The notes under the pieces: generated by a model | The model's database searches: none | Told to the model about the DNA's origin: nothing | Seen by the model: only the letters and a program-made list of their open reading frames with translations | Part shown: positions 1 through 64,000 of the stretch, one piece after another | How the letters are laid out: each line of letters begins with the position of its first letter | Numbering within the stretch: the first letter of the stretch is position 1 | Program-made: the position numbers and the translations under genes | Assembly (NCBI GenBank): GCA_963749445.1 | Contig: CAVVMJ010000003.1 | Location: forward strand, 715 to 64,714 | Reading direction: 5' to 3' | Length of the DNA stretch: 64,000 bases | Origin: an uncultured bacterium | Lineage (GTDB): Bacteria; Patescibacteriota; Doudnabacteria; UBA920

Positions 1-38
1 CATAGAAGATCAGCAACTACCGCAGGGCCCAGGAGTGC

Positions 39-770
39 GTGGTTGACCTTATCAACGCCAACATCATTGAGGGCGTCCACCGCTCCGGCAGTCTAACCGC
101 CAAGTTTTTTACCAACACCTACAAAGATAATGTTCAGGCCGAGGACGCTCCCAGGGCCATTAAAGATTTTACCGCTTACAACAAAAAGGTCAACTGGCAT
201 TATTTTGGCAAAAAGACCGGCCAACTTAAGTATGTCTCGGTTATGGAACTCCAGCCCGTAAGTAAAAAGATTCATTTCCATACCGTGCTGTTTAACCAGC
301 CCTTTGTCCTGCAAAAAGACCTGCAAGACCTTTGGGGTTATGGGATTGTGGACATTCGTAAAATCTATGACCACAACTACGGTCAGTATATGGCTAAATA
401 CCTCGGCAAAAACTTTCGGGACTACCACGCCGCCGGTAAAAAACACTACTTCCGCTCCAGGGGCTTGGTTGAAGCCCAAATCCTTCGGCACGACGCTTCG
501 GTTTCGGACATTGCCGACCACTTGCCTGATTCTCTAATCCTGCACAAAATTCAGGGCATTAAGTTTCCGGTCTGGAACGGCTTTGAGTTTGTTGACCAGG
601 TTATGGACAAAACGGATTACAGCCTCAAGGGCTTCCCCCAAATCGTGGACTGGATTCAAGACACCATTGTCAATGTAAAGCAACATCCCCAGCCCCTGCG
701 GTTTAGCATTAGCCCCACGGACAGTCAAGCTCCAGCAGAGATGCCGCCTGATTATGATTTAGCATTTTAA
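39..770 (+). CDS. rolling-circle replication initiator (HUH endonuclease, Rep_1/pC194-like)
   Basis: HUH motif HFHTVLF is followed ~35 aa later by the catalytic Tyr motif GQYMAKYLGK (YxxKY), the motif order of RCR Rep proteins. An in-frame stop at 3-5 means the gene starts near 39. Confidence 0.55.
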   Translation: MVDLINANIIEGVHRSGSLTAKFFTNTYKDNVQAEDAPRAIKDFTAYNKKVNWHYFGKKTGQLKYVSVMELQPVSKKIHFHTVLFNQPFVLQKDLQDLWGYGIVDIRKIYDHNYGQYMAKYLGKNFRDYHAAGKKHYFRSRGLVEAQILRHDASVSDIADHLPDSLILHKIQGIKFPVWNGFEFVDQVMDKTDYSLKGFPQIVDWIQDTIVNVKQHPQPLRFSISPTDSQAPAEMPPDYDLAF

Positions 771-779
771 CTTAAAGCT

Positions 780-1109
780 ATGGACACAAAATTAACCCCA
801 GAAGCCACACAAAAATACCAATCGCACAATGACGGCAATTTGGGCCGCGCTCTTTGCAGGTGTATTTTCTGCCGCTATGTCCGGCATATCAGATATTCTT
901 TTTTCTATTCCTGCCCGTTTAAAGTCTGTCCCAGTTGCCGACCGGATTTGGATTGGAGCCGTTATAAAGCTCCGAGGGCTAAGCTTCCGCAAGATAAAAG
1001 CGGTGCGCCGAAAGGCTGGCAATTTAACACCCTGCAAGGCCTGACTGATGAGGAGCGGCAGCATTGGGAAGACTTGGATGAAAAGGATAAAAATTTAAAG
1101 GGTGCTTAA
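780..1109 (+). CDS. hypothetical Cys-rich small protein
   Basis: 109-aa ORF with CxC...CxxxC...CPSC cysteine clusters. No family recognised. It overlaps an alternative 71-aa hydrophobic ORF (829..1044). Confidence 0.2.
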   Translation: MDTKLTPEATQKYQSHNDGNLGRALCRCIFCRYVRHIRYSFFYSCPFKVCPSCRPDLDWSRYKAPRAKLPQDKSGAPKGWQFNTLQGLTDEERQHWEDLDEKDKNLKGA

Positions 1110-1818
1110 TAATTTATGATATTGAAATTTTATCTCTGGCCATTTTTTGCCCTCTGCCTGGCGGTCGTGATTATCGGGCAACCGAAGCGACCATAAAAAA
1201 ATTTTGTTTTTGTTTGGATATTTATTTTAAGCCTCCAACTTTTTGACTATTGTGAGATTACAGGAACCGCACCCCGGACAGGAAATAATATCCAGGTCAA
1301 AGGTTTCCTCTTTGGTGGCAGTCCAGGAGTTGCGGCACCTTGGACAGGTAATCTCGTAGACAAACTGGGCAGTCATAATTTTCATAGTGGATAAAGTTAA
1401 GAATTAAAGAAAGATTTTTGTTTTTGTTTTTATGTTTGTTAGACCATTTGCTTTACAGCGATATACGCGGAAACTTTCTTTCCGAAATCGTGATAGTCGC
1501 TGGATTCCGGGTCAACAGAGCTTCTCAACTCCATAAAGTAGTTGATACTTCTCTGCAGCGACGCCTTGATGATATTTGACTTCATCTCCGGCGTCAGACC
1601 CGGATTCTTGCTAACAGGCCTTGTAAACAGTCTTTTTGACTTTAGGCATATTAACTCCTTTCTTTGCTTAATTATTATGGGCGAACAGACTGGCCGAAAG
1701 TTTTAGGTGTCAAGGGATTAAAAATATTTTATGCCCAACGGGAAATAAATTATTTTTACCCTTGATCAGCCTAAAAACCGGACAGTATAATGAGAAGCCA
1801 TAAGAAGCAAAGACAGGG

Positions 1819-2208
1819 TTAAATTAAATTTTGTTCCTTAAAACTTTTATGGGATTCGCCGGTTACGATAACGTGGTCAAGCACTTCAATGCCGATCAGC
1901 TTGCCGGCATCCTTAAGGCGCTTGGTTACGGCGATATCCTCATCTGACGGCTCCAGACTCCCGCTCGGGTGATTATGGGCGAAAATAACCGCGGCAGAAT
2001 TCTTTAAGATAGCGGTTCTAAAACATTCCCTCGGGTGAATAAGACTGGTGTTGAGTGTGCCGATGCTGATAATCTCCCTGCTGATGATTTGGTTTTGGGT
2101 GTTTAAGAAAAATACGCAAAAATGTTCCTTGTCAGCTTTTCCTAAAATCTCCGCACTTGCCGGCAATCTCCAGTGGGCTGTATACGCCATCCGGCATGGC
2201 CTTAACAC
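1819..2208 (-). CDS. RadC-like JAB/MPN domain protein (UPF0758)
   Basis: AHNHPSGSLEPSDEDIAVTKRL JAMM-type motif and upstream conserved EHFCVFFLNTQN block. An overlapping out-of-frame ORF at 2132..2389 (SPLEIAGK vs SAEILGK) suggests the gene may extend to 2389 across a frameshift. Confidence 0.7.
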   Translation of the reverse strand: MLRPCRMAYTAHWRLPASAEILGKADKEHFCVFFLNTQNQIISREIISIGTLNTSLIHPRECFRTAILKNSAAVIFAHNHPSGSLEPSDEDIAVTKRLKDAGKLIGIEVLDHVIVTGESHKSFKEQNLI

Positions 2209-2677
2209 TTAAATTGCCGTAGACATACTTCTTGGCTTTCTTTCTTGCCTCCTCATCGCTCTCGGCCACAAAACGATAATTAACATTAACCTGGTATTCC
2301 ATAAATTTCAGATTACTTATTTTCCACCCACAGAATTTTGGAAGGCCCGGCCGGTCAAGGGTGAAGCCCGCGGCGATTTTATGCCCCACGGGAAATAAAG
2401 AAGCCGCCCCTTGACGGGACGGGACCCAAAATTAAAATCGGAAAAAATAAGTAAGCAAAAGTAAAAATATGTATCAATCAAAGCAATTAAAATCAAACTG
2501 CCGTGATTTCCCTGGATGACTTCAAAGCCTCTTTGGGGGATTATGCCAAGCGGTTTACCGATGAGGAATTAGAACGGCTTAGGCAGGATATGTATCAGTT
2601 GGCTGATATTGCCTTTGACGTTTGGGCTGGCGAGCGAAAGGGTGTATAATATTTTGGCTAAACTTTTTGATATTTTT

Positions 2678-3970
2678 ATGACTACTGAAACTTCAAAAAA
2701 TGCCGTGATTTACTACCGAGTTTCCACGGCTGACCAAGTGGACGGCTTTAGCCTGGATAACCAAAAAGAGGCCTGCCAACGGTATGCCGATGACAAGGGT
2801 TTTAATGTCGTTAAGCTTTTTTCCGATGAGGGCGAATCCGCCAAAACCGCTGACCGCCCTGGGCTTCAGGCAATGCTAAAATTTGTGGCCAACAAGAAAA
2901 ACAAAATCAACTGCATTATCGTCAACAAAATTGACCGCCTGTCCCGCAATGTTAACGACTACTCGGCCATTAAGGGATTACTTGATAAACTGGATGTTCA
3001 ATTAGTTTCCACCACCGAAGCCATTGGCAATAATTCCTTTGGTAAGTTTATGGGCAATATGATGGCAAGTATTGCCCAACTGGATAACGATGTCAGGAGC
3101 GAGAGGGTTAGCGACGGTATTTTAAAATGCTTGCAATCCGGCCGCTCTCCCCACCACGCGCCGCTCGGCTACTTAAACCAAAACCACGGAAGAAAAGACA
3201 TATCAATTGTCCCGGACCCGGAACGCGCCAACACAATAAAATTTTTGCTAAACGAATTTTCCAAAGGCATTTACACCCAGGAAGAGCTGCGGGTTAAGGC
3301 TAACCGGCTTGGTTTGCGTTCCAAAAAGGGCAAGGAAATCGGCACCCAGCTCATCCATAAGATTTTAGCCAGTAAGTTTTACGCGGGCATTATCGTTAGC
3401 AAATACGGCGAATTTAAAGGCACTCACCCCGCCCTTATCACCGAAGAAACTTTCCATAAAAACCAAAAGCAGTTCCCCAAAACCACCAAAGGCGACTACA
3501 TAGCCGGCAGCCGGACTAATGAGGCTTTTCCCTTAAGACATCAAGTAGACTGCGGCCTTTGCGGCCGTCCTTTGACCGCCTGTTTTTCAAGAGGCAAATT
3601 GGGTACCCTTTATCCATATTACCGCTGTTACCAAAAGGCCTGTCCGTCTAAAAAGGCCATAGCTAAAAAGACTTTGGAGGACGAATTCTCCAAGTGTTTA
3701 ACCAAAGTTACCCCGACCCCCGAAATCCTAAACGCCTTTAGAAAAGTGATTATTGATGTCTGGCAAAACCGTTTTAAGGAACTAAACCAAAAGCAGGAAG
3801 TCATTAAAAAACAGGTAGAAAACCTCACGGCTGAAAAAGCCAAGCTCCTTGACCTCGTTAAAAGAAATTTACTGCCTGATGAAGATTTTAAAATTGAATA
3901 CGCCAAAGTCAAGGAACAGCTGGCTGACAAACAAATTGAATTGGATGAAATCAAAAACCCAGGACTTTAA
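2678..3970 (+). CDS. large serine recombinase (resolvase/invertase N-terminal domain + recombinase + zinc-ribbon domains)
   Basis: N-terminus AVIYYRVSTADQ...DGFSLDNQ (catalytic Ser motif), a C-terminal Cys cluster CGLCGRP...YYRCY, then a coiled coil. The ORF track starts at 2609, but M at 2678 fits the family; a TATAAT box lies at 2645. Confidence 0.85.
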   Translation: MTTETSKNAVIYYRVSTADQVDGFSLDNQKEACQRYADDKGFNVVKLFSDEGESAKTADRPGLQAMLKFVANKKNKINCIIVNKIDRLSRNVNDYSAIKGLLDKLDVQLVSTTEAIGNNSFGKFMGNMMASIAQLDNDVRSERVSDGILKCLQSGRSPHHAPLGYLNQNHGRKDISIVPDPERANTIKFLLNEFSKGIYTQEELRVKANRLGLRSKKGKEIGTQLIHKILASKFYAGIIVSKYGEFKGTHPALITEETFHKNQKQFPKTTKGDYIAGSRTNEAFPLRHQVDCGLCGRPLTACFSRGKLGTLYPYYRCYQKACPSKKAIAKKTLEDEFSKCLTKVTPTPEILNAFRKVIIDVWQNRFKELNQKQEVIKKQVENLTAEKAKLLDLVKRNLLPDEDFKIEYAKVKEQLADKQIELDEIKNPGL

Positions 3971-4174
3971 CCCTGACCGCCTCTGTGGAGTTTGTTTTTG
4001 ACTTTATAGCCTCTCTTCCAAGCAACTGGCCTAAAACTACCTACTGGCAAAAAACAAAATTGATGAGTTTGATTTTTCCCAAAAAGCCTATTTACAATTA
4101 TCAAACATTTACAACCCCAAAATTATCTTATATCTTCCAAGCAAAAACCGCCTATGACGGCGGTAAAAATGCTT

Positions 4175-4250
4175 TGGTGGGTTGGGCGGGGATCGAACCC
4201 GCGACAAACGGCTTAAAAGGCCGCTGCTCTACCAACTGAGCTACCAACCC
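4175..4250 (-). tRNA. tRNA-Lys(UUU)
   Basis: Cloverleaf on the minus strand: acceptor GGGTTGG/CCAACCC, D arm GCTC-AGTTGGTA-GAGC, anticodon stem GCGGC/GCCGT with loop CTTTTAA (anticodon TTT), T arm GCGGG-TTCGATC-CCCGC, encoded CCA. Confidence 0.8.
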
Positions 4251-4361
4251 AATTAAACGATTCTCTGATATTTTACAATAAAACCCCAATTTTATCAAGC
4301 CGTAAAATTTTGACAAAACTAACAAATCCCCTACACTTAAGCTAAAGACTAATCTAAATTT

Positions 4362-4724
4362 ATGAACTCAAACAAAAAAACTTGGTATACTCTATTGTTG
4401 GCCGTGCTAGTCGTGGTAATTTGGGCCATTTGGCGGTATAGCGCCAAGGGACCGGCAAGCGTTACCTCTCCAGCCGAAACAGGTAATGCCAACCAAACGC
4501 AGCCCGCGGCGGCCGGCAACCAAACTCCGAGCGGCGATGTTTGGCAAGGTATCTTAAAAGTTTCCGATAACCCCAAAAAAGGCAACCTCATGTTGGTTAT
4601 GGAAAAAACCACTGTCTATATTAATACCAGCCGCGACTATTCCGATTTAATCGGCCGCCAAGTTAACGTCAGCTACGAAGGAACTGTGGATAGTTTCCAG
4701 CTCGGAGACATTGTTGGGCAATAA
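4362..4724 (+). CDS. hypothetical membrane-anchored protein
   Basis: N-terminal TM helix (WYTLLLAVLVVVIWAIW) followed by a soluble domain. No family recognised. Confidence 0.35.
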   Translation: MNSNKKTWYTLLLAVLVVVIWAIWRYSAKGPASVTSPAETGNANQTQPAAAGNQTPSGDVWQGILKVSDNPKKGNLMLVMEKTTVYINTSRDYSDLIGRQVNVSYEGTVDSFQLGDIVGQ

Positions 4725-4808
4725 ACAAATTGACAAGATTGACCAGGATTGATCATGGTTGACATGATTAGTGGCCATATCTTGTCAATCTTTTAAATCC
4801 CTTAAATC

Positions 4809-5759
4809 TTGTTCAATCATTTTATGATACTTGAAACTTTTAAAACTTTTGGCTATTTTGAACTGCTGGACACCGGCAGAGGTTTTCGTCTGGAACGGTG
4901 GGGCGAGGCGGTGTTGGCACGGCCGGATCCGCAAATCATTTGGCCAAAATCGTTAGCCGATTCAGAATGGGATAAGGCTTGGGCGATTTTTAAATCAGGC
5001 AGCGGCGATGGAAAAGGGAAATGGGATATCAAAAAAAATCTTCCCGTTCCTTGGACCGTTAAGTTCCAAAACATCCGATTCTTGCTCAAGCTCTTCCCTT
5101 TCAAACATACCGGGCTGTTTCCCGAACAGGCGGCGAATTGGGAGTTTATGATTCAAAGATTAAAAGATTCAACCCATTCGACAAGCTCAGGGCAGGCGAT
5201 TGAAAGATCAAAAATTCTGAATCTTTTTGCTTATACGGGAGGCGCTACGATAGTACTGGCCAAGGCCGGATGCTTTGTCACCCACGTGGACGCTTCCAAA
5301 CCGGCCATAACTTGGGCCAAGGAAAATTATAAGTTAAATTTCGAAAATAATGCGCCCTTCGACCACGCTCAGGGCGAACATTCCCAACATATTGGGAATG
5401 TCCGCTGGATTTTGGATGACGCGGTAAAATTCGTCAAACGCGAACTTAAGCGCGACGCCAAATACGACGGCATAATTATGGATCCGCCGGCCTTTGGCCA
5501 TAGCCCTTCCGGCAAGACCTGGAAATTTAACGACGACCTACCTGGGCTGTTAGCCGATTGTGTTCAGCTGCTTTCGACCAACGCCAAATTCCTCATCATC
5601 AACGGCTACGCCACGAATTCTTCCGCTTTGGCGCTCAATAATTTACTGGAAGACGCCATAAGAAATCGCGGCGGACAAATAGAGTTTGGCGAACTGTGCT
5701 TAAAACAAAAAAATGAACGCTTGATATCTACCGGCATCTTCGCCCGTTGGTCATCTTAA
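4809..5759 (+). CDS. class I SAM-dependent (r)RNA methyltransferase, RlmI/RlmK-like
   Basis: LNLFAYTGGATIV (motif I) and DGIIMDPPAFGHS (motif IV), as in 23S rRNA m5C/m2G methyltransferases. Confidence 0.65.
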   Translation: MFNHFMILETFKTFGYFELLDTGRGFRLERWGEAVLARPDPQIIWPKSLADSEWDKAWAIFKSGSGDGKGKWDIKKNLPVPWTVKFQNIRFLLKLFPFKHTGLFPEQAANWEFMIQRLKDSTHSTSSGQAIERSKILNLFAYTGGATIVLAKAGCFVTHVDASKPAITWAKENYKLNFENNAPFDHAQGEHSQHIGNVRWILDDAVKFVKRELKRDAKYDGIIMDPPAFGHSPSGKTWKFNDDLPGLLADCVQLLSTNAKFLIINGYATNSSALALNNLLEDAIRNRGGQIEFGELCLKQKNERLISTGIFARWSS

Positions 5760-5818
5760 GCGTATAAAATCAAAAACGGCTTTGCGTAAGCAAAGCCGCC
5801 CTTTCTACTTTCTACTTT

Positions 5819-6220
5819 CTACTTACTGTCCCCTTCCGGCTCCAAATATGACCAGACCGTTTTGTACAACTGGTCCAAATTCAAAGTGCCTTTAACCAGA
5901 TACTCCTTAATGCGGCCCTGCTTAAGCAGCATGTCCCGAAGCTCCGGCTTGTCCAAATTGGTCAGCGCGATTACCGGCACGTTCTGCAGCCTGTCTTGGC
6001 CCTGCATAAAATCCAAAACGCCGCTACTGCCGTCCGCTTCTGTTAACAACAAATCTAATAATACCAAATCCGGCGTAACTTTTTTTAAAAATTCCTTGGC
6101 CTCCTGCGGCGTGGCCGCGGACATAATTTGCGTGCCCCAAGCGTCAAACTGCTTCTTTAAGGTGTTCAAAATCAGCTTGTCGTCATCAATTATTAAAATT
6201 ATATAGTGTCCTTTGGGCAT
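5819..6220 (-). CDS. response regulator receiver domain protein (CheY-like, single domain)
   Basis: IIDDD...LVLLDLLL...T..K architecture with conserved Asp pocket and phospho-acceptor Asp. Confidence 0.8.
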   Translation of the reverse strand: MPKGHYIILIIDDDKLILNTLKKQFDAWGTQIMSAATPQEAKEFLKKVTPDLVLLDLLLTEADGSSGVLDFMQGQDRLQNVPVIALTNLDKPELRDMLLKQGRIKEYLVKGTLNLDQLYKTVWSYLEPEGDSK

Positions 6221-6362
6221 AAAAATAGACTGACAAGATTTAAATGATTTAAATGATTTAAATGATTGACATGATTTTTAATTGGCAATCTTGCCCGCCC
6301 GCCGAAGCCCCGGCGAAGGCTGGGTCATTCTTGCGAAGTCTAGTCAATCTTGTCAATTGATT

Positions 6363-6920
6363 CTACAACTCGTTTGTATCCCCGACAAACTTGCCGAGGA
6401 CAATTAAATAAACAATGGGCAAAACCAGCCAGACAAAACTCGCCGGATTATTAATAAAAATTGTCTGGATTAGCGGGCTAAAATTTTGCTGCACGCCGGC
6501 CGGCATATAGCTTAAAATAATATTTATCAGCAGCCCGATCTGCAAAAAAGCGAACACCAGGCCGAACACCATGGACACCAAATGCCGGCTGTCCGCCGAA
6601 GTCTTTAAGGCGAACCGGCCAAGGAACAAAAACAGCACCAAAAAAACTATCACAAAAGCCGCCAGCTGCTGTAATGACTCAATGGACGTAAGCCCCAGCT
6701 TGCCCGTGGTAATGCTTAAAAACGGCATCTCCAAAACAATCAGCTTGGCCACGTACACGCTGAGCAAAATGTTGATAATCCGGCCGCGGCCCGAGGCGAA
6801 CATATACAAAATGGCGGCACCGATCCACGCCAGAAGAATAAACAAATCCCAGGACGGCGAAGTCCAGTTAAAACTATGCACCAGTTGCGAGGCATTGCCT
6901 ACGGAAAGCGCTTCTAGCAT
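6363..6920 (-). CDS. integral membrane protein (CvpA-like)
   Basis: Four predicted TM segments with a GRGRI motif after TM1. Family assignment is tentative. Confidence 0.4.
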   Translation of the reverse strand: MLEALSVGNASQLVHSFNWTSPSWDLFILLAWIGAAILYMFASGRGRIINILLSVYVAKLIVLEMPFLSITTGKLGLTSIESLQQLAAFVIVFLVLFLFLGRFALKTSADSRHLVSMVFGLVFAFLQIGLLINIILSYMPAGVQQNFSPLIQTIFINNPASFVWLVLPIVYLIVLGKFVGDTNEL

Positions 6921-7022
6921 TTTTGTTTTTGCCGATAAATCTCAATTCCTGGTTAATTATAGCACAAAACCGGTCAAAATCCAAAGATTACTTAATTGAT
7001 TAAATAATCAATTAAGTAATTC

Positions 7023-8204
7023 TCAAAAGTTATTTTTGATACTATCCCACAAATTTTCATCAATCTGCACGGTTTCACCGCGTTCAGCTGCAAGCTGTTT
7101 CAATAATTCTTTTTCTTTCCGTGATAACTTATTGGGCACAATCACGCGGACGGTAATTAACAGGTCGCCGCGGCGGGAGGGGTTGTGGATGTCCGGCACG
7201 CCGTGATTCTTAACTTTCATTACGGTGCCGCTTTGCGTACCGTTTGGAATTTTTAGTTCAATCTGCCCGTCCAAAGTTTTGACGATAATTTTTGCGCCCA
7301 GCGCGGCCTGGGTAAAACTTACGGGTAGTTCTTTAAGCAAATTGTTGCCGTCACGCGTAAATTCTTTATTCTCGCGCACGCGGATGGCCAAATATAAATC
7401 GCCGGGGCTGGAGCCGCGGTAGCCGGCCTCGCCTTCCCCGGCCACGCGGATTCTTTGGCCGTCGTCTATGCCGGCCGGAATTTTTACGGCAATGGTTTTC
7501 TCCTGTCTCAACGCGCCGCTCCCGCCGCAGGTGTGGCAGGGCGTTTCCGGCACTTTGCCCGTGCCCTCGCACCGGTCGCACGTGGTGCGGCTCTGGATTT
7601 GGCCAAAAATCGTGCGGCGCGTGGTGGCTATTTGTCCCTGGCCGTGGCACTTGGGGCAGGAGTTGATTTTAGACCCCGGTTCCGCACCGTTGCCGCCACA
7701 GGTTTTACAAACGTCTTTTTTTTCTAAAGTGATGGTTTTTTCCGCGCCGAACACCGCTTCCTCAAAATTTATGGTCAGCGACATTTCCAAATCTATGCCG
7801 CGGTTGCGCCTGCTTTCGCGCTGCCTTCTGCCGCCGAACATATCGCCAAAAATGTCTCCCAAATCAAATTCCACGCCGCCTTCGCCGCCAAAACCCCCAA
7901 AATCCCAGGCGGAGCCTGGTCCGCCTCCGGCGGAAAAACCCCCGAACGGATTTTGGCCCTGCTGATATTGATAACCTCCGTTTCGCGAGGCCTGGTCAAA
8001 CGTTTGCCCGTAAGTGTCGTACTGCTGCTTTTTTTCCGCGTTGCCCAGTACCTGATACGCCTCGTTAATTTCCTTAAACTTAGCCTCGTTGCCCTTATTT
8101 TTATCCGGATGATACTCGTGCGCCATCTTGCGGTAGGCGCGCTTAATCTCGTCGCCACTGGCGCCTTTGGAAACTCCTAAAATGTCGTAATAATTCTTAG
8201 CCAT
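7023..8204 (-). CDS. dnaJ: molecular chaperone DnaJ
   Basis: J domain MAKNYYDILGV...HPDKN, Gly/Phe-rich region, four CxxCxGxG zinc-finger repeats, C-terminal domains. Confidence 0.95.
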   Translation of the reverse strand: MAKNYYDILGVSKGASGDEIKRAYRKMAHEYHPDKNKGNEAKFKEINEAYQVLGNAEKKQQYDTYGQTFDQASRNGGYQYQQGQNPFGGFSAGGGPGSAWDFGGFGGEGGVEFDLGDIFGDMFGGRRQRESRRNRGIDLEMSLTINFEEAVFGAEKTITLEKKDVCKTCGGNGAEPGSKINSCPKCHGQGQIATTRRTIFGQIQSRTTCDRCEGTGKVPETPCHTCGGSGALRQEKTIAVKIPAGIDDGQRIRVAGEGEAGYRGSSPGDLYLAIRVRENKEFTRDGNNLLKELPVSFTQAALGAKIIVKTLDGQIELKIPNGTQSGTVMKVKNHGVPDIHNPSRRGDLLITVRVIVPNKLSRKEKELLKQLAAERGETVQIDENLWDSIKNNF

Positions 8205-8275
8205 TCAATGTCAATTTAAAATTACGGATTACGCATTACGGATTAATTCGTAATCCGCAATAAAAAAATTGTAAC

Positions 8276-8584
8276 CTATTCTGTCTTAAACTTGAAATTC
8301 TGATCCGGGACGACTGCCAGGGAAATGGTGCCGAACTGCTCTTCGTAGCGTTTGACGTTGTCCTGCATCGCGGCCGTGAGCCTCTTAAAATGCGACGGCG
8401 AGACAATCACGCGGCTCACTAACTGCCCGGCTGGCGGCAGAAGATTCATAAAATCCAAAACAAACTCCTCGCCGGTATGCCCGACCTGCACCATATTGGC
8501 GTACTGGCCCTTTAGGATTTTGTCATCGGCCTTGACCTGGATTTGCTGTTGGGGCTGTTGCTCTTGATTATTATTATTGGCCAT
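8276..8584 (-). CDS. DUF3467-like small protein
   Basis: LKGQYANMVQVGHTGEEFVLDF...SRVIVSPSHFKRL resembles the DUF3467 family. It sits between dnaK and dnaJ. Confidence 0.45.
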   Translation of the reverse strand: MANNNNQEQQPQQQIQVKADDKILKGQYANMVQVGHTGEEFVLDFMNLLPPAGQLVSRVIVSPSHFKRLTAAMQDNVKRYEEQFGTISLAVVPDQNFKFKTE

Positions 8585-8777
8585 ATTTTTTTAGATAATG
8601 ATAAAATTTTTCCATCCCGAAATTTTTGATTGTAATAAGAATATCATCAGCAATCAAAAATATCCGGGATCCGGAAGCCTGAAATTTTCCAGGATAGCTC
8701 TTGTACCTGGACCCCGGATATTTTTTACGGCAGATAATTTTCTTGCGCGTAAAAAATTCCGGGGTGGACACAGAGTG

Positions 8778-10664
8778 TTATTTTGGAACCTCTTTATAAT
8801 CCGCGTCCACGGTGCCTTTATCGGCTCCGGGCTGATTATTATCCGGCGACGGATTCGCGCCCGGCTGGCTTCCCACTTCACCCTTCCCACTTCCCCCTTG
8901 CCCCTCGTACATCGCCGCCCCCACCTTTTGGATGGCGGACGACAATTCATCAACCGCTTTTTTTATGGCATCCACGTCGTCCTTGTCTTTTATCGCTTTT
9001 AACGCGGCGATTTTGTCTTCAACCGTTTTTTTATCTTCGGCCTTTGCTTTATCGCCCGCGTCTTTAATTGTCTTTTCGGATACGCTGATGAGAGTATCAG
9101 CTTGGTTTCTCATATCCACGGTTTCCTTGCGCTTCCTGTCCTCGGACGCGTGCGCTTCGGCTTCCTTTTTCATCCTTTCCACATCGTCCTTGCTCAAATT
9201 GGAAGACCCCTGAATGGTAATGTGCTGCTCTTTGTTCGTGGCTTTGTCCTTGGCTTTGACTGTTAAAATTCCGTTGGCGTCAATGTCAAACGTCACTTCT
9301 ATTTGCGGGATGCCGCGCGGCGCCGGCGGAATGCCGTCCAAAATAAACTGGCCCAAAGATTTGTTGTCGCGCGCGAATTCCCGCTCGCCCTGCAGCACGT
9401 GGACTTCCACCGAAGTTTGGTTGTCGCCGGCCGTGGAAAATGTTTGTGACTTTGATGTTGGGATGGTGGTGTTACGATCGATGAGAGGCGTGCGAACTCC
9501 GCCCAAAGTTTCCAGACCCAAAGTCAAAGGCGTAACATCCAGCAGTAAAATTTCCTTGCCTGCCACGTCGCCGCCCAAAATTCCGGCCTGGATGGCCGCG
9601 CCCTTGGCCACGGCTTCCATGGGGTCAATGCCGCCCTCCACCTGTTTGCCAATGTAATCTTCCACAAACTTTTTTACGCTCGGCATCCGCGTGGGCCCGC
9701 CGATTAAAATAATTTTATCGATGTTGGCCGGGGTCAATTTGGCGTCTGAAATGGCCTGCTCCACCGGCCTGCGCATCCGCTCAATGAGCGGCTTAATCAA
9801 TTCTTCCAGTTTGGCGCGCGTGATTTTTATTTGGAGATGTTTGGGCCCGTTTTGGTCAGCCGTGATGAACGGCAAGTTAATGTCGGTTTCCATTGTGGTG
9901 GAAAGTTCAATTTTGGCTTTTTCCGCCGCTTCCCGCACGCGGTTCATGGCCATTTTGTCGTTGTTCAAGTCCACACCGCTGGAATTCTTAAAATCGCCGA
10001 CGATATAATCTATCAGCACTTTGTCCATGTCCTTGCCGCCGAGCTGCGTATCGCCGCTCGTAGACTTGACTTCAAACGTGGCCTGGTTGTCCACTTCGCT
10101 AAAATCCATAATCGTTACGTCCAAAGTGCCGCCGCCCAAATCAAACACCAAAATTTTCTGATCCCGGGCCGTGCCTTTGTCCAAACCGTACGCGAACGCC
10201 GCGGCCGTGGGCTCGTTGATTACGCGCACCACTTCCAGTCCCGCGATTTCGCCCGCGTTTTTGGTGGCCTGCCTTTGCGCGTCGTCAAAATACGCCGGCA
10301 CGGTAATGACCGCCTTAGCCACCGGCTCGCCCAAAAACGTTTCCGCGTCTTTTTTGATTTTTTGGAGGATGAAAGCGGAAATTTGCTCCGGCGTGTAATC
10401 TTTGCCGTTAACGTGATATTTAAAACTGGTCCCCATTTTGCGCTTGGCCTCAAACACCGTGCCCTCCGGATTAGTCACGGCCTGTCTGCGCGCCGGCTCA
10501 CCCACTAACAATTGGCCTTCCTTGGTGAAAGCTACGTAAGACGGAAAAGCCTTCCCGCCCAAACTCGCGCCCTCGGCCGAAGGAATAATCACCGGCTTCC
10601 CCGCCTCCATAACACTCGCGGCAGAGTTTGATGTTCCTAAGTCTATCCCTATAATTTTTGACAT
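8778..10664 (-). CDS. dnaK: molecular chaperone DnaK (Hsp70)
   Basis: [18 protein letters not shown] and [11 protein letters not shown] signatures; full-length 628 aa. Confidence 0.97.
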
Positions 10665-10688
10665 ATATTTTTTTCCTTTACTTTTATA

Positions 10689-10874
10689 TTAATCTTCAAA
10701 CCGCAAATTTTTATCAAATTCCTCAAATGCTCTATTGGCATCTTCATAAGCTTTTTCCAAGTCATCGAGTTGTTTAAATTCTAAAATCGTATTACTAAAA
10801 ATGTATTTTTTTAAATTCTCACAAGTTTCAAACAAATTTTTAAGTGCTTTTTTATATTCCTCGGTTAATTTCAT
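10689..10874 (-). CDS. hypothetical small protein
   Basis: 61-aa helical, charged ORF in an AT-rich tract. No family recognised. Confidence 0.2.
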   Translation of the reverse strand: MKLTEEYKKALKNLFETCENLKKYIFSNTILEFKQLDDLEKAYEDANRAFEEFDKNLRFED

Positions 10875-10930
10875 ATATTATCCTTTCTATAAATAAAATA
10901 TTTTTAAAAATAAATTTCTAAATTTAATAA

Positions 10931-11167
10931 TTATTTATTCTCCAATTCTTTTATTCTTTTTTCTAAATCCTCAATCCTAACTTCTAACATAATAGAATCC
11001 ATGAATGACCAAATAGTTTCTAGTACAAGTATAAAGATAAAAATCCATAGCGTTGTTAATTGGCTTGCAAGCCCGTGAGAGGAACTAATAACAATAAAGA
11101 TAATCCCAAAAACTACTGCTGTAACAACTCCTTTAACTATAAGTTCTTCTCTAATTTTTTTCCACAT
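10931..11167 (-). CDS. hypothetical small membrane protein
   Basis: 78 aa with two TM helices and a C-terminal coiled-coil tail. Confidence 0.25.
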   Translation of the reverse strand: MWKKIREELIVKGVVTAVVFGIIFIVISSSHGLASQLTTLWIFIFILVLETIWSFMDSIMLEVRIEDLEKRIKELENK

Positions 11168-11188
11168 AAATTTATAACTTAATTATTT

Positions 11189-11302
11189 GTCATTCCCGCG
11201 AAGGCGAGAATCATTTAATTTGTCATTGCGAGTGCAGCCGAAGCAATCTTTTTATAGATTGCCGCGTCGGCCAGATAAAGCCCTGGCCTCCTCGCAATGA
11301 CA
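11189..11302. repeat. palindromic MITE-like repeat, family A (1.5 copies)
   Basis: gtcattcccgcgaaggcgagaatca followed by gtcattgcgagtgcagccgaagcaatc...gattgccgcgtcggcc...ggcctcctcgcaatgac. Near-identical copies at 11667-11753 and inverted at 55877-55963, with a partial copy at 24715-24770. Confidence 0.8.
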
Positions 11303-11357
11303 CAAAAAAGTAGATTCAGCGTCCATTCAGCGTACCTATCAGCGACAAATCAGCGGC

Positions 11358-11651
11358 CTACAATAGCTCTACATCAAGTTCCTTAAACTGATTCAGCGTC
11401 ATTCCCACGACTTTTTTGCTGGCAAGCAGCTTTTTTGACGTTAAAAAGTGCTCCCGGTTGTCGTCTTTTAACCGCACAAAGACATTGCCTTCGCTGGCGT
11501 CGGACAGGCGTTTCATGTGCAGGATGATTTTGTGCTTGTTTAGGGCTTTGCCCGTGATTTCGCAATCGTCGCCGTCCAAAATTTTAATTTTTTTGTCCTT
11601 TTCCTCGTTCTCCATTATCTCCCCGACTTCAAAAATGTCTTGTATAGTCAT
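11358..11651 (-). CDS. hypothetical protein flanked by family A repeats
   Basis: 97-aa ORF with no recognisable family, bracketed by direct copies of repeat A. Confidence 0.3.
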   Translation of the reverse strand: MTIQDIFEVGEIMENEEKDKKIKILDGDDCEITGKALNKHKIILHMKRLSDASEGNVFVRLKDDNREHFLTSKKLLASKKVVGMTLNQFKELDVELL

Positions 11652-11666
11652 TTGTTCCTTTTTTCT

Positions 11667-11753
11667 GTCATTGCGAGTGCAGCCGAAGCAATCTTTATCT
11701 TAGGATGAGATTGCCGCGTCGGCCGGATAAAGCCCCGGCCTCCTCACAATGAC
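11667..11753. repeat. palindromic MITE-like repeat, family A
   Basis: Same sequence as 11223-11301, in direct orientation. Confidence 0.8.
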
Positions 11754-11758
11754 ACTTA

Positions 11759-12445
11759 TTATTCTAATTTTTTCTTGCTAATAACAACCTGTGAAGGCCG
11801 AATGACCTTACCATTTAATTCAAACCCGGTTTGGACTTCCTCTATAATAATCCCGTCGTCCTGGTCGCTTTCCGTTTCGCGGATGGCTTCGTGGAAGTTT
11901 GGGTCGAATTTTTTGCCGATGGCTTCTATTTTCCTGACGCCCAGTTCCCCAAGCGCTTTGTCCAGCTGCATAACTATACCGTCTACGCCCATTTGCCAGT
12001 TGGCGTATTTTTTCCTGAATTCCTCTGCTCTAACCCCCTCCCCGCCCTGCGGGCGGTACTCCCCCTCAGCAAGGGGGAGAGGCTCCGCACTTATCTCTGC
12101 ATTTTCCGCGGAGCTCCCCTCCTTTTCAAGGAGGGGTGTCCCGCCTTGGCGGGACGGGGTGGTTGGAGTATATTCAGGCAGATGTTTAAGCGCCTGCTCC
12201 AGCGAATCAATCGTGGGCAACAATTTTACCACCGTAACTTCCTTGGCAAATTCCAAAAGTTCCCTGTTTTCCGCTTCCTTGCGGCGCTTATAGTTTTCAA
12301 AATCCGCGGCCGCGCGCTTCCAGCCGTTCATGGCCGAATCCAAATCGGTTTGGAGTTTTTCCAAAGTTATGTTGCCGTTTTGACTGTCATCGGCCGGCTG
12401 ATGGTTATCGGTTTGCTGGTTTTCTTCTGACATAATTGGAAACAA
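11759..12445 (-). CDS. grpE: nucleotide exchange factor GrpE (with an internal GC-rich palindromic insertion)
   Basis: GrpE N-terminal helix WKRAAADFENYKRRKEAE and C-terminal domain. A ~145-bp GC-rich multi-hairpin insertion at 12030-12175 stays in frame (PSRQGGTPLLEKEGSSAENAEISAEPLPLAEGEYRPQGGEG). Confidence 0.85.
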   Translation of the reverse strand: MFPIMSEENQQTDNHQPADDSQNGNITLEKLQTDLDSAMNGWKRAAADFENYKRRKEAENRELLEFAKEVTVVKLLPTIDSLEQALKHLPEYTPTTPSRQGGTPLLEKEGSSAENAEISAEPLPLAEGEYRPQGGEGVRAEEFRKKYANWQMGVDGIVMQLDKALGELGVRKIEAIGKKFDPNFHEAIRETESDQDDGIIIEEVQTGFELNGKVIRPSQVVISKKKLE

Positions 12446-12494
12446 TTACGCATTGCGGATTGCGGATTGCGAATTCGTAATGCGAAATCCGTAG

Positions 12495-13250
12495 TTATCT
12501 AATAATAAAAAGTAGCGCTATTGCCGCTCCGCCGCCCAATAATTTGCTGATATACTCCATTAACGATAAGTTCTTTTCGTACTTCATGGACTTCGGGCCG
12601 ATTAACCCAATCACTCCCCTTTTACCGCTGGGCAATTTGAGGCCGCTGACAATCATAGAATAGTCGGAATTTTTTGACAGCTTAAGCTCTTTGCCAATAA
12701 ACGTTTCCGGTTTGGTGGATGAGGAATAATCCTGCATCATTTTTTCCGCGTACTGGTCAATGTTGTCAAAAAACTGCGCGATTTCCTTGGCGTCTTCGGC
12801 CGCCAAAGCGGGGTTGTCCACGATATTGGACAAGCCGGTGGTGGAGGTTTCTTCCGGGAACAGGGCAAAACTGGCTTGTTGGGAATGATCTGATAATAGT
12901 TTGGCAATCCGGCGTCCCATTTCCGAATGCGCGATTTGTAGCTTAAACAATTCCCGCTTCAGCGCCTCCTGCTCTTTTAAAGTCAGGCGCACGCGGTCCA
13001 TAAGTTCGTTTACAAAAAACCGGAAGCCCTTGTCCGTAGGCACGCGGCCGGAGGAGGTGTACGGCTGGGCAATAAAACCCAACTTTTCCAAAACCTGCAT
13101 TTCGTTGCGGATGGTAGCCGGGCTGACGTCAAAGTTATACTTGCCCGCCAAATCCTGGCTGGCCACGGGCTGGCAATTGTCGCAGTTTTCCTTGACAATG
13201 GCCGCGAGAATTCTGGCTTGGCGAGGATTAATATCGCTATTTTCCGTCAT
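12495..13250 (-). CDS. hrcA: heat-inducible transcription repressor HrcA
   Basis: Winged-helix N-terminus with SPATIRNEMQVLEKLGF...SSGRVPTDKG, C-terminal GVIGLIGPKSMKYEKNLSLMEYISKLL, and a CIRCE element upstream. Confidence 0.85.
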   Translation of the reverse strand: MTENSDINPRQARILAAIVKENCDNCQPVASQDLAGKYNFDVSPATIRNEMQVLEKLGFIAQPYTSSGRVPTDKGFRFFVNELMDRVRLTLKEQEALKRELFKLQIAHSEMGRRIAKLLSDHSQQASFALFPEETSTTGLSNIVDNPALAAEDAKEIAQFFDNIDQYAEKMMQDYSSSTKPETFIGKELKLSKNSDYSMIVSGLKLPSGKRGVIGLIGPKSMKYEKNLSLMEYISKLLGGGAAIALLFIIR

Positions 13251-13320
13251 AAAATTTATAGATTATTCCTTTTATCTGCGCCATCTGTTTTCATCCGCGT
13301 ATCTGTGATTAATAATACTA

Positions 13321-13347
13321 TTAGCACTCTAACCTGTCAAGTGATAA
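13321..13347. promoter_or_regulatory. CIRCE-like inverted repeat (HrcA operator)
   Basis: TTAGCACTC-N9-aAGTGaTAA against consensus TTAGCACTC-N9-GAGTGCTAA, ~70 bp upstream of hrcA. Confidence 0.6.
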
Positions 13348-13422
13348 TCCAACTAATTTATTACTAGTCCTATTTGTGGATAATTATGGCAAAATAACAA
13401 AAATCCCCAATAAATAAAGGTG

Positions 13423-13451
13423 TTGACACTGGGTGAACGATTGTATACTAT
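13423..13451 (+). promoter_or_regulatory. sigma70-like promoter (TTGACA-N17-TACTAT)
   Basis: Upstream of the ORF6N gene. The same ~28-bp module recurs on the minus strand at 23817-23845, upstream of the R-M methyltransferase. Confidence 0.5.
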
Positions 13452-13489
13452 ATTAATACGATTAATTAATAACCCCAAAAAGGAGGCAT

Positions 13490-14026
13490 ATGGACAAAAC
13501 AAAATTAAATCAAATTACCAATATACTGCCGGTTTCCCCTAACTTTATTGAACGGCGGATTTACTCTATACGCGACCGGCAAGTTATGCTGGACAGCGAT
13601 TTGGCGGATTTGTATCAAGTAAAAACAAAAAACCTTAACAAAGCCATTAAGCGCAACCCGGATCGGTTTCCTCAAGATTTCATGTTTCAGCTCACTAAAA
13701 AAGAAGCGGGTAACTTGAGGTTCCAATTTGGAACCTCAAGTTACGGCGGCAGGCGTTATTTACCCTATGCTTTTAGCGAGTACGGAGTGGTTATGTTGTC
13801 TTCGGTTTTAAATAGCCATCGGGCCATACAAATGAACATCGCGATAGTCAGAGCCTTTATCAAACTTCGGGAAATGCTTGAGGAATATAAAGGCTTATCC
13901 AAACAAGTCGCCAAAATTAAAGGCGTCCAGGATTTACATACCAAAGTGTTGGTAAAAGTCGTAAAAAATTTAAAAAGAATCAGTACTCCCGTAAGCACCA
14001 CCGCGATTGGCTTTAGGGTTAATTAA
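13490..14026 (+). CDS. ORF6N-domain protein (phage antirepressor-like)
   Basis: IRDRQVMLDSDLADLYQVKTKNLNKAIKRNPDRFPQDFMFQLT matches the ORF6N signature. Confidence 0.7.
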   Translation: MDKTKLNQITNILPVSPNFIERRIYSIRDRQVMLDSDLADLYQVKTKNLNKAIKRNPDRFPQDFMFQLTKKEAGNLRFQFGTSSYGGRRYLPYAFSEYGVVMLSSVLNSHRAIQMNIAIVRAFIKLREMLEEYKGLSKQVAKIKGVQDLHTKVLVKVVKNLKRISTPVSTTAIGFRVN

Positions 14027-14037
14027 AAATAAAAAAT

Positions 14038-15222
14038 ATGAAAACCAAACACATTCTATTTGCGGCGATGGTAATTTTTGCCGCGCCAATGGTTAGCCAG
14101 GCCGCTGCCGCGCATAGTTCCCGCGTCTGCTCTGTGGCCAAAAAGACCGGACTGGCCAGCTGCAACGCCCATGTAGTGACGGACAATAAGGGGAAATTTT
14201 TGGTCAGCGCATCGCCGCAGGGTTTTAGCCCGACGCAACTGCGGAGCGCTTATGGTCTTTCCGGAAAAGCCAATAAAAATCCCATAGTCGCCATTGTGGA
14301 TGCTTACGATGACCCAACGCTAAAAAATGACCTGGATGTTTATAGCCGGCAGTTTGGCTTGCCGGTGTTGGCCGATTGCAAAACTGCCGTCGTCAAATCG
14401 CCAATCCCCTGCTTCCAAAAACTCAGCCAGCGGGGAACATCCGCTTTACCAAAACCAAACGGCGGTTGGGCGATGGAAATTGCGCTGGATGTGGAAACCG
14501 TGCATGCTGCGTGCGAAAACTGCTCTATATTATTGGTGGAAGCGACTTCGCCGAATATGAATAATTTGATGCTGGCCGTGGATACCGCAGTCAGAGCCGG
14601 CGCCGTTGCGGTTTCCAATTCTTACGGCGGTCCGGAATTCGCGCAGGAAACGCAATTTGACAGCCATTTCAATCACCCGGGCGTGGCTTTTACCGTCTCT
14701 TCCGGCGATAGCGGCTATGGCGTGGAATATCCCGCAGCTTCACCTTATGTTACGGCTGTGGGCGGTACTTCCCTATATTTAGGCGCTGATGGAAAATACA
14801 AAAACGAAGACGCCTGGAGCGGCGCCGGTTCGGGATGTTCGCAGTTTGAATCAAAACCCGCTTGGCAGACAGACGCGAAGTGTCCCGGACGGACGGTAGC
14901 CGATGTTTCAGCCGTGGCCGACCCCCAAACCGGCATAGCCATATACACTACCACCAGCACCAAAAACCAAAAAGGCTGGTTTACCGCGGGCGGTACATCT
15001 CTATCCGCGCCGCTCATTGCCGCAGTCTACGCGCTGGCCGGAAATTTACCCGCTGATAAAAACGCCAACAGCCTGCCCTACAGCTTAGGGTCAAAATCCA
15101 ATTTACACGATGTTGTCGGCGGCTCAAACGGGAACTGTAGTCCGGCGTATTTATGCACGGGCAAAACCAAATACGACGGCCCCACCGGCCTGGGCAGTCC
15201 CAAAGGTACGGGCGCGTTTTGA
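14038..15222 (+). CDS. secreted sedolisin-like (S53) serine peptidase
   Basis: Signal peptide; AIVDAYDDPTLKNDLDVYSRQFGLP, EIALDVE, SSGDSGYG and GGTSLSAPLIAAV motifs (Ser-Glu-Asp triad arrangement). Confidence 0.7.
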   Translation: MKTKHILFAAMVIFAAPMVSQAAAAHSSRVCSVAKKTGLASCNAHVVTDNKGKFLVSASPQGFSPTQLRSAYGLSGKANKNPIVAIVDAYDDPTLKNDLDVYSRQFGLPVLADCKTAVVKSPIPCFQKLSQRGTSALPKPNGGWAMEIALDVETVHAACENCSILLVEATSPNMNNLMLAVDTAVRAGAVAVSNSYGGPEFAQETQFDSHFNHPGVAFTVSSGDSGYGVEYPAASPYVTAVGGTSLYLGADGKYKNEDAWSGAGSGCSQFESKPAWQTDAKCPGRTVADVSAVADPQTGIAIYTTTSTKNQKGWFTAGGTSLSAPLIAAVYALAGNLPADKNANSLPYSLGSKSNLHDVVGGSNGNCSPAYLCTGKTKYDGPTGLGSPKGTGAF

Positions 15223-15233
15223 CTTTTTTCCTA

Positions 15234-15622
15234 TGATTAAAAAATTCTTAGAATGGATAAAATTAAAACAACGGCTCCATAATATCTCCGCTCAGCCCCC
15301 TTTAGTCCGCAAACGGGATTTATGGTGGCTAAGCTTGGGAGAAAACGTCGGGTCGGAAATGAATGGGAAAAGCGGACTATTTTCTAGGCCGGCGCTGATT
15401 CTAAAAAAGCTGGCGCATGGGTTTTTTCTGGTTGCCCCAACCACAACAAAAATCCACGAAGGCACTTGGTATGTAAAAATAAACTACGCGGGCAAAGACA
15501 TGTGGATTTGCCTTCATCAAATCAGGACAGTAGATTATCGCCGCCTGTCGAGCCAGCTCGGCCAAATTGGAACAGATGATTTTGAGCAGGTACAAATGGC
15601 TTTTTGGGAACTATACAAATAA
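15234..15622 (+). CDS. MazF/PemK/EndoA-family endoribonuclease toxin (N-terminally extended)
   Basis: DLWWLSLGENVGSEMNGKSGLFSRPALILKK...FLVAPTTTKI...IRTVDYRRL matches the EndoA/MazF pattern. Start taken at ATG 15234; the track ORF 15110 overlaps the peptidase gene. Confidence 0.7.
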
Positions 15623-15796
15623 AATTCCCCCGCTCTTGCGAGCGAGGGCCGTGGCTAATGCCGAATGTATTTATATATTAGCAGATCCAATAAATTTGTC
15701 AAGCCTATCGGATAAATAAAAATTGACACAAATATACCCATTATCTAAAATGACTGTACTCCATTAAAGCCGCCTTAGACGGCTAAAGGTAACCAT

Positions 15797-16198
15797 ATGA
15801 CTAACCCAAAATTCCTCATCGATGATAAAGAACTAAAAAAGAAGCTCACGCCCGAGCAATACCGTATTCTGCGGGAAAAAGGCACCGAGGCGCCTTTTAC
15901 CTCGCCCCTTTTAAATGCGCATGATAAAGGCATGTTTGCCTGCGCCGTTTGCGGCAACCAATTGTTCAGTTCCGATACAAAATTTGATTCCGGCACCGGC
16001 TGGCCGAGTTTTGACGAGGCGCTGCCCGGCGCCGTAGAATTGCGTGATGATTTTGACATGGGCATGCGCCGCACAGAAGTTGTTTGCGCCAACTGCAGCT
16101 CGCATTTAGGGCACGTATTCGATGATGGTCCTGTTGAAACCACCGGAAAAAGATTCTGCATCAACGGCGCGTGTCTGCTGCACCAGCCAAAAAAATAA
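15797..16198 (+). CDS. msrB: peptide-methionine (R)-S-oxide reductase MsrB
   Basis: CAVCGNQLF...GWPSF...CANCSSHLGHVFDDGP...RFCINGACL. Confidence 0.9.
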   Translation: MTNPKFLIDDKELKKKLTPEQYRILREKGTEAPFTSPLLNAHDKGMFACAVCGNQLFSSDTKFDSGTGWPSFDEALPGAVELRDDFDMGMRRTEVVCANCSSHLGHVFDDGPVETTGKRFCINGACLLHQPKK

Positions 16199-16294
16199 AA
16201 AACCTTAAGTCACCCATTCAACAAGCTAAGGCGGTTTTTCAAACTGGGCCAAAATGCTATAATAACCTAAAGAACAAAATAATCAAGAACCATT

Positions 16295-18559
16295 ATGAAA
16301 CCTTCTAAAAACGTCCGCGTAGTTGTCGTAATTTTATCACTCGCGATGACAGTTGCCCTGGCTAGTATGCCGCCAAAAACCAACGCAGCCCAAGCGTGCG
16401 CCACAACACTTTATCCCGGGGACAGCATCCAGGCGGCCGTGGACTGTAACACAGCCGGCACGACTTTTACCTTGACTCCCGGGGTCTACCGCGGACAGTC
16501 CGTCGCGCCAAAAAATAACGACGTGTTTGTGGGCCAGCCCGGCGCGATTTTAAACGGCTCCAAACTCTTAACTAATTTTACCCAACAAAACGGCATGTGG
16601 CTGGCCACGGGCCAAAGCCGGGTCGATCAGCCTCACGGAGATTGCGATGCCACCCATCCGGGCTGCAACTATCCCGAAGACTTATATTTTGACAGCATCC
16701 CCCTGCAACATATGGCCAACTTAAGCGACGTAGCTGCCGGCAAATGGTATTTTGATTACGCGGCGGGAATAGTTTATTTGGGCAATAACCCGGCCGGACA
16801 CACGGTTGAGCTCGGCGCCACAAAGACGGCCTTTGGCGGCGCGGCCACGGGCGTGACCATCCGCAATTTAATAATTGAAAAATACGCCAACAACGCCCAA
16901 ATAGGCGCCGTGGGCGGCGATAAGTGGGGTTCGGACAAGCCGTTCAACTGGACTTTGCAAAACAACGAAATCCGCCTGAACCACGGCGCCGGCATCAGCC
17001 TCTTGGACGGGGCGGAAGTAAACGGCAACTATATTCACGACAACGGCGAAATAGGCTACTCGCTCCAGGGAAAAAATATTGTTTTTGAAAACAACAATCT
17101 GGCCTATAACAACTACGCCGGATTTGATTGCGGCTGGGAATGCGGCGGGGGCAAGGCGGCGTTTACCAATAATCTGACTTTCCGCAATAATTATTCCCAC
17201 GACAATTTCGGACCCGGCTTTTGGACCGACACCGACAATGTTAATACCACGTACAGCGGCAATGTCATAGCCAACAACCAACTGGAAGGCATTGAGTACG
17301 AAATCAGCTTTTCGGGTAAAATTACCAACAACACTTTTTTGAACAACGGAAGCGGCCGGTCGTATGGCGTGCCGTGGGGCACGCAAATCATGCTTTATAA
17401 TTCCCAGAATGTGGAAATTTCGGGCAATACGCTGGTGGTGTCGCCGAGCTTGGGCAACGGCATAGGTTTAATGGATACCCCGCGCGGCTCCTCCGCCACT
17501 TTAGGCGCTTATTTGCTTGCTAACAACAGTATTCACGATAACGACATGACTTACCAAGGATCTTCAGGAATGACAGGAGTCCAAAAAACCGACAGCAACT
17601 TTACCGTCAGCGGGACTATTGATCCCACAAATGTGTTTTATAACAACCATTATCACGCTTCGGACATAACCGCCAACCATTTTTATTGGAACGGCGCCAT
17701 GTCCTTTAGCGCTTTCCAGCAAAAGGGGCAGGAAACCCACGGCACTATGGATACAACCATTTCCGCGCACCCGTTGGTCATTCCCACCGGAGTCAGCAAT
17801 AACCCCACAGCCGCGGGCGCTGTTGCCGCGGTTCCCGTTGCGCCCCGCGCCGGCCAGCTGATTAACATTAACGGAACGGTCTACCTTGTTGCCAACACCG
17901 GCCTCTATGGTTTTCCCGATGCCGCGACTTTTTATTCCTGGGGGTATAAGTTTACCGATATTGTTACGGCCAACAGCGCGGAAACGGCTTTAAGTATGAT
18001 CGGATTAGTGCCAACCGAACAAGCCGGATGCTCCAGTCCGCTGAATCAGATTAACGGCAGTTGCGGCCAGGCCGGTTCAACCACCACGCCCAGAGTCGGG
18101 CAATTAGTCAACATAGGCAATACTGTCTATCTTGTTGCCAACACCGGCCTGTACGGCTTTCCCGATGCCCCGACATTTTATTCCTGGGGATTTAGCTTTA
18201 GCCAGATAGTGCCTGCCAACAGCGCGGAATCGGCTTTAACCATGATCGGATTAGTGCCAACGGAACAATCCGGATGTTCCAGCCCGATAAATCAAATAAA
18301 CGGCACCTGCGCTGTTTCTCAGGTCACCGCTAGGCCCGGCCAAATAATAAGCATCAACAAAACCGTTTACCTGGTTTCCAGCACCGGCCTGTACGGCTTT
18401 CCCGATGCCGCAACATTTTACTCCTGGGGCTTTACCTTTGACAATATTGTCGCTGCCAACAGCGCCGAATCCGCTTTGCCAATGATAGGGATAGTCCCAA
18501 CCAAACAAGCCGCCTGCACCCACCCCCTTGACCAAATCAGCGGCTCCTGCGGTTCTTGA
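16295..18559 (+). CDS. secreted right-handed beta-helix (pectin-lyase-fold) repeat protein with a 3x C-terminal ~80-aa repeat
   Basis: Signal peptide; many NNxxxxN beta-helix repeats; three tandem C-terminal repeats (G-Q-L-I/V-N-I-x-x-T-V-Y-L-V...GLYGFPDA.TFYSWG) at ~17830-18540. Confidence 0.55.
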   Translation: MKPSKNVRVVVVILSLAMTVALASMPPKTNAAQACATTLYPGDSIQAAVDCNTAGTTFTLTPGVYRGQSVAPKNNDVFVGQPGAILNGSKLLTNFTQQNGMWLATGQSRVDQPHGDCDATHPGCNYPEDLYFDSIPLQHMANLSDVAAGKWYFDYAAGIVYLGNNPAGHTVELGATKTAFGGAATGVTIRNLIIEKYANNAQIGAVGGDKWGSDKPFNWTLQNNEIRLNHGAGISLLDGAEVNGNYIHDNGEIGYSLQGKNIVFENNNLAYNNYAGFDCGWECGGGKAAFTNNLTFRNNYSHDNFGPGFWTDTDNVNTTYSGNVIANNQLEGIEYEISFSGKITNNTFLNNGSGRSYGVPWGTQIMLYNSQNVEISGNTLVVSPSLGNGIGLMDTPRGSSATLGAYLLANNSIHDNDMTYQGSSGMTGVQKTDSNFTVSGTIDPTNVFYNNHYHASDITANHFYWNGAMSFSAFQQKGQETHGTMDTTISAHPLVIPTGVSNNPTAAGAVAAVPVAPRAGQLININGTVYLVANTGLYGFPDAATFYSWGYKFTDIVTANSAETALSMIGLVPTEQAGCSSPLNQINGSCGQAGSTTTPRVGQLVNIGNTVYLVANTGLYGFPDAPTFYSWGFSFSQIVPANSAESALTMIGLVPTEQSGCSSPINQINGTCAVSQVTARPGQIISINKTVYLVSSTGLYGFPDAATFYSWGFTFDNIVAANSAESALPMIGIVPTKQAACTHPLDQISGSCGS

Positions 18560-18649
18560 TAAAACGGCTTGCGATAATCACAAAACGGCCATCTTGATTT
18601 ATCAGGATGGCCGTTTATCTTTGATTTGGCATTCTCCTATTCGCGCGAA

Positions 18650-21301
18650 TTAGAGCAGCTTAATGTAAGCGCGGGTGGTGTCGTCCAGCTGGCCGGTGGG
18701 TTTTAGGCCGGCATTTTTTTGGAACCTGATTAACGCCGCGCGCGTCCGTGGCCCAAAATAAATTGTTTCATTGCCCGGCGCCCCCGCGCCGTATTTTGCC
18801 AGAATAAAACCTTGGGTATTCAAAAATTGCTGTAAAAACTTAACGTCGTCGCCCTTCATCCCAAATTTTAGATTGCGTGGAAAATTATAAGTCGCCGCGC
18901 TCAAAACCACGGTTGTGGGAGTAGATGAAGAAACCGGAGTGGTGGTTGCGACCGTAGTTGTCGCGACAGGCAATGCAACCGGCGAAAAATAAACAGAACC
19001 GCCGCCGACCGATAATGTTGGTACAACCGATGCGGATGACGATGCGGCCGGCGGGCTGACGATTGTAAAACCCGTTGATTGGACTTCTTCCGCGTTGCCC
19101 ACGCGGTCAGTGGAGTAAAAACTAATTTGATGTTGGCCGACGCCGCTAACGCTAACCGGCGTCGCAGTCGCGTCTAGAAACGTTGAATCAAAAGTGGACG
19201 AAGCCTCCTGCCATTGCCCGCCGTCAAGCTGGTACATAATTTTGTAAATTCCCGATGTCTGGTTTTCCTGCCCGGCGATTATCTGATCGCTCGCCGCCAA
19301 ATCAACCTCCACCCCGCCGACAAAATCCCCGTCCGCGTTTTTATCGCCTAAAACCGTAACCGATGACACCGGCGACAACAAATCCAAAGACTGGTTTTGG
19401 TCCAGCGTGGCGGAAGGAACAATAACACGGTCGTCGCTGGTAAAATTTATTGTCTGGTCGTTAGTAAAATTTAAAGTTAATTCAGCCGTGGATGTCGCGG
19501 TAATAGGCACGCCGCCATAATAAGCGGTACTAACGATTTGTCCGTCAATAATTTTGGATGAATAAAAATCAAAAGTCCCGTTGTCCGTGGCAATAAATTT
19601 AATAGTATAGGTATGCCCCGGCGGTAGGAAAGCAAATTTATCATGATCTAAAACATCATATTGGACTCCGTCAATATTATAATCAAAACTGCCGTCCGGA
19701 TTTAGACCAACATGGTTGCCAAGTTCGTCATAAACTTGCAGATTGACAGGGCTGTGCACGGACACCTGCTCGCCGTCGAAATGGCATTCTGATGAGTCTT
19801 GCGTTATTTTAGTTTCCGGTAAATTATCGCCAGTAATAATGTTCTCAACCTGCTGCCTTATGCCATCGTGGGTAAGCATGGTGCCATGTAACTCATCCGT
19901 ATCCAGAACATAATAATTTTGTGTACCTTTTATATTGCTGGCGGAAATTATTGGCACTGTCCCATCACCGGCCACATAGTTTAGCTTATAATCTCCATTG
20001 CTACCAATTAAAATTTGTCCTACTGTTCCGCTCTGACAACCCATAATGTTGTAAGTTTGCATACCGCTGCCAGAAAAATCCATATTGTCAAAACCCGCAC
20101 TATGAAAAATCCCCGATTGGTCAATCAAATTTGAATTTCCTCCCAGATCCTTTAAGGCCTTTGTTGAGTCGGCAAAATTGTAAACTTGGCCGCCAATTAA
20201 GGAAACGCTAGAGTTTAAACTACCCAAATAACCAGTGGAGTGATTAAAATACTCCTGGCTGGGCAGCATTTGATAAACTGCCGGCATATTTTGACTGATT
20301 TTTTTCATTTCAGCCGGATCAAGTCCGATAAACCATTTTTTTACTCCAAGCGAGTCGCCATAAAGCAACATTTTCGCCGATTGTGGAGCGCCTAAATTCG
20401 GCGTACCAACAAAAACCAATTTGTTGATTTTACCCGCGTATTCCGGATGGTCATAAAGCAAACGTTTGATTAATAATCCACCTTGACTATGAGCGACTAT
20501 ATCAATTTTGCCTGTTGTACTTGAGGCGACAAGCGTATCAATTTCCGGCTTGAGAAAATTATCAGAATTCTTTTTTATATCGTCCCGCCAGTCATAAGGA
20601 AATAAAAATAAATTTGGATTGGTGCTGGTTGAATAGCCTTTAGCAATTAAATCAAACACCAATTGTTTCGAATAATCAAATGTCGGATGAGGTGCTCCTA
20701 AAACTTGTCCTAATGTTAAGCTAGCATCTACTGGGTTGCCGTTTGAATCGAAAGCTAAAGGATCCATAAAACCATCGGACGGCTTTAATATACTTGCCAT
20801 CCTTCCTATATCTGGCCACAAGATTTCACTGCCTTTATCAATTTCCGTTCCCAAAGTGCCTGGGATTATCAATAATGGCGATGTTATTACAGTGGAAACG
20901 TCATTAAAAACGCAAGTTATGGTAACATTGCCATTCAAGCCATCCATTTCCACCCCGTCCTCTATGGGAATAAAATTCCCGTTGCCGTCACTGCTTGAAC
21001 AGTTAACGCTTCGCGTTTTCCAACCGGGCTGATTATCCTCGTAAAATAGATAATCGTTTGTTCGCACATTAATTTCCGAGGATCCTTGTCCTCCAGTCGT
21101 TGTTGTTTGAATCTGAAAGTCCGGGAGCAAATTAAAGCTACTACCATTTTTTCCGTAGCCGTAAAAATTAAAAACTCCGTCGCCGCCAATAGAATTCTTT
21201 ATAACTACCAGCCTTAAACTTGACCACGGAGAAATAACCATCGCGAAAGTTTGCCATGGTAAAAAGGTCAGACAAATTATAACGATTAATTTTTTATACA
21301 C
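18650..21301 (-). CDS. secreted alpha/beta-hydrolase lipase with C-terminal peptidoglycan-binding domain
   Basis: Signal peptide; lipase nucleophile elbow IVAHSQGG; C-terminal PG_binding_1-like LKFGMKGDDVKFLQQFLN...GPRTRAALIRFQKNAGLKPTG. Confidence 0.65.
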   Translation of the reverse strand: MYKKLIVIICLTFLPWQTFAMVISPWSSLRLVVIKNSIGGDGVFNFYGYGKNGSSFNLLPDFQIQTTTTGGQGSSEINVRTNDYLFYEDNQPGWKTRSVNCSSSDGNGNFIPIEDGVEMDGLNGNVTITCVFNDVSTVITSPLLIIPGTLGTEIDKGSEILWPDIGRMASILKPSDGFMDPLAFDSNGNPVDASLTLGQVLGAPHPTFDYSKQLVFDLIAKGYSTSTNPNLFLFPYDWRDDIKKNSDNFLKPEIDTLVASSTTGKIDIVAHSQGGLLIKRLLYDHPEYAGKINKLVFVGTPNLGAPQSAKMLLYGDSLGVKKWFIGLDPAEMKKISQNMPAVYQMLPSQEYFNHSTGYLGSLNSSVSLIGGQVYNFADSTKALKDLGGNSNLIDQSGIFHSAGFDNMDFSGSGMQTYNIMGCQSGTVGQILIGSNGDYKLNYVAGDGTVPIISASNIKGTQNYYVLDTDELHGTMLTHDGIRQQVENIITGDNLPETKITQDSSECHFDGEQVSVHSPVNLQVYDELGNHVGLNPDGSFDYNIDGVQYDVLDHDKFAFLPPGHTYTIKFIATDNGTFDFYSSKIIDGQIVSTAYYGGVPITATSTAELTLNFTNDQTINFTSDDRVIVPSATLDQNQSLDLLSPVSSVTVLGDKNADGDFVGGVEVDLAASDQIIAGQENQTSGIYKIMYQLDGGQWQEASSTFDSTFLDATATPVSVSGVGQHQISFYSTDRVGNAEEVQSTGFTIVSPPAASSSASVVPTLSVGGGSVYFSPVALPVATTTVATTTPVSSSTPTTVVLSAATYNFPRNLKFGMKGDDVKFLQQFLNTQGFILAKYGAGAPGNETIYFGPRTRAALIRFQKNAGLKPTGQLDDTTRAYIKLL

Positions 21302-21313
21302 TTGTTAGAACAA

Positions 21314-21667
21314 TTAAAATGCAACTTGAATTGAAGAAAGACGGTATAAATTCAAAATTAATAAAGAAAAAATAAAAATGATAAAAACAACTATCCAAAG
21401 AGCAACTCTATTCTTAATATTCTTTCTTATTATTATTAAAAAAATCGCCGTGAAGAAAAGGCCAAAAAATTCTAATAATATCAGATTGCTCCATAAGCCA
21501 GCATTACCATAGCTATCTAAAAAATTAGGTCTCCAAACCTGGTAAGATCCATTTTTAAGAGAGCTGACGGTTGCATAATACATTTTGTATGCTGGGCTCC
21601 ACAACACTTCCGGCACCACGAACATTGCCAAAAATATTCCTAACAAAATTCTTTGCAGTTTTGTCAT
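21314..21667 (-). CDS. hypothetical membrane protein
   Basis: 117 aa, three TM helices. Confidence 0.3.
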   Translation of the reverse strand: MTKLQRILLGIFLAMFVVPEVLWSPAYKMYYATVSSLKNGSYQVWRPNFLDSYGNAGLWSNLILLEFFGLFFTAIFLIIIRKNIKNRVALWIVVFIIFIFSLLILNLYRLSSIQVAF

Positions 21668-21749
21668 TTTGTTTCCTTTCGTTTTATAAATTACCCTATC
21701 TTAATAATATCAAACCAAAAACCGCTGTCAATAAGCGGTTTAAACTGGC

Positions 21750-22280
21750 TCATTCCCACCGCTTGAACAAGTTGCTGACAAGCCCGTTTTTTATACTTCT
21801 GTAAATTTTTACACATAACGCACCCAATATATCCGATACAAATATCACAACAAGTAAATTAGAGAATACGATTAAATATAAAATAAGTCTTTTTGAAACA
21901 TCGTAACTATCGTATTGAAAATGGGTAACTAAAATTAGAGGGTATGAGATAAGTAAAAACCCAAAATCCGTAAAGTTAAACCAGCCCGGCTCATAAAACA
22001 AATTAAAAATTGTTGAAACAATGACTAATCCTAAACTTACACCCAGAACAATATAACCAATTTTTGAAAAGAATAGCCGCTTTCCTTCTGCTTTTGGATT
22101 CTTTCGATAAAAAGAATAGACCTGTTGAAAGAAAGGAATGGAAATAAAAGCCAAAACTACTCCCCCACCCAATACTTGCGACATATCCCCGATGGATACC
22201 AAGAACAAAAAAAGCACAAGCGTTATCCAAGCACTCACAATAGTAAAAAACACGTCTTTATAAAGAAAATATTTTCGCAC
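21750..22280 (-). CDS. hypothetical membrane protein
   Basis: 176 aa, multi-pass. Confidence 0.3.
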   Translation of the reverse strand: MRKYFLYKDVFFTIVSAWITLVLFLFLVSIGDMSQVLGGGVVLAFISIPFFQQVYSFYRKNPKAEGKRLFFSKIGYIVLGVSLGLVIVSTIFNLFYEPGWFNFTDFGFLLISYPLILVTHFQYDSYDVSKRLILYLIVFSNLLVVIFVSDILGALCVKIYRSIKNGLVSNLFKRWE

Positions 22281-22334
22281 TGCAAAAAATTATTCAGTTA
22301 ATTTTATATTTGGTTTTTCTTCAAAGTATTTGCC

Positions 22335-22859
22335 TTATTTGGGTAAGGGTAAACCTAATTTTTTTAGTGGCAAATATTCAAAATAGTACTGGCACCCAAC
22401 GGAAATAATATAATCAAGCGTGTCTTTATAAGCTGGATGTTTGAACCAGTCGCTTAAAATGTAAATATATTCAACTTCAATATTAAGAGCTGACATCAGC
22501 TTCTTATATTGCTTCTTTTTAAAATCGCAGGTTTGCAATTTTTCGTCTACCGAACCAGCAACTTTTTGGAATTTCATTTCAATGATGAAGAGCGTGTTAT
22601 TTACAATAACATAAAGCGCCTCATCTGGAAGTAATTTTTTGGAAATTATTTTTTTGTAATCAACCTTCTGCGATTCCAAATATTTGTACAGCCCGTTTTT
22701 CCTGTAGCTTTTTGCCACTTCTTTGCCGTTGAATAAAATTGTATTACCGTGTTGAACCGTGTAACCTTTAGTCTTAGATAAAAGGGTTAAAATATCTATT
22801 TTTCTTTCAAACTTTAAGCCAGTTTGAGTGTTGGCACCACCTTTGCCTTTTTCAATCAT
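22335..22859 (-). CDS. putative type II restriction endonuclease (PD-(D/E)xK)
   Basis: PDEALYVIVNNTLFIIEMKFQK gives a PD...ExK nuclease motif. Lies immediately downstream of, and co-directional with, a DNA methyltransferase. Confidence 0.45.
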   Translation of the reverse strand: MIEKGKGGANTQTGLKFERKIDILTLLSKTKGYTVQHGNTILFNGKEVAKSYRKNGLYKYLESQKVDYKKIISKKLLPDEALYVIVNNTLFIIEMKFQKVAGSVDEKLQTCDFKKKQYKKLMSALNIEVEYIYILSDWFKHPAYKDTLDYIISVGCQYYFEYLPLKKLGLPLPK

Positions 22860-22864
22860 AAAGA

Positions 22865-23816
22865 CTATTTAAACAATTCGGCTTGCTTGACCCCGATCTT
22901 GTTGATTAATTTTATTGTTTTTGAGCTTTCAATTTTTATAGTCGCCTTATTTAGTTCCGCGACTAAAAGTCCAAGCTCATTATATCTTTTTATGGATAAA
23001 TCCAAGTATTTTTTCTCTAGATCCATACCTATAAATTTTCTTTTAAGAGCACTGGCGGCAATGCCGGTGGTGGAACTACCAGTAAATGGATCCAAAATAA
23101 CATCACCCTCATTGGTGCTGGCAAGAATAATTCGCTTGAGCAAATCTATGGGTTTTTGGGTTGGGTGTTTGCCAAACTTTTTTTCAGCGGGTTTTGGCGT
23201 TCCCATTGACCAAACCGAACGCATTTGGAGCCCTGGCTTTTTTAAGCGCATCTTCCGGCCAGGTGCCGTTTTTCATCAAATCATAATTAAAAATATGTTT
23301 TGCCGTTTTGTCTTTTCTTGCCCAAATTAAAGTTTCGTGGCTGGCAGTAAAAAATCGACAACTTAAATTAGGTGAAGCGTTCGGTTTAAACCAAGCAATA
23401 TCATTAAGCACATGAAAACCAGCGACCTGCAAAGCAAAGCCGCATTGATAAATTGAGTGATAAGTTCCACTAATCCAAAGCGTACCCGACGGCTTTAAAA
23501 CTCTTTTGACAGCCTGTATCCATTCAAGGTGGAATTCAAAATCTTTTTTGAGACCATTGCTCTTGTCCCACTCACCTTTATTTACGCTCACTCGCCTTCC
23601 GGCATGAACACTAAACCCGCCATTGGAAAGTAAGTAAGGGGGGTCCGCAAAAACCATATCAACAGAATTTTCAGGCAACTGCTTGAGTATATTTAAACAA
23701 TCAGAGTTATATAAGACAAAATCACTCTGAATAAAATAAGGTTTATCCTGAACCCCAGAAAGGATTTTGGTGTTAGCCTCCATATGCTTTTTTTTAGTTT
23801 TTTTCTTCCTTTTCAT
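22865..23816 (-). CDS. beta-class N4/N6 DNA methyltransferase, split by an apparent single-base frameshift near 23225
   Basis: N-terminal part has DMVFADPPYLLSN (motif IV). C-terminal part has HPTQKPIDLLKRII and VILDPFTGSSTTG (motif I). The two ORFs overlap at 23184-23251 and the junction falls in an A6 run. Confidence 0.8.
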
Positions 23817-23845
23817 ATAGTATACAATCGTTCACCAATTGTCAA
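23817..23845 (-). promoter_or_regulatory. sigma70-like promoter (TTGACA-N17-TACTAT) abutting the methyltransferase start
   Basis: 28 of 30 nt identical to the promoter at 13423-13451. Confidence 0.45.
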
Positions 23846-24406
23846 ATAAATACTTGTGGATAAGTTTTTTGAGGCTCTCTTTTAGCTAATTTTAGCATTT
23901 TTAGGGCGGTTTAACCAATTTTAAAGGCCCGGGTTGGAGCCTTTGGTTTTATTGATGAATGATAGCTGGTTGGTGTCAGGGTTTAAATAGAAATTACCAT
24001 CTGATATGCGTATTTTCAGTTGTCCGATTTTTTCGGGCAACTCACTTACTTCCTCGCAAGCTTTTGGGAATAAGATAAGATACGTAATCTAGAATTTGGT
24101 TTTAGTGTCGGCGCATCCGTTAAGTAAAATTTACCTTCTGGTGTCCGCATTTTCAGGCGGTCACATTTTGTGACGACCTCGCGGCTATCCTGCACAATGA
24201 TTTTCAAACTGTGACATTTTGTCACGGTTTCATTTTTTATAGTTGAGGGCAGTCCTCTGGCGTAAGAGTCCTAAAGCAGAGGGCTGTCCTCAATCTCAAA
24301 ACAATACAATTTTAAAGGCCCGAGTTAGGGGCATGTGGTTTGAATAACGATAGATTTTCTCCCCCGATAATAAGGCCGATAAATCGGCAGACTACGGGGC
24401 ACACTA

Positions 24407-24643
24407 TTATCTGATATCGGTGTCGGGGATGAGGCCTTGCTGGATTAACTCGGAGCGGTGTTTGACGATTTCGGCATCGGTGCCGGTGAACAGGCACATT
24501 TTTCCGCAGCCGCGGCATTTGACTTCCAGGGCGCTGCCGGCATCGCTTAAGAAACCTTTACACAAAAGTTTGTGGCAATCCGGGCAGCGGTATTCCTTTA
24601 AATACTTTGGGTCTATCATATTTCTGCGGCTTCTTGCCGTCAC
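24407..24643 (-). CDS. Mu Com-like zinc-ribbon regulator
   Basis: YRCPDCHKLLCKG...EVKCRGCGKMC fits the Com family (CxxC-KLL...CxRCxK). It lies ~590 bp upstream of, and co-directional with, the methyltransferase. Confidence 0.55.
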   Translation of the reverse strand: MTARSRRNMIDPKYLKEYRCPDCHKLLCKGFLSDAGSALEVKCRGCGKMCLFTGTDAEIVKHRSELIQQGLIPDTDIR

Positions 24644-24889
24644 ATTAAAGGCTGGTTGATGAAAGTATTTTAGCAGATGATAAAGCGGGAATCAAGGGCG
24701 ATAATCATCGGTAAGGGATTGCCGCGTCGCCCCTCGGATGCACTCAGGGCTCCTCGCAATGACGAACGAAATTTGGCAGGCCAATCCACCTCCGCTAAGG
24801 CTACGGCGGACAAGGTGGCCTGTACTGCATCGGGCGGATGGTATCCGCCCCTACATCCGCGCAATCTGCGACATCCGCGTATCCGCAAA

Positions 24890-27795
24890 CTACAATACCT
24901 TTTTCAAATACTGCCCCGTAAAACTCGCTTTGACTTTGACAATGTCTTCGGGCGTGCCCGCGGCCACGAGCTCGCCGCCCTTGTCCCCGCCTTCGGGGCC
25001 AAGGTCTATGACCCAGTCCGCGGTTTTGATAATGTCCAAATTGTGCTCAATCACCACCACGGTGTTGCCCTTTTCCACCAGCTTGTTTAAAACCAAAATC
25101 AATCTTTTAATGTCGGCAAAATGCAGGCCCGTGGTCGGCTCATCCAGCAAATACAAAGTCCGGCCCGTGGCCGCGCGCGAAAGTTCGGTCGCCAGTTTAA
25201 TCCTTTGCGCTTCCCCGCCGCTCAAAGTGGTGGCGTTCTGGCCCAAACACATATAGCCCAAGCCCACCTGGGACAGGGTTTCCAGTTTTTTGTGGATTTG
25301 CGGCAAATTGGCAAAAAACACTTTGGCGTCATCTACTGTCATTTCCAAGACGTCGGAAATATTTTTTTCCTTGTAATGGATTTCCAAAGCCTGTTGGTTG
25401 TAGCGCTTGCCGTGGCACTCGTCGCAGGTAATGTACACATCCGGCAAAAAATTCATTTCCACCTGGATGACGCCGTCGCCCGCGCATTTTTCGCACCGCC
25501 CGCCGCGCACGTTAAAACTGAACCGGCCGGCCCGGTAACCGCGCATCCGCGCCTCGCGCGTGTCGGAAAACAAATCGCGGATCGGCGTAAACAAACCCGT
25601 GTACGTGGCCGGATTGGAACGCGGCGTGCGGCCGATTGGCGATTGGTCAATATTTATAATTTTATCCAAATGTTCCAGCCCCAGAATTTTTTTGTGCTTG
25701 CCCGGCTCTTCCTTGCTGTTAAAAAAATAGTGGTTCAGCGCTTTGGCCAAAATTTCGTTGAGCAAAGTGGATTTGCCGCTGCCGGACACGCCGGTGACGC
25801 AAACAAATTTGCCCAGCGGAATATCCGCGTTAATATTTTTAAGGTTAAATTCCTCGGCTCCCACAATGCTGAGTTTTCTGCCGTTACCCGGGCGGCGCCG
25901 CTTGGGCACTTCTATAAATTCCTTGCCTGCCAAATACTGGCCGGTTAAACTTTTGGCGCTTTTTTGGATTTGCGGCCGGCGTGCCTTGGGCCACCAGTTC
26001 CCCGCCGTGCTTACCCGCGCCCGGCCCAATGTCCACCACCCAGTCCGCCTCGCGGATGGTTTCCTCGTCGTGCTCCACTACGATTACAGTATTACCCAAG
26101 TCGCGCAAATCTTTTAAAGTTTGCAGCAACCGACGGTTGTCGCGCTGATGCAGGCCAATGGAAGGTTCATCCAATATATAGAGCACACCGGTGAGCCCGC
26201 TGCCGATTTGCGTGGCCAGGCGGATGCGCTGCGCTTCCCCGCCGCACAAAGTATCGGCCGTTCGGTCTAAAGACAAATAAGCCAGCCCCACATTCAGCAA
26301 GAACGAAAGCCGCGCATTAATTTCCTTTAAAATCTGTTTGGATATAGTTTGGTCTTTAACGCTTAAGACTTTGGGCAAATTTTTAAAAAATTCCGCGGTT
26401 TGGTCTATGGACAGGTGGGAAACATCCACTATCCCCTCACCGCCCACGGTTACGACCAAAACTTCGGGCTTGAGGCGTTTGCCCAAACAAACCTCGCACT
26501 GGCGGACGCGCATATAATTTTCGATTTCGCTGCGCATAAATTCGGAATCGGTTTCGCTGTAGCGGCGCTGCAAGTTGGGAATGACGCCCTCAAAAGCGGT
26601 ATTCATTTCAAACTGGCCGTCGCGGGTGGAAAATTCGCCGGCCACTTTGACTTTTTTCCCGCCCGTGCCGTACAAAACCACGTCAATAATTTTTTTGGGG
26701 AGATCCTTAACCGGCGTGTTCACGGAAAATCCGTATTCTTTGGCCACGGCTTCTAAAATTCGCGAGTACCAAGACAGGCGCGAAGTGGTTTTGCTCCACG
26801 GGCGGACGGCGCCTTCGGCCAGGGTTAATTTTTGGTTGGGCATAACCAAGTCCGGCTCCACCGTGAGCTTGGTGCCCAGGCCCTTGCACTCCGGGCAGGC
26901 GCCGTGCGGGCTGTTAAAACTAAAATCGCGCGGGTCCAGCTCGTTAAGCGACATATGCCCGTCAGGACAGGCAAAATTTTGGGAGAGGGTGATTTCTTGT
27001 CCCCCTGTAGCGGCATGCCTCGGCATGCCGTCTTGTTTAGGCACGCCACGGCGTGCCTCTACATCAGATGATACCATTTTAATGGCAATCGCCATCCCAT
27101 CGCCCAAATCCAAAGCCTTTTCCAAACTCTCGGCCAACCGCGCCCGGTCTTTTTGGGAAATGATAATTCTGTCCACCACCACGTCTATGGAATGTTTTTT
27201 TTGCTTGTCCAAATTTAGCCCCTGGGCCTCGTTCAAATCCATAACCGTACCGTCCACGCGGACGCGGGCAAAACCTGCTTTTTTGATTTGTTCAAAAATA
27301 TGCTTGTGCTCGCCTTTTTGGTCGCGCACAAACGGCGCCAGGAGCATCAAGCCGGTGCCTTCGGGCAAACTCGAGCAGCTGCTCCACCATGGCCTGCGGG
27401 GTCTGGCCGGAAATTTTTTTACCGCAAACCGGGCAGTGCGGAATGCCGATGCGAGCGTACAATAATCTTAAATAGTCATAAATTTCCGTGACCGTGCCCA
27501 CGGTTGAGCGCGGATTGTGGCTGGCGGATTTTTGGTCAATGGATATTGCCGGGCTCAAACCCTCTATTTTATCCACATCAGGTTTATCCATAAGGCCGAT
27601 GAACTGGCGCGCGTAGGCGGAAAGCGATTCCACATAGCGGCGCTGGCCTTCGGCGTAAATGGTGTCAAACGCCAAAGACGACTTGCCACTGCCCGACAAG
27701 CCGGTTAACACCACTAGCTTGTTGCGCGGCAAATCCACGTCCAAATTTTTTAAATTGTGCATCCGCGCCCCGCGGATGCTTATAATGTCCTTCAT
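24890..27795 (-). CDS. uvrA: excinuclease ABC subunit A (UvrA), broken into three ORFs by two apparent homopolymer frameshifts (~27367 and ~25965), with an in-frame repeat insertion
   Basis: Three consecutive overlapping ORFs carry UvrA N-terminus ([34 protein letters not shown]), middle (Zn-finger, ABC signature) and second ABC domain ([10 protein letters not shown]...[12 protein letters not shown]). The element at 27004-27066 encodes [20 protein letters not shown]. Confidence 0.85.
27004..27066. repeat. palindromic repeat family C inserted in frame in uvrA
   Basis: ggcacgccgtggcgtgcc and ggcatgcc(c)cggcatgcc hairpins. The same element sits in frame in uvrC at 30079-30141. Confidence 0.8.
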
Positions 27796-29166
27796 ACGGC
27801 GCTGATATTACGCTGATTAGTACGCTGATATGTCGCTGAAACGATGAAGAATAAGTTCAGCGTTTGTTCAGCGTACCTATCACCCCTCGGCAATGTTCGG
27901 GGTGACCCTGAGCATTGCCGAATGGGTCAGCGTCCATTCAGCGGATAAAGTAAAAACAGGCTAGTAGCAATTTTACCACGGATGTCAAGAGAATGCAAGA
28001 GCCTAGCCGCGGATCTGCACGCAGATCCGTAGGGGCGGGTTTGTAACCCGCCCTGATTCGGGCTGATAAAAAACCAAAATTTTTGCCTTATATAAAAGCC
28101 AATTTTACATATGTTTGTCAAAATTATATTTTACTTTAAATAAAGCAGATTTAGTTGGACAAAACAAAGACCCGCGCTAGTCCCGAAACAACGTTCGGGG
28201 GCGAGGGTCAGCGAAACAGTCTCAATACGAAGGAGACCACGTCGTAAAAGCCTAAAAAGGCCAAGAACAACAATATGGGGATCACAGCGGGAGACTTTTC
28301 GATGAAGTCCAAAAATTTTGCCCGCCAGCCGCTAATACGAATCACTCCTGGGACCACGGCTCCTCCTTCCTGGACACTACAATCTTCGCTACCGGCTTAA
28401 CCAGCCATAATAGCGAGACACAATGTCCAGTATGGCGACCGCCCCGAGCCCAAGACAGAGGTAGCGCCGGTCTTGGGCTGAGAATCACCTCTTCCGGGAA
28501 TAGTAATACCGCTGATATTTCGGCATTCTTCACCTCCCCCACCAGGTGCAGTAAAGCACCCAACAAACCGTGCCGATCGTAGCCAGCGAAGACCAGAACT
28601 CAGCGGGCGATGACAGGGAAAACCGCTGACCAGCGGCGTAGTCCCTAGTGGCAATGACGCACAACCAGGAGAGACTGGCACCAGCCGCCGCAATCGCCAA
28701 CCAAAACTGTAGTAAGGTCGGCCGGCTGCGCCGGCTTAAAACAAACTGGCCGAGACAAAAGCGGTATACCCGCAATGTGGGCTTGACAAAAACCCGGTGA
28801 GCGAACTCCGCCAGGGCCAGAAAGGTCAGAAACCCCAAATCGGAAAGTTCCTCCAGGGTTCCTGGATCATCAGACGGATCGATGCTGATGAACCTGTTGC
28901 TGACCGGGATATCCCCTTCCCGGCTGCGCCGACTCAAACCGATGGGACTGTTGCCGGATAGAGCATATGGCCACCATCCGGCCTTCCCATGCAATGGGTC
29001 GACGCGCCCGCAAGGGGGCACACGAGAGCTTGTAACCATTAATTAATTCCTCCTTCCGTTGCCCCTAACCGCAGGGCTGTGGAATAAATATATTTTCTGC
29101 GCCTAAAAGATTTTTGTCAACCACATCTCGACACCAAACCGCCTGACGGATATAATTACTTATGAA

Positions 29167-31131
29167 ATGACCCAAATCCAAAATCTCTCCACCAGCGGCG
29201 GATCCGCCTTCGGCGGAAAATCCAAAATCTCAAATATCCCAAAACAGCCCGGCGTTTACCAGTTTTTGGATAAAGACGGCGGGGTTATTTATATTGGCAA
29301 GGCCAAAAATTTGCGCTCGCGCGTGGGGCAATATTTTAACGGCAGCGATGAGCGGCCCCAAATCCCCCACCTGATGAATGAGGCGGCGGATTTTAGTTAT
29401 ACCGTTGTCAATAACGAACTGGAAAGTTTGTATTTGGAAAACACTTTGATAAAACAGTATCTGCCGAAATATAACATTTTACTGCGCGACGACAAAAACT
29501 ACGCGTTCATTAAAATAGATTACTCAACCGAGATACCGCAGATTGGCTACGCAAGAAAAATAGAAAATCCGGGACTTAGCCCTAAACCCTTAGCCCTTAG
29601 CCCTAAATACTTTGGTCCCTACACCGCCGCCTACAAAATCCGCGACACACTTCATTTAATGCGCAAAATTTTTCCCTACTGCTCGGCGACAAAAGTTTCG
29701 GGAAAACCGTGTTTCCACTATCACCTGCACCGCTGCCCGGGCGTGTGCATTGGGAAAATCACGCTTGACGAGTACCGGCTGACCTTAAAAAAAATTGAGG
29801 ATTTTTTGGCCGGCAATACGGCAAAAGTCGGCAAACAGCTGCAAAGCGAAATGCGCACTGCCGCCTCCAAAAAACAGTTTGAAAAAGCCGCCCGTTTGCG
29901 CGACCAACTGAATTCGCTAAAGCTTTTACAGGAACGCCAAACCGTAATTTTAGCCAAAAAAGTGGACTGGGATATTGTGTCTTTGGCGGCTTCCGATGGT
30001 TATGCCTGCGTTAACCTGTTTAAAGTGCGCGAAGGCAAATTGCAGGACAAAGAAGATTTTGTGTACGAGATGGGCTCCGATGTAGAGGCACGCCGTGGCG
30101 TGCCTGAACAAAATGACGGCATGCCCCGGCATGCCGCTACAGAATATACATTAACATTACAAACCTTCCTTGAACAGTACTATTCGGAAGCTTCCAGCGT
30201 TCCTAAAATTATTTATACCCAATATCAGGTCCGGGAATATCGGCTCATAGAAAAACTGATCCGCTCGCGTTATGACCGCGCAGTCAAAATCATCACGCCC
30301 CAAAAAGGCAAAGCCAAAGGGTTAATCAAGCTCGGAACAGCCAACGCGCAGGAATACCTGACGAAATGGCTTTCAGATCAAGCCGGGCATTTGGACAAAA
30401 TCAACCGCGCGCTGGAAGGCCTTAAAAACGCGCTTTGTCTGGAAAAAATCCCCGAGCGGATAGAGTGTTACGACATCAGCAATATCCAGGGCACCAACGC
30501 CGTGGGCAGCATGGTGGTGTTTAAAAACGGCCTGCCGGCCAAATCCGAATACCGAAAATTTCGGATAAAAACCAAGCACACGCCTGACGATTTTGCGATG
30601 ATGCGCGAGATATTGCAAAGAAGATTTAGGCACAATTACGAATTACGCATTACGGATTCTGAAAATTCGCAATCCGCAATCCGCAATCCGCAATCTTACA
30701 ATTGGCCTCTCCCCGACCTCATTGTCATCGACGGCGGAAAAGGACAACTCTCCGCGGCGCTAGGAGCGCTGCGGAAATTTCCAATTTCCAATTTCCAATT
30801 TCCAATTATTGGCTTGGCCAAAAGGATTGAAGAAATCTTCGTTCCGGGCAAATCCGAACCCATTATTTTGCCGCACGACGATCCCGCACTCCAACTCCTC
30901 CAGCGCCTGCGCGACGAGACGCACCGTTTTGGAATTATTTTTCATCGCCAGCTCCGCTCCAAGCAGGCCGTCCGGTCAGCGCTTGATAACATCCCAGGGT
31001 TAGGCCCCAAAACCAAAAAACTGCTCAAAGCCAAATTCGGCACCGTAGCCAGCATCCGGAAAGCCGATTTAAATGATCTTGCCTCGGTTGTTGGGGATAA
31101 AATAGCGCGGAATATAAAATCAAATGTATGA
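29167..31131 (+). CDS. uvrC: excinuclease ABC subunit C (UvrC), carrying in-frame repeat insertions
   Basis: GIY-YIG N-terminus GVYQFLDKDGGVIYIGKAKNLRSRV, UvrBC domain, endonuclease V-like and HhH C-terminus. Contains repeat C (30079-30141, [21 protein letters not shown]), ATCCG-type repeats (30640-30700) and a (TTTCCAA)4 microsatellite (30778-30807). Confidence 0.93.
   Translation: MTQIQNLSTSGGSAFGGKSKISNIPKQPGVYQFLDKDGGVIYIGKAKNLRSRVGQYFNGSDERPQIPHLMNEAADFSYTVVNNELESLYLENTLIKQYLPKYNILLRDDKNYAFIKIDYSTEIPQIGYARKIENPGLSPKPLALSPKYFGPYTAAYKIRDTLHLMRKIFPYCSATKVSGKPCFHYHLHRCPGVCIGKITLDEYRLTLKKIEDFLAGNTAKVGKQLQSEMRTAASKKQFEKAARLRDQLNSLKLLQERQTVILAKKVDWDIVSLAASDGYACVNLFKVREGKLQDKEDFVYEMGSDVEARRGVPEQNDGMPRHAATEYTLTLQTFLEQYYSEASSVPKIIYTQYQVREYRLIEKLIRSRYDRAVKIITPQKGKAKGLIKLGTANAQEYLTKWLSDQAGHLDKINRALEGLKNALCLEKIPERIECYDISNIQGTNAVGSMVVFKNGLPAKSEYRKFRIKTKHTPDDFAMMREILQRRFRHNYELRITDSENSQSAIRNPQSYNWPLPDLIVIDGGKGQLSAALGALRKFPISNFQFPIIGLAKRIEEIFVPGKSEPIILPHDDPALQLLQRLRDETHRFGIIFHRQLRSKQAVRSALDNIPGLGPKTKKLLKAKFGTVASIRKADLNDLASVVGDKIARNIKSNV
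30079..30141. repeat. palindromic repeat family C inserted in frame in uvrC
   Basis: Reverse complement of 27004-27066. Because uvrA and uvrC are on opposite strands, both genes translate it to the same peptide. Confidence 0.8.
30778..30807 (+). repeat. (TTTCCAA)x4 microsatellite inside uvrC (encodes ISNFQFPI)
   Basis: Direct 7-bp tandem repeat; note it is not a multiple of 3 per unit. Confidence 0.85.
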
Positions 31132-31256
31132 CTAAATCAGAAAATCGGATCAATCGGATAAATCAGAATCCGATAATCCGATTTATCCGGCACATTGACA
31201 CCAACCTTATAACTTAGTATAATAATCAAGACATTTTTAACAGCCTTCCCCATTCA

Positions 31257-31478
31257 ATGAACCACCCAATTTTTATATTTTTTGATATCCTGGTCATGGC
31301 AATTTTGATTATCGTCATTTCCCTGCAGAACAAGTCGGCCGGGCTGTCCAATGTTTTCGGCGGCGCCGGCAACATTGTCCAGACCCGCCGCGGCTTTGAA
31401 AAATGGCTGTTTTACGCCACCATTGTTTTGGGCATTTTGTTCGTGGGGGTCAACATTACCCTACTCCTGCTTAAGTAA
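31257..31478 (+). CDS. secG: preprotein translocase subunit SecG
   Basis: 73 aa, two TM helices flanking VFGGAGNIVQTRRGFEKWL. Confidence 0.7.
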   Translation: MNHPIFIFFDILVMAILIIVISLQNKSAGLSNVFGGAGNIVQTRRGFEKWLFYATIVLGILFVGVNITLLLLK

Positions 31479-31481
31479 CTA

Positions 31482-33233
31482 ATGACCGATTTCGTCCAAA
31501 ATTTCATAGCCTACTGCAGGCAGGTTTACCAAGGATTTAAGCAGATCAAAAACTTTCGCCTTTCCCATTTGCGGAAAGTTTTTTCTTTATTGGACAAGCG
31601 CGAAAAAATCGCCGTCGTCATCCTGGCCCTGCTCGCAGTAACGAATTTGTACCTGTCCCTGCGCAATGTTTATTACAAATATACCGTCTTGGCACCCTCA
31701 AGCGGCGGAAGCTTCAACGAAGGCTTAATCGGCCAGCCGGTATACATCAATCCCCTACTGGCCAGCCAGGATCCGGATCTGTCGCTGACCAAACTGGTCT
31801 TTTCGGGTTTGTACAAATATAACCCAAGCGGACGTTTGACTCCGGATTTGGCCGACGGCCAGCCAACAATTTCGGCCGACCAAAAACAATACACCGTCAA
31901 CCTCAAAAAAAACGTCAAATGGCATAATGGGAAAACTCTGACGGCTGACGACGTCATTTTCACCATCCAAACTTTAAAAGACCCGGCCTTCAAAAGCCCT
32001 TTGCGCAATTTATGGCTGTCCACTGACGTGGAAAAACTGTCCGATTATTCGGTCAAGTTTACGACCAAAGACGTTTCCGGGCCGTTTATGCAAAACCTGA
32101 CCCTGCCGATTTTGCCCCAGGCCGTTTGGGGACAGGTTGATTCACAAAATTTTTTGCTTTCGGAACATAACTTAAAGGCCGTGGGTACCGGACCGTACGC
32201 GGTCAAAGAAATCAAAAAACTGGCCGGCGGCAAGGTTGACCAAATTACTTTGGAAGCCTTTGCCGACTATTACCAAGGCCAGCCGAAAATCAGCGCCGTG
32301 GTTGTCAAATTTTACGACAATGAAACCGACGCCGCAAACGCCCTGCACAGCCGCGAAATCAAAGGGTATGGTTTTGTCGCCTTGGGCAGCGCCTTAAATT
32401 TGGACGGGGAACAAAAAAACCTGCAAGTTTTCAGCCTGCCGCTGCCCCAATACCAAGTTGTCTTTTTTAATTTGAATAACAAAATTTTGGCCGATGGCAA
32501 CGTCAGGCAGGCCTTAACCGAGGCTACCGACCGCCGCCGGATAATCCGCGATGTCTTTAACGGCCAGGCGCTTTTGCCCACTTCTCCCCTGCTGATTATG
32601 CAGGGACTGAGCGCCAGCCCCCAAACCGCCCAGCCTGACCTTGACGCGGCAGCCAAACTTTTGGACGACGACGGCTGGAAAATCGATCCGACAACCCAAA
32701 TCAGGACAAAAAACAAGCAGCCACTGGCGCTGAACTTTGTCACCAACGATTTTTTGCTCAACTCCAAAGCGGCCGAAGATTTGGCCGCCCAGTGGCGGGC
32801 TTTGAATATTACGGTTAATTTTTCCGTTTTGCCGACCCAGGACCTGATGGACAAAGCCGTCCGCCCGCGTAACTTTGACGTTTTGCTCTATCCGGAAAAA
32901 TTCAACGCCGACCCGGACCCGTTCGCGTTTTGGCACAGCAGCCAAATTAAAGATCCGGGATTTAATTTAACCGGCTTTTCGGATCCCAACGTGGACAAGC
33001 TGATTACCCAGGCGCGCGCCACCGTGGATCAAAACGCGCGCCAGCAGATTTACCAACAGCTGGACCAGATTATTGGTTCCAAAAACGCCGTTATTTTGCT
33101 GGACCAGGCAGTATATGTTTACGCTTTGGACGATGAAATAAAAAATGTTGGCCTCAAAACCCTGTACGACCCGAGCCAAAGGTTTTATGACATCGGCAAC
33201 TGGTATGTTGACCAGGCGAGGGTGTGGAAATAA
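31482..33233 (+). CDS. ABC transporter substrate-binding protein, family 5 (oligopeptide/nickel type), N-terminally anchored
   Basis: N-terminal TM helix and SBP_bac_5 architecture (…KWHNGKTLTADDVIFT…, …GYGF…, C-terminal lobe). Confidence 0.7.
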   Translation: MTDFVQNFIAYCRQVYQGFKQIKNFRLSHLRKVFSLLDKREKIAVVILALLAVTNLYLSLRNVYYKYTVLAPSSGGSFNEGLIGQPVYINPLLASQDPDLSLTKLVFSGLYKYNPSGRLTPDLADGQPTISADQKQYTVNLKKNVKWHNGKTLTADDVIFTIQTLKDPAFKSPLRNLWLSTDVEKLSDYSVKFTTKDVSGPFMQNLTLPILPQAVWGQVDSQNFLLSEHNLKAVGTGPYAVKEIKKLAGGKVDQITLEAFADYYQGQPKISAVVVKFYDNETDAANALHSREIKGYGFVALGSALNLDGEQKNLQVFSLPLPQYQVVFFNLNNKILADGNVRQALTEATDRRRIIRDVFNGQALLPTSPLLIMQGLSASPQTAQPDLDAAAKLLDDDGWKIDPTTQIRTKNKQPLALNFVTNDFLLNSKAAEDLAAQWRALNITVNFSVLPTQDLMDKAVRPRNFDVLLYPEKFNADPDPFAFWHSSQIKDPGFNLTGFSDPNVDKLITQARATVDQNARQQIYQQLDQIIGSKNAVILLDQAVYVYALDDEIKNVGLKTLYDPSQRFYDIGNWYVDQARVWK

Positions 33234-33395
33234 AAGCCGCGGATCTACTCGCGGATGGCGACGCGGATCACACGCGGAGTGTAGGGGCGGATAGTATCCG
33301 CCCGCGATGGATTGATGTTTGGGTGACAAAATGATAAAATGATTTATGGTTTGCCCAGGTGGCGGAACTTGGTATATTTACCCCGCACAGTTGGG

Positions 33396-33482
33396 GCCGC
33401 GGTGGTGGAATTGGCATACACGTACGTTTCAGGTACGTATGGGAGCAATCCCGTGAGGGTTCAAGTCCCTCCCGCGGCACCA
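33396..33482 (+). tRNA. tRNA-Leu(CAG), class II with long variable arm
   Basis: Acceptor GCCGCGG/CCGCGGC, anticodon stem TACGT/ACGTA with loop TTCAGGT (anticodon CAG), variable arm GGGAGCAATCCC, T arm GAGGG-TTCAAGT-CCCTC, encoded CCA. Confidence 0.7.
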
Positions 33483-33558
33483 CTTGTGCGGGGCACGCAC
33501 GTTTCAGGTACGTGTGGGAGCAATCCCGTGGAGGTTCGAGTCCTCTCCTGTACACCAA
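33483..33558 (+). other. partial tRNA-Leu-like duplicate (anticodon arm to CCA; no matching 5' acceptor or D arm)
   Basis: gcacgcacgtttcaggtacgtgtgggagcaatcccgtggaggttcgagtcctctcctgtacacca parallels the 3' two-thirds of the preceding tRNA at ~85% identity. Confidence 0.4.
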
Positions 33559-33603
33559 TAACTTTAATAGTTTATTAAAAATCCCTTATATCTAAGCCTT
33601 CCG

Positions 33604-33632
33604 TTGACAAAAAAATCAACCTGTGATATAAT
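33604..33632 (+). promoter_or_regulatory. consensus sigma70 promoter TTGACA-N17-TATAAT
   Basis: Perfect -35/-10 hexamers with a 17-nt spacer, ~260 nt upstream of rnj. Confidence 0.55.
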
Positions 33633-33894
33633 ATATACACAAGATAAAATTTCCCCGGAAACCCAAAACCATAAGTTAACAAATAAAAGTTAAAAAAGCT
33701 TTTTTAATTTTTATTTGTTAATTGCGCATCCGCAAGGCAGTCGGCCGAACAAGCCACTACTGCGGTAAAATCAACAAACCTTTGTTGGCAAACGAGCCAA
33801 CGTGATAGGAATTATATTATTTATTGGCTTACGAGCGCATTAAGCCAGGAAAGTTTTTATTATAGATAGATAGATTTCTATCTAAAAAGAAAAT

Positions 33895-35713
33895 ATGACG
33901 AGACGACATTCATCTCACCACCAGCGGCCCCAGGTGCCGCAACCGCCCCCGGGCCACGATCGTTTAGATATGCTTATTAACAAAGCCACGTCTTTGGGCG
34001 GACAAAATATGGCGGCCGCGACCAGCCCCTATACCGCCTCGCGACAAAACCTGCGCGTCATCCCCATGGGCGGGATTGAGGAAGTTGGGGAAAATATGAC
34101 CGTGCTGGAATACGGCAACGACTTGATTGTAATTGATATGGGTCTGGCTTTTCCGGACGATACCATGCCGGGCATTGACTATATTATTCCGGACACCAAA
34201 TGGCTGGAAGAAAACAGGCGGCGCATCCGCGGCGTCATAATTACGCACGGCCACTTGGACCACATTGGCGCCGCACCTTACATTCTGCCCAAGCTCGGCG
34301 ACCCGCCGGTCTACACTATGGCCTTAACCGCGGGCTTCATTAAAAAACGTTTGGAAGAATTTAATTTGCTTGGCCGTTCCAAAATTAACGTTTTAACCAA
34401 AGACGACGTGGTGGCTTTGGGCAATTTCAAAATCCGGTTTTTCCGCATTAACCACAGTATCCCGGACAGCATGGGCCTGTGCATTACCACGCCGGTCGGG
34501 CAGGTCATCTACGTGACAGACTGGAAATTTGACCACACGCCGGCAGACGGCAAGCCCACGGAGTTTGATAAAATCGCCAAATTCGGCGCCGAAGGCGTTC
34601 TGCTTTTAATGTCCGATTCCACCAATGCCATCAAGCCCGGCTACTGCATTTCCGAACGCGAAATCGGCCTGACCATAGACCGCACGTTTAGTGATATTAA
34701 AGGCAGAATAATTTTTGCCAACTTCAGCACCAACATTTCTCGTATCCAGCAGGTGTTTGACGCCGCGGCCAAATACAACCGCAAAGTCATTGTCACGGGA
34801 CGATCATTGGTCAACAACATTGAAATCGCGCTGTCTTTGGGCTACCTAAAAATTCAGCCCAAAATTATCATTAAATCCGAACAGGCCAAAAAATTTCCCG
34901 ACAACCAAATCGTGATTTTGACCACCGGCAGTCAGGGTGAGGAAGCGGCCGGACTGGCGCGCATTGCCCGCGGCGACCACAAAACCGTTAAAATCAAAAA
35001 AGGCGACACGGCCATTATTTCCGCCTCCCCCATTCCGGGCAACGAACGCGCCGTGGCCGTGGTGATGTCTAACTTAACCCGGTTAGGCGCCCACGTAATT
35101 TACAACAAGATGTTGGACATCCACACTTCGGGCCACGCCCACCAGGAAGAATTAAAATTGATGATGGCGCTGACCAAGCCCAAATTCTTTATGCCTATCC
35201 ACGGCGAACACCATATGATCGTCACCCACGCGGACTTGGCCAGAGGCATGGGCATTCCGGACGACCGAATTTTCACGCTGGACAACGGCCAAATTCTGGA
35301 GATGAATTCCGCGCAGCGAAGCCAAAGTCGTGGAAGATCCCAAAATCTCCAGCGGCTACGTGTTTATTGACGGCTTGGGCGTCGGCGACGTGGGCGAAGT
35401 CGTCATCCGCGACCGGCAGGTTATGGCCCAGGACGGAATGTTTGTGATAATAATGACCCTTGATAGGCGCAACGGCAAACTCGTTAACCAGCCGGACATT
35501 ATTTCCCGAGGCTTCATTTATATGAAAGGCAACGACGATTTGATCCGCGAAGTCAAACACGAAGTGCGCAAGCTCTTGGAAAGCAAAGGCAAGGAAAAAC
35601 TGGAACCCAACTGGGCCTACCTGCGCAACGTCATCCGCGATGAGATTGGGGAATACCTGTACCAAAAAACGGAGCGCAGGCCAATGGTATTACCTGTCGT
35701 CATCGAAGTGTAG
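33895..35713 (+). CDS. rnj: ribonuclease J (beta-CASP metallo-beta-lactamase), with an apparent frameshift near 35315
   Basis: ITHGHLDHIGA metallo-beta-lactamase motif, beta-CASP region, and the C-terminal domain in the overlapping ORF 35330..35713. The frames join as ...LEMNS/AEAKVVEDPKISSGYVFIDG. Confidence 0.85.
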
Positions 35714-35830
35714 TTGGCCGATTTATCGGCTGTCTAGAACCTCGCCGACAATCATAAAAGTCTAAACACATATCTAAAATTCCGTCCCTACAAGGGACGG
35801 AATTTTTATTATCAACAATTGCCTGTTATC

Positions 35831-38731
35831 CTACAGCAGCCTACCTAAATGAGAATCTATCAGCCTTTTTGTATCCATCCGGCAAATTTCCATCAAAGCT
35901 CCAAATCCAAGCTGGCTGTTGTTTTTAAAAGTCTTTTCGGACACTACAATATACTCCCATTCTTTCGGTTGATTTTCAATATTTACTTTACCCGCCGTCT
36001 GACACCAGCTTAACGCCGCCTTGGCTTTCAAAGCCACTAAATGTTTTTGATCTTCAACCGCTTCCCTCATTTCATCTTCCGCTTTCGTTTCCACAATATA
36101 CATTTTTTCTTTTGTCTTTACCACAAAATCCGGAAAATAACTCCGCTTTATGCCAAACCTGTCGCGGTAAGCTATGTTTAAGCTGTGTTTTCTTTCCTGC
36201 AATTTCGCAAAACTTTCCACTTCCGCCGAAACATTCAAAATGTTATCAATCAATAATTTCTCAAATCCTTCGCCTTTTCTGGAATATCCTTGTTTGGGAT
36301 AAATACACCTCACGGCCGGCGAAGACAAAGACTCGCGCAGATAAATTTTCAACACTTCGCTCACTTTACCAAAATTTCCTGCCGATATTTCGTATTTTAA
36401 ATCGCCAATCATTTCTACAATTTTATTTCTGACATTAGACACAGCGAAATCAAACACATCTGTGTAATTTAAGACCGTATTATTTTCCGGCAAAGTAAAA
36501 TCAATTTTTCCCCCAAAAAGCCTATTTGTCGCGTACTCGTCCAAAATACCCATAATATCCGCTATCTGGCCGGTAAGCGCCTGAGTTTTCCTGTCCATAG
36601 CCACAGCTTTGGCCGCCTGCCTCAAAAAATAATTATAATCAAAATACTCATTTTCCAATTTCCAGGTTTTTAATTTTCCGCCAGTCAGCGAATAAGTCGT
36701 GGTAACCGAAACTTGGGAAAGCTGTTTTTTCAGCATTCCAAAATCAGTTTTATACTTTGGCAAAGACATCAGGTCAATGCCGGATAAATCAATTTTCGGC
36801 GACTGGTCAAAAACCTGCAAGGGCCATAAAATATCAAACTTTAATATTCTCTCCGGCGTTGCCTCTACCAGAACCATGTCACCTGTCGCGGCGGTTTGCG
36901 TGCTGTCGCCTATGCCAATGGCATAACCCTGTTTTCTTAATTCTTCGTAAAATTGCCTGAACTGCGGATGTTCTACCACAAACAAAAAATCAAAAGAATT
37001 ATTTGGCGGACGATTTTCCCAAATATCTTTAGCCGCCTCATCTTTAAAACTTTTTAGTTCCGGATATCTATATTCCGGAAACATTAGCCGGATGCCGCGG
37101 CCAACAACTTGTTCAAGAAGCAAATTCGCCTCGGCTTTGCGCAACACCACAATTACCGCCACGTTCTGGGTATCAAAACCCTCGCGCAACATAAGCACGC
37201 TCACCACTATACGAATCGGATTCATTTCTTCCGGCTCGTCCAATGTTTCCAGCTTGCGATGATATTGGTTCCATTCTTCTTCGGACATATCCCCTTTTTT
37301 ATCCGAATGGATGGTCAAAATTTGCCCCTTATAGCTTCTGCCCAATTCATCCGTTAAATTTCCCAAATGTTCGTCAATTCTGTTCGCGACATCGTTGCTT
37401 TCCGCCATAACAAACAAAACCGGCTTTTTGTTTAATTGCTTTTCCCTGAATTCATGGGCTATCTGCTCCATTTTCTTGCGGCCAATGTCCAAAAGCAATT
37501 TTTGGCTGACCGAAAGTCCCAAAATTTCCCCGCGCTTATGGTCGCCTTCCGCCTCTCCCCGTTCCGCGCGCATGTCCAACTCTTCCAGTTTCTCTCCTGC
37601 CATAGACTGTCGCTCTTCCAAAAATATCTGCTTGACCAGCATGGCTTTCATCGCTTTTGCCAAATCAAAATCGTATACAATATGGGAAAAGTATTCTTTT
37701 TTCTCGTTGCTTCCGTAAAACGGCGTGGCGGAAAAATCTATCTGCAAAAATACCCCGCGTTCCCGCTTGTGACGTTCGCCAATCCGCTCATAAAGCACGT
37801 CCATAAACCTGCGCCACACCAAATCTTCGCCTTTGGCATTTTTATTGCCGTGAACGTGGTGCGCTTCGTCGTTAAATATTACAAGATCGGGATATTCCGC
37901 CAAGAAATCCGCGATAATTTCCCCGCGCGGCTGTTCTTCCAAATCTTCGCCGGTTAATTGTTCCCAAAGGTTCGCGTTTTCCTTTAGCCTAAATTGCTGC
38001 CAATTGGTAATAAAAACAAATGGCTCATCCGGCGCGGTAAAATTGGCGCGAATCTCGTTTGGCTCCAGCACTAAAAGATTAAAACGATTTTTATACCTCT
38101 CGCCTTCGGGCAAAAACAAACCGCTGTATAAATCCGATTTTGCTTTTTCCCGATTTCCGGTTTTCGCGTCATGCTTGCCTTTAAACATATCTAAAAGCCT
38201 GCTCAATACCTCGTGACCGGGCGCTACCAGCAAAAAATGGCCGGAATATTTTTTATGTTCATTATTGTAAAGCGCGTTAAAATATTGCCATACCAAAAGC
38301 GCGGCCAAAATCCAGGTCTTGCCCGTACCAGTTGCCATCTTCAAACAATATTTGGCAAAAGGAATTTTGCCGACTTCCTCGCTTAAGGCCGCGCTTTGCT
38401 CTAAAACTTCCGGCGCGAATTTTTCATACGCCTCTTTAAGGGTTTTTATGCCTAAAACTTCGTGGCAATAAATAATAGTTTCTATGGCCTGTTTTTGGCA
38501 GTCATAAAATTTTAAACCCTCGTCTTCGCTCCTGTTAAACCAAAAAGATAGCAAATCGTAAGTCGTCTGGCTTGCGCCCTGCCAGCCCATTTGCGCCCAC
38601 GACTTAACTTCACTTTCCAACCCTTTTACCAACGGCAATTCGTTCAACAAATTGTTAGATGTTGATTTCGCCATATCAAATTTCAACCTCCAAAATTTTT
38701 GTCGCGTCATTGCCGAATATGTCAACCACAC
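35831..38731 (-). CDS. res: type III restriction enzyme Res subunit (SF2 helicase + C-terminal PD-(D/E)xK nuclease)
   Basis: Walker A MATGTGKT, DEAH-like FNDEAHH, helicase C-terminal motifs, and C-terminal YFPDFVV...IVETK nuclease motif. Confidence 0.8.
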   Translation of the reverse strand: MWLTYSAMTRQKFWRLKFDMAKSTSNNLLNELPLVKGLESEVKSWAQMGWQGASQTTYDLLSFWFNRSEDEGLKFYDCQKQAIETIIYCHEVLGIKTLKEAYEKFAPEVLEQSAALSEEVGKIPFAKYCLKMATGTGKTWILAALLVWQYFNALYNNEHKKYSGHFLLVAPGHEVLSRLLDMFKGKHDAKTGNREKAKSDLYSGLFLPEGERYKNRFNLLVLEPNEIRANFTAPDEPFVFITNWQQFRLKENANLWEQLTGEDLEEQPRGEIIADFLAEYPDLVIFNDEAHHVHGNKNAKGEDLVWRRFMDVLYERIGERHKRERGVFLQIDFSATPFYGSNEKKEYFSHIVYDFDLAKAMKAMLVKQIFLEERQSMAGEKLEELDMRAERGEAEGDHKRGEILGLSVSQKLLLDIGRKKMEQIAHEFREKQLNKKPVLFVMAESNDVANRIDEHLGNLTDELGRSYKGQILTIHSDKKGDMSEEEWNQYHRKLETLDEPEEMNPIRIVVSVLMLREGFDTQNVAVIVVLRKAEANLLLEQVVGRGIRLMFPEYRYPELKSFKDEAAKDIWENRPPNNSFDFLFVVEHPQFRQFYEELRKQGYAIGIGDSTQTAATGDMVLVEATPERILKFDILWPLQVFDQSPKIDLSGIDLMSLPKYKTDFGMLKKQLSQVSVTTTYSLTGGKLKTWKLENEYFDYNYFLRQAAKAVAMDRKTQALTGQIADIMGILDEYATNRLFGGKIDFTLPENNTVLNYTDVFDFAVSNVRNKIVEMIGDLKYEISAGNFGKVSEVLKIYLRESLSSPAVRCIYPKQGYSRKGEGFEKLLIDNILNVSAEVESFAKLQERKHSLNIAYRDRFGIKRSYFPDFVVKTKEKMYIVETKAEDEMREAVEDQKHLVALKAKAALSWCQTAGKVNIENQPKEWEYIVVSEKTFKNNSQLGFGALMEICRMDTKRLIDSHLGRLL

Positions 38732-40727
38732 GCACCGCGACTTTCTTTTTCCCGCTTAACTTATAAATATTTTCGGCTTCCGTGCTCACCACTTTTGTCT
38801 TTCTGCCGTTGCCGCGCAGTTCCTGATAAAGAGATTTAAAAGTATGCCCGTCGTAATCCCAATCCACCGCCCAATAGTCTATAAGCACAGCAAAATTATT
38901 TTTTATCAACAACATAAGTTCAGTGCGCGACTCGTCCGCCTTTTTACCGCTGCCCAAAGGAAAATCTTCTACAATATAATTTTCTATTTTAATTTTCAGT
39001 TTTAACCCTTCAATTTCCGGTTTGGCAATTTTTAAATATGGCTTATTGAAAAACACCACTTTACCAACAAGCGGCTCCAAGTCGTCCTCGGTTTTTGCCT
39101 GTTTTAGATACTCGTAAATATCCGGCGGAATTTGTTTTGGGATAATTTCCAATTTAGTTTTTGCCGCTTTTTTTCTTTCGTTCAACAGTTCATCAAAATT
39201 GTATTCGTAATCCCAGCCCAAAAGAGTCAAATTCGCGAAACCTCCGCCCTGTAAATTTTCCGCTTCCTTGGCCAATTCTTCCGCCTTATGCGCCGCAATC
39301 GGCCTGTCCGGATAGCCGCAATACACCAATTCCATTTTGCCGTCCTCGGATTTTTTTACGCCCAAATCCTTGCGGTTTTCCATAATTTCCGCGCCGTAAA
39401 GCTTTAACACGATTTTTTGCATCTCATAAATCCGCCCTCCTCCCAAATAAATCATCTCCCTCTGATAATTCCCAATATTCTCCACCAAAAACGGTTTTGA
39501 TTTTTGTTCCACCAGTCTGCCACGCGCGACTTGAATACCAACTTTCCCTAGCTCACATCCAATCCATCGACGGTTTAAATTTTCAGCTACTGATATCGTT
39601 GTTCCTGAACCCAAGAAAAAATCTGCAACGATTCCATTTTCAGGGCACGACGCTTCAATTATTCTTTGCAAAAGTTTTTTTGGTTTCTGAGTTTGATATT
39701 CTATATATTCGGGCATTGCTGGATAAACTTGCGTAATCCTTGCCTCATCACTATCTATCCACGACCATACATCATCCATCTTTCTTCCTTCGTCAGCATA
39801 ATAACGATTTGCGTTATTGTTGCCGCTCATTCGATATTTCCTACCCTCTTCATCTGTAAACGGATAAATGGATAAGTCCTTAACCGGAACACGCACAGGG
39901 TTAAAATATCTGTTATCTCCTTTTGAATAACGAAAAATCATGTTGTGTTTTCGAGCAAAGTCTTTTTCAGGAGCGGTCCCAGCTTGAAAATGCCAAATTA
40001 TCTGATTCCTAAAATTTTCCTCTCCAAAAACCTCATCCATCATCACTTTTACATAATGCCCAACGTGCCAGTCCAAATGCGCGTAAATACTGCCATCTTC
40101 GGCCAAAAGGCGTTTCATTAGTTGCAAACGCGGGTAAAGCATATCCAAATAGCTGTCTGTGCCGCCAGCCCAGGTGTCTTTGTAGGCCAAGCGTTCTATT
40201 ACGCTCGGCTCTTTTACCAATTCCAAATCCGCCGATGTTTCAGAAACATCAGCCAGTTTGATTTTGTGCGAATAGTCCGCCTTGCTGTCAAACGGCGGAT
40301 CAATGTAAATTAAATTTATTTTGCCTTCGTACCCCTGGTTTAACAGTGCCTGCATTGCCAATAAATTGTCGCCCCAAATTAGGCGGTTCATTTTTTGCTT
40401 GTCCAATTCTTCTTCCCCGATTTTGCCGTCTGTAAAAGACAAAGGCAACTGGCCTCTGTGCTCGGGATTTGGCACCACCACTTCCGCGGTCTGGAATTCA
40501 ATATCCTTGGGGTTAGGCGCGCGCTTGGGTTTGGTATCCCAAACCAGCCGGGCCGAATCCCTTTTCCTGTTAGTATTCATTTGTTGTAGCTGAGGATTTA
40601 GTGCAGCTGGAAAACAAAAAGGGCCTCCCAACCGCGAGCAACACCTTTCGATGTTACTGCGTGCTTGCGCACGCACCTCAGCTACGAGTGCGGTTAAGAG
40701 ACCGTCCTTATGTAGCTGAGGTTTCAA
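38676..40727 (-). CDS. mod: type III R-M Mod subunit (adenine-specific DNA methyltransferase)
   Basis: INLIYIDPPFDSKADY (motif IV) and C-terminal FFLGSGTTISVAENLNRRWIGCEL (motif I). Overlaps res by 56 nt. Confidence 0.85.
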   Translation of the reverse strand: MKPQLHKDGLLTALVAEVRAQARSNIERCCSRLGGPFCFPAALNPQLQQMNTNRKRDSARLVWDTKPKRAPNPKDIEFQTAEVVVPNPEHRGQLPLSFTDGKIGEEELDKQKMNRLIWGDNLLAMQALLNQGYEGKINLIYIDPPFDSKADYSHKIKLADVSETSADLELVKEPSVIERLAYKDTWAGGTDSYLDMLYPRLQLMKRLLAEDGSIYAHLDWHVGHYVKVMMDEVFGEENFRNQIIWHFQAGTAPEKDFARKHNMIFRYSKGDNRYFNPVRVPVKDLSIYPFTDEEGRKYRMSGNNNANRYYADEGRKMDDVWSWIDSDEARITQVYPAMPEYIEYQTQKPKKLLQRIIEASCPENGIVADFFLGSGTTISVAENLNRRWIGCELGKVGIQVARGRLVEQKSKPFLVENIGNYQREMIYLGGGRIYEMQKIVLKLYGAEIMENRKDLGVKKSEDGKMELVYCGYPDRPIAAHKAEELAKEAENLQGGGFANLTLLGWDYEYNFDELLNERKKAAKTKLEIIPKQIPPDIYEYLKQAKTEDDLEPLVGKVVFFNKPYLKIAKPEIEGLKLKIKIENYIVEDFPLGSGKKADESRTELMLLIKNNFAVLIDYWAVDWDYDGHTFKSLYQELRGNGRKTKVVSTEAENIYKLSGKKKVAVRVVDIFGNDATKILEVEI

Positions 40728-40894
40728 CCATGTCCCGCCGAAGGCGGGGTTTAGGCTTTACCCGGGGTTTTACGCCCGGGGCAATATTCTCCGCCGGAGG
40801 CGGATCCGCCTTTGGTGGAAATTGTATTTTAATTATACTACAATTAAGCCAAAAATAAAACCGCCGGTTTTAAGCAAATTTTTTGCTTGCGCAG

Positions 40895-40923
40895 TTGACA
40901 AGTATATAACTACAAGTTATACT
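40895..40923 (+). promoter_or_regulatory. sigma70-like promoter TTGACA-N17-TATACT
   Basis: Upstream of the antitoxin/toxin pair at 40950. Confidence 0.5.
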
Positions 40924-40949
40924 TTGGTTATACTATTAAAATTAAACCT

Positions 40950-41231
40950 ATGAACAGCCAGGTTATTTTTAAAATCGACAAAACTTTAAAACAAAGGGCT
41001 ATGAAGAGAGCCAAGCTGGAAGGCGTGCCTTTGGCTTTTGTCCTTAAAATGGCCACCCAAGCCTATGCCGACCGTAAAATGGATGTTGCCGTGGTCGCGG
41101 AGCCCAAGTTCAACTACAAAACCGACAAAGAGGTTAGACAGGCTTTAAAAGACATAAAGCGGGGGAAAAACCTATCCCCGGGCTTTACTAACGCCAAAGA
41201 TGCCATAGAGTACCTGGATACTCTAACATGA
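40950..41231 (+). CDS. RelB/DinJ-like antitoxin
   Basis: 93-aa protein with an RHH-like N-terminus. The toxin gene overlaps its stop by 4 nt. Confidence 0.55.
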   Translation: MNSQVIFKIDKTLKQRAMKRAKLEGVPLAFVLKMATQAYADRKMDVAVVAEPKFNYKTDKEVRQALKDIKRGKNLSPGFTNAKDAIEYLDTLT

Positions 41232-41488
41232 CAACGGTCTTTTACCACAAAACCTTCCGGAAAAAATATCCAAAAATGCCCAATTTTATTCAGCAAGCTT
41301 TCAAGGAACGGCTGAACATATTTTTGAACGACCCCTATCACCCGCTTTTGCACAATCACGATGTCAATAAAGCTTACCCTGGTTGCCAAAGCATAAATTT
41401 AAGCGGCGACTACCGAGCGATTTTTGAGCCGGGGAAAGGCTTTGTAAAATTTATTACTATTGGAAGCCACTCCGAACTTTACGGCTAA
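41228..41488 (+). CDS. RelE/YafQ-family mRNA interferase toxin
   Basis: LHNHDVNKAYPGCQSINLSGDYRAIFEPGKGFVKFITIGSHSELY matches the YafQ/RelE signature (…L.G.….R..HI..D.LLIY…..L.L.R.GTHS.L…). Confidence 0.7.
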   Translation: MTTVFYHKTFRKKYPKMPNFIQQAFKERLNIFLNDPYHPLLHNHDVNKAYPGCQSINLSGDYRAIFEPGKGFVKFITIGSHSELYG

Positions 41489-41512
41489 AACTCCCCTTTT
41501 GGGGAGTTTTTT
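41488..41512 (+). terminator. rho-independent terminator
   Basis: ctcccc-tttt-ggggag stem followed by a T-run. Confidence 0.6.
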
Positions 41513-41631
41513 GGTATAATACCTTTACCCGCCAAAACTTTGCGGGAAGCTATAAAAATTTTTGCTATTATTCTGTCTTGTCAATAATAATTAAGATTAC
41601 CCAATAAAATGGGCAAAGTTTAGGCGGGTTA

Positions 41632-42711
41632 ATGACAAAAGAAATCATCGTCTCCGGAACCAGGGTTAGCGGCAAACTGCATATTGGCAATTATTTGGGC
41701 GCGTTTAGGCAGTGGCTGGATTTGCAGGCAAAGGATGATAACCAATGTTACTTTTTTATTGCGGATTTGCATGGGATGACCACGCCGTTTGAGCCAAAAG
41801 AACTATCCGCTAACACGCTTGATGTAGCGGCCACGTATCTTGCCGCCGGAATTGACCCGAACAAGTCGGTTTTCTTTTTGCAAAACCACATTTTGGAGCA
41901 CGCGACTTTAGCGTGGATTTTTAATTGTCTAACTCCTTTGGGCGAACTTTATCGGATGACACAGTTTAAGGAAAAAACAGGGATTAAAACTATCGAGTCA
42001 GATATACAAACAACTGAATCTGGTACAGATGATCCCCGTCATAAAAATTTAATTGGGAATCGACTTGAAAAAGAAATTTCAAAACGGCAGACCTCAGTCA
42101 ACGCCGGATTGCTCACCTACCCGGCTCTGATGGCCGCGGACATTTTAATGTACAAAGCCACGGCTGTGCCAGTGGGCGACGACCAGGTCCAGCACGTGGA
42201 GCTCACGCGCGTGGTGGCGCGCAAATTCAACAACCGCTTTGGCCAAGTCTTTCCGGAACCCAAGACGTATTTGAACAAACCGTTAAGGATAATGTCGCTT
42301 ACTGACCCAACCAAAAAAATGAGCAAAACCGCAGATGAAGCCATTGGGCTGGACGACAGCCTGGAAGAAATGCAGCGTAAGCTCAAAAAGGCCGTTACCG
42401 CATCCGACCCCAGCGGCAAAACCAGCCCGGGCGTGGAAAACCTGTTTTTGCTTATGGAAAACTTTAGCCCGGACAAAACCAAAAAATACTTCGCGGACAA
42501 ACAAGTCCAGGGGCTTTTGCAATACAGCGAGCTCAAAGAAACGCTGGCCGTTGACATTTACAACCACTTTGCCGCATTCAGGGAAAAGAAAAAAGAACTC
42601 TTAGCCAAACCCGAATATCTTGCCGAAGTCCTTGGCGACGGCGCAAGCCGTGCCCGCCAAGTCGCCCAAAAAACTTTGCAGGAAGTCAAAGCAAAAATCG
42701 GATTATTATAG
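41632..42711 (+). CDS. trpS: tryptophan--tRNA ligase
   Basis: Class I HIGH-like HIGNYLGA and KMSKT motifs; TrpS-length with one internal insertion. Confidence 0.85.
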   Translation: MTKEIIVSGTRVSGKLHIGNYLGAFRQWLDLQAKDDNQCYFFIADLHGMTTPFEPKELSANTLDVAATYLAAGIDPNKSVFFLQNHILEHATLAWIFNCLTPLGELYRMTQFKEKTGIKTIESDIQTTESGTDDPRHKNLIGNRLEKEISKRQTSVNAGLLTYPALMAADILMYKATAVPVGDDQVQHVELTRVVARKFNNRFGQVFPEPKTYLNKPLRIMSLTDPTKKMSKTADEAIGLDDSLEEMQRKLKKAVTASDPSGKTSPGVENLFLLMENFSPDKTKKYFADKQVQGLLQYSELKETLAVDIYNHFAAFREKKKELLAKPEYLAEVLGDGASRARQVAQKTLQEVKAKIGLL

Positions 42712-42723
42712 AATGCCTTGACA

Positions 42724-42756
42724 AAGACCGAAATAACAATCAGATCGGTCTTTTTT
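42724..42756 (+). terminator. rho-independent terminator
   Basis: agaccga...tcggtct hairpin plus TTTTTT. Confidence 0.6.
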
Positions 42757-42811
42757 GATGCATTTAAAAATAAATAGTCTGCTATAATGGAAGCACGAGA
42801 GGAGGACTCCC

Positions 42812-43186
42812 GTGCTAAAAATTCAGTATAAACGACAGGGGTGCGTATTGTTTACGTTCCGCTCAGAAGAAGATAGCCAAAGGGCTTTCCAAGCCTGCAA
42901 GCGGGCTTTCTCCGACGGAAGCGAATTTTACGGTTATCATCTCAAACAGGGCGCCCCTTACCAACCGTGGTGGCTAGCAGACCACTACACGCTCATCTTC
43001 GGCACCCTAGAGGTACCGATTTTGACACACGGACCGGAAATTACCCGAATCAGGGTATCTTCCTACCCGCCGATGTTTATCGGCAATGCGCTACTCGACC
43101 GCGATATGGGTATCATAGATCGCTGGCTAATTGACGAATTCACTCTTCGGAGTTGGTCGTCCCAGTCATTCTCTGCCGCGGCTTGA
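42812..43186 (+). CDS. small hypothetical protein, paralog 1 of 3 (GTG start; SD sequestered in hairpin)
   Basis: Shares the core [Y/F]xΦΦF[G/A][T/F]...THGxE[I/V]xR and an N-terminal ΦxFxxSxEDxxRA block with the 43378 and 43889 ORFs. Has its own TATAAT box, GGAGGA SD and terminator. Confidence 0.5.
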   Translation: MLKIQYKRQGCVLFTFRSEEDSQRAFQACKRAFSDGSEFYGYHLKQGAPYQPWWLADHYTLIFGTLEVPILTHGPEITRIRVSSYPPMFIGNALLDRDMGIIDRWLIDEFTLRSWSSQSFSAAA

Positions 43187-43377
43187 AACAAACACCTTTT
43201 CTTTCTGCCCGCTAACGCCTGGCAGAGAAACCGGCGGACGCCTACCTCGCGTCCGCCTTCGCCTTTTACCAAACTTTTTATTCAAAAGGCCAACCAAACG
43301 GTTGGGCTTTTTTAGTTATCCACCAATTGCCATTAAAAAATATTGCTTATATACTGGGAATATAAAGGAGGTGCCAC

Positions 43378-43752
43378 ATGCCGAGTTGTGTGGCCTTTTT
43401 TGAAAGCAAGGCCGACGCAAGTCGGGCCTATCACGTTCTGTTCTTAAAGATCGTTCGGCGGCATCCGTTTCTTGACCTGGAGCCGCTGTACATCTGGTCA
43501 GGCGCGGAGAATCGCCCTTACCAAAGCGAACACAACGATGAGTACTTCATCGTTTTCGCCTTTACGTCGGCAAGCCCCCGGCATTTCAAGGAAACTGGGT
43601 TTATTGGATATGACATTACCGAAATGTCGTCTGCCCAAGCTTGGGACTTAGTCACCAAGCACGGGCGGAGCGCCCTCACATCGGTGGTTAAACGCCCCAT
43701 CGCTGCCGCCGATGCCATCGCTCCCGACAGCAGCAGGAGGACCGCCGCATGA
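43378..43752 (+). CDS. small hypothetical protein, paralog 2 of 3
   Basis: As above; TATACT box, AGGAGG SD, ATG start, downstream hairpin terminator. Confidence 0.5.
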   Translation: MPSCVAFFESKADASRAYHVLFLKIVRRHPFLDLEPLYIWSGAENRPYQSEHNDEYFIVFAFTSASPRHFKETGFIGYDITEMSSAQAWDLVTKHGRSALTSVVKRPIAAADAIAPDSSRRTAA

Positions 43753-43888
43753 CCAAACACCCATACGGCAGCGGGCGGACATCAATATTTCGGATGTTCG
43801 CGCGCTGCCGTCGCTGTTTTATATATTTGTGCTTTTTTTATACTTTCTATATACTTGAGTCAAATCTACGTTCCACAGGAGGTTCAAC

Positions 43889-44230
43889 TTGCCGTACACT
43901 TATATGGTGGTGTGCGCATCGAAAGAAGAATGGCTCGCTAGAAAGAAAGGGTTCGAGGCTGCCTGTAACGGCAGCGGCGAAACGTTCATGGATGTCAAAC
44001 CCATAGCTGCAGAATTCACAGACGGCCAATCGACCAAACCGTATGCCCGAAGGTGGGGCAACAAGCACTTCATTCTTTTTGCCACCCACGAGCCCGTCAC
44101 CACCCATGGAGTTGAAGTCCATCGCTTCAATGACATGTCGACCGGCGGGTTCGTTGACGCCCTCGGCCATTACTCATGGGACGACCTGATGAGCCAGGTT
44201 TGTTCCACACACAACCATGCCACCGTCTGA
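43889..44230 (+). CDS. small hypothetical protein, paralog 3 of 3 (TTG start)
   Basis: As above; AGGAGG SD 7 nt before the TTG start; two hairpin terminators downstream. Confidence 0.45.
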   Translation: MPYTYMVVCASKEEWLARKKGFEAACNGSGETFMDVKPIAAEFTDGQSTKPYARRWGNKHFILFATHEPVTTHGVEVHRFNDMSTGGFVDALGHYSWDDLMSQVCSTHNHATV

Positions 44231-44382
44231 CTTCGGCAACACATCGCCAACGCGCGGCGGACGACCACCCATCGTCCGCCGTGCATCATTTTTAAAACGC
44301 CCAAACAGGGCGTTTAATATTGTTTGATGTCTTTATGAAATTATTTTGGGAGGGTTATAAACCCTCCCCTACATTACAATAA

Positions 44383-45177
44383 TTATTTCAGCAAGCCTTT
44401 AATAATTTTTTTTGTCTCTTCCGGGCCCTTGACCTGAATGTAATCCACTCCGGTTTTGACCACCGCGTAATCGTTGCCGCCGGGGACAATCGCATCGCCA
44501 ATAAATAACATTTTGCCAATAGGCACGCCCAAATGGTTTTTTATCTGCCGCAAACCGTAAGCCTTGTCTATCCCCTTTTTGGTAACGTCAATGGATGTAA
44601 ACCCCGCGGCGCGTACTTCCAAATTTGGCAAATATTTTGCCGCGAGTTTAGCGATTTTCATTTTCAAGGACTTGTTTTCTTTAAGCCATTGCTCTTTAAG
44701 CGCCACGCCTTTTTTGCCTAAAATCGCAACCACGTCCTGGCCTAAAAAGGACAGCGTAACTTGCGTACCGCGGTCTTCTATAATCTGGCCGTAAGTTTTT
44801 TTGGGATGATGGTAGCCGATTTCCTTAAACACGCGTTGGAAAGTTTGCTTGATTTTCGCGCGTTCGCTTTTTGTCAGTTGATGGGAATAAATTTGTTTCC
44901 AGCCATTATGGTACCGATAAAAGGACGTTGAGGTTGTGGGAAATAAAAATAACTTGGATAACAATTCCTTTGGCGCCAAAAGCGCGTCTAAAAATTGCAG
45001 CTTAAACAAATCGTACTTGCCGCCGCCAATAACCGCGACTTTTTTGGCTTCCAAAAGCCGGGCAAACAGCCCCGACATCTCCCTGTCCATAACCGACTTG
45101 GTCGGCGTCAGCGTGCCGTCCAAATCAAAGACGATTAGGCTTTTAAACTTTAAGTTTTTAGGATTGATAATCTTCAT
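44383..45177 (-). CDS. HAD-IIB hydrolase, phosphomannomutase (PMM)-like
   Basis: LIVFDLDGTLT (motif I), KKVAVIGGGKYDL and LFIGDAIVPGGNDYAV parallel eukaryotic-type PMM motifs. Confidence 0.65.
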   Translation of the reverse strand: MKIINPKNLKFKSLIVFDLDGTLTPTKSVMDREMSGLFARLLEAKKVAVIGGGKYDLFKLQFLDALLAPKELLSKLFLFPTTSTSFYRYHNGWKQIYSHQLTKSERAKIKQTFQRVFKEIGYHHPKKTYGQIIEDRGTQVTLSFLGQDVVAILGKKGVALKEQWLKENKSLKMKIAKLAAKYLPNLEVRAAGFTSIDVTKKGIDKAYGLRQIKNHLGVPIGKMLFIGDAIVPGGNDYAVVKTGVDYIQVKGPEETKKIIKGLLK

Positions 45178-45889
45178 AATTATATTTTAGCACAAACAAA
45201 AAAAAGAAGCAGGCGTCCCGGTACACTCACAGGACGCCCGCGATAGGCAACTCCCACCAAAGGATGCCTTAGTTGGTAACTTCCGCCGCTCGAGCCTGCA
45301 AGGCCCGGGGATTGCGTTCGCCGCTCGACGCAACGAGCGGCAGAATAGCCGGTGCCCTGTTGGGCTTGCCATCAAGGGCACGGCGGGCGACTTCCAGGGG
45401 TGCTTGACCCCTGGCTCCTCCTTCTTGAATGAAAGCCCCTCTCTGGGCGGCGACGAACCTGCCAGACCTGCCGTAGTTCTTCATCAGTTTCTCCATGTTG
45501 TAAGAAAACAACGCTACCGATATGGCAATCGGAGGCACCGCTTCCTTACAAAAATAATACTCTTATATATGCCATAAGTCAAACTAATCTGTTATAATAA
45601 ACATGAACAGGAGGCCCTATGAGTATCCTGAAAACACCTCCTTTCCTGCAGTAGCGTTTCCACGACACGATTTAGCCTCCGCAGAGAGGCCGCTGTTTAA
45701 TCCGCTACTTGCGGGAAAGGAGAGTGATCCAGCGCAGATATACCTTTTGCCGATATTTTTTCCGGCGAGGCGCCATTGTTTTTCTTTTGGCGCCCTTTTC
45801 TTTTGCTCTTGGCTAAACCGGCTATCTGATTTATACTACCCACGATGACTTTTCCTATTCTCTTGTCTCTAATCTCTTTTCACTAACAT

Positions 45890-47052
45890 ATGTCTTTTCA
45901 AATCGGAATCGTCGGGCTGCCAAATGTAGGAAAATCAACTCTTTTTAACGCCATTACCAAAAGCAAGGTGGAGGCGGCGAATTACCCGTTTGCCACCATT
46001 AACCCCAATGTGGGCGTAGTGGCTGTGCCGGACGAACGCTTGGCCAAACTGGCCGCGCAGGAAAAAGCGAAAAAATTGTGCCCACGGCTATTGAGTTTGT
46101 AGATATTGCCGGATTGGTCAAAGGCGCCAGCAAAGGCGAAGGCTTGGGCAACCAATTTTTAAGCCATATCCGCTCCGTTGACGCGATTTTGGAAGTGGTG
46201 AGATTTTTTGAAAATAAGGACATTATCCATGTGCAGGGCAACGTTGACCCCAAGCGCGATATGGAAACCGTTGCCATAGAACTGCAATTGGCGGATTTGC
46301 AAAACGTGGAAAATAGATTATCATCCGTCGCCCGCCAGGCCAAAAGCGGCGAACGCGACGCGATAATCAAAAAAACTGTGCTTGATAAATATCGGATGGC
46401 GCTTGAGGCCGGAGCTATGGCCAACACCGTGCATTTGACCGATGAAGAAAAAGAGCACAGTAAGGATATTGAGCTTTTGACCAACAAACCGATTATGTTT
46501 GTGGCAAATGATAAATTTGATTTGGATAAAAAATCTTTTTCATCTGCCATTCCGAGCCCTGGGATATCGGGCGAGGAATCTGTTAAAACATCTGCTAGTG
46601 ATAACAGATCCCTCCACTCGCCCTCGGATGCACTCGGGCTCGGTCGGGATGGCAAATTTATTACCATCGATGCACAACTAGAAAGCGAACTCGCGGAGCT
46701 TTCCGATGACGAACGCGCGCAGTACCTTAAAGAACTCGGCCTGCCGGAATCGGGTTTGGATAAAATCATCAAAGCCGCGTATAAAACTTTAGGGCTGATT
46801 ACCTTTATTACGGCCGGGCCAAAAGAAAGTAAGGCCTGGACCTGCCCCGCCGGTACCAAAGCTCCGCAGGCCGCGGGAATAATCCATACCGATTTTGAAA
46901 AAGGCTTTATCCGCGCCGAAGTCATCCAATGGAATAAATTATTGGAAGCCGGCGGCTACGGCCCGGCGCGGGATAAGGGTTGGCTAAGGGTTGAGGGAAA
47001 AGAATATGTGATTGCGGATGGGGATGTTGTGCACTTTAGATTTAATGTATAA
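45890..47052 (+). CDS. ychF: ribosome-binding ATPase YchF (Obg family), with an apparent frameshift at ~46085 and an in-frame repeat insertion
   Basis: [16 protein letters not shown] and FATINPNVG in the first ORF; [24 protein letters not shown] through the C-terminal TGS domain in the second. The frameshift falls in an A6 run. Insertion at ~46523-46660. Confidence 0.9.
46523..46660. repeat. composite palindromic repeat (family B) inserted in frame in ychF
   Basis: cattccgagcc...ggcgaggaatc and cagatccctccactcgccctcggatgcactcgggctcggtcgggatgg. Family B copies also at 50051-50092 and fused with family A at 24715-24770. Confidence 0.7.
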
Positions 47053-47327
47053 TTTGATATAATTCAAACAATCCTGCTCATGCAGTTTGGGCTACAGTTC
47101 AAACTCGCGGGGTTTCCAATCTTTGGAGCGCCAGAGTATTGCATCTTACGGGGTGTAATAGCGTGCGAATATTGATTGCGGTGATACTTCTTGTCTGTTT
47201 CCAGCGGAAATGCCCCGGCGTTAGGTTGGGACTACTCCCAAGTTAAATACAGGAAAGAAAAGGGTATAGGCCTCTAAAAGGCAGTAAGCCTTACATTTTC
47301 CAGTGATCACGGACGGAAATAGGCAAT

Positions 47328-47448
47328 TTCTCGACTCCAACGGGTATCGCGTCTGCGTCAAGCTCAACTCGGATGGGCTCAACGTCAACAACGATCATCC
47401 GTCCTACGGCGACAACGACAACTTGTACGTCTGCGTTGCCCGGAAGTC
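47328..47448 (+). repeat. DGR template repeat (TR)
   Basis: 121 bp matching VR at 48950-49070 (minus strand). All 16 mismatches are A in the TR. Confidence 0.85.
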
Positions 47449-47461
47449 TCATCGTTTTTTA

Positions 47462-47495
47462 AATCAGACCTACCTTTTAAAAGGTAGGTCTGATT
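47462..47495. terminator. perfect 13-bp-stem hairpin (aatcagacctacc-ttttaaaa-ggtaggtctgatt)
   Basis: Lies between the TR and the 3' end of avd. Could be a bidirectional terminator or a DGR RNA structural element. Confidence 0.5.
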
Positions 47496-47847
47496 GTTGC
47501 AGCACCTGAACTGATTTTTTCCAGCCGCCTAACATCCGGCCTATTTCATCCACCGAATCCTGAAAGAAAATATACTTTTTATTATCCATGGCCTTAATGT
47601 CTTTAGCCAGACGCATATAAATCCGCAAAATATTAAGTTTGCCGCTGGCTTTGTCCAAATATGGTAGCTTTTCCGCCTTGGGTAAGCCGGTTGCGGTAAG
47701 CAGATACTCCAAAATTTCCGTTAAAACTGTTTCGCTTTTTTGGCCTAAAGAATATCTGTCCTGCTTTGGGAAAGTTTTTAAACAAATATAAAACTCCTTG
47801 TATAAATCATACGACTTTTTAAAAATTGGAACATCAAATTCATTCAT
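47470..47847 (-). CDS. avd: DGR accessory variability determinant (Avd, four-helix-bundle/IVS-like)
   Basis: FPKQDRYSLGQKSE and DEIGRMLGGWKKS parallel bAvd PRKHGVAREMF and EVGRILGSWIARV. 125 aa, strongly basic C-terminal half. Confidence 0.75.
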   Translation of the reverse strand: MNEFDVPIFKKSYDLYKEFYICLKTFPKQDRYSLGQKSETVLTEILEYLLTATGLPKAEKLPYLDKASGKLNILRIYMRLAKDIKAMDNKKYIFFQDSVDEIGRMLGGWKKSVQVLQQSDLPFKR

Positions 47848-48843
47848 ATGAAAATCTATAAAGATGTTTTTAGCAAAATAGCTAGTGCGGAAAACCTGTT
47901 TGACTCATGGCAGGCATTCCGCAAGGGAAAGACTAAGCGCAGCGACGTAATGGCTTTTGAATTTTCATTGGAGCAAAATATTTTTGATTTGCGCGATGAA
48001 TTAAAATCAAAAAGATACAAACATGCGCCCTATTCTTCCTTTTTTATTCAAGATCCCAAACAAAGGAACATTCATAAAGCCAGTGTCCGCGACCGGCTTA
48101 TCCACCATGCCATTTTCGCCGTTCTGAACCCCATTTTTGAAGCGGCCTTTATTCCCAATTCCTTTTCCTGTCAAAAGGGCAAAGGCACGCATAAGGGAGT
48201 GGAGGCGCTTAAAAATATATTGCGCGAAGCCAGCAAAAATAACACCAAACCATGCTTTGTGCTTAAATGTGATATTAGACAGTTTTTTCATTCGGTTGAC
48301 CATGATATTTTGATTTCAATTATTGGGCAAAAGATCAAAGACCTTGATGCCATGCGGCTAATCCGAGAGATTGTGGAGAGCTTCCCTAATGGCGTGCCGA
48401 TAGGCAATTTGACCAGCCAACTGTTTGCCAATCTTTATTTAAATGAGCTCGACAGGTTTGTTAAGCACAAACTGAAAGTTCCTTTTTATGTTCGCTATAC
48501 CGATGATTTTGTTCTGGTTTCAGATTCGCCTGAAAAACTTCTATCCTTGCTGGAATGGATAAAGCTGTTTTTGCGGGAGCGGCTCAAGCTTGAGATCCAC
48601 CCGCACAAACTAACTTTACGAAAATACCATCAGGGGATTGATTTTCTTGGTTATATTCAGTTTCCCAAATTTAGGATTTTGAGGAACAAAACTAAGCAAA
48701 GAATTTTAAGGAAATCGGCCAAGGGCTTAAACGAGCAGTCCTTGCAATCGTATTTAGGGGTTCTGTCTCATTGTAATGCCTACAAGCTTGGCGAGAGTTT
48801 AAAGAACGAGTTTTGGCTGCAAAGTGAGGAGGGGAAAAAGTAA
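47848..48843 (+). CDS. DGR reverse transcriptase
   Basis: RT motifs 1-7 with YTDDFVLV (motif 5) and the DGR-diagnostic IGNLTSQLFANLYL (motif 4). 331 aa, RT domain only. Confidence 0.9.
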   Translation: MKIYKDVFSKIASAENLFDSWQAFRKGKTKRSDVMAFEFSLEQNIFDLRDELKSKRYKHAPYSSFFIQDPKQRNIHKASVRDRLIHHAIFAVLNPIFEAAFIPNSFSCQKGKGTHKGVEALKNILREASKNNTKPCFVLKCDIRQFFHSVDHDILISIIGQKIKDLDAMRLIREIVESFPNGVPIGNLTSQLFANLYLNELDRFVKHKLKVPFYVRYTDDFVLVSDSPEKLLSLLEWIKLFLRERLKLEIHPHKLTLRKYHQGIDFLGYIQFPKFRILRNKTKQRILRKSAKGLNEQSLQSYLGVLSHCNAYKLGESLKNEFWLQSEEGKK

Positions 48844-48924
48844 AAAAAATTTCGGGAAGGCTTCGCCAGAGGCGAAGCCTTGCTTTCAAGGCCTCAAAGC
48901 CTAAAGCTTCAGAGTTCCGAAGCT

Positions 48925-49779
48925 TCAAGCGATCAAAGCACGATGGGCGGACTTCCGGGCAACGCAGACGAACAAGTTGCCGCTGCCGCCGTAGGACGGA
49001 TGAGCGCCGTAGACGAAGAGCCCAGCCGAGTCGAGCCAGACGCAGACGCGATACCCGTGGGAGTCGAGAATGCGGCCCCAGTGATAGACGTTGTCGAACA
49101 GCCGCTGACCGGTGGCCTTCTGGTGAGCGAGCACCGCCTGGGAGAACACGCGCTCGTCGGCGCGTTCGTAGTCTTCGCCCAATGCCACGATGTTGTCTTC
49201 CTGCTGTTGCCAGTTGGTGCGATTCCACCGCGGGGTCATGTCGAGCAGGTAGTAGCCGGCCTCCGGCTTGCTGTCGCCGACTTCCTTGTACTGCGGCTTC
49301 AGGAACCAGTCGACGCCCGGGTAATAGTTGGGCGGGTGGCTCTTGTCGGTACCGAGCGTGGAGTGCTGGCTGCGGAACGACGCTGTCGAAGCATAAGCCA
49401 GCATCCATTTGTGCGTCCCGGCCTTGTTCTGGTAGGCACACTCCTGAATCTGGGCCATGTTCGGGCAAACCACGGTCTGTCCCTTGGGGGACGGTTGGGC
49501 GAAGGTGGTCGAGTTCTGCTCGTGCGTCACCAGACTGGTCTGGCCGAGCAGGGTGAGCGCACCAGCGAGGTCGAATGCCGGAGTCGTCAGCCGGATTGCG
49601 AGCCGGTGAACGAATTGCTGATACTCTTCCGGATAGACTCCGCTGCTATGGATTGCCAAAAGTTCGGCGTGAAGGAAACTTCCCTTCTCCAGTGCGGCTT
49701 CGGTTGCGTTGCGCATGTCTCGGATTTGACCCGGGGTTGCCGGATCGTTGCTCTTAGACGTGAGTAATGGGGTTCCCAT
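48925..49779 (-). CDS. DGR target protein (FGE-sulfatase/C-type-lectin-like fold) with C-terminal variable repeat
   Basis: C-terminus ...LDSHGYRVCVWLDSAGLFVYGAHPSYGGSGNLFVCVARKS corresponds to TR-encoded ...LDSNGYRVCVKLNSDGLNVNNDHPSYGDNDNLYVCVARKS, with TR AAC/AAT codons diversified. GC-rich relative to its neighbours. Confidence 0.85.
   Translation of the reverse strand: MGTPLLTSKSNDPATPGQIRDMRNATEAALEKGSFLHAELLAIHSSGVYPEEYQQFVHRLAIRLTTPAFDLAGALTLLGQTSLVTHEQNSTTFAQPSPKGQTVVCPNMAQIQECAYQNKAGTHKWMLAYASTASFRSQHSTLGTDKSHPPNYYPGVDWFLKPQYKEVGDSKPEAGYYLLDMTPRWNRTNWQQQEDNIVALGEDYERADERVFSQAVLAHQKATGQRLFDNVYHWGRILDSHGYRVCVWLDSAGLFVYGAHPSYGGSGNLFVCVARKSAHRALIA
48950..49070 (-). repeat. DGR variable repeat (VR)
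   Basis: See TR. The shared ggaagtc at the 3' end is the candidate IMH boundary. Confidence 0.85.
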
Positions 49780-50151
49780 TGTCAGTATCCTCTTATTCAG
49801 TTGTCAAAGCTTCCTTGGGCCGCAAGGACACGGTCTCATCTTTTTCAAAACAAGACAAGCACTTTATTATCCTTCGATTAGTGAAGGATTGTAAAGCGCA
49901 AGTCTCGTTATTTTTGAGACCTTACATTATGGCACTTTTTTTATCTCCTGTCAATATCGACAAAAAAACCATCAAATGCTATAATTTCAACACTTATCCA
50001 TTTCGAGCGAGTCAGACGAGCCGAGAAATCTGTTTAATTAAAATCAAAAACAGATCCCTCCACTCCTCGGATGCACTCGTCGGTCGGGATGGAATCTAAT
50101 TTAATACACTAATCATATTCCCCCTATGGGGGATAGAAAGGATTCCTTTCT

Positions 50152-50628
50152 ATGCCGCAATATGAGCTGATGTACCTGCTCGGCAGCCAAGTGGCCGACG
50201 ACCAGGTGCCTAACATCTCGCAAAGCGTCAAAAAATTCGTTGAGGATTTCGGCGGAAGCAACATTGTGGAAACGCCCCTCGGCAAAAAAAAACTCGCCTA
50301 CCCCATTGGCAAAACCCGCAACGGCCATTATGTTGTGGTAAATTTTACAATGGACGGCAACAAAATTAACGAGCTGGACGCCAAAATCCGCACCCAGGAC
50401 AGCACTATTATCCGCTACCTGCTCACCAACCGCGACGAGCATTTGGAACGGCTGGAAAAAGATAAAAAAGTGCAGGCCAAGCTAAACCGCCGGATTCCCG
50501 TGGAAGGCGCGGCCCAAAGCCAGCCAGTTGGGCAAAAAGCCAAAAAAGCTCCGGTGGTTTTGGATCTCGCGCCCGAAGACATTGACGCCAAGATTGAGAA
50601 GGCGTTGTCCGAGGATATTACAAAATAG
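50152..50628 (+). CDS. rpsF: 30S ribosomal protein S6
   Basis: MPQYELMYLL...LAYPI...GHYVVVNF pattern. Confidence 0.9.
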   Translation: MPQYELMYLLGSQVADDQVPNISQSVKKFVEDFGGSNIVETPLGKKKLAYPIGKTRNGHYVVVNFTMDGNKINELDAKIRTQDSTIIRYLLTNRDEHLERLEKDKKVQAKLNRRIPVEGAAQSQPVGQKAKKAPVVLDLAPEDIDAKIEKALSEDITK

Positions 50629-50748
50629 TTTTAAGTTATAAGGCATTGCGGCCAGTATGGTAGTAAGTATTAAGTTGTAAGTTACTTACTGCCAACACCT
50701 TACAACTACACCGGCCGCCACAACCTACAACTATTAACCATCAAACAT

Positions 50749-51261
50749 ATGGACTTAAACAAAGTCATGATCATCGGCCGCCTGACGCGCGACCCGGAAA
50801 CCCGGACCACCCCCAGCGGCATCAATGTCTGCCAAATGGGCGTGGCCACGTCTTACGTTTACACCAACAGGGAAACCGGACAAAAAGTGGAAAATACCGA
50901 ATTCCACAATGTGGTGCTGTGGCGCAAACTCGGCGAAATCGCCCAGCAATATCTTAAAAAAGGCACCCAGGTATTCATTGAAGGACGACTCCAGACCCGC
51001 ACCTGGCAGGGACAGGACGGCGCCAAAAGAAACCGCACCGAGATCGTGGCCGACAACATGATTATGCTCGGCCGCCCAAGCGGCGCTTCAGCATCAAGCT
51101 CGGGTTCTTATTCCGCCCCCGCCAGAGCGTCGGCCAAAAACGAAATTGTGGACCAGCCGTCCCCCACCGAAGAACTGCCGACCATCCAGCAGGATTCCCC
51201 GACTCCCACTCCGGAAGCCGGCCAAAGCGAAAACATTAATGTGGAAGACATCCCGTTTTAA
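50749..51261 (+). CDS. ssb: single-stranded DNA-binding protein
   Basis: OB-fold N-terminus (NKVMIIGRLTRDPE...TEFHNVVLWRKLAE) and acidic C-terminal tail ending DIPF. Confidence 0.9.
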   Translation: MDLNKVMIIGRLTRDPETRTTPSGINVCQMGVATSYVYTNRETGQKVENTEFHNVVLWRKLGEIAQQYLKKGTQVFIEGRLQTRTWQGQDGAKRNRTEIVADNMIMLGRPSGASASSSGSYSAPARASAKNEIVDQPSPTEELPTIQQDSPTPTPEAGQSENINVEDIPF

Positions 51262-51383
51262 GCGAAGCTTCTACTAAATACGAAAGAGACAAAAATACTA
51301 AAATTGACCCCAACTGAACAAAATTTACTGCAATCCAATTTTACGTTAATTTGTATTTAGTTTTTAAAAATTATTAATTTCTT

Positions 51384-51638
51384 ATGCGCCCATCCAACAA
51401 CCGAGATACCCGCAGCCGCGACAGCCAGCCCCAAATTAAAAAGCAGTGCTACTTTTGCAGCAATAAAACCACCACCGTGGACTACAAAGACACGCAAACC
51501 CTGCGCCGCTTTATGTCCCCGCACGCCAAAATTTTGGCGCACAACCGCACCGGCACCTGCCCCAAGCACCAGCGCATGGTGACCAAGGCCCTAAAGCACG
51601 CGCGCCACATGGCGCTGTTGCCGTTCGTTGCATCGTAA
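51384..51638 (+). CDS. rpsR: 30S ribosomal protein S18
   Basis: CYFC...VDYKD...LRRFMS...KILAHNRTG.C.KHQR. Confidence 0.9.
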   Translation: MRPSNNRDTRSRDSQPQIKKQCYFCSNKTTTVDYKDTQTLRRFMSPHAKILAHNRTGTCPKHQRMVTKALKHARHMALLPFVAS

Positions 51639-51709
51639 CAAAATTAACCAATTGCGGATTACGTATTACGGATTCACTCAATTCGTAATTCGCAATCCGT
51701 AATGTTCAA

Positions 51710-52279
51710 TTGAAACAAATGGATTTAAACGACATGAAAATCGGGACAATCATTCTTTGGGAAAAACAGCCCGTAATGATTATTTGGTCAAACCGGATGC
51801 GCACCGCCCAAAGAAAACCGGTGATGCAGACCAAAATGCGCAACGTCATAACCGGCAAAGTCTACGAGTACTCTTTTAAGTTCGGCGAAAGCATTGAGGA
51901 AGCCGATGTGGTCCGCGAAAAAGCCAATTTTTTATATGCGGACGCCGAAGGCACGCACTTTATGAATAACGAGACCTTTGAGACAGTGGACATTGCCAAA
52001 GACGTCACGCTGGAGCAAGAAAAGTTTTTGAAAGAAGGGATGGAAGTCAGCATTTTGCGCTTTAACGACAAACCTGTGTCCATCGAATTGCCCATAAAAA
52101 TCGAACTCAAAGTAACCGAAGCCCCGCCCTCTACCGTCGGTAACAGCGGCGGCAACGTCACCAAACCGGTCACGCTGGAAACCGGCCTGGTCGTCAACGC
52201 CCCCATGTTCATTAAGGAAGGCGACGTGCTTAGAATTGACTCCCGCTCCGGCGAATATGTGGAAAGAGCGGCACAATAA
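51710..52279 (+). CDS. efp: elongation factor P
   Basis: KOW-like N-terminus and two OB domains; conserved ...FMNNETFETV... and GDVLRIDSRSGEYVERA. Confidence 0.85.
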   Translation: MKQMDLNDMKIGTIILWEKQPVMIIWSNRMRTAQRKPVMQTKMRNVITGKVYEYSFKFGESIEEADVVREKANFLYADAEGTHFMNNETFETVDIAKDVTLEQEKFLKEGMEVSILRFNDKPVSIELPIKIELKVTEAPPSTVGNSGGNVTKPVTLETGLVVNAPMFIKEGDVLRIDSRSGEYVERAAQ

Positions 52280-52512
52280 CTAACACGGATCTACGGATTT
52301 GATGCGGATCTACGGACGGCTACGGATTCCAAGTTATATCCATCCTGAATTTTTTTGCGCTGATGATTATCAAAAGCTGCAAAAAATCTGTCCTAAGAGA
52401 AGCCGAAGGATATTCAGGATCCATCATAAAGCATTTTAAAACTCCCATACTCTATAGTATGGGAGTTTTTCAACTGGTAATCTTTTGTCGGCAAAAAAAG
52501 GATTATCTTAAA

Positions 52513-52734
52513 TTAAACCGAACCACTTAAGTACTTCTCCCCGAGCGAAATAATAATTTCGGCGGTTTTTATGGATTCCTTATACCATTTCTCGATGACT
52601 ATGGGATTATAAGAACTAATGCCCTGGATTTCCATTTTATGCACGCCGTCGTCCTCGGCCCGCCCTTCGTTGGAAGAGCTGATCCTGATTTTGAACAATT
52701 CCGTGGCTAACGCGATAACTTTATCTTTTTCCAT
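52513..52734 (-). CDS. hypothetical small protein
   Basis: 73-aa ORF with no recognisable family. Confidence 0.2.
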   Translation of the reverse strand: MEKDKVIALATELFKIRISSSNEGRAEDDGVHKMEIQGISSYNPIVIEKWYKESIKTAEIIISLGEKYLSGSV

Positions 52735-52746
52735 AGGCCTTGATTT

Positions 52747-53241
52747 TTATTTTTCCACATTCAGCGTAACCCGGTCTTTGCCGTCGCAGGTTACCACAAG
52801 ATTGCCTAAAACTTGCGGATAAAGCACGGCGTAATCGTAACCGGCTATTTTAAAAGTTTGCGTGTCGGCTTTAAAAGTATGGGCAATGGCGTCGCGGTTA
52901 TCCAGCATTACCGGCGAGCCTTTTTTTACCGCGATGGTGGCCGGAGTGCCTTGGCACTGGCTGAACTGGAAACGCTCCGTGTAGGTTTTTATGGCATCGC
53001 CGTAGGAAAGTTTTCCCGGCACTATGCTGGCGCTCGGTGGAGTTGCGGTGGCGGCCGGTGAAACAACGTTATTTGAATTGCCGCCCTGTTGGGCGCTATT
53101 TTGGCCGCCGGTATGCGTATAGGCATAAATTCCCAAGGCGGCCAGTACTAAAACGACAATGCCCGCGACTAAATAAGCCGATCTTTTGCTGGCCCAATCA
53201 TATTTTTTTGGCTGATTATTTACTCCGTTAGAATCTGGCAT
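52747..53241 (-). CDS. hypothetical membrane-anchored protein
   Basis: N-terminal TM helix and extracytoplasmic domain. Confidence 0.3.
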   Translation of the reverse strand: MPDSNGVNNQPKKYDWASKRSAYLVAGIVVLVLAALGIYAYTHTGGQNSAQQGGNSNNVVSPAATATPPSASIVPGKLSYGDAIKTYTERFQFSQCQGTPATIAVKKGSPVMLDNRDAIAHTFKADTQTFKIAGYDYAVLYPQVLGNLVVTCDGKDRVTLNVEK

Positions 53242-53272
53242 ATATTTTACAATTAATTTTAATAATCAAAAT

Positions 53273-53521
53273 TTAATTTTTTTGCCTAAGAGCCCTGCCA
53301 ATCCAAATCACAATAATGGCTCCAACAACAGCCACCACCAGGCTGTATAAATTAAAACCGGTTATGCCCGCGTGACCCAATGCGTTCATAATGAATCCAC
53401 CGACAAGGGCGCCGATCATGCCTAAAATAATGTCCCAGAGCAGCCCTTCGCCCTTACCCATAATGTTAGAGGCAATAAAACCCACAATCGCCCCAAAAAT
53501 AATCCAAAGTATAATTCCCAT
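53273..53521 (-). CDS. GlsB/YeaQ/YmgE-family stress-response membrane protein
   Basis: 82 aa, Gly-rich triple-TM pattern IIFGAIVGFIAS...GMIGALVGGFI typical of the family. Confidence 0.7.
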   Translation of the reverse strand: MGIILWIIFGAIVGFIASNIMGKGEGLLWDIILGMIGALVGGFIMNALGHAGITGFNLYSLVVAVVGAIIVIWIGRALRQKN

Positions 53522-53635
53522 TTATCCGCCTAAATTTTGCCGTTATTTTGGCAAACTTAATTATTAAAACAGATATTTTTGATTAAAGTCTTTTGAATAT
53601 TACCCGAAAAATTTTGGCGGGTAAAATTAGTTTAA

Positions 53636-54007
53636 TTATTTATCCTGATTGTCCAACTTTACCGCGGCTTCCGGAGTGGATACGGTTTTGCCCATAACCA
53701 GGAGCTTGGCAATTGCCATGGCAATTAGCCAATAAACCAGCATGGCAAGCAATGTTGTCCATTCAAAGATGCTGCCGTTAACATTGCTAATCTTAAACAC
53801 ACTCAAGAAAGGCGCGGCGAACGGATAGGTAATGCCATAGATAAAACTGGTAAATCCGGCGGCGGGATTGGCGCCGAATAATTTAAGCAAAAACCGAAAC
53901 GCCAAGATGGCTTCCAAAAGGCCGGCAATATACCAAACAATCTGGGTGCCGCGGTAAAGCGGCTTGGTGCTAAGCGAGTTGTATGAATCTTTGGTTTGAT
54001 TTTCCAT
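53636..54007 (-). CDS. YggT-family membrane protein
   Basis: FRFLLKLFGANP...FIYGITYPFAAPF core resembles YggT/Ycf19. Confidence 0.5.
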   Translation of the reverse strand: MENQTKDSYNSLSTKPLYRGTQIVWYIAGLLEAILAFRFLLKLFGANPAAGFTSFIYGITYPFAAPFLSVFKISNVNGSIFEWTTLLAMLVYWLIAMAIAKLLVMGKTVSTPEAAVKLDNQDK

Positions 54008-54242
54008 ATATTTTTCGTTTAAGTTAATAAAGATTACTGCGACCTTTAACAGTGAGATAATTCTTAAAGTTTAAAAAGGGCGGGATTAACAAAGGCCATA
54101 CTGGCTGCGATCATCGCGGCAAAAATTAGCTTCGCCGCAAAAACCGCCGCGTTTTGAGCGGAATAGCCTGCGCGGGCGTTGGTCCAATTTTCAGACAAGT
54201 TATTATAGGGCATAGAAAGGCCATTCCTTGCATAAACCTCGG

Positions 54243-54548
54243 TTAAATAATTTCTTTGGTAATTAATTGGGCAATCCGGTTATCAATCCTAAGTTTGTAA
54301 AAAACTTTTTGGCCGAGTTTTTCTTTTAATAAAATTTTCGCCTGCGCCAGGATTTTAAGATGCTGGGAAGCCAGCGGTATTGAAATGCGCAAAATTTTGG
54401 CCATATCGCCGACGCCGAGCCGTGACTGTTTGCCCAGCATTTCAAAAATCCTATAACGGTTGGCGTCGCCGAGTATCTTAAAAATTATTCTCTGGTCTGT
54501 GCCGTTAAAGCCTTTGCGGATTTTCGTGATTTGTTTGTCGGTAAGCAT
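54243..54548 (-). CDS. ArsR/SmtB-family transcriptional regulator
   Basis: wHTH with ...RYRIFEMLGKQSRLGVGDMAKILRISIPLASQHLKIL... Confidence 0.75.
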   Translation of the reverse strand: MLTDKQITKIRKGFNGTDQRIIFKILGDANRYRIFEMLGKQSRLGVGDMAKILRISIPLASQHLKILAQAKILLKEKLGQKVFYKLRIDNRIAQLITKEII

Positions 54549-55079
54549 ATATTTTTACTGCCTTTAATATTTTAAAATTTGCCGCGACCCATGTCATCCG
54601 GGGTACTCAAACAAGCCGGAGCGGGGTTTCACCGTCTTCCGGCCCGGGCTCATCCTGAAAACGATAATATAAATTCGTTCGGGATGGCGCCAAGGATAAA
54701 ATTGATGCTAAACTCTGCCGCTAGGGATTGACAATTTAACCGATTATAGAACTTACGCTTTTTAGTTTGAAAATCTTTGCTTTAAAAAATAAAACGCGTA
54801 AGTCCCATAATCAATTAAACGGTTGGTTAGTTGTTTAACCGTTAATGTCATCCATTGCCTTAAGCGTACTCCCTATTATAGATAGTGTATATAGCTGTCA
54901 AATTAGTTATCCCCTTTTCAGGAGCTTTCTGTCTTTTTTGGACGATAATTTAACAATTAAACAACTATTTAACTGCTTAACTGCGCAACTAACCATTTCT
55001 TATGGCTTAACTCGGGCTGTAATGTTGTAATGGATGTTTTACCTTGTACAAACCGGCCGATAAGGCATAGACTTAAGCT

Positions 55080-55871
55080 ATGGCGAATTTAAAAATCTCA
55101 AAATTTACAGTCCTGTTGGTTATCGCGGCGATAATTTTTGCGGCAGTTGCTTTGCGTTACATTAACAGCAGAATGCCGCAGGTGATAAATTACAATGATC
55201 AAGCGGGCAGCTCGGCTACCACAACCCCAAACGGCAGCGCGGCTTCGGAGCCGCAAACTAAACCGGCCCCCGCGCCCGCCTCTTCAAGCACGCAGCCAAG
55301 TTCGCTGAATTTGCCAATCCCCTTTACCTCCCAGGCGCCAACCGGCAACTGGGACACAGTCCACAATGAAGACTGCGAGGAAGCCGGCGCGGTTATGGCC
55401 AATGCTTATTTAACCGGCAACACCGCGGTGGTTCTTCCGGCCGCGCAGGTGGAAACCGAAATGACCGCCTTAAACAATTGGGAAGACAGCCATTTTGGCT
55501 ACCATCTGGACACTACCGCTGCTGAAACCGCGCAAATGATTACAGGCTATTACGGGCTTAAGGCAACAGTTCAGGACGGTTACACTCTTTCGGATATTAA
55601 AGATCAAATCAATTTGCATCACGTTGTTATTTTGCCGGTTAACGGCCGTCTTATTGGCAACCCCAACTACACGCAGCCCGGGCCGATTTACCATATGCTG
55701 GTTATCCGCGGATATACAATGGCAGGATTGATTACCGACGACTCCGGCACCAGGCGCGGGCAGAACTATCCATACACTTTTGAAATTTTACACAACGCGG
55801 GCGCGGACTGGAACCATTCTACTAATACAATAGATCAGACAAAAAAAGTGATGATTGTGGTTTCCAAATAA
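55080..55871 (+). CDS. membrane-anchored C39-like (papain-fold) peptidase-domain protein
   Basis: TM anchor, Ser/Pro-rich linker, then NEDCEEAGAVMANAYL (Cys), YHMLVIRGY (His) and ITDDSGT (Asp) in C39-like order. Confidence 0.5.
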   Translation: MANLKISKFTVLLVIAAIIFAAVALRYINSRMPQVINYNDQAGSSATTTPNGSAASEPQTKPAPAPASSSTQPSSLNLPIPFTSQAPTGNWDTVHNEDCEEAGAVMANAYLTGNTAVVLPAAQVETEMTALNNWEDSHFGYHLDTTAAETAQMITGYYGLKATVQDGYTLSDIKDQINLHHVVILPVNGRLIGNPNYTQPGPIYHMLVIRGYTMAGLITDDSGTRRGQNYPYTFEILHNAGADWNHSTNTIDQTKKVMIVVSK

Positions 55872-55876
55872 TTTTT

Positions 55877-55963
55877 GTCATTGCGAGGAGGCCGGGGCTT
55901 TGTCCGGTCGACGCGGCAATCTTGTCATAAGATAAAGATTGCTTCGGCTGCACTCGCAATGAC
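55877..55963. repeat. palindromic MITE-like repeat, family A (inverted copy)
   Basis: Reverse complement of 11667-11753. Sits between two paralogous C39-like genes. Confidence 0.8.
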
Positions 55964-55971
55964 AAACTAAA

Positions 55972-56655
55972 TTGATGTTCAAAATAAAATTCCCAAAACT
56001 GGATATGCTTTCCGCCGGGATTATTTTTGTGGCGCTTGCGAGCGCGGGACTTTTCATTTTTAAAGTCGTCATTCCCAAAGTTATGCCGGCTACGGTTATT
56101 CTCCAAGTACCTTTTAGCGCGCAAGCGCCGACTAACGACTGGAATCGCAACGAAGACTGCGAAGAAACCAGTATTACCATGGCCAACGCCTTTTTAACCG
56201 GAACCACCCAAGACAAATTACCCGCAGATGCGGCTCAAAACGCGATAAATAATCTTAAAGCTTGGGAACAAATCAATTTAGGCTATAACGCCAACACGGG
56301 CGTGGACGCGACCACACAAATGGCGCAAGGCGCTTTCGGTCTAAAAATTACGCAAATCCAGAATTTCACGGAAACCGATTTAAAAACAGCGCTTGAAAAC
56401 AACCATCCTATCCTTTTACCCATAAACGCTAAACTTTTGGGAAGCGCGCAATACGCAAACGGCGGCCCAACTTATCATATGATAGTCCTGCGCGGTTTTA
56501 AAGGCGACACTTTCATAGTCAACGACCCGGGCACAGACAACGGCGACGGCAATGAATATCCCTTCTCTGTCCTGGAAAACGCCTCGGCCGACTGGAATAA
56601 TGCCACAAAAAGCATTGACTCAACCAGAAAATTCGCGCTTATTGTATCTAGATAA
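55972..56655 (+). CDS. C39-like peptidase-domain protein, paralog
   Basis: Same Cys/His/Asp blocks (NEDCEETSITMANAFL, YHMIVLRGF, VNDPGT). Confidence 0.5.
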   Translation: MMFKIKFPKLDMLSAGIIFVALASAGLFIFKVVIPKVMPATVILQVPFSAQAPTNDWNRNEDCEETSITMANAFLTGTTQDKLPADAAQNAINNLKAWEQINLGYNANTGVDATTQMAQGAFGLKITQIQNFTETDLKTALENNHPILLPINAKLLGSAQYANGGPTYHMIVLRGFKGDTFIVNDPGTDNGDGNEYPFSVLENASADWNNATKSIDSTRKFALIVSR

Positions 56656-56800
56656 TAAGCGATATCCGTAGCTCCGAGCCGGCAACACAAAATGTCCTTT
56701 AGTTCACTTTTTTAGACATTTTAAACCCCTCCGCGAAGAGGGGTTTAAAATTTTTCAATCGGATATTTATTGCGGCTGCGAGATACTATTACAAAAATTA

Positions 56801-59215
56801 TTACTGGCACATCTGGCGTAAAGATACCAGGCTGCCTTTTTGCAAATTGCCATCAGCCGCGTTGGCCGGCACTACGCGGGAAAAATCGTTATCCGTGTGC
56901 CAGGAATTATAAACGGCCACGGACGGGTAGCCGTGCAAAAGCGAGCCGTCATACCAGTAAACCGTACCGCGAAAATTCACGTCCAAACCGGACATATGCG
57001 CGGCTTTGGGATTGGAAATTATGCCGCCTGGCGACACCTGATTTAATTCGGGGGCGGTAACCGTCAGTACGGAAGAAAATTTAAAACCCAAGCCCAAAAA
57101 CACGCCGGCCGAGGTAAAGCCGTGCTTGGTGCCGCCGGAAATAAGGGACACGGTCGGATTAACCGGCGACTTCACCAAAGCTCCGTCATTCGGCAGAAGC
57201 AAAGATCCGGCCGGCAAAGCGCGAAAAGCGGCGGTTGCCGGTACGGCATCCTTAAATTCATAGCCAAAAGAAAAGAGCATTCCGGGATTGGTAATGCCGC
57301 GGCGCACGTTATCTTGGATAAGATAATACGTACCGGCATCATTAATTAAGCACATATTGATATATTGGCCGCCGTCGCCTGAAGGGGCAGGGACGACAGG
57401 GACAGCCCCGGCTGTCGGCGTGGTTGACCCTACGGCTACGGCCTGCGATAAATTGCCGGAACTATTTTTCGTAAAAACTGCATAAGCGTAAGCGGTGTTG
57501 TTGGTTAAACCGGAATCAAGAAAAGATTGGCCTGTTCCGCTGTAAACCAAGACACCGTCTGTGGCGCTGGCCGGAGCGCTGTTGCCGGCTTTACGAACAA
57601 TAACGGTTGCCGTCCAGCCCGAAGACGCGGGCGGATTAACCCAGGTAATCAGCGCCTGCCCGTTGCCGGGCTGTATGGCAAAATTAGTGATTGCTGATGT
57701 ATTGCCGGTTGAAGATCCAGCTCCACCACCACCGCCTCCACCACCACCGCCTCCACCGCCGGAAGGGACGGTTTGGGTAGTGACAGAAATGGGTGATGAT
57801 TGGCTGGATTCGTTACCCGCACCGTCGTAAGCAGACACAGCGTAAGTATATGCTGTTGAAGCGGACAAGCTAGCATCGGAATAAGAAACAGAGGTGGTCG
57901 TGGCTATTTTTGATCCTCCCCGATATATATTATAGCCGGCCACTCCCGCGGTATCGGTAGAAGCCGTCCAGGACAGATTGATTTGGCTGCTTGATACCGC
58001 GATGGCGGAAAAATTGGTAGGGATAGTGGGCGCCGTATTATCCACAATAAAAGTTGCAGAGGGGCCGGCGCCCAGGGCTGTGTTGCCGGCTGCATCCGAA
58101 GCGGTACCGGCAGCCAAGCTGATGCCCAAAGTCCCGTCGCCGGTGATGCCAGAGATGGTGACAGTACGATTGGAAGTACCGGAGCCGGAAACCGCGACAG
58201 TACCGGTAGCGGTGCCCGTCTTGTTTAAAGTAACATTGGCGTTTGCTAAAGTTACGGTGCCAGCGCCTGTATACGTGATAGTGTAGGTCACAGGCCCTGA
58301 CTTGGTTGATGGGACGGACGGGGAACCGGTGGACAAAGTCGGAGCGGTGTTGTCCACGGTAAAAGTAGCGCCCGAAGAAGGGGCAGACCTAACAAGGTCT
58401 CCATCCAAATCCGTACCGGTGGGGATGGAAACAATTGCGGCGCCATTGCCGGCGCCGACCACATAAGTATATGAGTATACGGTAGGAGACGTCTTGACCA
58501 TATTGGCGGCCGCGACCGTGTTGGCGCCGGATATGGCGATTTGCGGGACAGGAGAATCCCTTAAAGCCCGCGAGAAAGTTGCGGTGATGGTTAAACTATC
58601 CCCTGCTTTGACAATACCGTCGGCATCGGAATACGTAATGACCGCTAACGGCGGCTGATTCAACGTAATAGTGCCGTCAACTCCCAGTATCACCAAAGAA
58701 CTAGCATCCAAACTGGTGCCGCGCAGATTGTTAAGATGCAACGGAACGGATGTCGCGATAATGTCTGTGGCCATTGTAATTATAACGTGGGCCACCACTC
58801 CATTGCCTAACAGATTATCATTCAGCCCCGATTCAAGACAAAAAACCGAACCGGCCCCTGCGTTTATATTGCAGCTTATATCTTTTCCCGCGGCCGCGGC
58901 CACCGGCCCCTGCGTTTCGGACACAGACGCCACGTCAGCGGAGTTAAACGATATCGCCCATTGGATGTCGGTCGGACTATCCGACGCAGTGGTATTGTCA
59001 AGGGAAAGGTCTAACGTCACCGGGCCGCCCGGCGTGGCAATGCCGCTAGCCAACGTCAGCGTGGAATAATAATCCGCTTTCGCGGCATGGTTAAAACCAA
59101 AGCTAAAAACCAAGCCTCCGGCGAAAGCTATACAAACAAATAAAAATCTCTCCAAATTTGACATTTTTTTGATTTTTTCCGTCCTCAAGCAATTACCCTT
59201 TATACATCTTACCAA
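56801..59215 (-). CDS. large secreted protein: cohesin-like N-terminal domain, FN3/Ig-like repeats, poly-Gly linker, C-terminal domain related to the C-terminal repeat of the 16295 ORF
   Basis: Signal peptide. The N-terminal domain aligns with those of the 59237, 62409 and 63171 ORFs (…IQWxΦxΦNxADΦxSΦ…AGKxΦxC…FCLΦxGLNxN…). A G13 run sits at 57721-57760. Confidence 0.55.
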   Translation of the reverse strand: MVRCIKGNCLRTEKIKKMSNLERFLFVCIAFAGGLVFSFGFNHAAKADYYSTLTLASGIATPGGPVTLDLSLDNTTASDSPTDIQWAISFNSADVASVSETQGPVAAAAGKDISCNINAGAGSVFCLESGLNDNLLGNGVVAHVIITMATDIIATSVPLHLNNLRGTSLDASSLVILGVDGTITLNQPPLAVITYSDADGIVKAGDSLTITATFSRALRDSPVPQIAISGANTVAAANMVKTSPTVYSYTYVVGAGNGAAIVSIPTGTDLDGDLVRSAPSSGATFTVDNTAPTLSTGSPSVPSTKSGPVTYTITYTGAGTVTLANANVTLNKTGTATGTVAVSGSGTSNRTVTISGITGDGTLGISLAAGTASDAAGNTALGAGPSATFIVDNTAPTIPTNFSAIAVSSSQINLSWTASTDTAGVAGYNIYRGGSKIATTTSVSYSDASLSASTAYTYAVSAYDGAGNESSQSSPISVTTQTVPSGGGGGGGGGGGGGAGSSTGNTSAITNFAIQPGNGQALITWVNPPASSGWTATVIVRKAGNSAPASATDGVLVYSGTGQSFLDSGLTNNTAYAYAVFTKNSSGNLSQAVAVGSTTPTAGAVPVVPAPSGDGGQYINMCLINDAGTYYLIQDNVRRGITNPGMLFSFGYEFKDAVPATAAFRALPAGSLLLPNDGALVKSPVNPTVSLISGGTKHGFTSAGVFLGLGFKFSSVLTVTAPELNQVSPGGIISNPKAAHMSGLDVNFRGTVYWYDGSLLHGYPSVAVYNSWHTDNDFSRVVPANAADGNLQKGSLVSLRQMCQ

Positions 59216-59236
59216 AATAACTAAAAATCTCCAAAA

Positions 59237-62200
59237 TTACCGAGCCGGGAACCATTGGCCTTGGGGAATATAGCCAAAATTAACCTGAAAATTCCCCGAA
59301 ACGCCGGCATTGGCGATAGCCTGATTGACCATATTATTAATATTATTAGCCAAATTGCTTGGCAAAGGATTTCCAAACGAAGTTGGATTTACAATATTAG
59401 GCGCGAGGTTATTGTATGTTCCCGAGTAATTGTAATTGTTGCACGAATTGTTAACGCAGGTATTAATCGTCGTGTTGTTAAAACTATTGTTAATCGGATT
59501 AAGATTGCCTCCGGTGGATTGCGGTATAATATAAACGCTGCAGCTCGCGGACTGGCTGCCGCTGGTAACCGTGACAGAGCGGCCACCTGAGCTTGAATAG
59601 CTGGTGCTAAAACTGGCTCCGCTGCCCGAGGCGGGATTTTCCCCGCCACTCCAGGAATAGCTGCCGCTACCGCCGATTGCCATAAAAATTACGGCTTGAT
59701 TCACATTCACCGAAGACTGGCTGGCGCTGCAGCTCACAGTCTGCGCCACTGCCGGACATTGAGACTGGGCCTGGTTTTGGGCGTTAATTTGAGCCTGATT
59801 TTGGGCTTTGTTCTGGGCATCAGCTTGGCTGACATTGCTGGTGGCTGTGGCAGAGGCTGTGGCTGTTTGCGTGCCTCCGGCCGGACAGTTAACCGTAGCC
59901 GTTTGGGTGACTATGGCGGTAAAGGTCGTGGGATTTGGCTGGCTTACATTCACCGTGCCACAACTGGCTGAATGGCCGGCGTTGTCGTTTAAGGTTACCT
60001 GGAAACTGCCAGAGTTGCCGTAAGTCGCGGTTAGGCCGCTGATGTTGGAAGCGCCGGAAGCCACCAAGGTATAAGGGCTTTGGCCGCCGTTGGCGGAAAA
60101 ACTGACGCTGCCGTTGACATTAATGTTAATAGAAGAAGTTGGTTGGCAAGTTAAATTAACCGGCGCCGGACATTGAGACTGGGCCTGGTTTTGGGCGTTA
60201 ATTTGAGCCTGAGCCTGGGCTTTGCTCTGGGCATCAGCTTGGCTGACATTGCTGGTGGCCGTAGCAGACGCTGTGGCTGTTTGCGTGGAGCCGTTTGGAC
60301 AGCTAACGGTGGCCGTTTGGGTAACCGTGGCGGTAAAGGTCGTGGGATTATTGGCATTAACATAAATTGGATTGCTAGCTGCCGTAGGCGTGGAACAGAC
60401 ATTGGCGTAACCGGATTTATTTTGAACCTGACACATGATAATTTCGGCTCCCGAATTTGGCGCGGTGCAGGAAAAGTTTGCGGCCGTGCCCGTAAAGCCG
60501 GTAAAACTGTTACAGCCTGCGGGCGTGGGAATAAACGCGTTGGCCACGCCAAAATCACAGCTTACGGAAAAAACCTGTCCCGAATCAACCCTGGCCGGCG
60601 CGGTCACAATGCCAGATGAGGGAGTCATGCATACCTGATTGTTGACATTAACCATTACTGTGCCGCAACTGGCTGAATGGCCGGCGTTGTCACTTAAAGT
60701 TACCTGGAAACTGCCAGAGTTGCCGTAAGTTGCGGTCAGGCCGCTGACATTGGCACCGGGGGCGCTCAAGCTGTAATTCCCGTTGCCGCCGCTGCCTTGG
60801 AAGCTGACGCTACCGTTGACATTAATGTTAGTGGAAGAAGTCGGTTGGCAAGTTAAATTAACCGGCGCCGGACATTGAGACTGGGCCTGGTTTTGGGCGT
60901 TAATCTGCGCCTGGTTTTGGGCTTTGCTCTGGGCATCCTGTTGGCTGACATTACTTGTGGCCGTAGCAGGGGCTGTGGCTGTTTGCGTGGAACCGTTTGG
61001 ACAGCTAACGGTGGCCGTGGCCGATGCCGTGGCGGTAAAGGTCGTGGGAGCGCTAACATTGATGGCGTTACTGACCGCCGTGGGTGTGGAGCATACATTC
61101 GTATAGCCGACTTTATTTTGAATCTGGCACATTATAACTATGCTTCCCGAACCGGGCGCGGTGCAGGAAAAATTGGCGGCCGTGCCCGAAAATCCGGTAA
61201 AACTGCTACAGCCTCCTGGTGTGGGAATAAACGCGTTGGCTACCCCAAAATCACAGCTCACGTTAAATACCTGTCCGGGATCAACGTTGGCCGGCGCAAT
61301 CACGTTGCCGGACGAAGGAGCTGTGCACGCCGGAGTGTTGGGACTGACAGTCACCGTGCCGCAACTGGCTGAATGGCCGGCGTTGTCGTTAACGGAAACC
61401 GAATAACTGCCGCTGTTGTTGTATGTCGCGGTCAGGCCGCTGATGTTGGAAGCGCCGGAAGCAATCAAAGCATAAGGACTTTGGCCGCCGGTGGCGGAAA
61501 AGCTGACGCTGCCGTTGATATTAATGTTAGTGGAAGAAGTCGGCTGGCAGGATAACGGATTACTGACGGCGTTGTTAATAGTGATGCTAACCCCGTTGGA
61601 AGTCCCAATTTGCCCTAGTGAATCCGTGGCCTTAGCCGTTAAAATGTGGCTGCCGTTGGCAAAGGCAGTGGTATTCCAGGAAACGGCATAAGGCGTAACA
61701 TTGGCCGTACCCAGCGCGGTGTTGCCGTCAATAAAAAACGCGACATTAGCTATCGTGGCGCCGCTCTGCGCCGCAGCCGTTGCTGTAATGGTAGCCGAAC
61801 TGCCGGAAACCGCGGCGCCGCTGGCCGGCGAAACAATGGCCACGGTGGGCGGCATATTATTTTGCGATTGTTTGACGGTCAAATTTACGTCCGTTGCGGT
61901 CATGGAATCTGACTTTCCATCCAAGGTCGTCCAACGCGCATCGGAAAAATGCAAAGGAATGGAAACGGCGGAAGTACTGATTGATAAAGTAACCGTCACG
62001 GTTCCCAAAGTGCCGTTGGCAATAGTGTTGTTGTTCAATCCGGCTATTAAGCAAAAGAGCCTACCGCTGGAACTCGCGCAGCTGGCTGAATCGCCGGCAT
62101 CCTTGGTCGCCTGGCCGTCAGCTTTCCAGGAAATTGACGTTATATCCGCCGGATTATAATTTAAAGCAAACTGCACGCCAGCCGGTTGCTGCGGGGCGCC

Positions 62201-62404
62201 GGAAGAATTAATGTAAATATTCAAATCCACGGAACTTCCGGGCACAACGTTAGTAGCGGAATCCATAGTCAGCTGGACAGTGCTGTCGGCATGGGCTAAA
62301 GGAAAATTTTGGTGGATTTGATTAATCACAAAACCCGCCAATAATCCCGAGATAAAACAAAGGGTAAGTTTGCCTTTATTGCGGAGAAAAAAAGATAAGT
62401 TCAT
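59237..62404 (-). CDS. very large secreted repeat protein (cohesin-like N-terminal domain + 3 near-identical ~190-aa repeats + N/S-rich tail)
   Basis: Signal peptide. Three ~570-bp tandem units (~59700-61560) are almost identical at DNA level (…CQPTSSTNININGSVSF…). Confidence 0.55.
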   Translation of the reverse strand: MNLSFFLRNKGKLTLCFISGLLAGFVINQIHQNFPLAHADSTVQLTMDSATNVVPGSSVDLNIYINSSGAPQQPAGVQFALNYNPADITSISWKADGQATKDAGDSASCASSSGRLFCLIAGLNNNTIANGTLGTVTVTLSISTSAVSIPLHFSDARWTTLDGKSDSMTATDVNLTVKQSQNNMPPTVAIVSPASGAAVSGSSATITATAAAQSGATIANVAFFIDGNTALGTANVTPYAVSWNTTAFANGSHILTAKATDSLGQIGTSNGVSITINNAVSNPLSCQPTSSTNININGSVSFSATGGQSPYALIASGASNISGLTATYNNSGSYSVSVNDNAGHSASCGTVTVSPNTPACTAPSSGNVIAPANVDPGQVFNVSCDFGVANAFIPTPGGCSSFTGFSGTAANFSCTAPGSGSIVIMCQIQNKVGYTNVCSTPTAVSNAINVSAPTTFTATASATATVSCPNGSTQTATAPATATSNVSQQDAQSKAQNQAQINAQNQAQSQCPAPVNLTCQPTSSTNINVNGSVSFQGSGGNGNYSLSAPGANVSGLTATYGNSGSFQVTLSDNAGHSASCGTVMVNVNNQVCMTPSSGIVTAPARVDSGQVFSVSCDFGVANAFIPTPAGCNSFTGFTGTAANFSCTAPNSGAEIIMCQVQNKSGYANVCSTPTAASNPIYVNANNPTTFTATVTQTATVSCPNGSTQTATASATATSNVSQADAQSKAQAQAQINAQNQAQSQCPAPVNLTCQPTSSININVNGSVSFSANGGQSPYTLVASGASNISGLTATYGNSGSFQVTLNDNAGHSASCGTVNVSQPNPTTFTAIVTQTATVNCPAGGTQTATASATATSNVSQADAQNKAQNQAQINAQNQAQSQCPAVAQTVSCSASQSSVNVNQAVIFMAIGGSGSYSWSGGENPASGSGASFSTSYSSSGGRSVTVTSGSQSASCSVYIIPQSTGGNLNPINNSFNNTTINTCVNNSCNNYNYSGTYNNLAPNIVNPTSFGNPLPSNLANNINNMVNQAIANAGVSGNFQVNFGYIPQGQWFPAR
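59700..61560. repeat. three ~570-bp near-identical tandem coding repeats
   Basis: Repeated blocks are visible directly (e.g. ccggacattgagactgggcctggttttgggcgttaat at 59754, 60166 and 60868). Confidence 0.8.
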
Positions 62405-62408
62405 ATGC

Positions 62409-62939
62409 TTAAATTATAATGATATTTACTTTAGAAAGGGGCGGGCGCAAGCGGAGCTTGCGCCTCCTGGTCATTTTGGTAGCCCGCCGCGCTGCCAATA
62501 CCACCATGGCCGGCGTGTCGGCAAGGTACCGACGGCAACAGGGATATTTTTCCCCTGAGCCGTAATTCCAAGGGTTTTGGTAAGGCCGATTGCAGTTCTG
62601 GAAAATTCGACCGATACCTCGGCCACCACCCCATCTCTGATGGTTTTCTCGTCGCTTCCCGGCCTTCCCGATCAGTAGGCACTTCGTGCCATCTGCGACA
62701 GGCGAACACAACAGTTCTTTGCCTGCGTCTTTGGCCGCCTGCCCGGCGGCCACGGAGACCAAAAAGTCTTTCTGATGGGTCAACGTCCACTGCATTTCTG
62801 CAATGCCATCAGCGAAATTGGCGGAATTGTAGCTGAACACCAAATTTGTGGTACCGACACCGGGACTCAGGGTCAGGGTAGCAACCTGGCCAAACTCTGG
62901 CGCAACGGCCAATAACAAAACGACGACCAAGGTTCTCAC
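62409..62939 (-). CDS. secreted cohesin-like domain protein (C-terminal half of the ORF looks like read-through or frameshifted)
   Basis: Signal peptide plus the N-terminal domain homologous to the neighbours. The Arg/Gly-rich distal part is not protein-like. Confidence 0.4.
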   Translation of the reverse strand: MRTLVVVLLLAVAPEFGQVATLTLSPGVGTTNLVFSYNSANFADGIAEMQWTLTHQKDFLVSVAAGQAAKDAGKELLCSPVADGTKCLLIGKAGKRRENHQRWGGGRGIGRIFQNCNRPYQNPWNYGSGEKYPCCRRYLADTPAMVVLAARRATKMTRRRKLRLRPPLSKVNIIII

Positions 62940-63170
62940 TTGGCCCTCCTTTATTTATCTTAGATATGCGACTTTTGACCGATTCCTGGCTTAAAGACAA
63001 GCCTGCCATCAACCAAAAGTATCTGAATAATAAAGCAAAACGGCCTTTTATGCAACTCCCTTTTTGCTGCTTACTGTTATGGGAAACCATTGTATAACGG
63101 CCAATTAAAAAAACCGGCAGGACCTCTGGTGGTGAGGTCTTGCCGGTAGAGAAGTCTGATCGAAGCGCCT

Positions 63171-63710
63171 TCATTGGGGACAGGACGCCCGGCGCGATAT
63201 GGCGTTTGCCAGCGACCGCAGATCGGATATGTCAACCGACCCGTCGCGGTTGATGTCGCAACTGGCCATCGGGCACGTGGCAGTGCCCAAAATCACGGTG
63301 ATCATCGTCCGATAATCACCTATGTCAACCACCCCATCGCCGTTGATATCGCAACGGTTTTGGTGGACCAACATGTTGATAAACCCGTAGGTTCCTACGG
63401 GCCAACCATCAATCTGTCCTTGCGGCGTGGTGGCCATCGTCCCGCCTGAAATCAGACAGGTCGTGACCTTCGCGTCGGCTCGCGCAACCGTCTGGCAGGC
63501 GACACTTGCGCCAGCATCCACATCTGCCGTTAGCAGAGTGACGGTATACGTCAGAAAAGTCGAATACTGGAATGTCCACAAATTACCGAACGGCGGATCT
63601 GTGGGTGAGTCCCCCAACAACGGGAGGAGCATACCAATCAAACCAACCAGTACGAGTCTCTTCACTATTCCAACCTCCATTTTCAGTTGTAATTTGTTTG
63701 GCACCCTCAC
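63171..63710 (-). CDS. secreted dockerin-repeat protein
   Basis: Signal peptide; C-terminal tandem Ca-binding dockerin repeats DINGDGVVDIGD and DINRDGSVDISD. Confidence 0.6.
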   Translation of the reverse strand: MRVPNKLQLKMEVGIVKRLVLVGLIGMLLPLLGDSPTDPPFGNLWTFQYSTFLTYTVTLLTADVDAGASVACQTVARADAKVTTCLISGGTMATTPQGQIDGWPVGTYGFINMLVHQNRCDINGDGVVDIGDYRTMITVILGTATCPMASCDINRDGSVDISDLRSLANAISRRASCPQ

Positions 63711-63727
63711 GGATGCCGCAAAGTTAG

Positions 63728-63985
63728 CTACCGCGCCGCGGCCGCTGCCACCAACCCTCTAGCCTTTAGCAGGGAACGGTTGATGCAACCATGGGAAACC
63801 CCTGCTACTCTGGCCGCCTCCCTAGCCGTGCTTCCTTGCTCAATCTTACGGACGAATTCCTGCTGAACGCGCGAAGCCAGACGCTTGTTTGCTACAATCA
63901 ACCGTTTGGCCTCCTCACGAATCCGCTCTTGCGTAGCAATCTGGATTCTCCTCTTGGAGTCGGCCTCGGGTCCAGCCGCGGCCAA
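63728..63985 (-). CDS. HTH-domain protein, N-terminus beyond window (transposase- or regulator-like)
   Basis: STAREAARVAGVSHGCINR helix-turn-helix. The ORF runs off the window edge. Confidence 0.25.
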   Translation of the reverse strand: MAAAGPEADSKRRIQIATQERIREEAKRLIVANKRLASRVQQEFVRKIEQGSTAREAARVAGVSHGCINRSLLKARGLVAAAAAR

Positions 63986-64000
63986 CTCTTTAGCCTTTCG

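Follow-up and report, generated by a model that had tools for sequence, protein, structure and literature searches.

A probable decaying mosaic element at a Patescibacteria tRNA-Lys gene, with its attachment site inside a serine recombinase gene

Several described systems share features with the locus analyzed here. AICEs are small elements of about 10-20 kb whose integration into the 3' end of a specific tRNA gene leaves the tRNA functional; they are organized in modules and, once excised, replicate by means of a rolling-circle Rep (PMC2440964). The 'suicidal' tyrosine integrases of the SSV type have their recombination site inside the integrase ORF and target a tRNA gene, so that integration splits the integrase gene (PMC7253208, PMC8371274). 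In mycobacteriophage BPs and its relatives, which display integration-dependent immunity, a gene carries attP close to its 3' end, and integration into a tRNA gene alters the C-terminus of the gene's protein product and hence its behaviour (PMC4557955). Finally, the large serine recombinases (LSRs) of phiC31, Bxb1, TP901-1, A118 and TndX/TnpX resemble that of our locus in their domain set, which consists of a catalytic resolvase domain containing the YYRVSTxxQ serine, a recombinase domain, and a zinc ribbon into which a coiled coil is inserted. Small recombination directionality factors (RDFs) are encoded beside int in TP901-1 and SPbeta. The word 'tRNA' has no occurrence in a large survey of LSR attachment sites (PMC10083194). 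An earlier note on this DNA, made from the sequence alone, had called a serine recombinase beside a tRNA gene uncommon, which holds for the literature searched but not for the genomes of Patescibacteria, since we found 412 relatives among GTDB species representatives.

An element at a tRNA-Lys gene

The window, i.e. the whole stretch of 64,000 nucleotides that was analyzed, comes from a member of the Doudnabacteria. Its positions 1-4250 quite probably make up the right-hand part (~4.2 kb) of a small mobile element that is integrated at tRNA-Lys(UUU), belongs to a family found mainly in Patescibacteria, and has its attachment site inside the LSR gene, the copy in the window being a decaying mosaic. 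The features of this region are the following, with the evidence for each in brackets.

1..770 (called ORF 39-770), plus strand: 3' two-thirds of an HUH rolling-circle Rep gene (PF23343, PHROG, DNA alignment)
780..1109, plus strand: Cys-rich ORF of 109 aa (homology to the ORF after Rep in L242/L243)
1185..1230, no strand: conserved non-coding block of 46 nt (95.7% identical to positions 1620-1665 of L241)
1227..1385, minus strand: zinc-ribbon ORF of 52 aa, CxxC...CxxC (weak zinc-ribbon Pfam matches, E about 1e-3)
1710..1791, plus strand: palindrome copy 1, imperfect, 56 nt, GTCAAGG...TTTATGCCCAACGGGAAATAAA...CCTTGAT (hairpin energy, L241 homologue, promoter scan)
1819..2208, minus strand: RadC-like JAB/JAMM gene, cargo (PF04002 1.5e-42, phrog_10276 2.7e-40)
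2132..2389, minus strand: ORF of 85 aa upstream of and overlapping RadC (ORF listing)
2360..2438, plus strand: palindrome copy 2 with a promoter, TTGACG, 16 nt, TAAAAT (direct repeat, alignment, promoter scan)
2503..2649, plus strand: LSR partner ORF of 48 aa (conserved upstream of the LSR in relatives)
2678..4239, plus strand: LSR pseudogene (Pfam domains, relatives of 518-519 aa, alignment with L161 and L002)
4147..4164, minus strand: intrinsic-terminator-like hairpin and T-run directly past the tRNA-Lys 3' end (terminator scan)
4175..4181, no strand: inferred crossover region (attR core), TGGTG|GG (ends of L161/L003, tandem junctions, left junctions)
4175..4250, minus strand: complete tRNA-Lys(UUU) with encoded CCA (ARAGORN, anticodon ttt)

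The earlier note had already recognized an integrated mobile element at tRNA-Lys with an LSR and a rolling-circle-type Rep, and the domain matches, the tRNA call and the related loci all agree with this broad outline, which nonetheless overlooked the antisense read-through, the attachment site inside the LSR gene, the decay and the mosaic origin. The left end of the element lies beyond the window edge. No left end was found in the close relatives L002, L161, L244 and L004 either; positions 1-2496 are therefore assigned to the same element by family architecture and size range rather than by a mapped boundary. The LSR-tail motif described below has no match in the tRNA-Lys subfamily.

A recombinase gene that reads into its target

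The LSR matches the Pfam families Resolvase (7.5e-35), Recombinase (2.8e-09) and Zn_ribbon_recom (5.8e-06), and its ORF starts at 2678 (2609 in the ORF listing). Intact homologues are 518-519 aa long and have the C-terminal end ...ALVGWAGIEPATNGLKGRCSTD, which is derived from the antisense of tRNA-Lys. This tail is also encoded in the window, though in another frame (ORF 3985-4239), and the last 65 nt of the tRNA serve as antisense template of the 22 C-terminal codons, an overlap also present in L002 and L244. The tRNA 3' end and the LSR gene that the earlier note saw facing each other are both real, but the LSR ORF overlaps the tRNA gene in antisense. The terminator hairpin also falls in the LSR coding tail (residues ..AKTAYDGG..), so that the terminator of the tRNA is supplied by the element; its stem is kept and its loop is variable in L161 and L002.

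Such an arrangement is widespread in the family. Among the 79 related genome loci that we compared, 71 have an LSR ORF ending within an antisense tRNA in a conserved phase (tRNA-Glu 55, Ala 10, Lys 3, Arg 2, Met 1), and a ..GIEP.. ending is found in ~100 of the best 120 protein matches. The core of the family is an integration module made of a ~50-aa partner ORF followed by an LSR of ~510-520 aa, usually preceded by an HUH Rep (PF23343), the rest being variable cargo; 28 of 65 eligible loci have a Rep no more than 1 kb upstream of the LSR. Element sizes range from 4.8 to 10 kb (19 loci), and tandem arrays are common.

Concerning the attachment site, the core TGGTG|GG corresponds to the CCA of the tRNA, its discriminator and the first bases of its acceptor stem. 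The equivalent of window position 4179 is precisely the last base of the L161 contig and the point past which L003 diverges, and at the tandem junctions of L026, L056 and L057, which belong to other subfamilies, identity is lost 7-8 nt into the tRNA. The left end of relatives is marked by a short remnant coding for the LSR tail; these fragments occur only upstream of the LSR and on its strand, and are preceded by 6-11 nt of tRNA 3' end, with which they are in frame. Tandem copies, contig ends and left-end remnants together place the crossover 5-8 nt inside the tRNA 3' end. In the 19 loci with both ends defined, the core shared with the tRNA end measures 6-11 nt in single copies, and 13-14 nt in two tandem arrays. 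With cores this short, the absence of a long upstream repeat of the tRNA 3' end does not refute integration, and the direct-repeat test proposed in the earlier note is not valid here.

LSR ORFs in the excised (attP) form carry an alternative tail (P0024, P0032, P0100, P0105, L009) with the conserved motif [FW]NxLIxxI[KR][KR]W. These observations suggest a mechanism in which the element integrates into a tRNA gene, tRNA-Lys(UUU) here and tRNA-Glu in most relatives, at 5-8 nt from its 3' end, and itself re-supplies the terminal tRNA nucleotides and the terminator hairpin. The recombinase ORF of an integrated copy runs into the tRNA antisense, giving the tail ..LVGWAGIEP.., while in the excised or tandem state it runs into the left end of the element, giving the alternative tail. 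Because the integrase gene runs straight into its target, integration swaps the end of the integrase protein. Once excised, the circle would replicate as a rolling circle by means of Rep, and the small ORF upstream of the LSR would help control directionality.

That small ORF, which the earlier note had singled out right before the recombinase, is indeed real: 49 of 73 eligible loci have a homologue in the same orientation at most 500 nt upstream of the LSR, with 62 phmmer matches in the 79 loci and the consensus MISLxxFKxLLGxxAxxLSDEELExxRxDxYQFAxLAFDxW. It has no relative in Pfam, PHROG or PDB. As a genuine conserved partner of the recombinase, it is a plausible candidate for an RDF or a regulator, judging from sequence conservation.

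Replication module, decay and mosaic origin

The Rep gene starts to the left of the window, its homologues P0122, P0123 and P0125 being 307-317 aa long and beginning with MFTNHTLKIAG. As the earlier note had proposed, it codes for an HUH protein, and an HMM check of the kind suggested there gives a match to PF23343 (REP_ORF2-G2P, scoring 61.1 bits where the cutoff is 27.8), along with phrog_3584 (3.6e-22); the motifs FFTNTY, HFHTVLF and YMAKYLGK are present in the sequence. Among annotated proteins, those closest to it are the Reps of small plasmids from Firmicutes and the VP4 proteins of microviruses. The 109-aa Cys-rich ORF accompanies this Rep lineage: it is 49% identical (E 3e-35) to a 111-aa ORF directly 3' of Rep in L242/L243, and in Pfam has just a weak match to Zn_Tnp_IS91 (E 0.058).

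Rep_trans/MobT-type proteins are relaxases for transfer in streptococcal elements. The region might by analogy be an integrative mobilizable element whose HUH protein acts in transfer and not as a replication initiator, a reading that fits the combination of HUH protein, serine recombinase and small cargo, and under which the conserved palindrome near the genes could serve as oriT; moreover, no second replication function is seen. We consider it unlikely, since the best Rep matches are replication initiators of rolling-circle plasmids of 1.5-8 kb and microvirus VP4 proteins, the protein matches PF23343 as well as phrog_3584, annotated as 'replication initiation', and no genes for a coupling protein or type IV secretion are seen among the ORFs of L048 and L056, whose ends are defined, or of L161.

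An integrated single-stranded DNA phage, i.e. a microvirus- or inovirus-like prophage, is highly improbable. The Rep family is common to Microviridae VP4 and inovirus gpII proteins, and published reports describe serine recombinases in inoviruses as well as inoviruses of CPR hosts (PMC6813254). However, neither the part in the window nor the fully bounded L048 and L056 has capsid, Zot/pI or other PHROG structural matches, conservation among elements does not extend to the large ORFs 5' of Rep, and in IMG/VR the LSR has no close relative (best match 30% identical). The absence of capsid and morphogenesis genes thus leaves the phage-like reading of the earlier note unsupported.

The Rep and LSR genes both carry frameshifts, and the element is no longer an intact replicon. 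DNA alignment with L241/L242 reveals a 1-nt insertion at ~6-8 of the Rep gene, which puts the ~74 N-terminal codons outside the window out of frame; Rep is consequently a pseudogene or yields an N-terminally truncated product. In the LSR gene, alignment with L161 and L002 reveals two 1-nt insertions, in the A-run 3952-3957 and at 3976, so that reading passes from frame 1 (2678 to ~3952) to frame 2 (to ~3976) and then to frame 3, which meets its stop codon at 4237-4239 within the tRNA gene. Removal of the two extra bases restores a 519-aa ORF that is 95.2% identical to P0129 without gaps. We also considered the LSR as a protein of 430/453 aa ending at 3970, and rejected it because relatives have 518-519 aa and coding runs on in two other frames to 4239. 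In an AF2 model, residues 431-480 are predicted to form a folded subdomain that would be missing from the 430-aa product, and residues 481-518 are disordered.

The three frameshifts could be sequencing or assembly errors, or be bypassed by ribosomal frameshifting, in an element that is intact and active. All three are +1 insertions and could in principle be local assembly errors, one of them lies in a run of five A (3953-3957), the ORFs have no further stops, and the corrected LSR is 95% identical to the intact P0129. Nevertheless, there are three indels in 4.2 kb, and none can be seen in the long host ORFs, which reach 1058 aa, of the remaining 60 kb of the window; because these ORFs are intact, assembly-wide noise does not account for the frameshifts. 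Moreover, two further relatives are broken independently at different positions (P0128/P0130, P0004/L003), and two shifts 24 nt apart are unlike any known programmed frameshift site. An intact and active element is in our view unlikely, and we retain a decaying copy.

The element is also a mosaic, as judged from alignments: the 48-aa ORF and the LSR (2497-4250) have different closest relatives from the Rep module. DNA homology to L002, L161, L244, L003 and L004 starts at 2497-2504 every time, and the relatives of Rep (L241-L243, P0123) have other LSRs. The stretch at 1100-1800, described earlier as AT-rich and non-coding, does have a lower GC content (0.40 versus 0.47 in the host part of the window), but it holds the zinc-ribbon ORF, the 46-nt block and palindrome copy 1. 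ORFs of 55 aa lie on the minus strand at the position equivalent to that of the zinc-ribbon ORF in L241 and the P0123 contig, and the L241 protein has no detectable homology to that of the window. The 46-nt block is far better conserved in L241 than the flanking genes (95.7% versus 76% in the Rep coding region); it forms no stable hairpin (z 0.07) and is a possible origin or terminator.

Palindrome copy 1 folds into a DNA hairpin of -13.8 kcal/mol (z -4.57), and a homologous palindrome lies 5' of the LSR in L241, with its middle stem altered on both sides. The right arm of copy 1 provides the -35 box for a promoter of sigma-70-like type (TTGATC, 18 nt, TATAAT) and contains the CTTGATC, at 1761-1767 rather than ~1757, that had been compared to a pC194-type nick site. 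That comparison finds no support: the window has 13 occurrences of CTTGATM where 10.5 are expected, so that the match by itself is at chance level. Copy 2 stands 5' of the 48-aa ORF and the LSR, and the two copies form a direct repeat (1726-1749 and 2376-2399, 96% identical) that brackets the RadC cassette. The identification of a RadC-like JAB protein was correct, the HxHx7SxxD motif being visible in the sequence (AHNHPSGSLEPSDED); no related locus has a counterpart at the same position. The overlapping 85-aa ORF has no Pfam or PHROG match below 0.01 and no homologues in related loci.

These data could also reflect two separate elements, nested or in tandem, namely a remnant of the Rep_B type (Rep, Cys-rich ORF, zinc-ribbon ORF, palindrome) that has lost its own LSR, beside an LSR_A module (48-aa ORF and LSR) at tRNA-Lys, with RadC inserted between them. 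The Rep_B relatives (L241 and the P0123 contig) have their own different LSR straight after the palindrome, that of L241 being 29% identical to LSR_A and targeting tRNA-Leu; homology to every LSR_A relative ends sharply at 2497-2504, the palindrome is duplicated on both sides of RadC, and tandem arrays are frequent in the family. Against this, 770-2500 contains no LSR-tail remnant, tRNA fragment or att-like core such as a tandem junction would require, and modular exchange within a single element accounts for the same data. We regard two elements as possible yet doubtful, and the difference from one mosaic concerns history, not the present nature of the region. For the single mosaic element that we favour, the LSR frameshifts that drop the folded C-terminal subdomain, the frameshifted Rep, the mosaic modules and the RadC cassette inserted between the palindromes indicate that the copy in the window is most likely immobile.

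Comparison with known systems

The family to which this element belongs, in which a serine integrase gene runs into its target tRNA, is large, apparently not described before, and mostly found in Patescibacteria/CPR bacteria. AICEs differ in having a tyrosine integrase with Xis, long identical att segments and FtsK-like transfer genes, and the single serine-integrase variant cited lies in thiC, not in a tRNA gene (PMC2440964). The element described here has instead an LSR, a shared core of 6-11 nt, no transfer genes seen, an attachment site inside the integrase ORF, and Patescibacteria hosts. Characterized phage and ICE LSRs target protein-coding or intergenic sites, and we know of none among them whose own stop codon lies beyond attP. 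SSV-type integrases are tyrosine recombinases of archaeal viruses and plasmids in which the split takes away a large part of the enzyme, whereas in this family the exchange is limited to the ~20-30 terminal codons, and every recognized domain is still present in the integrated copy. In BPs, the affected gene is a repressor and the integrase is a tyrosine recombinase, whereas here it would be the serine integrase itself that is changed.

The recombinase gene and its overlap with tRNA-Lys

We read the first 4250 nt of the window as the right-hand portion of an integrated element that is both mosaic and decaying. It belongs to a family of small elements in which a large serine recombinase (LSR) is combined with a Rep protein and which target tRNA genes. 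The genes recognized in this part are:

39-770: HUH Rep ORF (PF23343 REP_ORF2-G2P, 61.1 bits; phrog_3584)
1819-2208, minus strand: RadC-like JAB protein (PF04002, 1.5e-42)
2503-2649: 48-codon ORF, no Pfam or PHROG family
From 2678: LSR (Resolvase, Recombinase and Zn_ribbon_recom; phrog_95 integrase, 1.9e-87)
4175-4250, minus strand: tRNA-Lys(ttt) (ARAGORN; CCA encoded)

The earlier note had the 3' end of tRNA-Lys facing a large serine recombinase gene, and both the ORF listing and ARAGORN bear this out, the tRNA gene being intact; 71 of 79 relatives share this layout. Within the LSR coding tail there is a terminator-like hairpin of the tRNA-Lys (4147-4164, minus strand), whose stem is kept and whose loop varies in the contigs of two close relatives (L161 and L002). 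This stretch doubles as LSR coding sequence and antisense tRNA-Lys terminator.

The LSR has a resolvase-type catalytic domain (PF00239, 7.5e-35) in which YYRVSTADQ is present and S15, R13 and other residues are invariant in our alignment of homologues (A1), and its PDB matches include the catalytic domain of the TP901-1 integrase (1.4e-14). It also contains a recombinase domain (PF07508, 2.8e-09) and a zinc ribbon (PF13408, 5.8e-06); in the AF2 model of the homologue P0002, long antiparallel helices at 347-394 and 400-423 form a coiled coil embedded in the zinc-ribbon domain. The window ORF codes for 430 aa, as opposed to 505-520 aa in almost all of the 120 best homologues. The nearest of these, P0002 (89%), P0003 (83%) and P0129 (same 90% cluster), have 518-519 aa and end in ...ALVGWAGIEPATNGLKGRCSTD, the peptide obtained when the 3' two-thirds of tRNA-Lys are translated in antisense. 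A matching tail is encoded in the window by an ORF at 3985-4239, in another frame than the LSR start. Aligned with L161 and L002 (the contig of P0002), the window has a single extra base at each of two places, the A-run 3952-3957 and position 3976, and the full-length reading frame is not intact; once both bases are removed, the ORF spans 519 aa and matches P0129 at 95.2% identity with no gaps. In the AlphaFold model of P0002, the coiled coil is followed by a helical subdomain predicted with confidence (residues 431-480), which the 430-aa product lacks; from 481 to 518, a stretch that includes the tRNA-encoded part, the model is disordered (pLDDT < 50).

The GC content is 0.443 in the element part and 0.474 in the remaining window, and drops to 0.397 in the region 1100-1800. 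Elsewhere in the window, a low-GC stretch at 21000-24000 (0.33-0.39) contains an N6/N4 DNA methylase (23187-23831, minus strand) and a PD-(D/E)XK-like ORF (22338-22868, minus strand), and is probably a small restriction-modification island. Just outside the element, the motif ATTGACAAGATT recurs as direct and inverted repeats (4717-4801 and 6223-6362), together with three 9-nt tandem units of GATTTAAAT (6228-6263); these repeats flank methyltransferase and response-regulator genes and may be operator sites. In the gene table of the P0003 contig, homologues of these right-flank genes (a 123-aa ORF, a SAM methyltransferase and a response regulator) lie in inverted order ~6 kb from the element of that genome, followed by an 85-nt gap that could be the site of an unoccupied tRNA-Lys.

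A family of recombinases reading into tRNA genes, and the position of the crossover

A profile built on A1 (22 LSR homologues) recovered 412 relatives among GTDB species genomes, of which we kept the best 79 loci. These are mostly from Patescibacteria, with some Acidobacteriota, Nitrospira and Verrucomicrobiota; three Candidatus Doudnabacteria MAGs come nearest to the window. The stop of the LSR ORF falls within an oppositely oriented tRNA gene in 71 of these best 79 loci (Glu 55, Ala 10, Lys 3, Arg 2, Met 1), with an overlap of 33-69 nt and a constant phase relative to the tRNA body. About 100 of the best 120 protein matches end in ..LVxxxGIEPxxxG. The whole family comprises 1,581 clusters at 90% identity (E<=1e-10). 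An LSR of another clade (29% identical), found in the locus L241 (2059-3599) and linked to a Rep of the window type, likewise terminates within a tRNA read in antisense, in this case tRNA-Leu(gag); its tail is ..EWCPGQESNLH...

The small ORF preceding the LSR is a frequent companion: 49 of 73 eligible loci have a homologue immediately ahead of the LSR in the same orientation. Its product may be a small partner of the recombinase; a profile search of the 48-aa protein against the PDB gave weak EF-hand-like noise only (E >= 0.008), and Pfam and PHROGs returned nothing. A PF23343 Rep is present within 1 kb upstream of the LSR in 28 of 65 eligible loci, and the cargo is variable, including PIN toxins, a sigma-like regulator, an Eco57I-type methylase and unconserved 400-aa ORFs. 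In L161 (294-3645), which holds the nearest relative of the window LSR module, there is no recognisable Rep, its place being taken by an Eco57I/MmeI-type methylase fusion and a PIN-domain gene.

Where the crossover lies can be read from loci with tandem or duplicated copies. In three such loci (L026, L056 and L057), identity extends through the LSR 3' end and 7-8 nt of the tRNA, and is then followed by divergence. The L161 contig, 88.5% identical to the window over 2504-4179, stops after TTGGTG, i.e. at window position 4179, and L003, another relative, diverges exactly at the equivalent of 4179. Overall, breakpoints fall 5-8 nt inside the tRNA, with a shared core of 6-11 nt in single copies. 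Together, these separate lines of evidence locate the crossover approximately, a few nt inside the tRNA 3' end.

At internal junctions, the sequence past the breakpoint codes for a different LSR tail with a shared motif (DYCIENLHPLILDIRRW, TYCIEHWNTLIQQIKQW and ISKRFNEIIGEIKRW). Among the database proteins, a minority (P0024, P0032, P0100 and P0105) also terminate in this excised-form tail. The LSR of L009 (3224-4903, ending in ..LVDHCIQNLNPIIQDIQKWYEYLGQIKYSKI*) has it as well; this gene occupies the middle of a Paceibacterota contig of 11 kb, lacks a neighbouring tRNA and is a candidate extrachromosomal or tandem form. The L009 contig has no terminal overlap, and none was found when small contigs were examined for circularity. 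A search with an HMM of the tail gave some 40 significant fragments. Every one of them is on the LSR strand, and those that are not themselves the C-terminus of an excised-form or tandem LSR ORF are located upstream of the LSR. At 19 genome loci, 6-11 nt identical to the tRNA 3' end (e.g. GTAGTCC) stand in frame before the nearest fragment, and the elements bounded in this way measure 4.8-10 kb. From the junctions and the in-frame tail fragments, we therefore place the att site inside the LSR ORF. Integration would exchange the last ~20-30 LSR codons, as predicted from sequence comparison, and the recombination chemistry at the att site would presumably be that of known LSRs.

The earlier note had proposed a repeat of the tRNA 3' end upstream as a test of integration. 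Long direct repeats turned out to be absent from the window and from most loci, and a long repeat was dropped as a criterion because the tandem junctions showed short cores. No second att junction was found in window positions 1-2677; given the 4.8-10 kb span of the bounded relatives, the left end is expected 0.6-5.8 kb to the left of the window. For the tRNA-Lys subfamily, searches with the tail HMM or regex and with 7-mer cores in the window, L002, L161, L244 and L004-L007 gave nothing convincing as a left end, the lone match, in L161, falling inside a methylase ORF.

Two loci contain further repeats. L057 contains a perfect 226-nt direct repeat (2054-2279 and 11493-11718, 9.4 kb apart), whose right copy ends 7 nt into tRNA-Glu, and about 95 nt with T-arm-like sequence separate its LSR stop from the tRNA. 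In L003, where no tRNA is present, the 268 nt right after the inferred LSR crossover recur 9 kb upstream in inverted orientation at 100% identity (2501-2768 and 11495-11762), reflecting either a recombinase-mediated inversion or an assembly artefact.

Mosaic make-up and decay of the window copy

DNA homology to every LSR relative begins at 2497-2504, i.e. at the start of the small ORF, and the relatives of the window Rep (L241-L243 and the P0123 contig) carry LSRs other than the window type. Positions 1-2496 presumably belong to the same element as the LSR module. Between the modules lies an imperfect 56-nt palindrome (1710-1765, z -4.6), whose right arm provides the -35 box of a promoter-like site (TTGATC, 18 nt, TATAAT). 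A second copy at 2360-2418 precedes the small ORF and the LSR, and the palindrome is also found in L241 upstream of that locus's own LSR, with the middle stem changed on both sides. The two window copies bracket the RadC cassette. The RadC-like protein matches PF04002 over profile positions 15-120 of 121 and has the HxHx7SxxD metal site as AHNHPSGSLEPSDED, and none of the related loci has a counterpart at the same position.

The reading of the Rep as an HUH protein passed the HMM check, with PF23343 well above its curated threshold (cutoff 27.8 bits) and legible HUH and catalytic Tyr motifs (HFHTVLF and YMAKYLGK). Its matches include plasmid Rep and microvirus VP4 proteins. A Microviridae or Inoviridae prophage was considered and rejected: no structural genes were found, and IMG/VR holds no close relative of the LSR. 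Neither a capsid nor a pI/Zot morphogenesis ATPase had a Pfam or PHROG match among the ORFs of the window or of the bounded relatives, and a ~400-aa upstream ORF, considered as a possible capsid, is not conserved between elements. An IS91/ISCR-type rolling-circle transposon, suggested by a weak Zn_Tnp_IS91 match (E 0.058), was also rejected, as the Rep matches plasmid and microvirus Reps and an LSR is present. Concerning conjugation, we found no FtsK/Tra-like transfer genes in the window part, L048, L056 or L161.

The window begins inside the Rep gene. Homologues P0122, P0123 and P0125 (307-317 aa) have ~74 further N-terminal residues and share the N-terminus MFTNHTLKIAG. Compared with L242 and L241, the window has an extra base at about 6-8, and the off-window N-terminal part of Rep is therefore out of frame with 39-770; the Rep gene, like that of the LSR, is not intact. 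Three indels in 4.2 kb are not general assembly noise, because long host ORFs elsewhere in the window, up to 1058 aa, are intact. Two other relatives (P0128/P0130, and P0004/L003) are also broken, at other positions. As a broken and mosaic family member, the window's own copy is of modest interest, and frameshifted copies of this kind are best annotated as relics.

After excision, the circle would presumably replicate by the rolling-circle mode. A CTTGATC had been put forward as a pC194-type nick site; this motif occurs at chance frequency (13 seen vs 10.5 expected) and belongs to the 56-nt palindrome. That palindrome and a 46-nt non-coding block (1185-1230) are the origin candidates for Rep, and nothing marks a nick site in either. 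The block is 95.7% identical to L241 1620-1665, whereas the adjoining Rep coding sequence reaches only ~76%. A Cys-rich ORF (780-1109) accompanies this Rep (49% identity). A repeat related to the 46-nt block, TTTTGTTTTTGTTT, lies on both sides of the zinc-ribbon ORF, which has no homology to the syntenic ORF of L241.

Possible meaning of the tail exchange and comparison with known systems

The exchange of the LSR tail may have a functional meaning. In the excised circle, the integrase would carry the conserved amphipathic tail [FW]NxLIxxI[KR][KR]W, and in the integrated copy a disordered tail from the tRNA antisense strand. We tentatively suggest, as a possibility that we hold to be rather doubtful, that this exchange is a built-in sensor of the state of the element, in which the two isoforms, together with the ~50-aa partner, would differ in how stable they are or in which direction they favour, integration or excision. 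If true, this would represent a new directionality control for a serine integrase, and the family a large natural set of LSRs aimed at a near-universal tRNA sequence. The family offers a natural experiment on the effect of the LSR C-terminus on activity, testable attP and attB predictions for hundreds of LSRs, and candidate integration tools for Patescibacteria/CPR bacteria, which are genetically hard to manipulate. It also bears on annotation, many 'recombinase family proteins' ending in ..GIEPxxxG being the result of read-through into tRNA genes.

tRNA genes are classic targets of tyrosine integrases. Here, this role falls to a large coherent clade of serine integrases whose att site is part of the integrase reading frame. 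We found no paper on tRNA-targeting LSR elements in Patescibacteria/CPR bacteria in the searchable literature, and a large survey of LSR att sites makes no mention of tRNA (PMC10083194). In mycobacteriophage BPs, it is the C-terminus of the repressor that is altered by integration into a tRNA (PMC4557955). Archaeal SSV-type tyrosine integrases have the att site within the integrase ORF (PMC7253208); they have in common with the present family only this topology and the tRNA target, the enzyme here being a serine recombinase. In functional terms, actinomycete AICEs (pSAM2, for example) come nearest: they combine a tRNA 3'-end target with a rolling-circle Rep, as does the element family, but differ from it by their tyrosine integrases, long identity segments and transfer genes (PMC2440964).

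Follow-up and report, generated by a model that had tools for sequence, protein, structure and literature searches.

The window (the whole 64 kb stretch of DNA analysed) contained a heat-shock cluster, hrcA-grpE-...-dnaK-dnaJ. A CIRCE-like operator was present in this operon, which suggested that it is stress-regulated. The reading frame at 11759-12433 was identified as grpE by Pfam (GrpE, E=1.3e-35). It had 753 homologs, and the closest among the matches listed were from Patescibacteria, mostly labelled Candidatus Doudnabacteria.

7023-8204: dnaJ, downstream of grpE
8778-10664: dnaK, downstream of grpE
11759..12433, minus strand: grpE coding sequence, 224 aa from the ATG at 12433, stop codon included
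12495-13250: hrcA, upstream of grpE

A segment made of GC-rich hairpins lay 260 nt within the grpE coding sequence. The earlier note had described it as a block of about 145 bp. The block was real, and the four hairpins quoted in that note (P2, P3, P5 and P6 below) were all found where it had placed them. A fifth, central hairpin (P4) and an outer stem (P1) had been missed.

12026..12169, minus strand: the inserted segment, TPTTPSRQGGTPLLEKEGSSAENAEISAEPLPLAEGEYRPQGGEGVRA, grpE codons T89-A136, 144 nt, in frame and stop-free
12023..12172, minus strand: full match to covariance model R1, which was built from 10 orthologous grpE elements; 144 bits, E=3e-39, the sole copy in the window
12156..12168, minus strand: 5' arm of P1, the outer closing stem or terminal inverted repeat; CTCCAACCACCCC in gene orientation
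12138..12155, minus strand: P2 hairpin, GTCCCGCC aa GGCGGGAC; the plus strand reads GTCCCGCCttGGCGGGAC
12116..12136, minus strand: P3 hairpin, CCCCTCCTT gaa AAGGAGGGG; the plus strand reads CCCCTCCTTttcAAGGAGGGG
12082..12114, minus strand: P4 central hairpin, GCTCCGC (19-nt loop) GCGGAGC
12059..12079, minus strand: P5 hairpin, CTCCCCCT tgctg AGGGGGAG; the plus strand reads CTCCCCCTcagcaAGGGGGAG
12042..12056, minus strand: P6 hairpin, CCGCCC gca GGGCGG; the plus strand reads CCGCCCtgcGGGCGG
12030..12043, minus strand: P1 3' arm, GGGGAGGGGGTTAG in gene orientation, outer closing stem

P2, P3, P5 and P6 were stem-loops of 15-21 nt, and the cluster as a whole was palindromic. In both RNA and DNA folding, P1 closed the five hairpins into one multi-branched structure. 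P1 of the window copy had a single mismatch, distally in the stem. The arms of P3 looked like anti-Shine-Dalgarno and Shine-Dalgarno sequences.

As had been noted earlier, the segment ran for about 48 residues (T89-A136) without a stop in the grpE frame, and its composition differed sharply from its surroundings. The GC content was 0.644 in 12030-12175 (64%), compared with 0.471 in the rest of grpE (47%) and 0.472 in the window. The 48-residue insert peptide was rich in Pro, Gly and Glu, and QGGTPLLEK and EGSSAENAEISAEPLPLAEGEYR would be examples of peptides from it.

The RNA minimum free energy was -90.2 kcal/mol, compared with -65.0 +/- 4.4 in dinucleotide shuffles (z -5.8, 0/200), and folding as DNA gave a z of -6.2 against dinucleotide shuffles. 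The hairpin structure was carried by codon choice, beyond the requirement of the peptide: when this peptide was recoded synonymously 500 times, the z was -5.1, and it was -4.9 with GC-matched recodings. A scan for terminators and promoters detected no terminator-like site within the element, and the promoter-like matches there were of weak consensus only. No Rfam family came close to its threshold at the element.

The position of the insert in the protein was determined by comparison with related proteins and with solved structures. In an alignment of 40 related GrpE proteins (A1), 7 to 64 residues separated ...LEQALKHxP(E/Q)Y from DFxxxYQNWQ. Both flanks were highly conserved, and the related proteins carried from 0 to about 60 extra residues at exactly the insert point. 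Query residues 24-83 and 148-219 aligned with residues 68-127 and 140-212 of the solved GrpE 4ANI, which placed about 52 extra residues of the query within a 12-residue loop of 4ANI. In E. coli 1DKG, the insert point fell just past residue 114.

AlphaFold modelled residues 24-83 and 132-163 as helices with confidence, and the stretch that separates them as coil of low confidence (pLDDT about 50). Together with the structure alignment, this placed the site in the turn between these two helices, and not between the N-terminal helix and the C-terminal beta domain, as the earlier note had supposed. We take the two helices to be those that each GrpE monomer gives to the four-helix bundle. On the AlphaFold model, the insert loop is probably disordered.

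Independently of gene calls, 40 Patescibacteria grpE loci were located via a DNA pattern and tblastn of the two flanks. In all 40, the flanks were in the same frame, with insert lengths from -9 to +183 nt. In the codon-aligned elements (11 of the 12 checked), the grpE frame was the only one that was stop-free in all, and the segment of the remaining locus, L168, was also open in the grpE frame. The kept frame and openness in the orthologs suggested that the segment is read through rather than spliced out or bypassed, and is thus presumably translated.

A homologous element was present at this codon in at least 11 other Patescibacteria orthologs, and each of these elements was in frame. The carriers for which DNA was available, besides the window, were L081, L082, L086, L091 and L165-L171 (n=11, all with long inserts). 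The P1-P6 architecture of the window was common to 10 of the 11, and L170 lacked P3. Two of them, L086 and L168, were more diverged and matched model R1 weakly. The outer stem P1 of the carriers consisted of ACCACCCC with GGGGAGGTGGT, sometimes in a longer form, CTCCAACC with GGTTGGAG, and P4 was the part that varied most in length. The same architecture in independent assemblies excluded an assembly artefact.

The segment had earlier been taken for an in-frame insertion, and this was borne out by its location at a point of variable length and by the closest ortholog (P0002/L084), which lacked the element while its flanks were 90% and 88% identical to those of the window. At the same site, L084 contained a different, 13-codon heptamer repeat (CAGTGGN x3.5). 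Repeats were also present at this site in other orthologs: CAGTGGN x3.5 in L007, GAATCAA x4 in L092 and GGGCTAA in L006. Judged from these sequences, the grpE site appears to be a general sink for repeat DNA.

The presence of the element was patchy: its carriers were orthologs more distant than L084. Between the GrpE lineages that retained the element, the flanks were only 62-67% identical (A1). In a neighbor-joining tree of the flanks only, carriers and non-carriers were interspersed, at low resolution.

Covariation in the stems was assessed in a MAFFT alignment of 10 sequences that was not fitted to any structure, with pairs called by RNAalifold. In the 35 pairs obtained, 97.7% of the cells were paired, compared with 52-62% when the partners were slid by 1-3 columns. 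Changes on both sides occurred in 10 pairs (32 cells), and the observed covariation score was reached by none of 500 column shuffles.

Helix 1, formed by the P1 arms CTCCAACCACCCC and GGGGNGGTTGGAG, was 100% paired in the 10 sequences, as expected from the terminal inverted repeats of a MITE. Helix 2 (P2) was also 100% paired, with changes on both sides in four of its six pairs and one-sided changes in none. Helix 6 (P6) was likewise 100% paired, with both-side changes in three of six pairs. In P5, a C-G pair was replaced by U-A in 5 of the 10 sequences.

The peptides encoded by P2 in the orthologs were PSRQGGT, PARQTGH, PSRSAGH, PSRQVGT, PSAGADT, PSANADT, PSLRDT and PSASGGH. A comparison of the insert peptide with 1.84 billion representative proteins matched only two unrelated repeat proteins. 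In the alignments, the palindromic structure was conserved across the orthologs and the peptide poorly so. Conservation at the protein level in related GrpE would, according to the earlier note, have spoken against an insertion; about a dozen orthologs carried the element, and this conservation was not seen.

Helices 1, 2 and 6 showed no one-sided (G-U) variation and many CG-to-GC flips, for which no G-U intermediate is possible. In 12 elements, G-U pairs numbered 24 in the sense and 44 in the antisense strand, among several hundred predicted pairs, and the folding energies of the two strands were alike. The scarcity of G-U pairs, the lack of strand bias and the CG-to-GC flips suggested that these are true DNA inverted repeats, not products of selection on the mRNA strand. 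This points to palindromy that is maintained at the DNA level rather than as an mRNA structure. Arms or hairpins would have been exchanged as wholes, with other copies as donors (conversion) or with one arm serving as template for the other (template switching), and pair-by-pair compensation in the stems seems less likely.

Copies of the modules were sought outside grpE. That the hairpin units might recur was found true only of a related genome (L082): in the 64 kb window, sequence searches yielded no other copies of the units or of the outer stem, and in an unfiltered R1 search the next-best other site scored 10 bits, compared with 144 bits for the element. No extra R1 copies were found in L086, L167 and L168.

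The extra copies known were from this one related contig, L082 (20 kb), which contained two, both intergenic. The first, at 14052-14116 (R1 match 13953-14213), lay downstream of dnaK and upstream of a DUF3467 gene, and the second, at 17056-17142 (R1 match 17048-17238), lay upstream of a TrmB-like gene. They represented the P4'-P5-P6-P1' half in reverse orientation, and kept the invariant GGAGTACC junction and the GGGGAGGTGGT end. In an L082 intergenic copy, AGGAGGAG lay 12 nt upstream of an ATG.

A nested unit, GACTTGTCCGCC..GGCGGAAG, was present in the P6 loop of the 17056-17142 copy and also in that of the grpE element of L168. Given the intergenic copies and the shared nested unit, the modules also occur away from grpE, and they travel, or undergo conversion, as units.

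Scans of viral contigs with the whole element, the P5-P6-P1 half and the uvrA/uvrC REP (see below) gave no matches. No RAYT or IS200-like tyrosine transposase was present among the 30 window ORFs scanned with Pfam. An HUH-type REP_ORF2-G2P protein was encoded at 39-770. No direct repeat or target-site duplication was recognisable around the element, and a clean empty site was not available for comparison, because the closest ortholog holds another repeat there.

Several other small palindromic repeat families were present in the window, and members of two of them lay in frame in DNA repair genes.

27005..27068, minus strand: GTAG-tagged REP dimer in uvrA, in frame, 64 nt
30076..30142, plus strand: second copy of this REP dimer, in uvrC, in frame
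30634..30701, plus strand: heptamer-based palindromic repeat in uvrC (HNYELRITDSENSQSAIRNPQSYN), in frame

The two REP dimers had identical orientation and frame relative to their host genes, and their peptides were nearly the same. At the uvrA site, 26 residues took the place of 3 in the solved UvrA 9gxk. Further copies starting with GTAG were located at 24831 and 33280. The heptamer palindrome added 24 residues between residues 80 and 82 of the solved UvrC 2nrt. Its other copies were at 8220-8268, 12444-12495 (the hrcA-grpE spacer) and 51650-51703.

The window also contained a diversity-generating retroelement (DGR) at 47.3-49.8 kb, with bAvd, a reverse transcriptase and a TR/VR pair (47328-47448 and 48950-49070) in which all 15 mismatches were at template adenines. 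The grpE segment was excluded as its target, as this DGR has its own target and no template-repeat copy of the segment was found in the window.

The grpE element was compared with known systems. Rickettsia palindromic elements (RPEs) were reportedly described by Ogata et al. in Science in 2000 and in Genome Res in 2002. RPE-1 to RPE-10 have been reviewed (PMC10969869, PMC3733652), and were described as an extreme case of in-frame palindromic insertions (PMC10969869); the intragenic cases in R. conorii were RPE-4 and RPE-6 (PMC3733652). Like these palindromic elements of about 100-150 bp, the grpE element (144 nt) lies in frame in a housekeeping gene, is apparently read through as an extra peptide at a position tolerated by the fold, and resides in a bacterium with a small genome.

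The grpE element also differed from RPEs. The host phylum of the grpE element is Patescibacteria, whereas RPEs reside in Alphaproteobacteria. RPE-1 occurs in many genes with one conserved peptide, whereas grpE was the only genic host found here. Multiple copies in unrelated genes with a conserved peptide, as defined for RPEs, were not seen, since the element had one copy in 64 kb. Finally, the grpE element is a closed cluster of short hairpins, whereas an RPE is one long palindrome.

REP units are GC-rich imperfect palindromes of 20-40 bp. Intragenic REPs occur in ORFs as units, dimers and clusters that add 20-30 and up to 43-82 residues, and repair genes, uvrABC among them, are strikingly overrepresented as hosts (Di Nocera et al. 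2013, PMC3733652). The grpE element resembled REPs and BIMEs in its GC-rich stem-loops of 15-25 nt, its oppositely oriented dimers and clusters, and its larger folds (PMC3733652). Their copies are mostly intergenic with some within ORFs, and the published clusters of 43-82 aa (PMC3733652) embrace the length of the grpE insert. The published enrichment in uvrABC (PMC3733652) was paralleled by the uvrA and uvrC cases in the window.

The unpaired GTAG/CGTC tag of REPs was not found in the grpE modules, whereas GTAG was present in the uvrA and uvrC dimers. The P5-P6 junction of grpE was an invariant GAGTACC, with GTAC at the junction, and P2 began with CCCCGTC, in which GTC was paired with GAC. 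The element also differed from REPs in its low local copy number and in the lack of a RAYT in the window ORFs scanned. Patescibacteria are outside the phyla covered by the REP survey (PMC3733652).

MITEs such as QMITE of Coxiella (PMC5896051) and ERIC and BOX (PMC10969869) are likewise small and non-autonomous with terminal inverted repeats, and can occupy ORFs and add amino acids (PMC5896051, PMC10969869). The grpE element differed in that no target-site duplication was seen, that it has no known parent insertion sequence, and that its interior was built of independent hairpin modules. Mitochondrial GC clusters can sit within coding sequence. The mobile GC clusters of yeast and fungal mitochondria (PMC4478555) are similar as short GC-rich palindromic modules with nesting in an AT-richer genome. 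They are organellar and eukaryotic with unrelated sequences, and provide an analogy only.

By these comparisons, the grpE element appears to work like an RPE or an intragenic REP cluster, while it is not a demonstrated member of either family. In the literature on CPR/Patescibacteria, we found no specific report of in-frame palindromes.

Our interpretation, with a probability of about 0.7, is that the grpE element is a cluster of REP/RPE-like palindromic repeats that is tolerated and translated within a permissive GrpE loop, and that its hairpins are kept perfect by DNA-level repeat dynamics. A cluster of small GC-rich DNA palindromes, consisting of a 13-nt outer inverted repeat and five hairpins, would have landed in the grpE turn. 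Its length is a multiple of three and it is stop-free in the grpE frame, and so the gene would stay intact. With the frame intact, the element would be transcribed and translated as a 48-residue loop. Since GrpE would tolerate this loop, the element would owe its persistence mainly to being tolerated, as selfish or neutral DNA.

Selection on grpE would act only to preserve the frame and to exclude stops. The stems would stay Watson-Crick through replacement or conversion by copies of the repeat family, or through template switching between the arms, and selection on the peptide or on the mRNA fold would be unnecessary. The sequences themselves show the insertion and its preserved frame, the covarying stems, the poorly conserved peptide, the copies dispersed in L082 and the parallel cases in uvrA and uvrC. 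The mode of movement of the element, its translation and its neutrality for GrpE are what we infer here.

Several observations count against this repeat-element interpretation: the single copy in the window, the extra copies in one related contig only, and the lack of a tyrosine transposase among the 30 window ORFs scanned, of a recognisable target-site duplication and of the unpaired GTAG/CGTC tag. In addition, the retention of the element at one orthologous codon across lineages with flanks only 62-67% identical, together with the near-perfect stems, could mean that the structure was selected for function. P1-P6 might then be a selected nucleic-acid structure (mRNA or single-stranded DNA) at one grpE codon across a Patescibacteria clade, not just tolerated junk. 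It might, for example, control translation or decay in the heat-shock operon by means of hairpins that mimic Shine-Dalgarno and anti-Shine-Dalgarno sequences, or be a site where a loop-targeting hairpin element lands and rebuilds the protein loop again and again. We consider this unlikely.

A selected cis-acting mRNA structure in particular could tune GrpE/DnaK output by slowing ribosomes, masking internal AGGAGG motifs that resemble Shine-Dalgarno sequences, or protecting against RNase. This was suggested by the strong covariation, by the conservation of the architecture at one orthologous site, by the pairing of a CCUCC-like arm with a GGAGG-like arm in each of P1, P3 and P5, by the stress regulation of the operon with its CIRCE-like operator, and by the L082 intergenic copy that puts AGGAGGAG 12 nt ahead of an ATG. 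However, the sense strand was not favoured, G-U pairs were almost absent, and many of the double changes were from CG to GC without wobble intermediates. The element was absent in the closest ortholog and many others, its copies in intergenic DNA were in reverse orientation, and no Rfam family matched. We therefore regard an mRNA element as rather improbable. An RNA thermometer was rejected: the grpE element showed no sign of RNA-level selection with masking of the gene's own ribosome-binding site, and a fold of about -90 kcal/mol would presumably be far too stable to melt.

Another possibility, which we find about equally hard to accept, is that the Pro/Gly/Glu-rich segment is an adaptive flexible loop that alters the dimer behaviour, thermosensing or partner contacts of GrpE, and that the hairpins are a by-product of its origin. 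The insert was always in frame and stop-free, was retained in many lineages, and was located at a structurally defined turn, all as expected from such a role. On the other hand, the peptide was poorly conserved, only patterns dictated by the palindromes persisted, and base pairing constrained the codon usage, not the reverse. About two-thirds of the best 120 homologs were shorter than 195 aa, too short for a long insert, and the shorter GrpE proteins in A1 had little or no insert at the site. Nothing related to the peptide was found in the 1.84 billion representative proteins.

The palindromes might also be local products of replication slippage or template switching within a mutationally unstable, permissive loop region, instead of belonging to a mobile or dispersed element. 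The unrelated simple repeats at the same site in L084, L007, L092 and L006 and the single copy in the window are consistent with such an origin. It does not readily account for the same modules, including the composite P6 with the nested unit, at unrelated intergenic sites in L082. Other palindromic families of the window were clearly multi-copy, with identical copies in uvrA and uvrC. An origin in place is thus more doubtful still.

Finally, readings in which the segment is missing from the protein, as an intron-like RNA, an intein or a bypassed stretch, or is the variable region of the DGR in the window, were effectively refuted by the conservation of the frame, and intein, intron and bypass were rejected: the segment is hypervariable, structured and distinct in composition from the rest of the gene, and a DGR does exist at 47.3-49.8 kb, but frame and openness, needless in a segment that is removed or bypassed, were kept in every ortholog; 48 aa without intein blocks would be too short for an intein; and the segment had neither a nearby template repeat nor the adenine mismatches of a DGR variable region, its differences between orthologs being paired stem changes and indels instead of adenine-specific substitutions.

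In-frame palindromic insertion is a known type of event, and the repeat-cluster interpretation of grpE involves no new mechanism. The lineage (CPR) and the host gene (grpE) are new, and they make the case noteworthy together with the orthologous copies, which form a series of unusual clarity. This series has a single site with a dozen diverged copies, two-sided stem changes and nested modules. It is suitable for asking how palindromes stay perfect, and could help to tell selection from gene conversion or template switching.

Elements of this kind make the surface loops of essential proteins longer and more diverse. In metagenome annotation, they produce spurious low-complexity "domains" and hypothetical ORFs, and they can mislead marker-gene alignments and phylogenies. 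Within one 64 kb window, they affected at least four sites in housekeeping genes, two of them in uvrC and one each in grpE and uvrA.

A match to the GGCGGATCCGCC repeat family was also present in dnaJ, at 7903-7936. It lay within the G/F-rich stretch (GGFSAGGG), and may be a coincidence rather than an insertion.

For repeat DNA in general, the grpE loop is a hotspot. Five related loci carrying grpE orthologs (L084, the closest, and L007, L092, L010 and L006) were without the hairpin cluster. At the identical grpE codon they carried short tandem repeats of the heptamers CAGTGGN, GAATCAA / GAATTAA and GGGCTAA.

A nested hairpin unit, GACTTGTCCGCC..GGCGGAAG, was present inside the loop of P6, a hairpin of the grpE element, at two places (L168 10394-10453 and L082 17056-17142). 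The hosts lay in two different genomes: the grpE element itself in L168, as against an intergenic, reverse-oriented half of the element (P4'-P5-P6-P1') in L082. The same unit in the same loop of two genomes suggested nesting targeted to the loop, or a composite that moves as one unit.

In the intergenic copies of L082 (17100-17150 and 14040-14150), a hairpin sequestered AGGAGGAG at a distance of 12 nt before the ATG that starts a TrmB-like gene. There, too, TATAAT directly preceded the ACCACCTCCCC end. The arms of P1, P3 and P5 resembled Shine-Dalgarno and anti-Shine-Dalgarno sequences. The repeat family of the grpE element may be a source or a mask of expression signals.

The window contained the following other repeats, and a split host gene:

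8220-8268, 12444-12495, 30634-30701 and 51650-51703: palindromic family of ATTACGN / ATTGCGG heptamers
29186-29219, 40786-40821 and 7903-7936: small palindromic family GGCGGATCCGCCTTCGGCGGAAAA
24831-24855 and 33280-33304: GTAG-tagged REP (short GC-rich palindromic repeat) TGTAGGGGCGGATagtATCCGCCC
27005-27068 (in uvrA) and 30076-30142 (in uvrC): GTAG-tagged hairpin dimer GTAGAGGCACGCC..GGCGTGCCT .. CGGCATGCC..GGCATGCCGCTAC, in frame in both genes
24890-27795, minus strand: uvrA, as three overlapping ORFs with two frameshifts between them
11211-11306, 11656-11763 and 55867-55972, with a partial copy at 24747-24776: MITE-like repeat of about 100 nt
about 13320-13346, minus strand: CIRCE-like inverted repeat TTATCACTT-N9-GAGTGCTAA, upstream of hrcA

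The heptamer-family copy at 30634 was in frame within uvrC, adding 24 residues relative to solved UvrC, and the copy at 12444 occupied the hrcA-grpE spacer. A GGCGGATCCGCCTTCGGCGGAAAA copy in the N-terminal extension of uvrC encoded the peptide SGGSAFGGK; a match to this family in the G/F-rich stretch of dnaJ may be coincidental.

The dimer copies in uvrA and uvrC had identical orientation and frame with respect to the host gene. They agree with the literature, in which intragenic REPs are over-represented in uvrABC genes (PMC3733652). The uvrA gene that holds its dimer in frame is also the one split by frameshifts, the first from an additional T within GAGTTTGCCC near 27345 and the second around 25990-26000. 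Either pseudogene status or sequencing error could account for the split.

The MITE-like repeat was bounded by inverted repeats GTCATTGCGAG / CTCGCAATGAC at its termini, and one of its copies began directly after the grpE stop codon.

Upstream of hrcA lay a strong promoter-like site (TTGACA-17-TATTAT), whose -35 box the CIRCE-like repeat overlapped. This placement suggested HrcA as a candidate regulator of the operon that includes grpE.

Enzyme, retroelement and RNA features of the window were:

39-770, plus strand: ORF with a Pfam match to REP_ORF2-G2P
47328-49779: diversity-generating retroelement (DGR), comprising the four features below
47328-47448: template repeat
47470-47847, minus strand: bAvd
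47848-48843, plus strand: reverse transcriptase
48950-49070: variable repeat, within an ORF at 48925-49779 (minus strand)
40640-40757, minus strand: LOOT RNA (RF03000; Rfam match of 57 bits, above the gathering score)

No RAYT-type (REP-associated) transposase was found in the window (30 ORFs scanned with Pfam). The REP_ORF2-G2P protein, by its family an initiator of rolling-circle replication of the HUH type, was the sole enzyme seen there that might act on single-stranded DNA hairpins. Linking its ORF to the palindromic repeats is pure speculation.

All 15 mismatches between the DGR template and variable repeats (15/15) fell at template adenines. The LOOT RNA match adjoined a small palindromic repeat copy.

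Follow-up and report, generated by a model that had tools for sequence, protein, structure and literature searches.

What controls a restriction–modification (R-M) system that lies downstream of a gene for a Com-like zinc ribbon? We analysed a 64,000-nucleotide stretch of DNA from an uncultured bacterium of the Doudnabacteria lineage (contig CAVVMJ010000003.1; hereafter, the window), the minus strand of which carries, in this order, a Com-type zinc-ribbon ORF, a 590-bp gap, a CcrM-like N6-adenine methyltransferase (MTase) and a 174-aa PD-(D/E)XK protein. In phage Mu, com and mom are adjacent, and the target of Com lies just 5′ of the mom start codon. The original prediction carried translational activation by Com over to the window and suggested that MTase and endonuclease expression is controlled post-transcriptionally. 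On the comparative evidence described below, we consider it likely that the locus is instead a type II R-M operon with its own sigma-70-type promoter, which contains a probable LexA operator, and that the Com-like gene and the spacer are unconnected with it.

At its core, the locus appears to be an ordinary two-gene type II R-M operon in a Doudnabacteria-like genome of the candidate phyla radiation, composed of the following genes.

22865–23783, minus strand: beta-class N6-adenine DNA methyltransferase (CcrM/HinfI-like; PF01555 and CcrM matches), with a predicted start at ATG 23783
22335–22859, minus strand: 174-aa PD-(D/E)XK protein, the presumed restriction endonuclease, starting 5 nt past the MTase stop codon

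The MTase had been taken for a single ORF; in the assembly a +1 frameshift, located within an A6 run (23238–23243), splits it into 23184–23816 and 22865–23251. Both halves match PF01555 (E values of 9e-28 and 6e-27), the closest relative of solved structure is CcrM (6pbd, E 6e-57), and the protein has an ADPPY motif of the catalytic (D/S)PP(Y/F) class. Removing one A from the run yields a protein that matches the homologue in L012 across the junction. Another gene of the window, uvrA, is broken twice and has to be read in three frames (overlap regions 27349–27368 and 25902–25990); the second of these overlaps includes an A6 run. The MTase frameshift is therefore most likely a homopolymer assembly error. 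Many broken genes are also found in L012 and L003, which belong to similarly numbered ENA assemblies (ERZ250394xx–ERZ250395xx). If the frameshift is genuine, the MTase is dead, and the R-M unit could be a decaying remnant that is non-functional or has an inactive nuclease as well. We regard such decay as improbable. It would fit the two frames of the MTase, the AT-rich composition of the R-M region (33–39% GC, the flanks having approximately 50%), a hint of acquired DNA, and the pseudogene relic next door (see below). However, the lesion amounts to one extra A, a housekeeping gene in the same window (uvrA) is broken twice, and apart from the extra A neither the two halves of the MTase nor the nuclease shows damage; the nuclease is 92–95% identical to its closest relatives. 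From what is generally known of R-M systems, an intact nuclease beside a dead MTase would also be lethal.

We presume that the 174-aa protein is the restriction endonuclease of the pair, on the basis of sequence and modelled structure. Its score against Pfam PDDEXK_11 (22.6 bits) falls just under the cut-off of 23.7, residues P78-D79 and E94-x-K96 are invariant across homologues, and its AlphaFold model (pLDDT 81.6) has a PD-(D/E)XK-like fold. A Foldseek search of the PDB with this model returned weak matches (best E 9e-3), mostly to PD-(D/E)XK nucleases. At the sequence level there was no match among solved structures (best E 0.14), nor was there a match in PADLOC. Among the 120 best of 5625 homologues, which span many candidate phyla radiation lineages, identity is 74–95%.

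MTase and nuclease genes are inherited jointly: in L012–L016 the nuclease gene lies 3′ of the MTase gene, directly so except in L013, and in 64 of 80 metagenome loci the MTase, too, is encoded on the same strand. The surroundings of the pair vary: in L013 it comes after rpoC, other genes surround it in L012 and L014–L016, and a block comprising R-M and LCAT that follows rpoC in L013 follows com in the window. No ORF for a helix-turn-helix (HTH) controller of the C-protein type lies within 22335–24400, and the small ORFs tested there had no HTH match. We infer that the enzyme recognizes GANTC; this site is mildly depleted in the window (observed/expected 0.79, third lowest of 16 NNxNN palindromes), a proxy for specificity that is not decisive.

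The Com-like gene and the DNA between it and the MTase contain the following features.

24407–24619, minus strand: Com-type zinc-ribbon gene (PF10122), 70 aa, with GTG 24643 as a longer alternative start
24362–24399, minus strand: hairpin directly past the com stop codon (predicted fold −19.1 kcal/mol, z −2.1)
23846–24406, no strand assigned: non-coding spacer, with the MTase promoter at its 3′ end
24206–24294, plus strand: two hairpins, the first (24206–24230) terminator-like with a T-run, the second (24242–24294) with a 19-bp stem
23987–24192, minus strand: decayed fragment of a Bro-N-type gene, frameshifted and internally duplicated, detected by tblastn
23916–23950 (copy 1) and 24307–24341 (copy 2), no strand assigned: direct-repeat box (CAATTTTAAAGGCCCGGGTT...), 77% identity over 35 nt

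The assignment of the zinc-ribbon ORF (24407–24643, minus strand) to the Com type proved correct, with 26.1 bits against PF10122 (gathering threshold 22.9; E 6e-6). Its database homologues are 70 aa long, and we therefore placed the start at ATG 24619. In 12 Com-like homologues, C12, C15, C35 and C38 (CxxC...CxxC) are invariant, and the C-terminal part of the protein carries a conserved tail, RSxLIxQGLIPDTD, that is not covered by the match to the Pfam Com family (residues 15–49 of the 78-aa ORF). A tblastn search for Com homologues in 50,697 phage records gave nothing significant (best E 0.8).

The close homologues of the Com-like protein are 61–100% identical, and their genomic contexts are unrelated to one another: com follows uvrA in L001 and L009 and is found with ileS/aminotransferase genes in L003 and L011, with a sortase gene in L005 and with RibD_C/mscL in L007. 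The order in L009 is uvrA-com-S8 peptidase-hrcA, without R-M genes. An R-M system was directly beside com in none of the eight com contexts examined, and com was directly beside the MTase–nuclease pair in none of the five R-M contexts examined. One possible com-like paralogue is a 74-aa ORF of L013, which lies between aminotransferase and ileS genes at a distance of approximately 5 kb from the MTase–nuclease pair. The contexts suggest that the lineage carries the small, conserved Com-like gene independently of the R-M genes, that uvrA is its recurrent neighbour and that its position next to the R-M genes in the window is incidental. The hairpin past its stop codon is the probable com terminator, as judged from the predicted fold: an inner stem (24388–24375) with a T-rich tail was flagged as terminator-like, and an independent short-read contig (L004) stops at 24375.

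The gap between the com-like and MTase ORFs (24406 to 23817, 590 bp) is non-coding and had been described as a structured leader of the MTase. The MTase promoter, however, sits at the 3′ end of this gap, which is thus no leader of that promoter. Furthermore, the spacer showed no similarity to the upstream regions of homologous R-M loci (L012–L016), and Rfam searches found nothing in it, either with the whole window at gathering thresholds or with 23700–24950 at E ≤ 1. The approximately 560 bp between com and the promoter are inert or unrelated intergenic DNA. Part of this DNA derives from a gene: using the Bro-N proteins of L009 and L032 as tblastn queries, we obtained a match of 27.7 bits, a score reached by none of 300 dinucleotide shuffles, and a second, collinear match in another frame abuts the first. 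A 59-aa ORF in the spacer had no Pfam match, and the Bro-N relic is visible only by tblastn with lineage-specific Bro-N proteins.

The repeats noted earlier in the spacer fared unevenly. The palindrome said to occur twice does not, as the sequences differ (GTGACAAAATGTCAC at 24211–24225 versus GTCACAAAATGTGAC at 24160–24174), and a degenerate short-palindrome pattern with two mismatches is not rare (6 of 100 shuffles gave two matches). The Bro-N fragment harbours both of the short inverted repeats (D1 and D4). By contrast, the duplicated box is real: CAATTTTAAAGGCCCGRGTT occurs at 23916 and 24307, versus 0.05 occurrences expected by chance, and the 35-nt copies are 77% identical. The long palindrome (the hairpin at 24242–24294) also stood up to scrutiny, with −32.1 kcal/mol (z −7.8) on the plus strand and −22 kcal/mol (z −4.1) on the minus strand. 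The hairpin at 24206–24230 is likewise stronger on the plus strand (−12.7 kcal/mol, z −5.0) than on the minus strand. Within the window, the inverted repeats and the box are confined to the spacer; on present data, we rejected the idea that they belong to a dispersed REP/MITE family.

Taken together, this comparative context largely refutes control by Com, that is, a Com-like protein that binds a structured 590-nt leader of a com–MTase–nuclease transcript and activates MTase translation as Mu Com does for mom. An ORF above the Com threshold with its CxxC...CxxC ribbon, a whole-spacer fold better than that of shuffled sequence (z −2.8) with strong local hairpins, and the same-strand arrangement of the com-like, MTase and nuclease genes all speak for such control. 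However, the linkage of com to R-M is not conserved from either side, the spacer is absent at other R-M loci, the strongest spacer hairpins favour the strand opposite to that of the proposed transcript, a hairpin follows com, and the MTase has a conserved promoter of its own approximately 35 nt before its start. We therefore consider Com control very unlikely.

The more informative part of the locus is the promoter of the R-M operon, which recurs at an ORF6N gene. Its elements and their counterparts at the ORF6N gene are listed here.

23817–23845, minus strand: SOS-type promoter of the R-M operon, −35 hexamer TTGACA at 23845–23840 and −10 hexamer TACTAT at 23822–23817
23836–23820, minus strand: candidate LexA operator GGTGAAC-GATT-GTATAC, running from the −35/−10 spacer into the −10 hexamer
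23856–23863, minus strand: DnaA-box-like TTATCCAC, just upstream of the −35 hexamer of the R-M promoter
13376–13451, plus strand: second promoter copy, before the ORF6N gene, −35 hexamer at 13423–13428, operator at 13432–13448 and −10 hexamer at 13446–13451
13376–13383, plus strand: DnaA-box-like GTGGATAA, the counterpart at the ORF6N promoter

As had been proposed, nearly identical promoters precede the MTase and the ORF6N gene. The 31-nt module occurs in the window only at 13423–13453 (plus strand) and 23845–23815 (minus strand), and was found in none of 100 shuffles. Common to both copies is TTGACA-N3-GGTGAAC-GATT-GTATAC-TAT, with near-consensus hexamers at 17-nt spacing, and at both sites the operator box fills the −35/−10 spacer into the −10 hexamer. 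The ORF6N gene lies at 13490–14026 on the plus strand (PF10543, E 1e-32; PADLOC candidate defence family PDC-S05, E 1.7e-54). The window contains no further SOS boxes beyond these two sites, upstream of uvrA included, and no lexA gene. We set aside the possibility that a 39-nt inverted pair marks the ends of a 10.3-kb mobile or invertible element, as the pair consists of two inward-facing copies of the same promoter. The segment between these two promoters is variable relative to L009.

The module is conserved upstream of the MTase in other genomes (L013, L014–L016, L020, L026, L031, L037, L069 and L083). In L012, the module also lies before the MTase but is split by an inserted DUF4096 element, and L094 and L126 keep the half-sites with a different central 4 nt. 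We identified the first ORFs downstream of promoter-type sites (n = 48). Fourteen encode LexA (Peptidase_S24 plus LexA_DNA_bind), four RecA and four IMS/DinB; the same set includes nine RhuM genes, seven N6_N4 MTases and one each of Bro-N, EcoRII-C and an Eco57I MTase. R-M genes thus account for 9 of the 48 (about one-fifth), plus L075, which was too incomplete to score, and RhuM, Bro-N or ORF6N-type genes for about one-quarter of the sampled module targets. Genomes in which the module precedes lexA, recA or dinB belong to Doudnabacteria, to Saccharibacteria and to other lineages of the candidate phyla radiation. Part of this promoter and regulon finding may already be covered by a study of the SOS network of Patescibacteria that is cited in PMC8565304 (Sanchez-Osuna, Barbe and Erill, Environ Microbiol 2017;19:3465).

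Because the same module precedes lexA, recA and dinB, we infer that the GGTGAAC-N4-GTATAC box is the LexA operator of this lineage, placed within a sigma-70 promoter. If so, the R-M operon and the ORF6N gene are probably DNA-damage-inducible. The proposal that the two are co-regulated through a common promoter therefore gains support from other genomes, both from the conservation of the module before the MTase and from the genes that it precedes elsewhere. The candidate operator is only half-palindromic (GTGAAC versus GTATAC), and as it overlaps the −10 hexamer, part of its conservation could reflect promoter function. The module might be nothing but a promoter that is strong and constitutive, or a promoter cassette that is mobile and is copied together with accessory genes; in neither case would a repressor take part. 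Such a promoter would account for the near-consensus −35 and −10 hexamers and their 17-nt spacing, for the accessory or mobile character of many downstream genes (RhuM-Fic, Bro-N, ORF6N and R-M) and for the part of the 5′ UTR that travels with the MTase. We nevertheless give this explanation little credence: a constitutive promoter has no need for 17 invariant bases across the spacer and the −10 hexamer, the sequences of L094 and L126 differ in the central 4 nt but not in the half-sites, the GAAC-N4-GT.. pattern resembles the Gram-positive LexA box, and a gene set headed by lexA and followed by recA and dinB is the signature of an autoregulated SOS regulon. The wiring is specific to certain lineages. 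We had considered the SOS box as a general trait of this R-M family and rejected the idea, as in a broad sample of 56 metagenomic copies of the R-M system the operator box was present in only 2; the box is therefore not a property of the family.

Under LexA control, the operon would work as follows. LexA bound to the box in the R-M promoter would block RNA polymerase, and DNA damage would release the operon through RecA-stimulated cleavage of LexA; the ORF6N gene (13490), which has the same promoter, would respond together with it. R-M transcription would start approximately 7 nt past the −10 hexamer, near 23810, which would leave a short, purine-rich 5′ UTR and translation of the MTase from its second Met (23783). 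This start (MEANTKIL) had been predicted earlier and agrees with homologues, which are called from METQTKIL or MENGAKIL at the equivalent position. A conserved, K/R-rich N-terminal extension from the first ATG was rejected as coding, because that ATG is too near the 17-mer box to be transcribed (1–5 nt past it, counted in MTase loci in which the first ATG directly follows the promoter). The purine-rich UTR stays open in the frame of the extension.

The promoter scan also revealed a second element. Of 54 promoters of the SOS type, 40 have a DnaA-box-like 8-mer at fixed offsets, which fall into the classes −17, −26 and −56; the background is 0.0097 per 77-nt window. That DnaA itself binds TTATCCAC is a guess on our part.

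R-M systems are usually viewed as constitutive or as governed by their own C proteins. A host LexA operator in the core promoter of an R-M operon, recurring in several species of the candidate phyla radiation, would tie restriction to the DNA-damage response. A broader reading, to which we assign somewhat less than an even chance, is that the SOS regulon of Doudnabacteria, Saccharibacteria and their relatives reaches beyond repair genes and has come to include genes of defence and of mobile elements, by way of a two-part module in which a LexA operator lies inside the core promoter and the DnaA-box-like TTATCCAC stands upstream at fixed offsets; the genes concerned would be this type II R-M operon, other R-M genes, RhuM-Fic, Bro-N and ORF6N. 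If this extension is true, restriction activity would not be constitutive but would rise when DNA is damaged or replication is under stress, as might happen when a phage attacks. To our knowledge, the ultra-small bacteria of the candidate phyla radiation are largely without CRISPR. The scan offers a rapid outline of the SOS regulon of these uncultured lineages, in which a large share of defence or antirepressor-type genes appears to join lexA, recA and dinB. The locus also cautions against assuming Mu-like translational control wherever a Com-family zinc ribbon lies beside a methyltransferase, before linkage has been checked.

Comparison with known systems places the locus more precisely. Like Mu com-mom, it combines a DNA-modification gene with a gene for a small zinc ribbon (CxxC...CxxC) that exceeds the threshold of the family HMM; the zinc-ribbon gene is the upstream one, and both lie on the same strand. 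Unlike in Mu, 590 bp, a hairpin and a separate promoter (23845–23817) intervene, the linkage to the MTase is not conserved in relatives, and the protein has the C-terminal tail RSxLIxQGLIPDTD. The R-M genes resemble the CcrM/M.HinfI family in the DPPY motif, the PF01555 domain and the order of the genes, with the MTase first and a small PD-(D/E)XK gene close behind; compared with such systems, the nuclease is unusually conserved and has no named or solved relative. In contrast to C-protein-controlled R-M systems, there is no controller gene.

The LexA box of the Gram-positive type is GAAC-N4-GTTC. The proposed regulon shares with that SOS regulon an operator overlapping the promoter, autoregulation of lexA, and a gene set that includes recA and a Y-family polymerase. 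The operator likewise shares the half-site GAAC and the 4-nt spacer, whereas its second half-site is GTAT(AC) rather than GTTC. For the DnaA-box-like element, the closest parallel is E. coli uvrB, which is under dual control by DnaA and LexA (PMC6015884) and similarly combines the two kinds of element in one SOS promoter region; unlike in uvrB, a single TTATCCAC stands at fixed offsets in most regulon promoters here, that of lexA included. Cornish, Matthews and Erill (2014; PMC3998124), working on the human gut metagenome, predicted LexA sites upstream of an R-M component (an HsdS cluster) and confirmed LexA binding upstream of a rhuM/doc gene. Their case concerns a type I specificity subunit in gut Firmicutes, whereas the operon described here is of type II, belongs to a member of the candidate phyla radiation and has its candidate operator inside the core promoter.

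The methyltransferase and ORF6N genes do share a promoter, as the original prediction had it: the 64 kb contain exactly two copies of the 31-nt module TTGACAnnnGGTGAACGATTGTATACTATAT, at 13423–13453 (forward strand) upstream of ORF6N and at 23845–23815 (reverse strand) upstream of the methyltransferase, and 100 shuffles contain none. The module is conserved upstream of homologous methyltransferases in the database loci L013 and L014–L016. In the 95%-identical restriction–modification (R–M) copy of locus L012 (4100–5080), a DUF4096 transposase-like insertion cuts the promoter right after the GTATAC half-site, placing the −35 element and operator about 940 bp from the gene.

A search for the 17-mer GGTGAACGATWGTATAC within the module, covering 596 Gb with each species represented by a single genome, returned 77 loci, with chance matches for such a 17-mer estimated by us at roughly 100 or more. 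Scattered matches in Proteobacteria, Firmicutes and other phyla lacked promoter geometry. Where a −35-like hexamer (TTGAC/TTTAC in most cases) precedes the 17-mer by exactly 3 nt, the matches came nearly all from Doudnabacteria, Saccharibacteria or the Patescibacteria group, a few being labelled generic 'bacterium', and often several per genome. For 48 such promoter-type sites, a Pfam scan of the first downstream ORF gave these families:

First ORFs downstream of 48 promoter-type sites
LexA (Peptidase_S24 + LexA_DNA_bind), 14
RhuM, 9 (8 with Fic)
N6_N4 methyltransferase, 7
RecA, 4
IMS/DinB-type polymerase, 4
Bro-N, 1
PIF1 helicase, 1
EcoRII-C nuclease, 1
Eco57I-type methyltransferase, 1

A sequence common to the promoters of lexA, recA and translesion polymerases is the signature of a LexA operator. 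Two further R–M loci keep GGTGAAC and GTATAC around the central bases GACG or ATGG; because the half-sites are kept and the centre varies, the site reads GTGAAC-N4-GTATAC, which resembles the GAAC-N4-GTTC LexA box of Gram-positive bacteria. The operator spans the −35/−10 spacer into the −10 hexamer, where bound LexA would exclude RNA polymerase, and DNA damage would then induce the genes behind it. We infer from these sequences that the R–M operon and ORF6N gene of the window are LexA-repressed and damage-induced; the shared promoter is best explained as an SOS promoter through which both belong to the LexA regulon of a Doudnabacteria-like bacterium. The R–M family as a whole is not wired in this way: of 56 metagenomic R–M copies with enough upstream sequence, only 2 have the box. 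Within the window we found no SOS site besides these two, none at uvrA, and no lexA gene. The ORF6N protein (13490–14026, forward strand) matches PADLOC PDC-S05 (E = 1.7e-54) and Pfam ORF6N (E = 1e-32). Elsewhere in Doudnabacteria and Saccharibacteria, SOS promoters precede an EcoRII-C nuclease (L079, 2573–3373) and an Eco57I-family methyltransferase (L081, 6373–7551); in L083 (2109–2993), one precedes an N6_N4 methyltransferase gene whose downstream neighbour is a different ORF of 265 aa.

Many of these promoters carry a second element. TTATCCAC, the core of the DnaA-box consensus, lies within 77 nt upstream in 40 of 54 promoter-type sites of candidate phyla radiation genomes (loci L017–L093), against a background of 0.0097 per 77-nt window. 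Its offsets from the operator are fixed, at −55 to −57 when inverted, lexA promoters included, and −17/−18 or −25 to −27 when forward. Both window promoters have it (23863–23856, reverse strand; 13376–13383, forward strand), and TTATCCACA and TTTCCACA occur upstream of dnaA in L012. Promoters of the −55 class often have a hairpin with a T-run separating TTATCCAC from the −35 hexamer.

The R–M locus, read on the reverse strand, is laid out as follows:

Features of the R–M locus, reverse strand
Upstream of com, 3′ end of uvrA
24643–24407, 78-aa ORF (com), Pfam Zn_ribbon_Com PF10122
590-bp spacer, without a credible ORF
23816–23184 and 23251–22865, two overlapping ORFs, methyltransferase halves, PF01555
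22859–22335, 174-aa ORF, PDDEXK_11 below threshold

A single N6_N4 DNA methyltransferase is encoded by the overlapping pair, one ORF carrying its N-terminal and the other its C-terminal half (PF01555, E = 9e-28 and 6e-27), a frameshift that had escaped the original prediction. Shortening the A6 run at 23238–23243 by one A restores a continuous protein of 316 aa, counted from the first ATG, whose junction (...EDALKKPGLQMRSVW...) is identical to the L012 homologue. The gene may be truly dead. uvrA (24890–27795, reverse strand) is itself split into three overlapping ORFs in three frames, with an A6 run within the second overlap region, and L003 and L012, which come from similarly numbered ENA assemblies, both contain many broken genes, including rpoB and rpoC in L003; we therefore regard the shift in the methyltransferase as probably an assembly error at a homopolymer. 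The split uvrA points to such indel errors in the window assembly and calls for caution with other broken genes there.

CcrM is both the nearest NCBIfam family of the methyltransferase and its best relative of solved structure (6pbd, E = 6e-57), making GANTC a reasonable guess for its specificity; the window shows a mild depletion of GANTC (observed/expected 0.79). The 174-aa protein scored 22.6 bits against PDDEXK_11, below the 23.7 cut-off, and has invariant P78-D79 and E94-x-K96; of its 5,625 homologues, the best 120 are 74–95% identical. Foldseek matches of its AlphaFold model (pLDDT 81.6) were weak (best E = 9e-3) and mostly to PD-(D/E)XK nucleases, namely the cap-snatching endonucleases of arenaviruses and bunyaviruses, Can2/Cdn1, Hjc, XisH, BspD6I, BstEII, HincII and Mus81. 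In all five contexts examined the methyltransferase precedes the presumed nuclease, immediately in four of them and with an extra 144-aa ORF in between in L013. With this tight pairing, an ordinary type II R–M module is the best reading. The R–M part is AT-rich (GC 33–39% versus about 50%).

For the methyltransferase start, the downstream second Met that had been predicted is favoured and the leaderless alternative is not. No nucleotide separates the −10 hexamer from the first ATG (23816); in homologous loci with an upstream in-frame ATG directly after the promoter, it falls 1–5 nt past the 17-mer and is thus unlikely to lie within the mRNA. The purine-rich UTR is open in the frame of the first ATG. 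The homologues as called in L012 and L013 begin with METQTKIL and MENGAKIL, which correspond to MEANTKIL at 23783 in the window. For several lexA and dinB genes (L017, L024, L041, L046, L060, L087 and L092), the ATG follows the 17-mer by exactly 9 nt, which would be compatible with leaderless mRNAs whose first base is the A of that codon.

The spacer had been read as a 590-bp structured leader. Its described repeats and the promoter module are present, so the sequence was largely observed correctly; what was missed is that the promoter (23845–23817) lies at the far end, giving a 5′ UTR of at most about 27–35 nt and leaving 560 bp upstream of it. The spacer has no counterpart in the other R–M loci compared, searching Rfam at E ≤ 1 gave nothing, and its overall fold is only moderately better than shuffles (z = −2.8, 20 shuffles). 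A hairpin with a terminator-like inner part (24399–24362) directly follows the com stop codon, and the two most stable hairpins (24206–24230, with a T-run, and 24242–24294) are more stable on the forward strand, antisense to R–M. In translation, the motif (VTKC)xLKxxxxDGxFYxxD appears three times and resembles Bro-N proteins of the lineage, such as SVTNCHQLKFQSSDGKYYYSD in L009; VTKCH and VTKCD are what the two short inverted repeats encode. A tblastn match to Bro-N (27.7 bits, reached by 0 of 300 dinucleotide shuffles) is collinearly abutted by a second in another frame, CADTKTKF*ITYLILFPKACEE versus CANTEGIFRIIQSIPSPKAEPF. Part of the spacer, about 23987–24192, is thus a decayed, internally duplicated Bro-N gene. 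We read the spacer as junk.

The 78-aa protein does match the Com HMM, as proposed (PF10122, 26.1 bits; gathering score 22.9). It has 20 close homologues (61–100% identity) and one weaker partial match, with C12, C15, C35 and C38 invariant and a conserved C-terminal RSxLIxQGLIPDTD tail. Their contexts vary:

Neighbours of com in related loci
L001 (Candidatus Doudnabacteria, 949-kb contig), uvrA, 204-aa ORF, com, type IV pilus ATPase
L009, uvrA, com, S8 peptidase, hrcA, grpE
L003 and L011, com by ileS/aminotransferase
L005, com by sortase/glycosyltransferase
L007, com by RibD_C/mscL

None of these contexts has an R–M gene beside com, and none of the five R–M contexts has com directly beside the pair, which argues that their adjacency is incidental. 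L013, from the same genome as L001, runs rpoC, methyltransferase, 144-aa ORF, nuclease, LCAT-like protein; an LCAT-like protein (883-aa ORF) also lies downstream in the window, so the R–M–LCAT block is shared and the upstream neighbour differs. L013 also has, about 5 kb from the R–M pair, a 74-aa ORF that lies between genes for an aminotransferase and ileS and may be a com-like paralogue. From com (24407) to the hrcA promoter (about 13350), the DNA of the window differs throughout from that of L009.

This ~11-kb segment (13350–24406) corresponds to L009 3238–4949, which holds just the S8 peptidase; in the window, the segment contains R–M, two small membrane ORFs, a beta-helix protein, a PemK-like toxin, a subtilase, ORF6N, the LCAT-like protein with its peptidoglycan-binding domain and, by sequence inspection, a probable MsrB. 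The inward-facing SOS promoters bracket it as a 39-nt inverted pair (87% complementary). L004, an independent short-read contig (99.9% identical), stops at 24375, just past the hairpin following com. A CIRCE-like inverted repeat with one degenerate arm, TTAGCACTC-N9-AAGTGATAA (13322–13348), lies upstream of hrcA, between it and the ORF6N promoter. Dispersed intergenic repeats that look like REP-type elements form two families, GTCATTGCGAG...GCAATCT elements and ATTACGGATT/AATCCGCAAT heptamer-like hairpins (11211–11306, 11656–11763, 24747–24776 and 55864–55972; also 8220–8268, 12444–12495, 30634–30701 and 51650–51710); one copy sits between uvrA and com. Further away, within 33396–33543, 50 nt from the middle and 3′ part of tRNA-Leu(CAG) recur as a duplicate of 90% identity that begins 12 nt past the gene (33419–33468, 33494–33543), a repeat such as an element integrating into a tRNA gene leaves behind, and a LOOT RNA (Rfam RF03000) lies at 40640–40757 on the reverse strand (57.1 bits; gathering score 46.4).

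Control of R–M by Com, the headline of the original prediction, is unsupported: the linkage is absent in the relatives examined, and the module is ordinary with an incidental neighbour. The proposed SOS promoter on R–M and ORF6N is moderately interesting and testable, and not categorically new. LexA control of R–M genes has little precedent: in a gut metagenome, a type I HsdS cluster is a predicted SOS member and LexA binding was shown upstream of a rhuM/doc gene (PMC3998124). The SOS network of Patescibacteria has had a dedicated study (Sanchez-Osuna et al. 2017, as cited in PMC8565304). Com–mom of phage Mu involves the same zinc-ribbon family but differs in arrangement and in conservation of the linkage, and, unlike C-protein-controlled systems, the R–M pair here has no C protein with it. 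Dual control by DnaA and LexA is documented for E. coli uvrB (PMC6015884); in the promoters described here, which carry the DnaA-box-like element, DnaA binding is putative.
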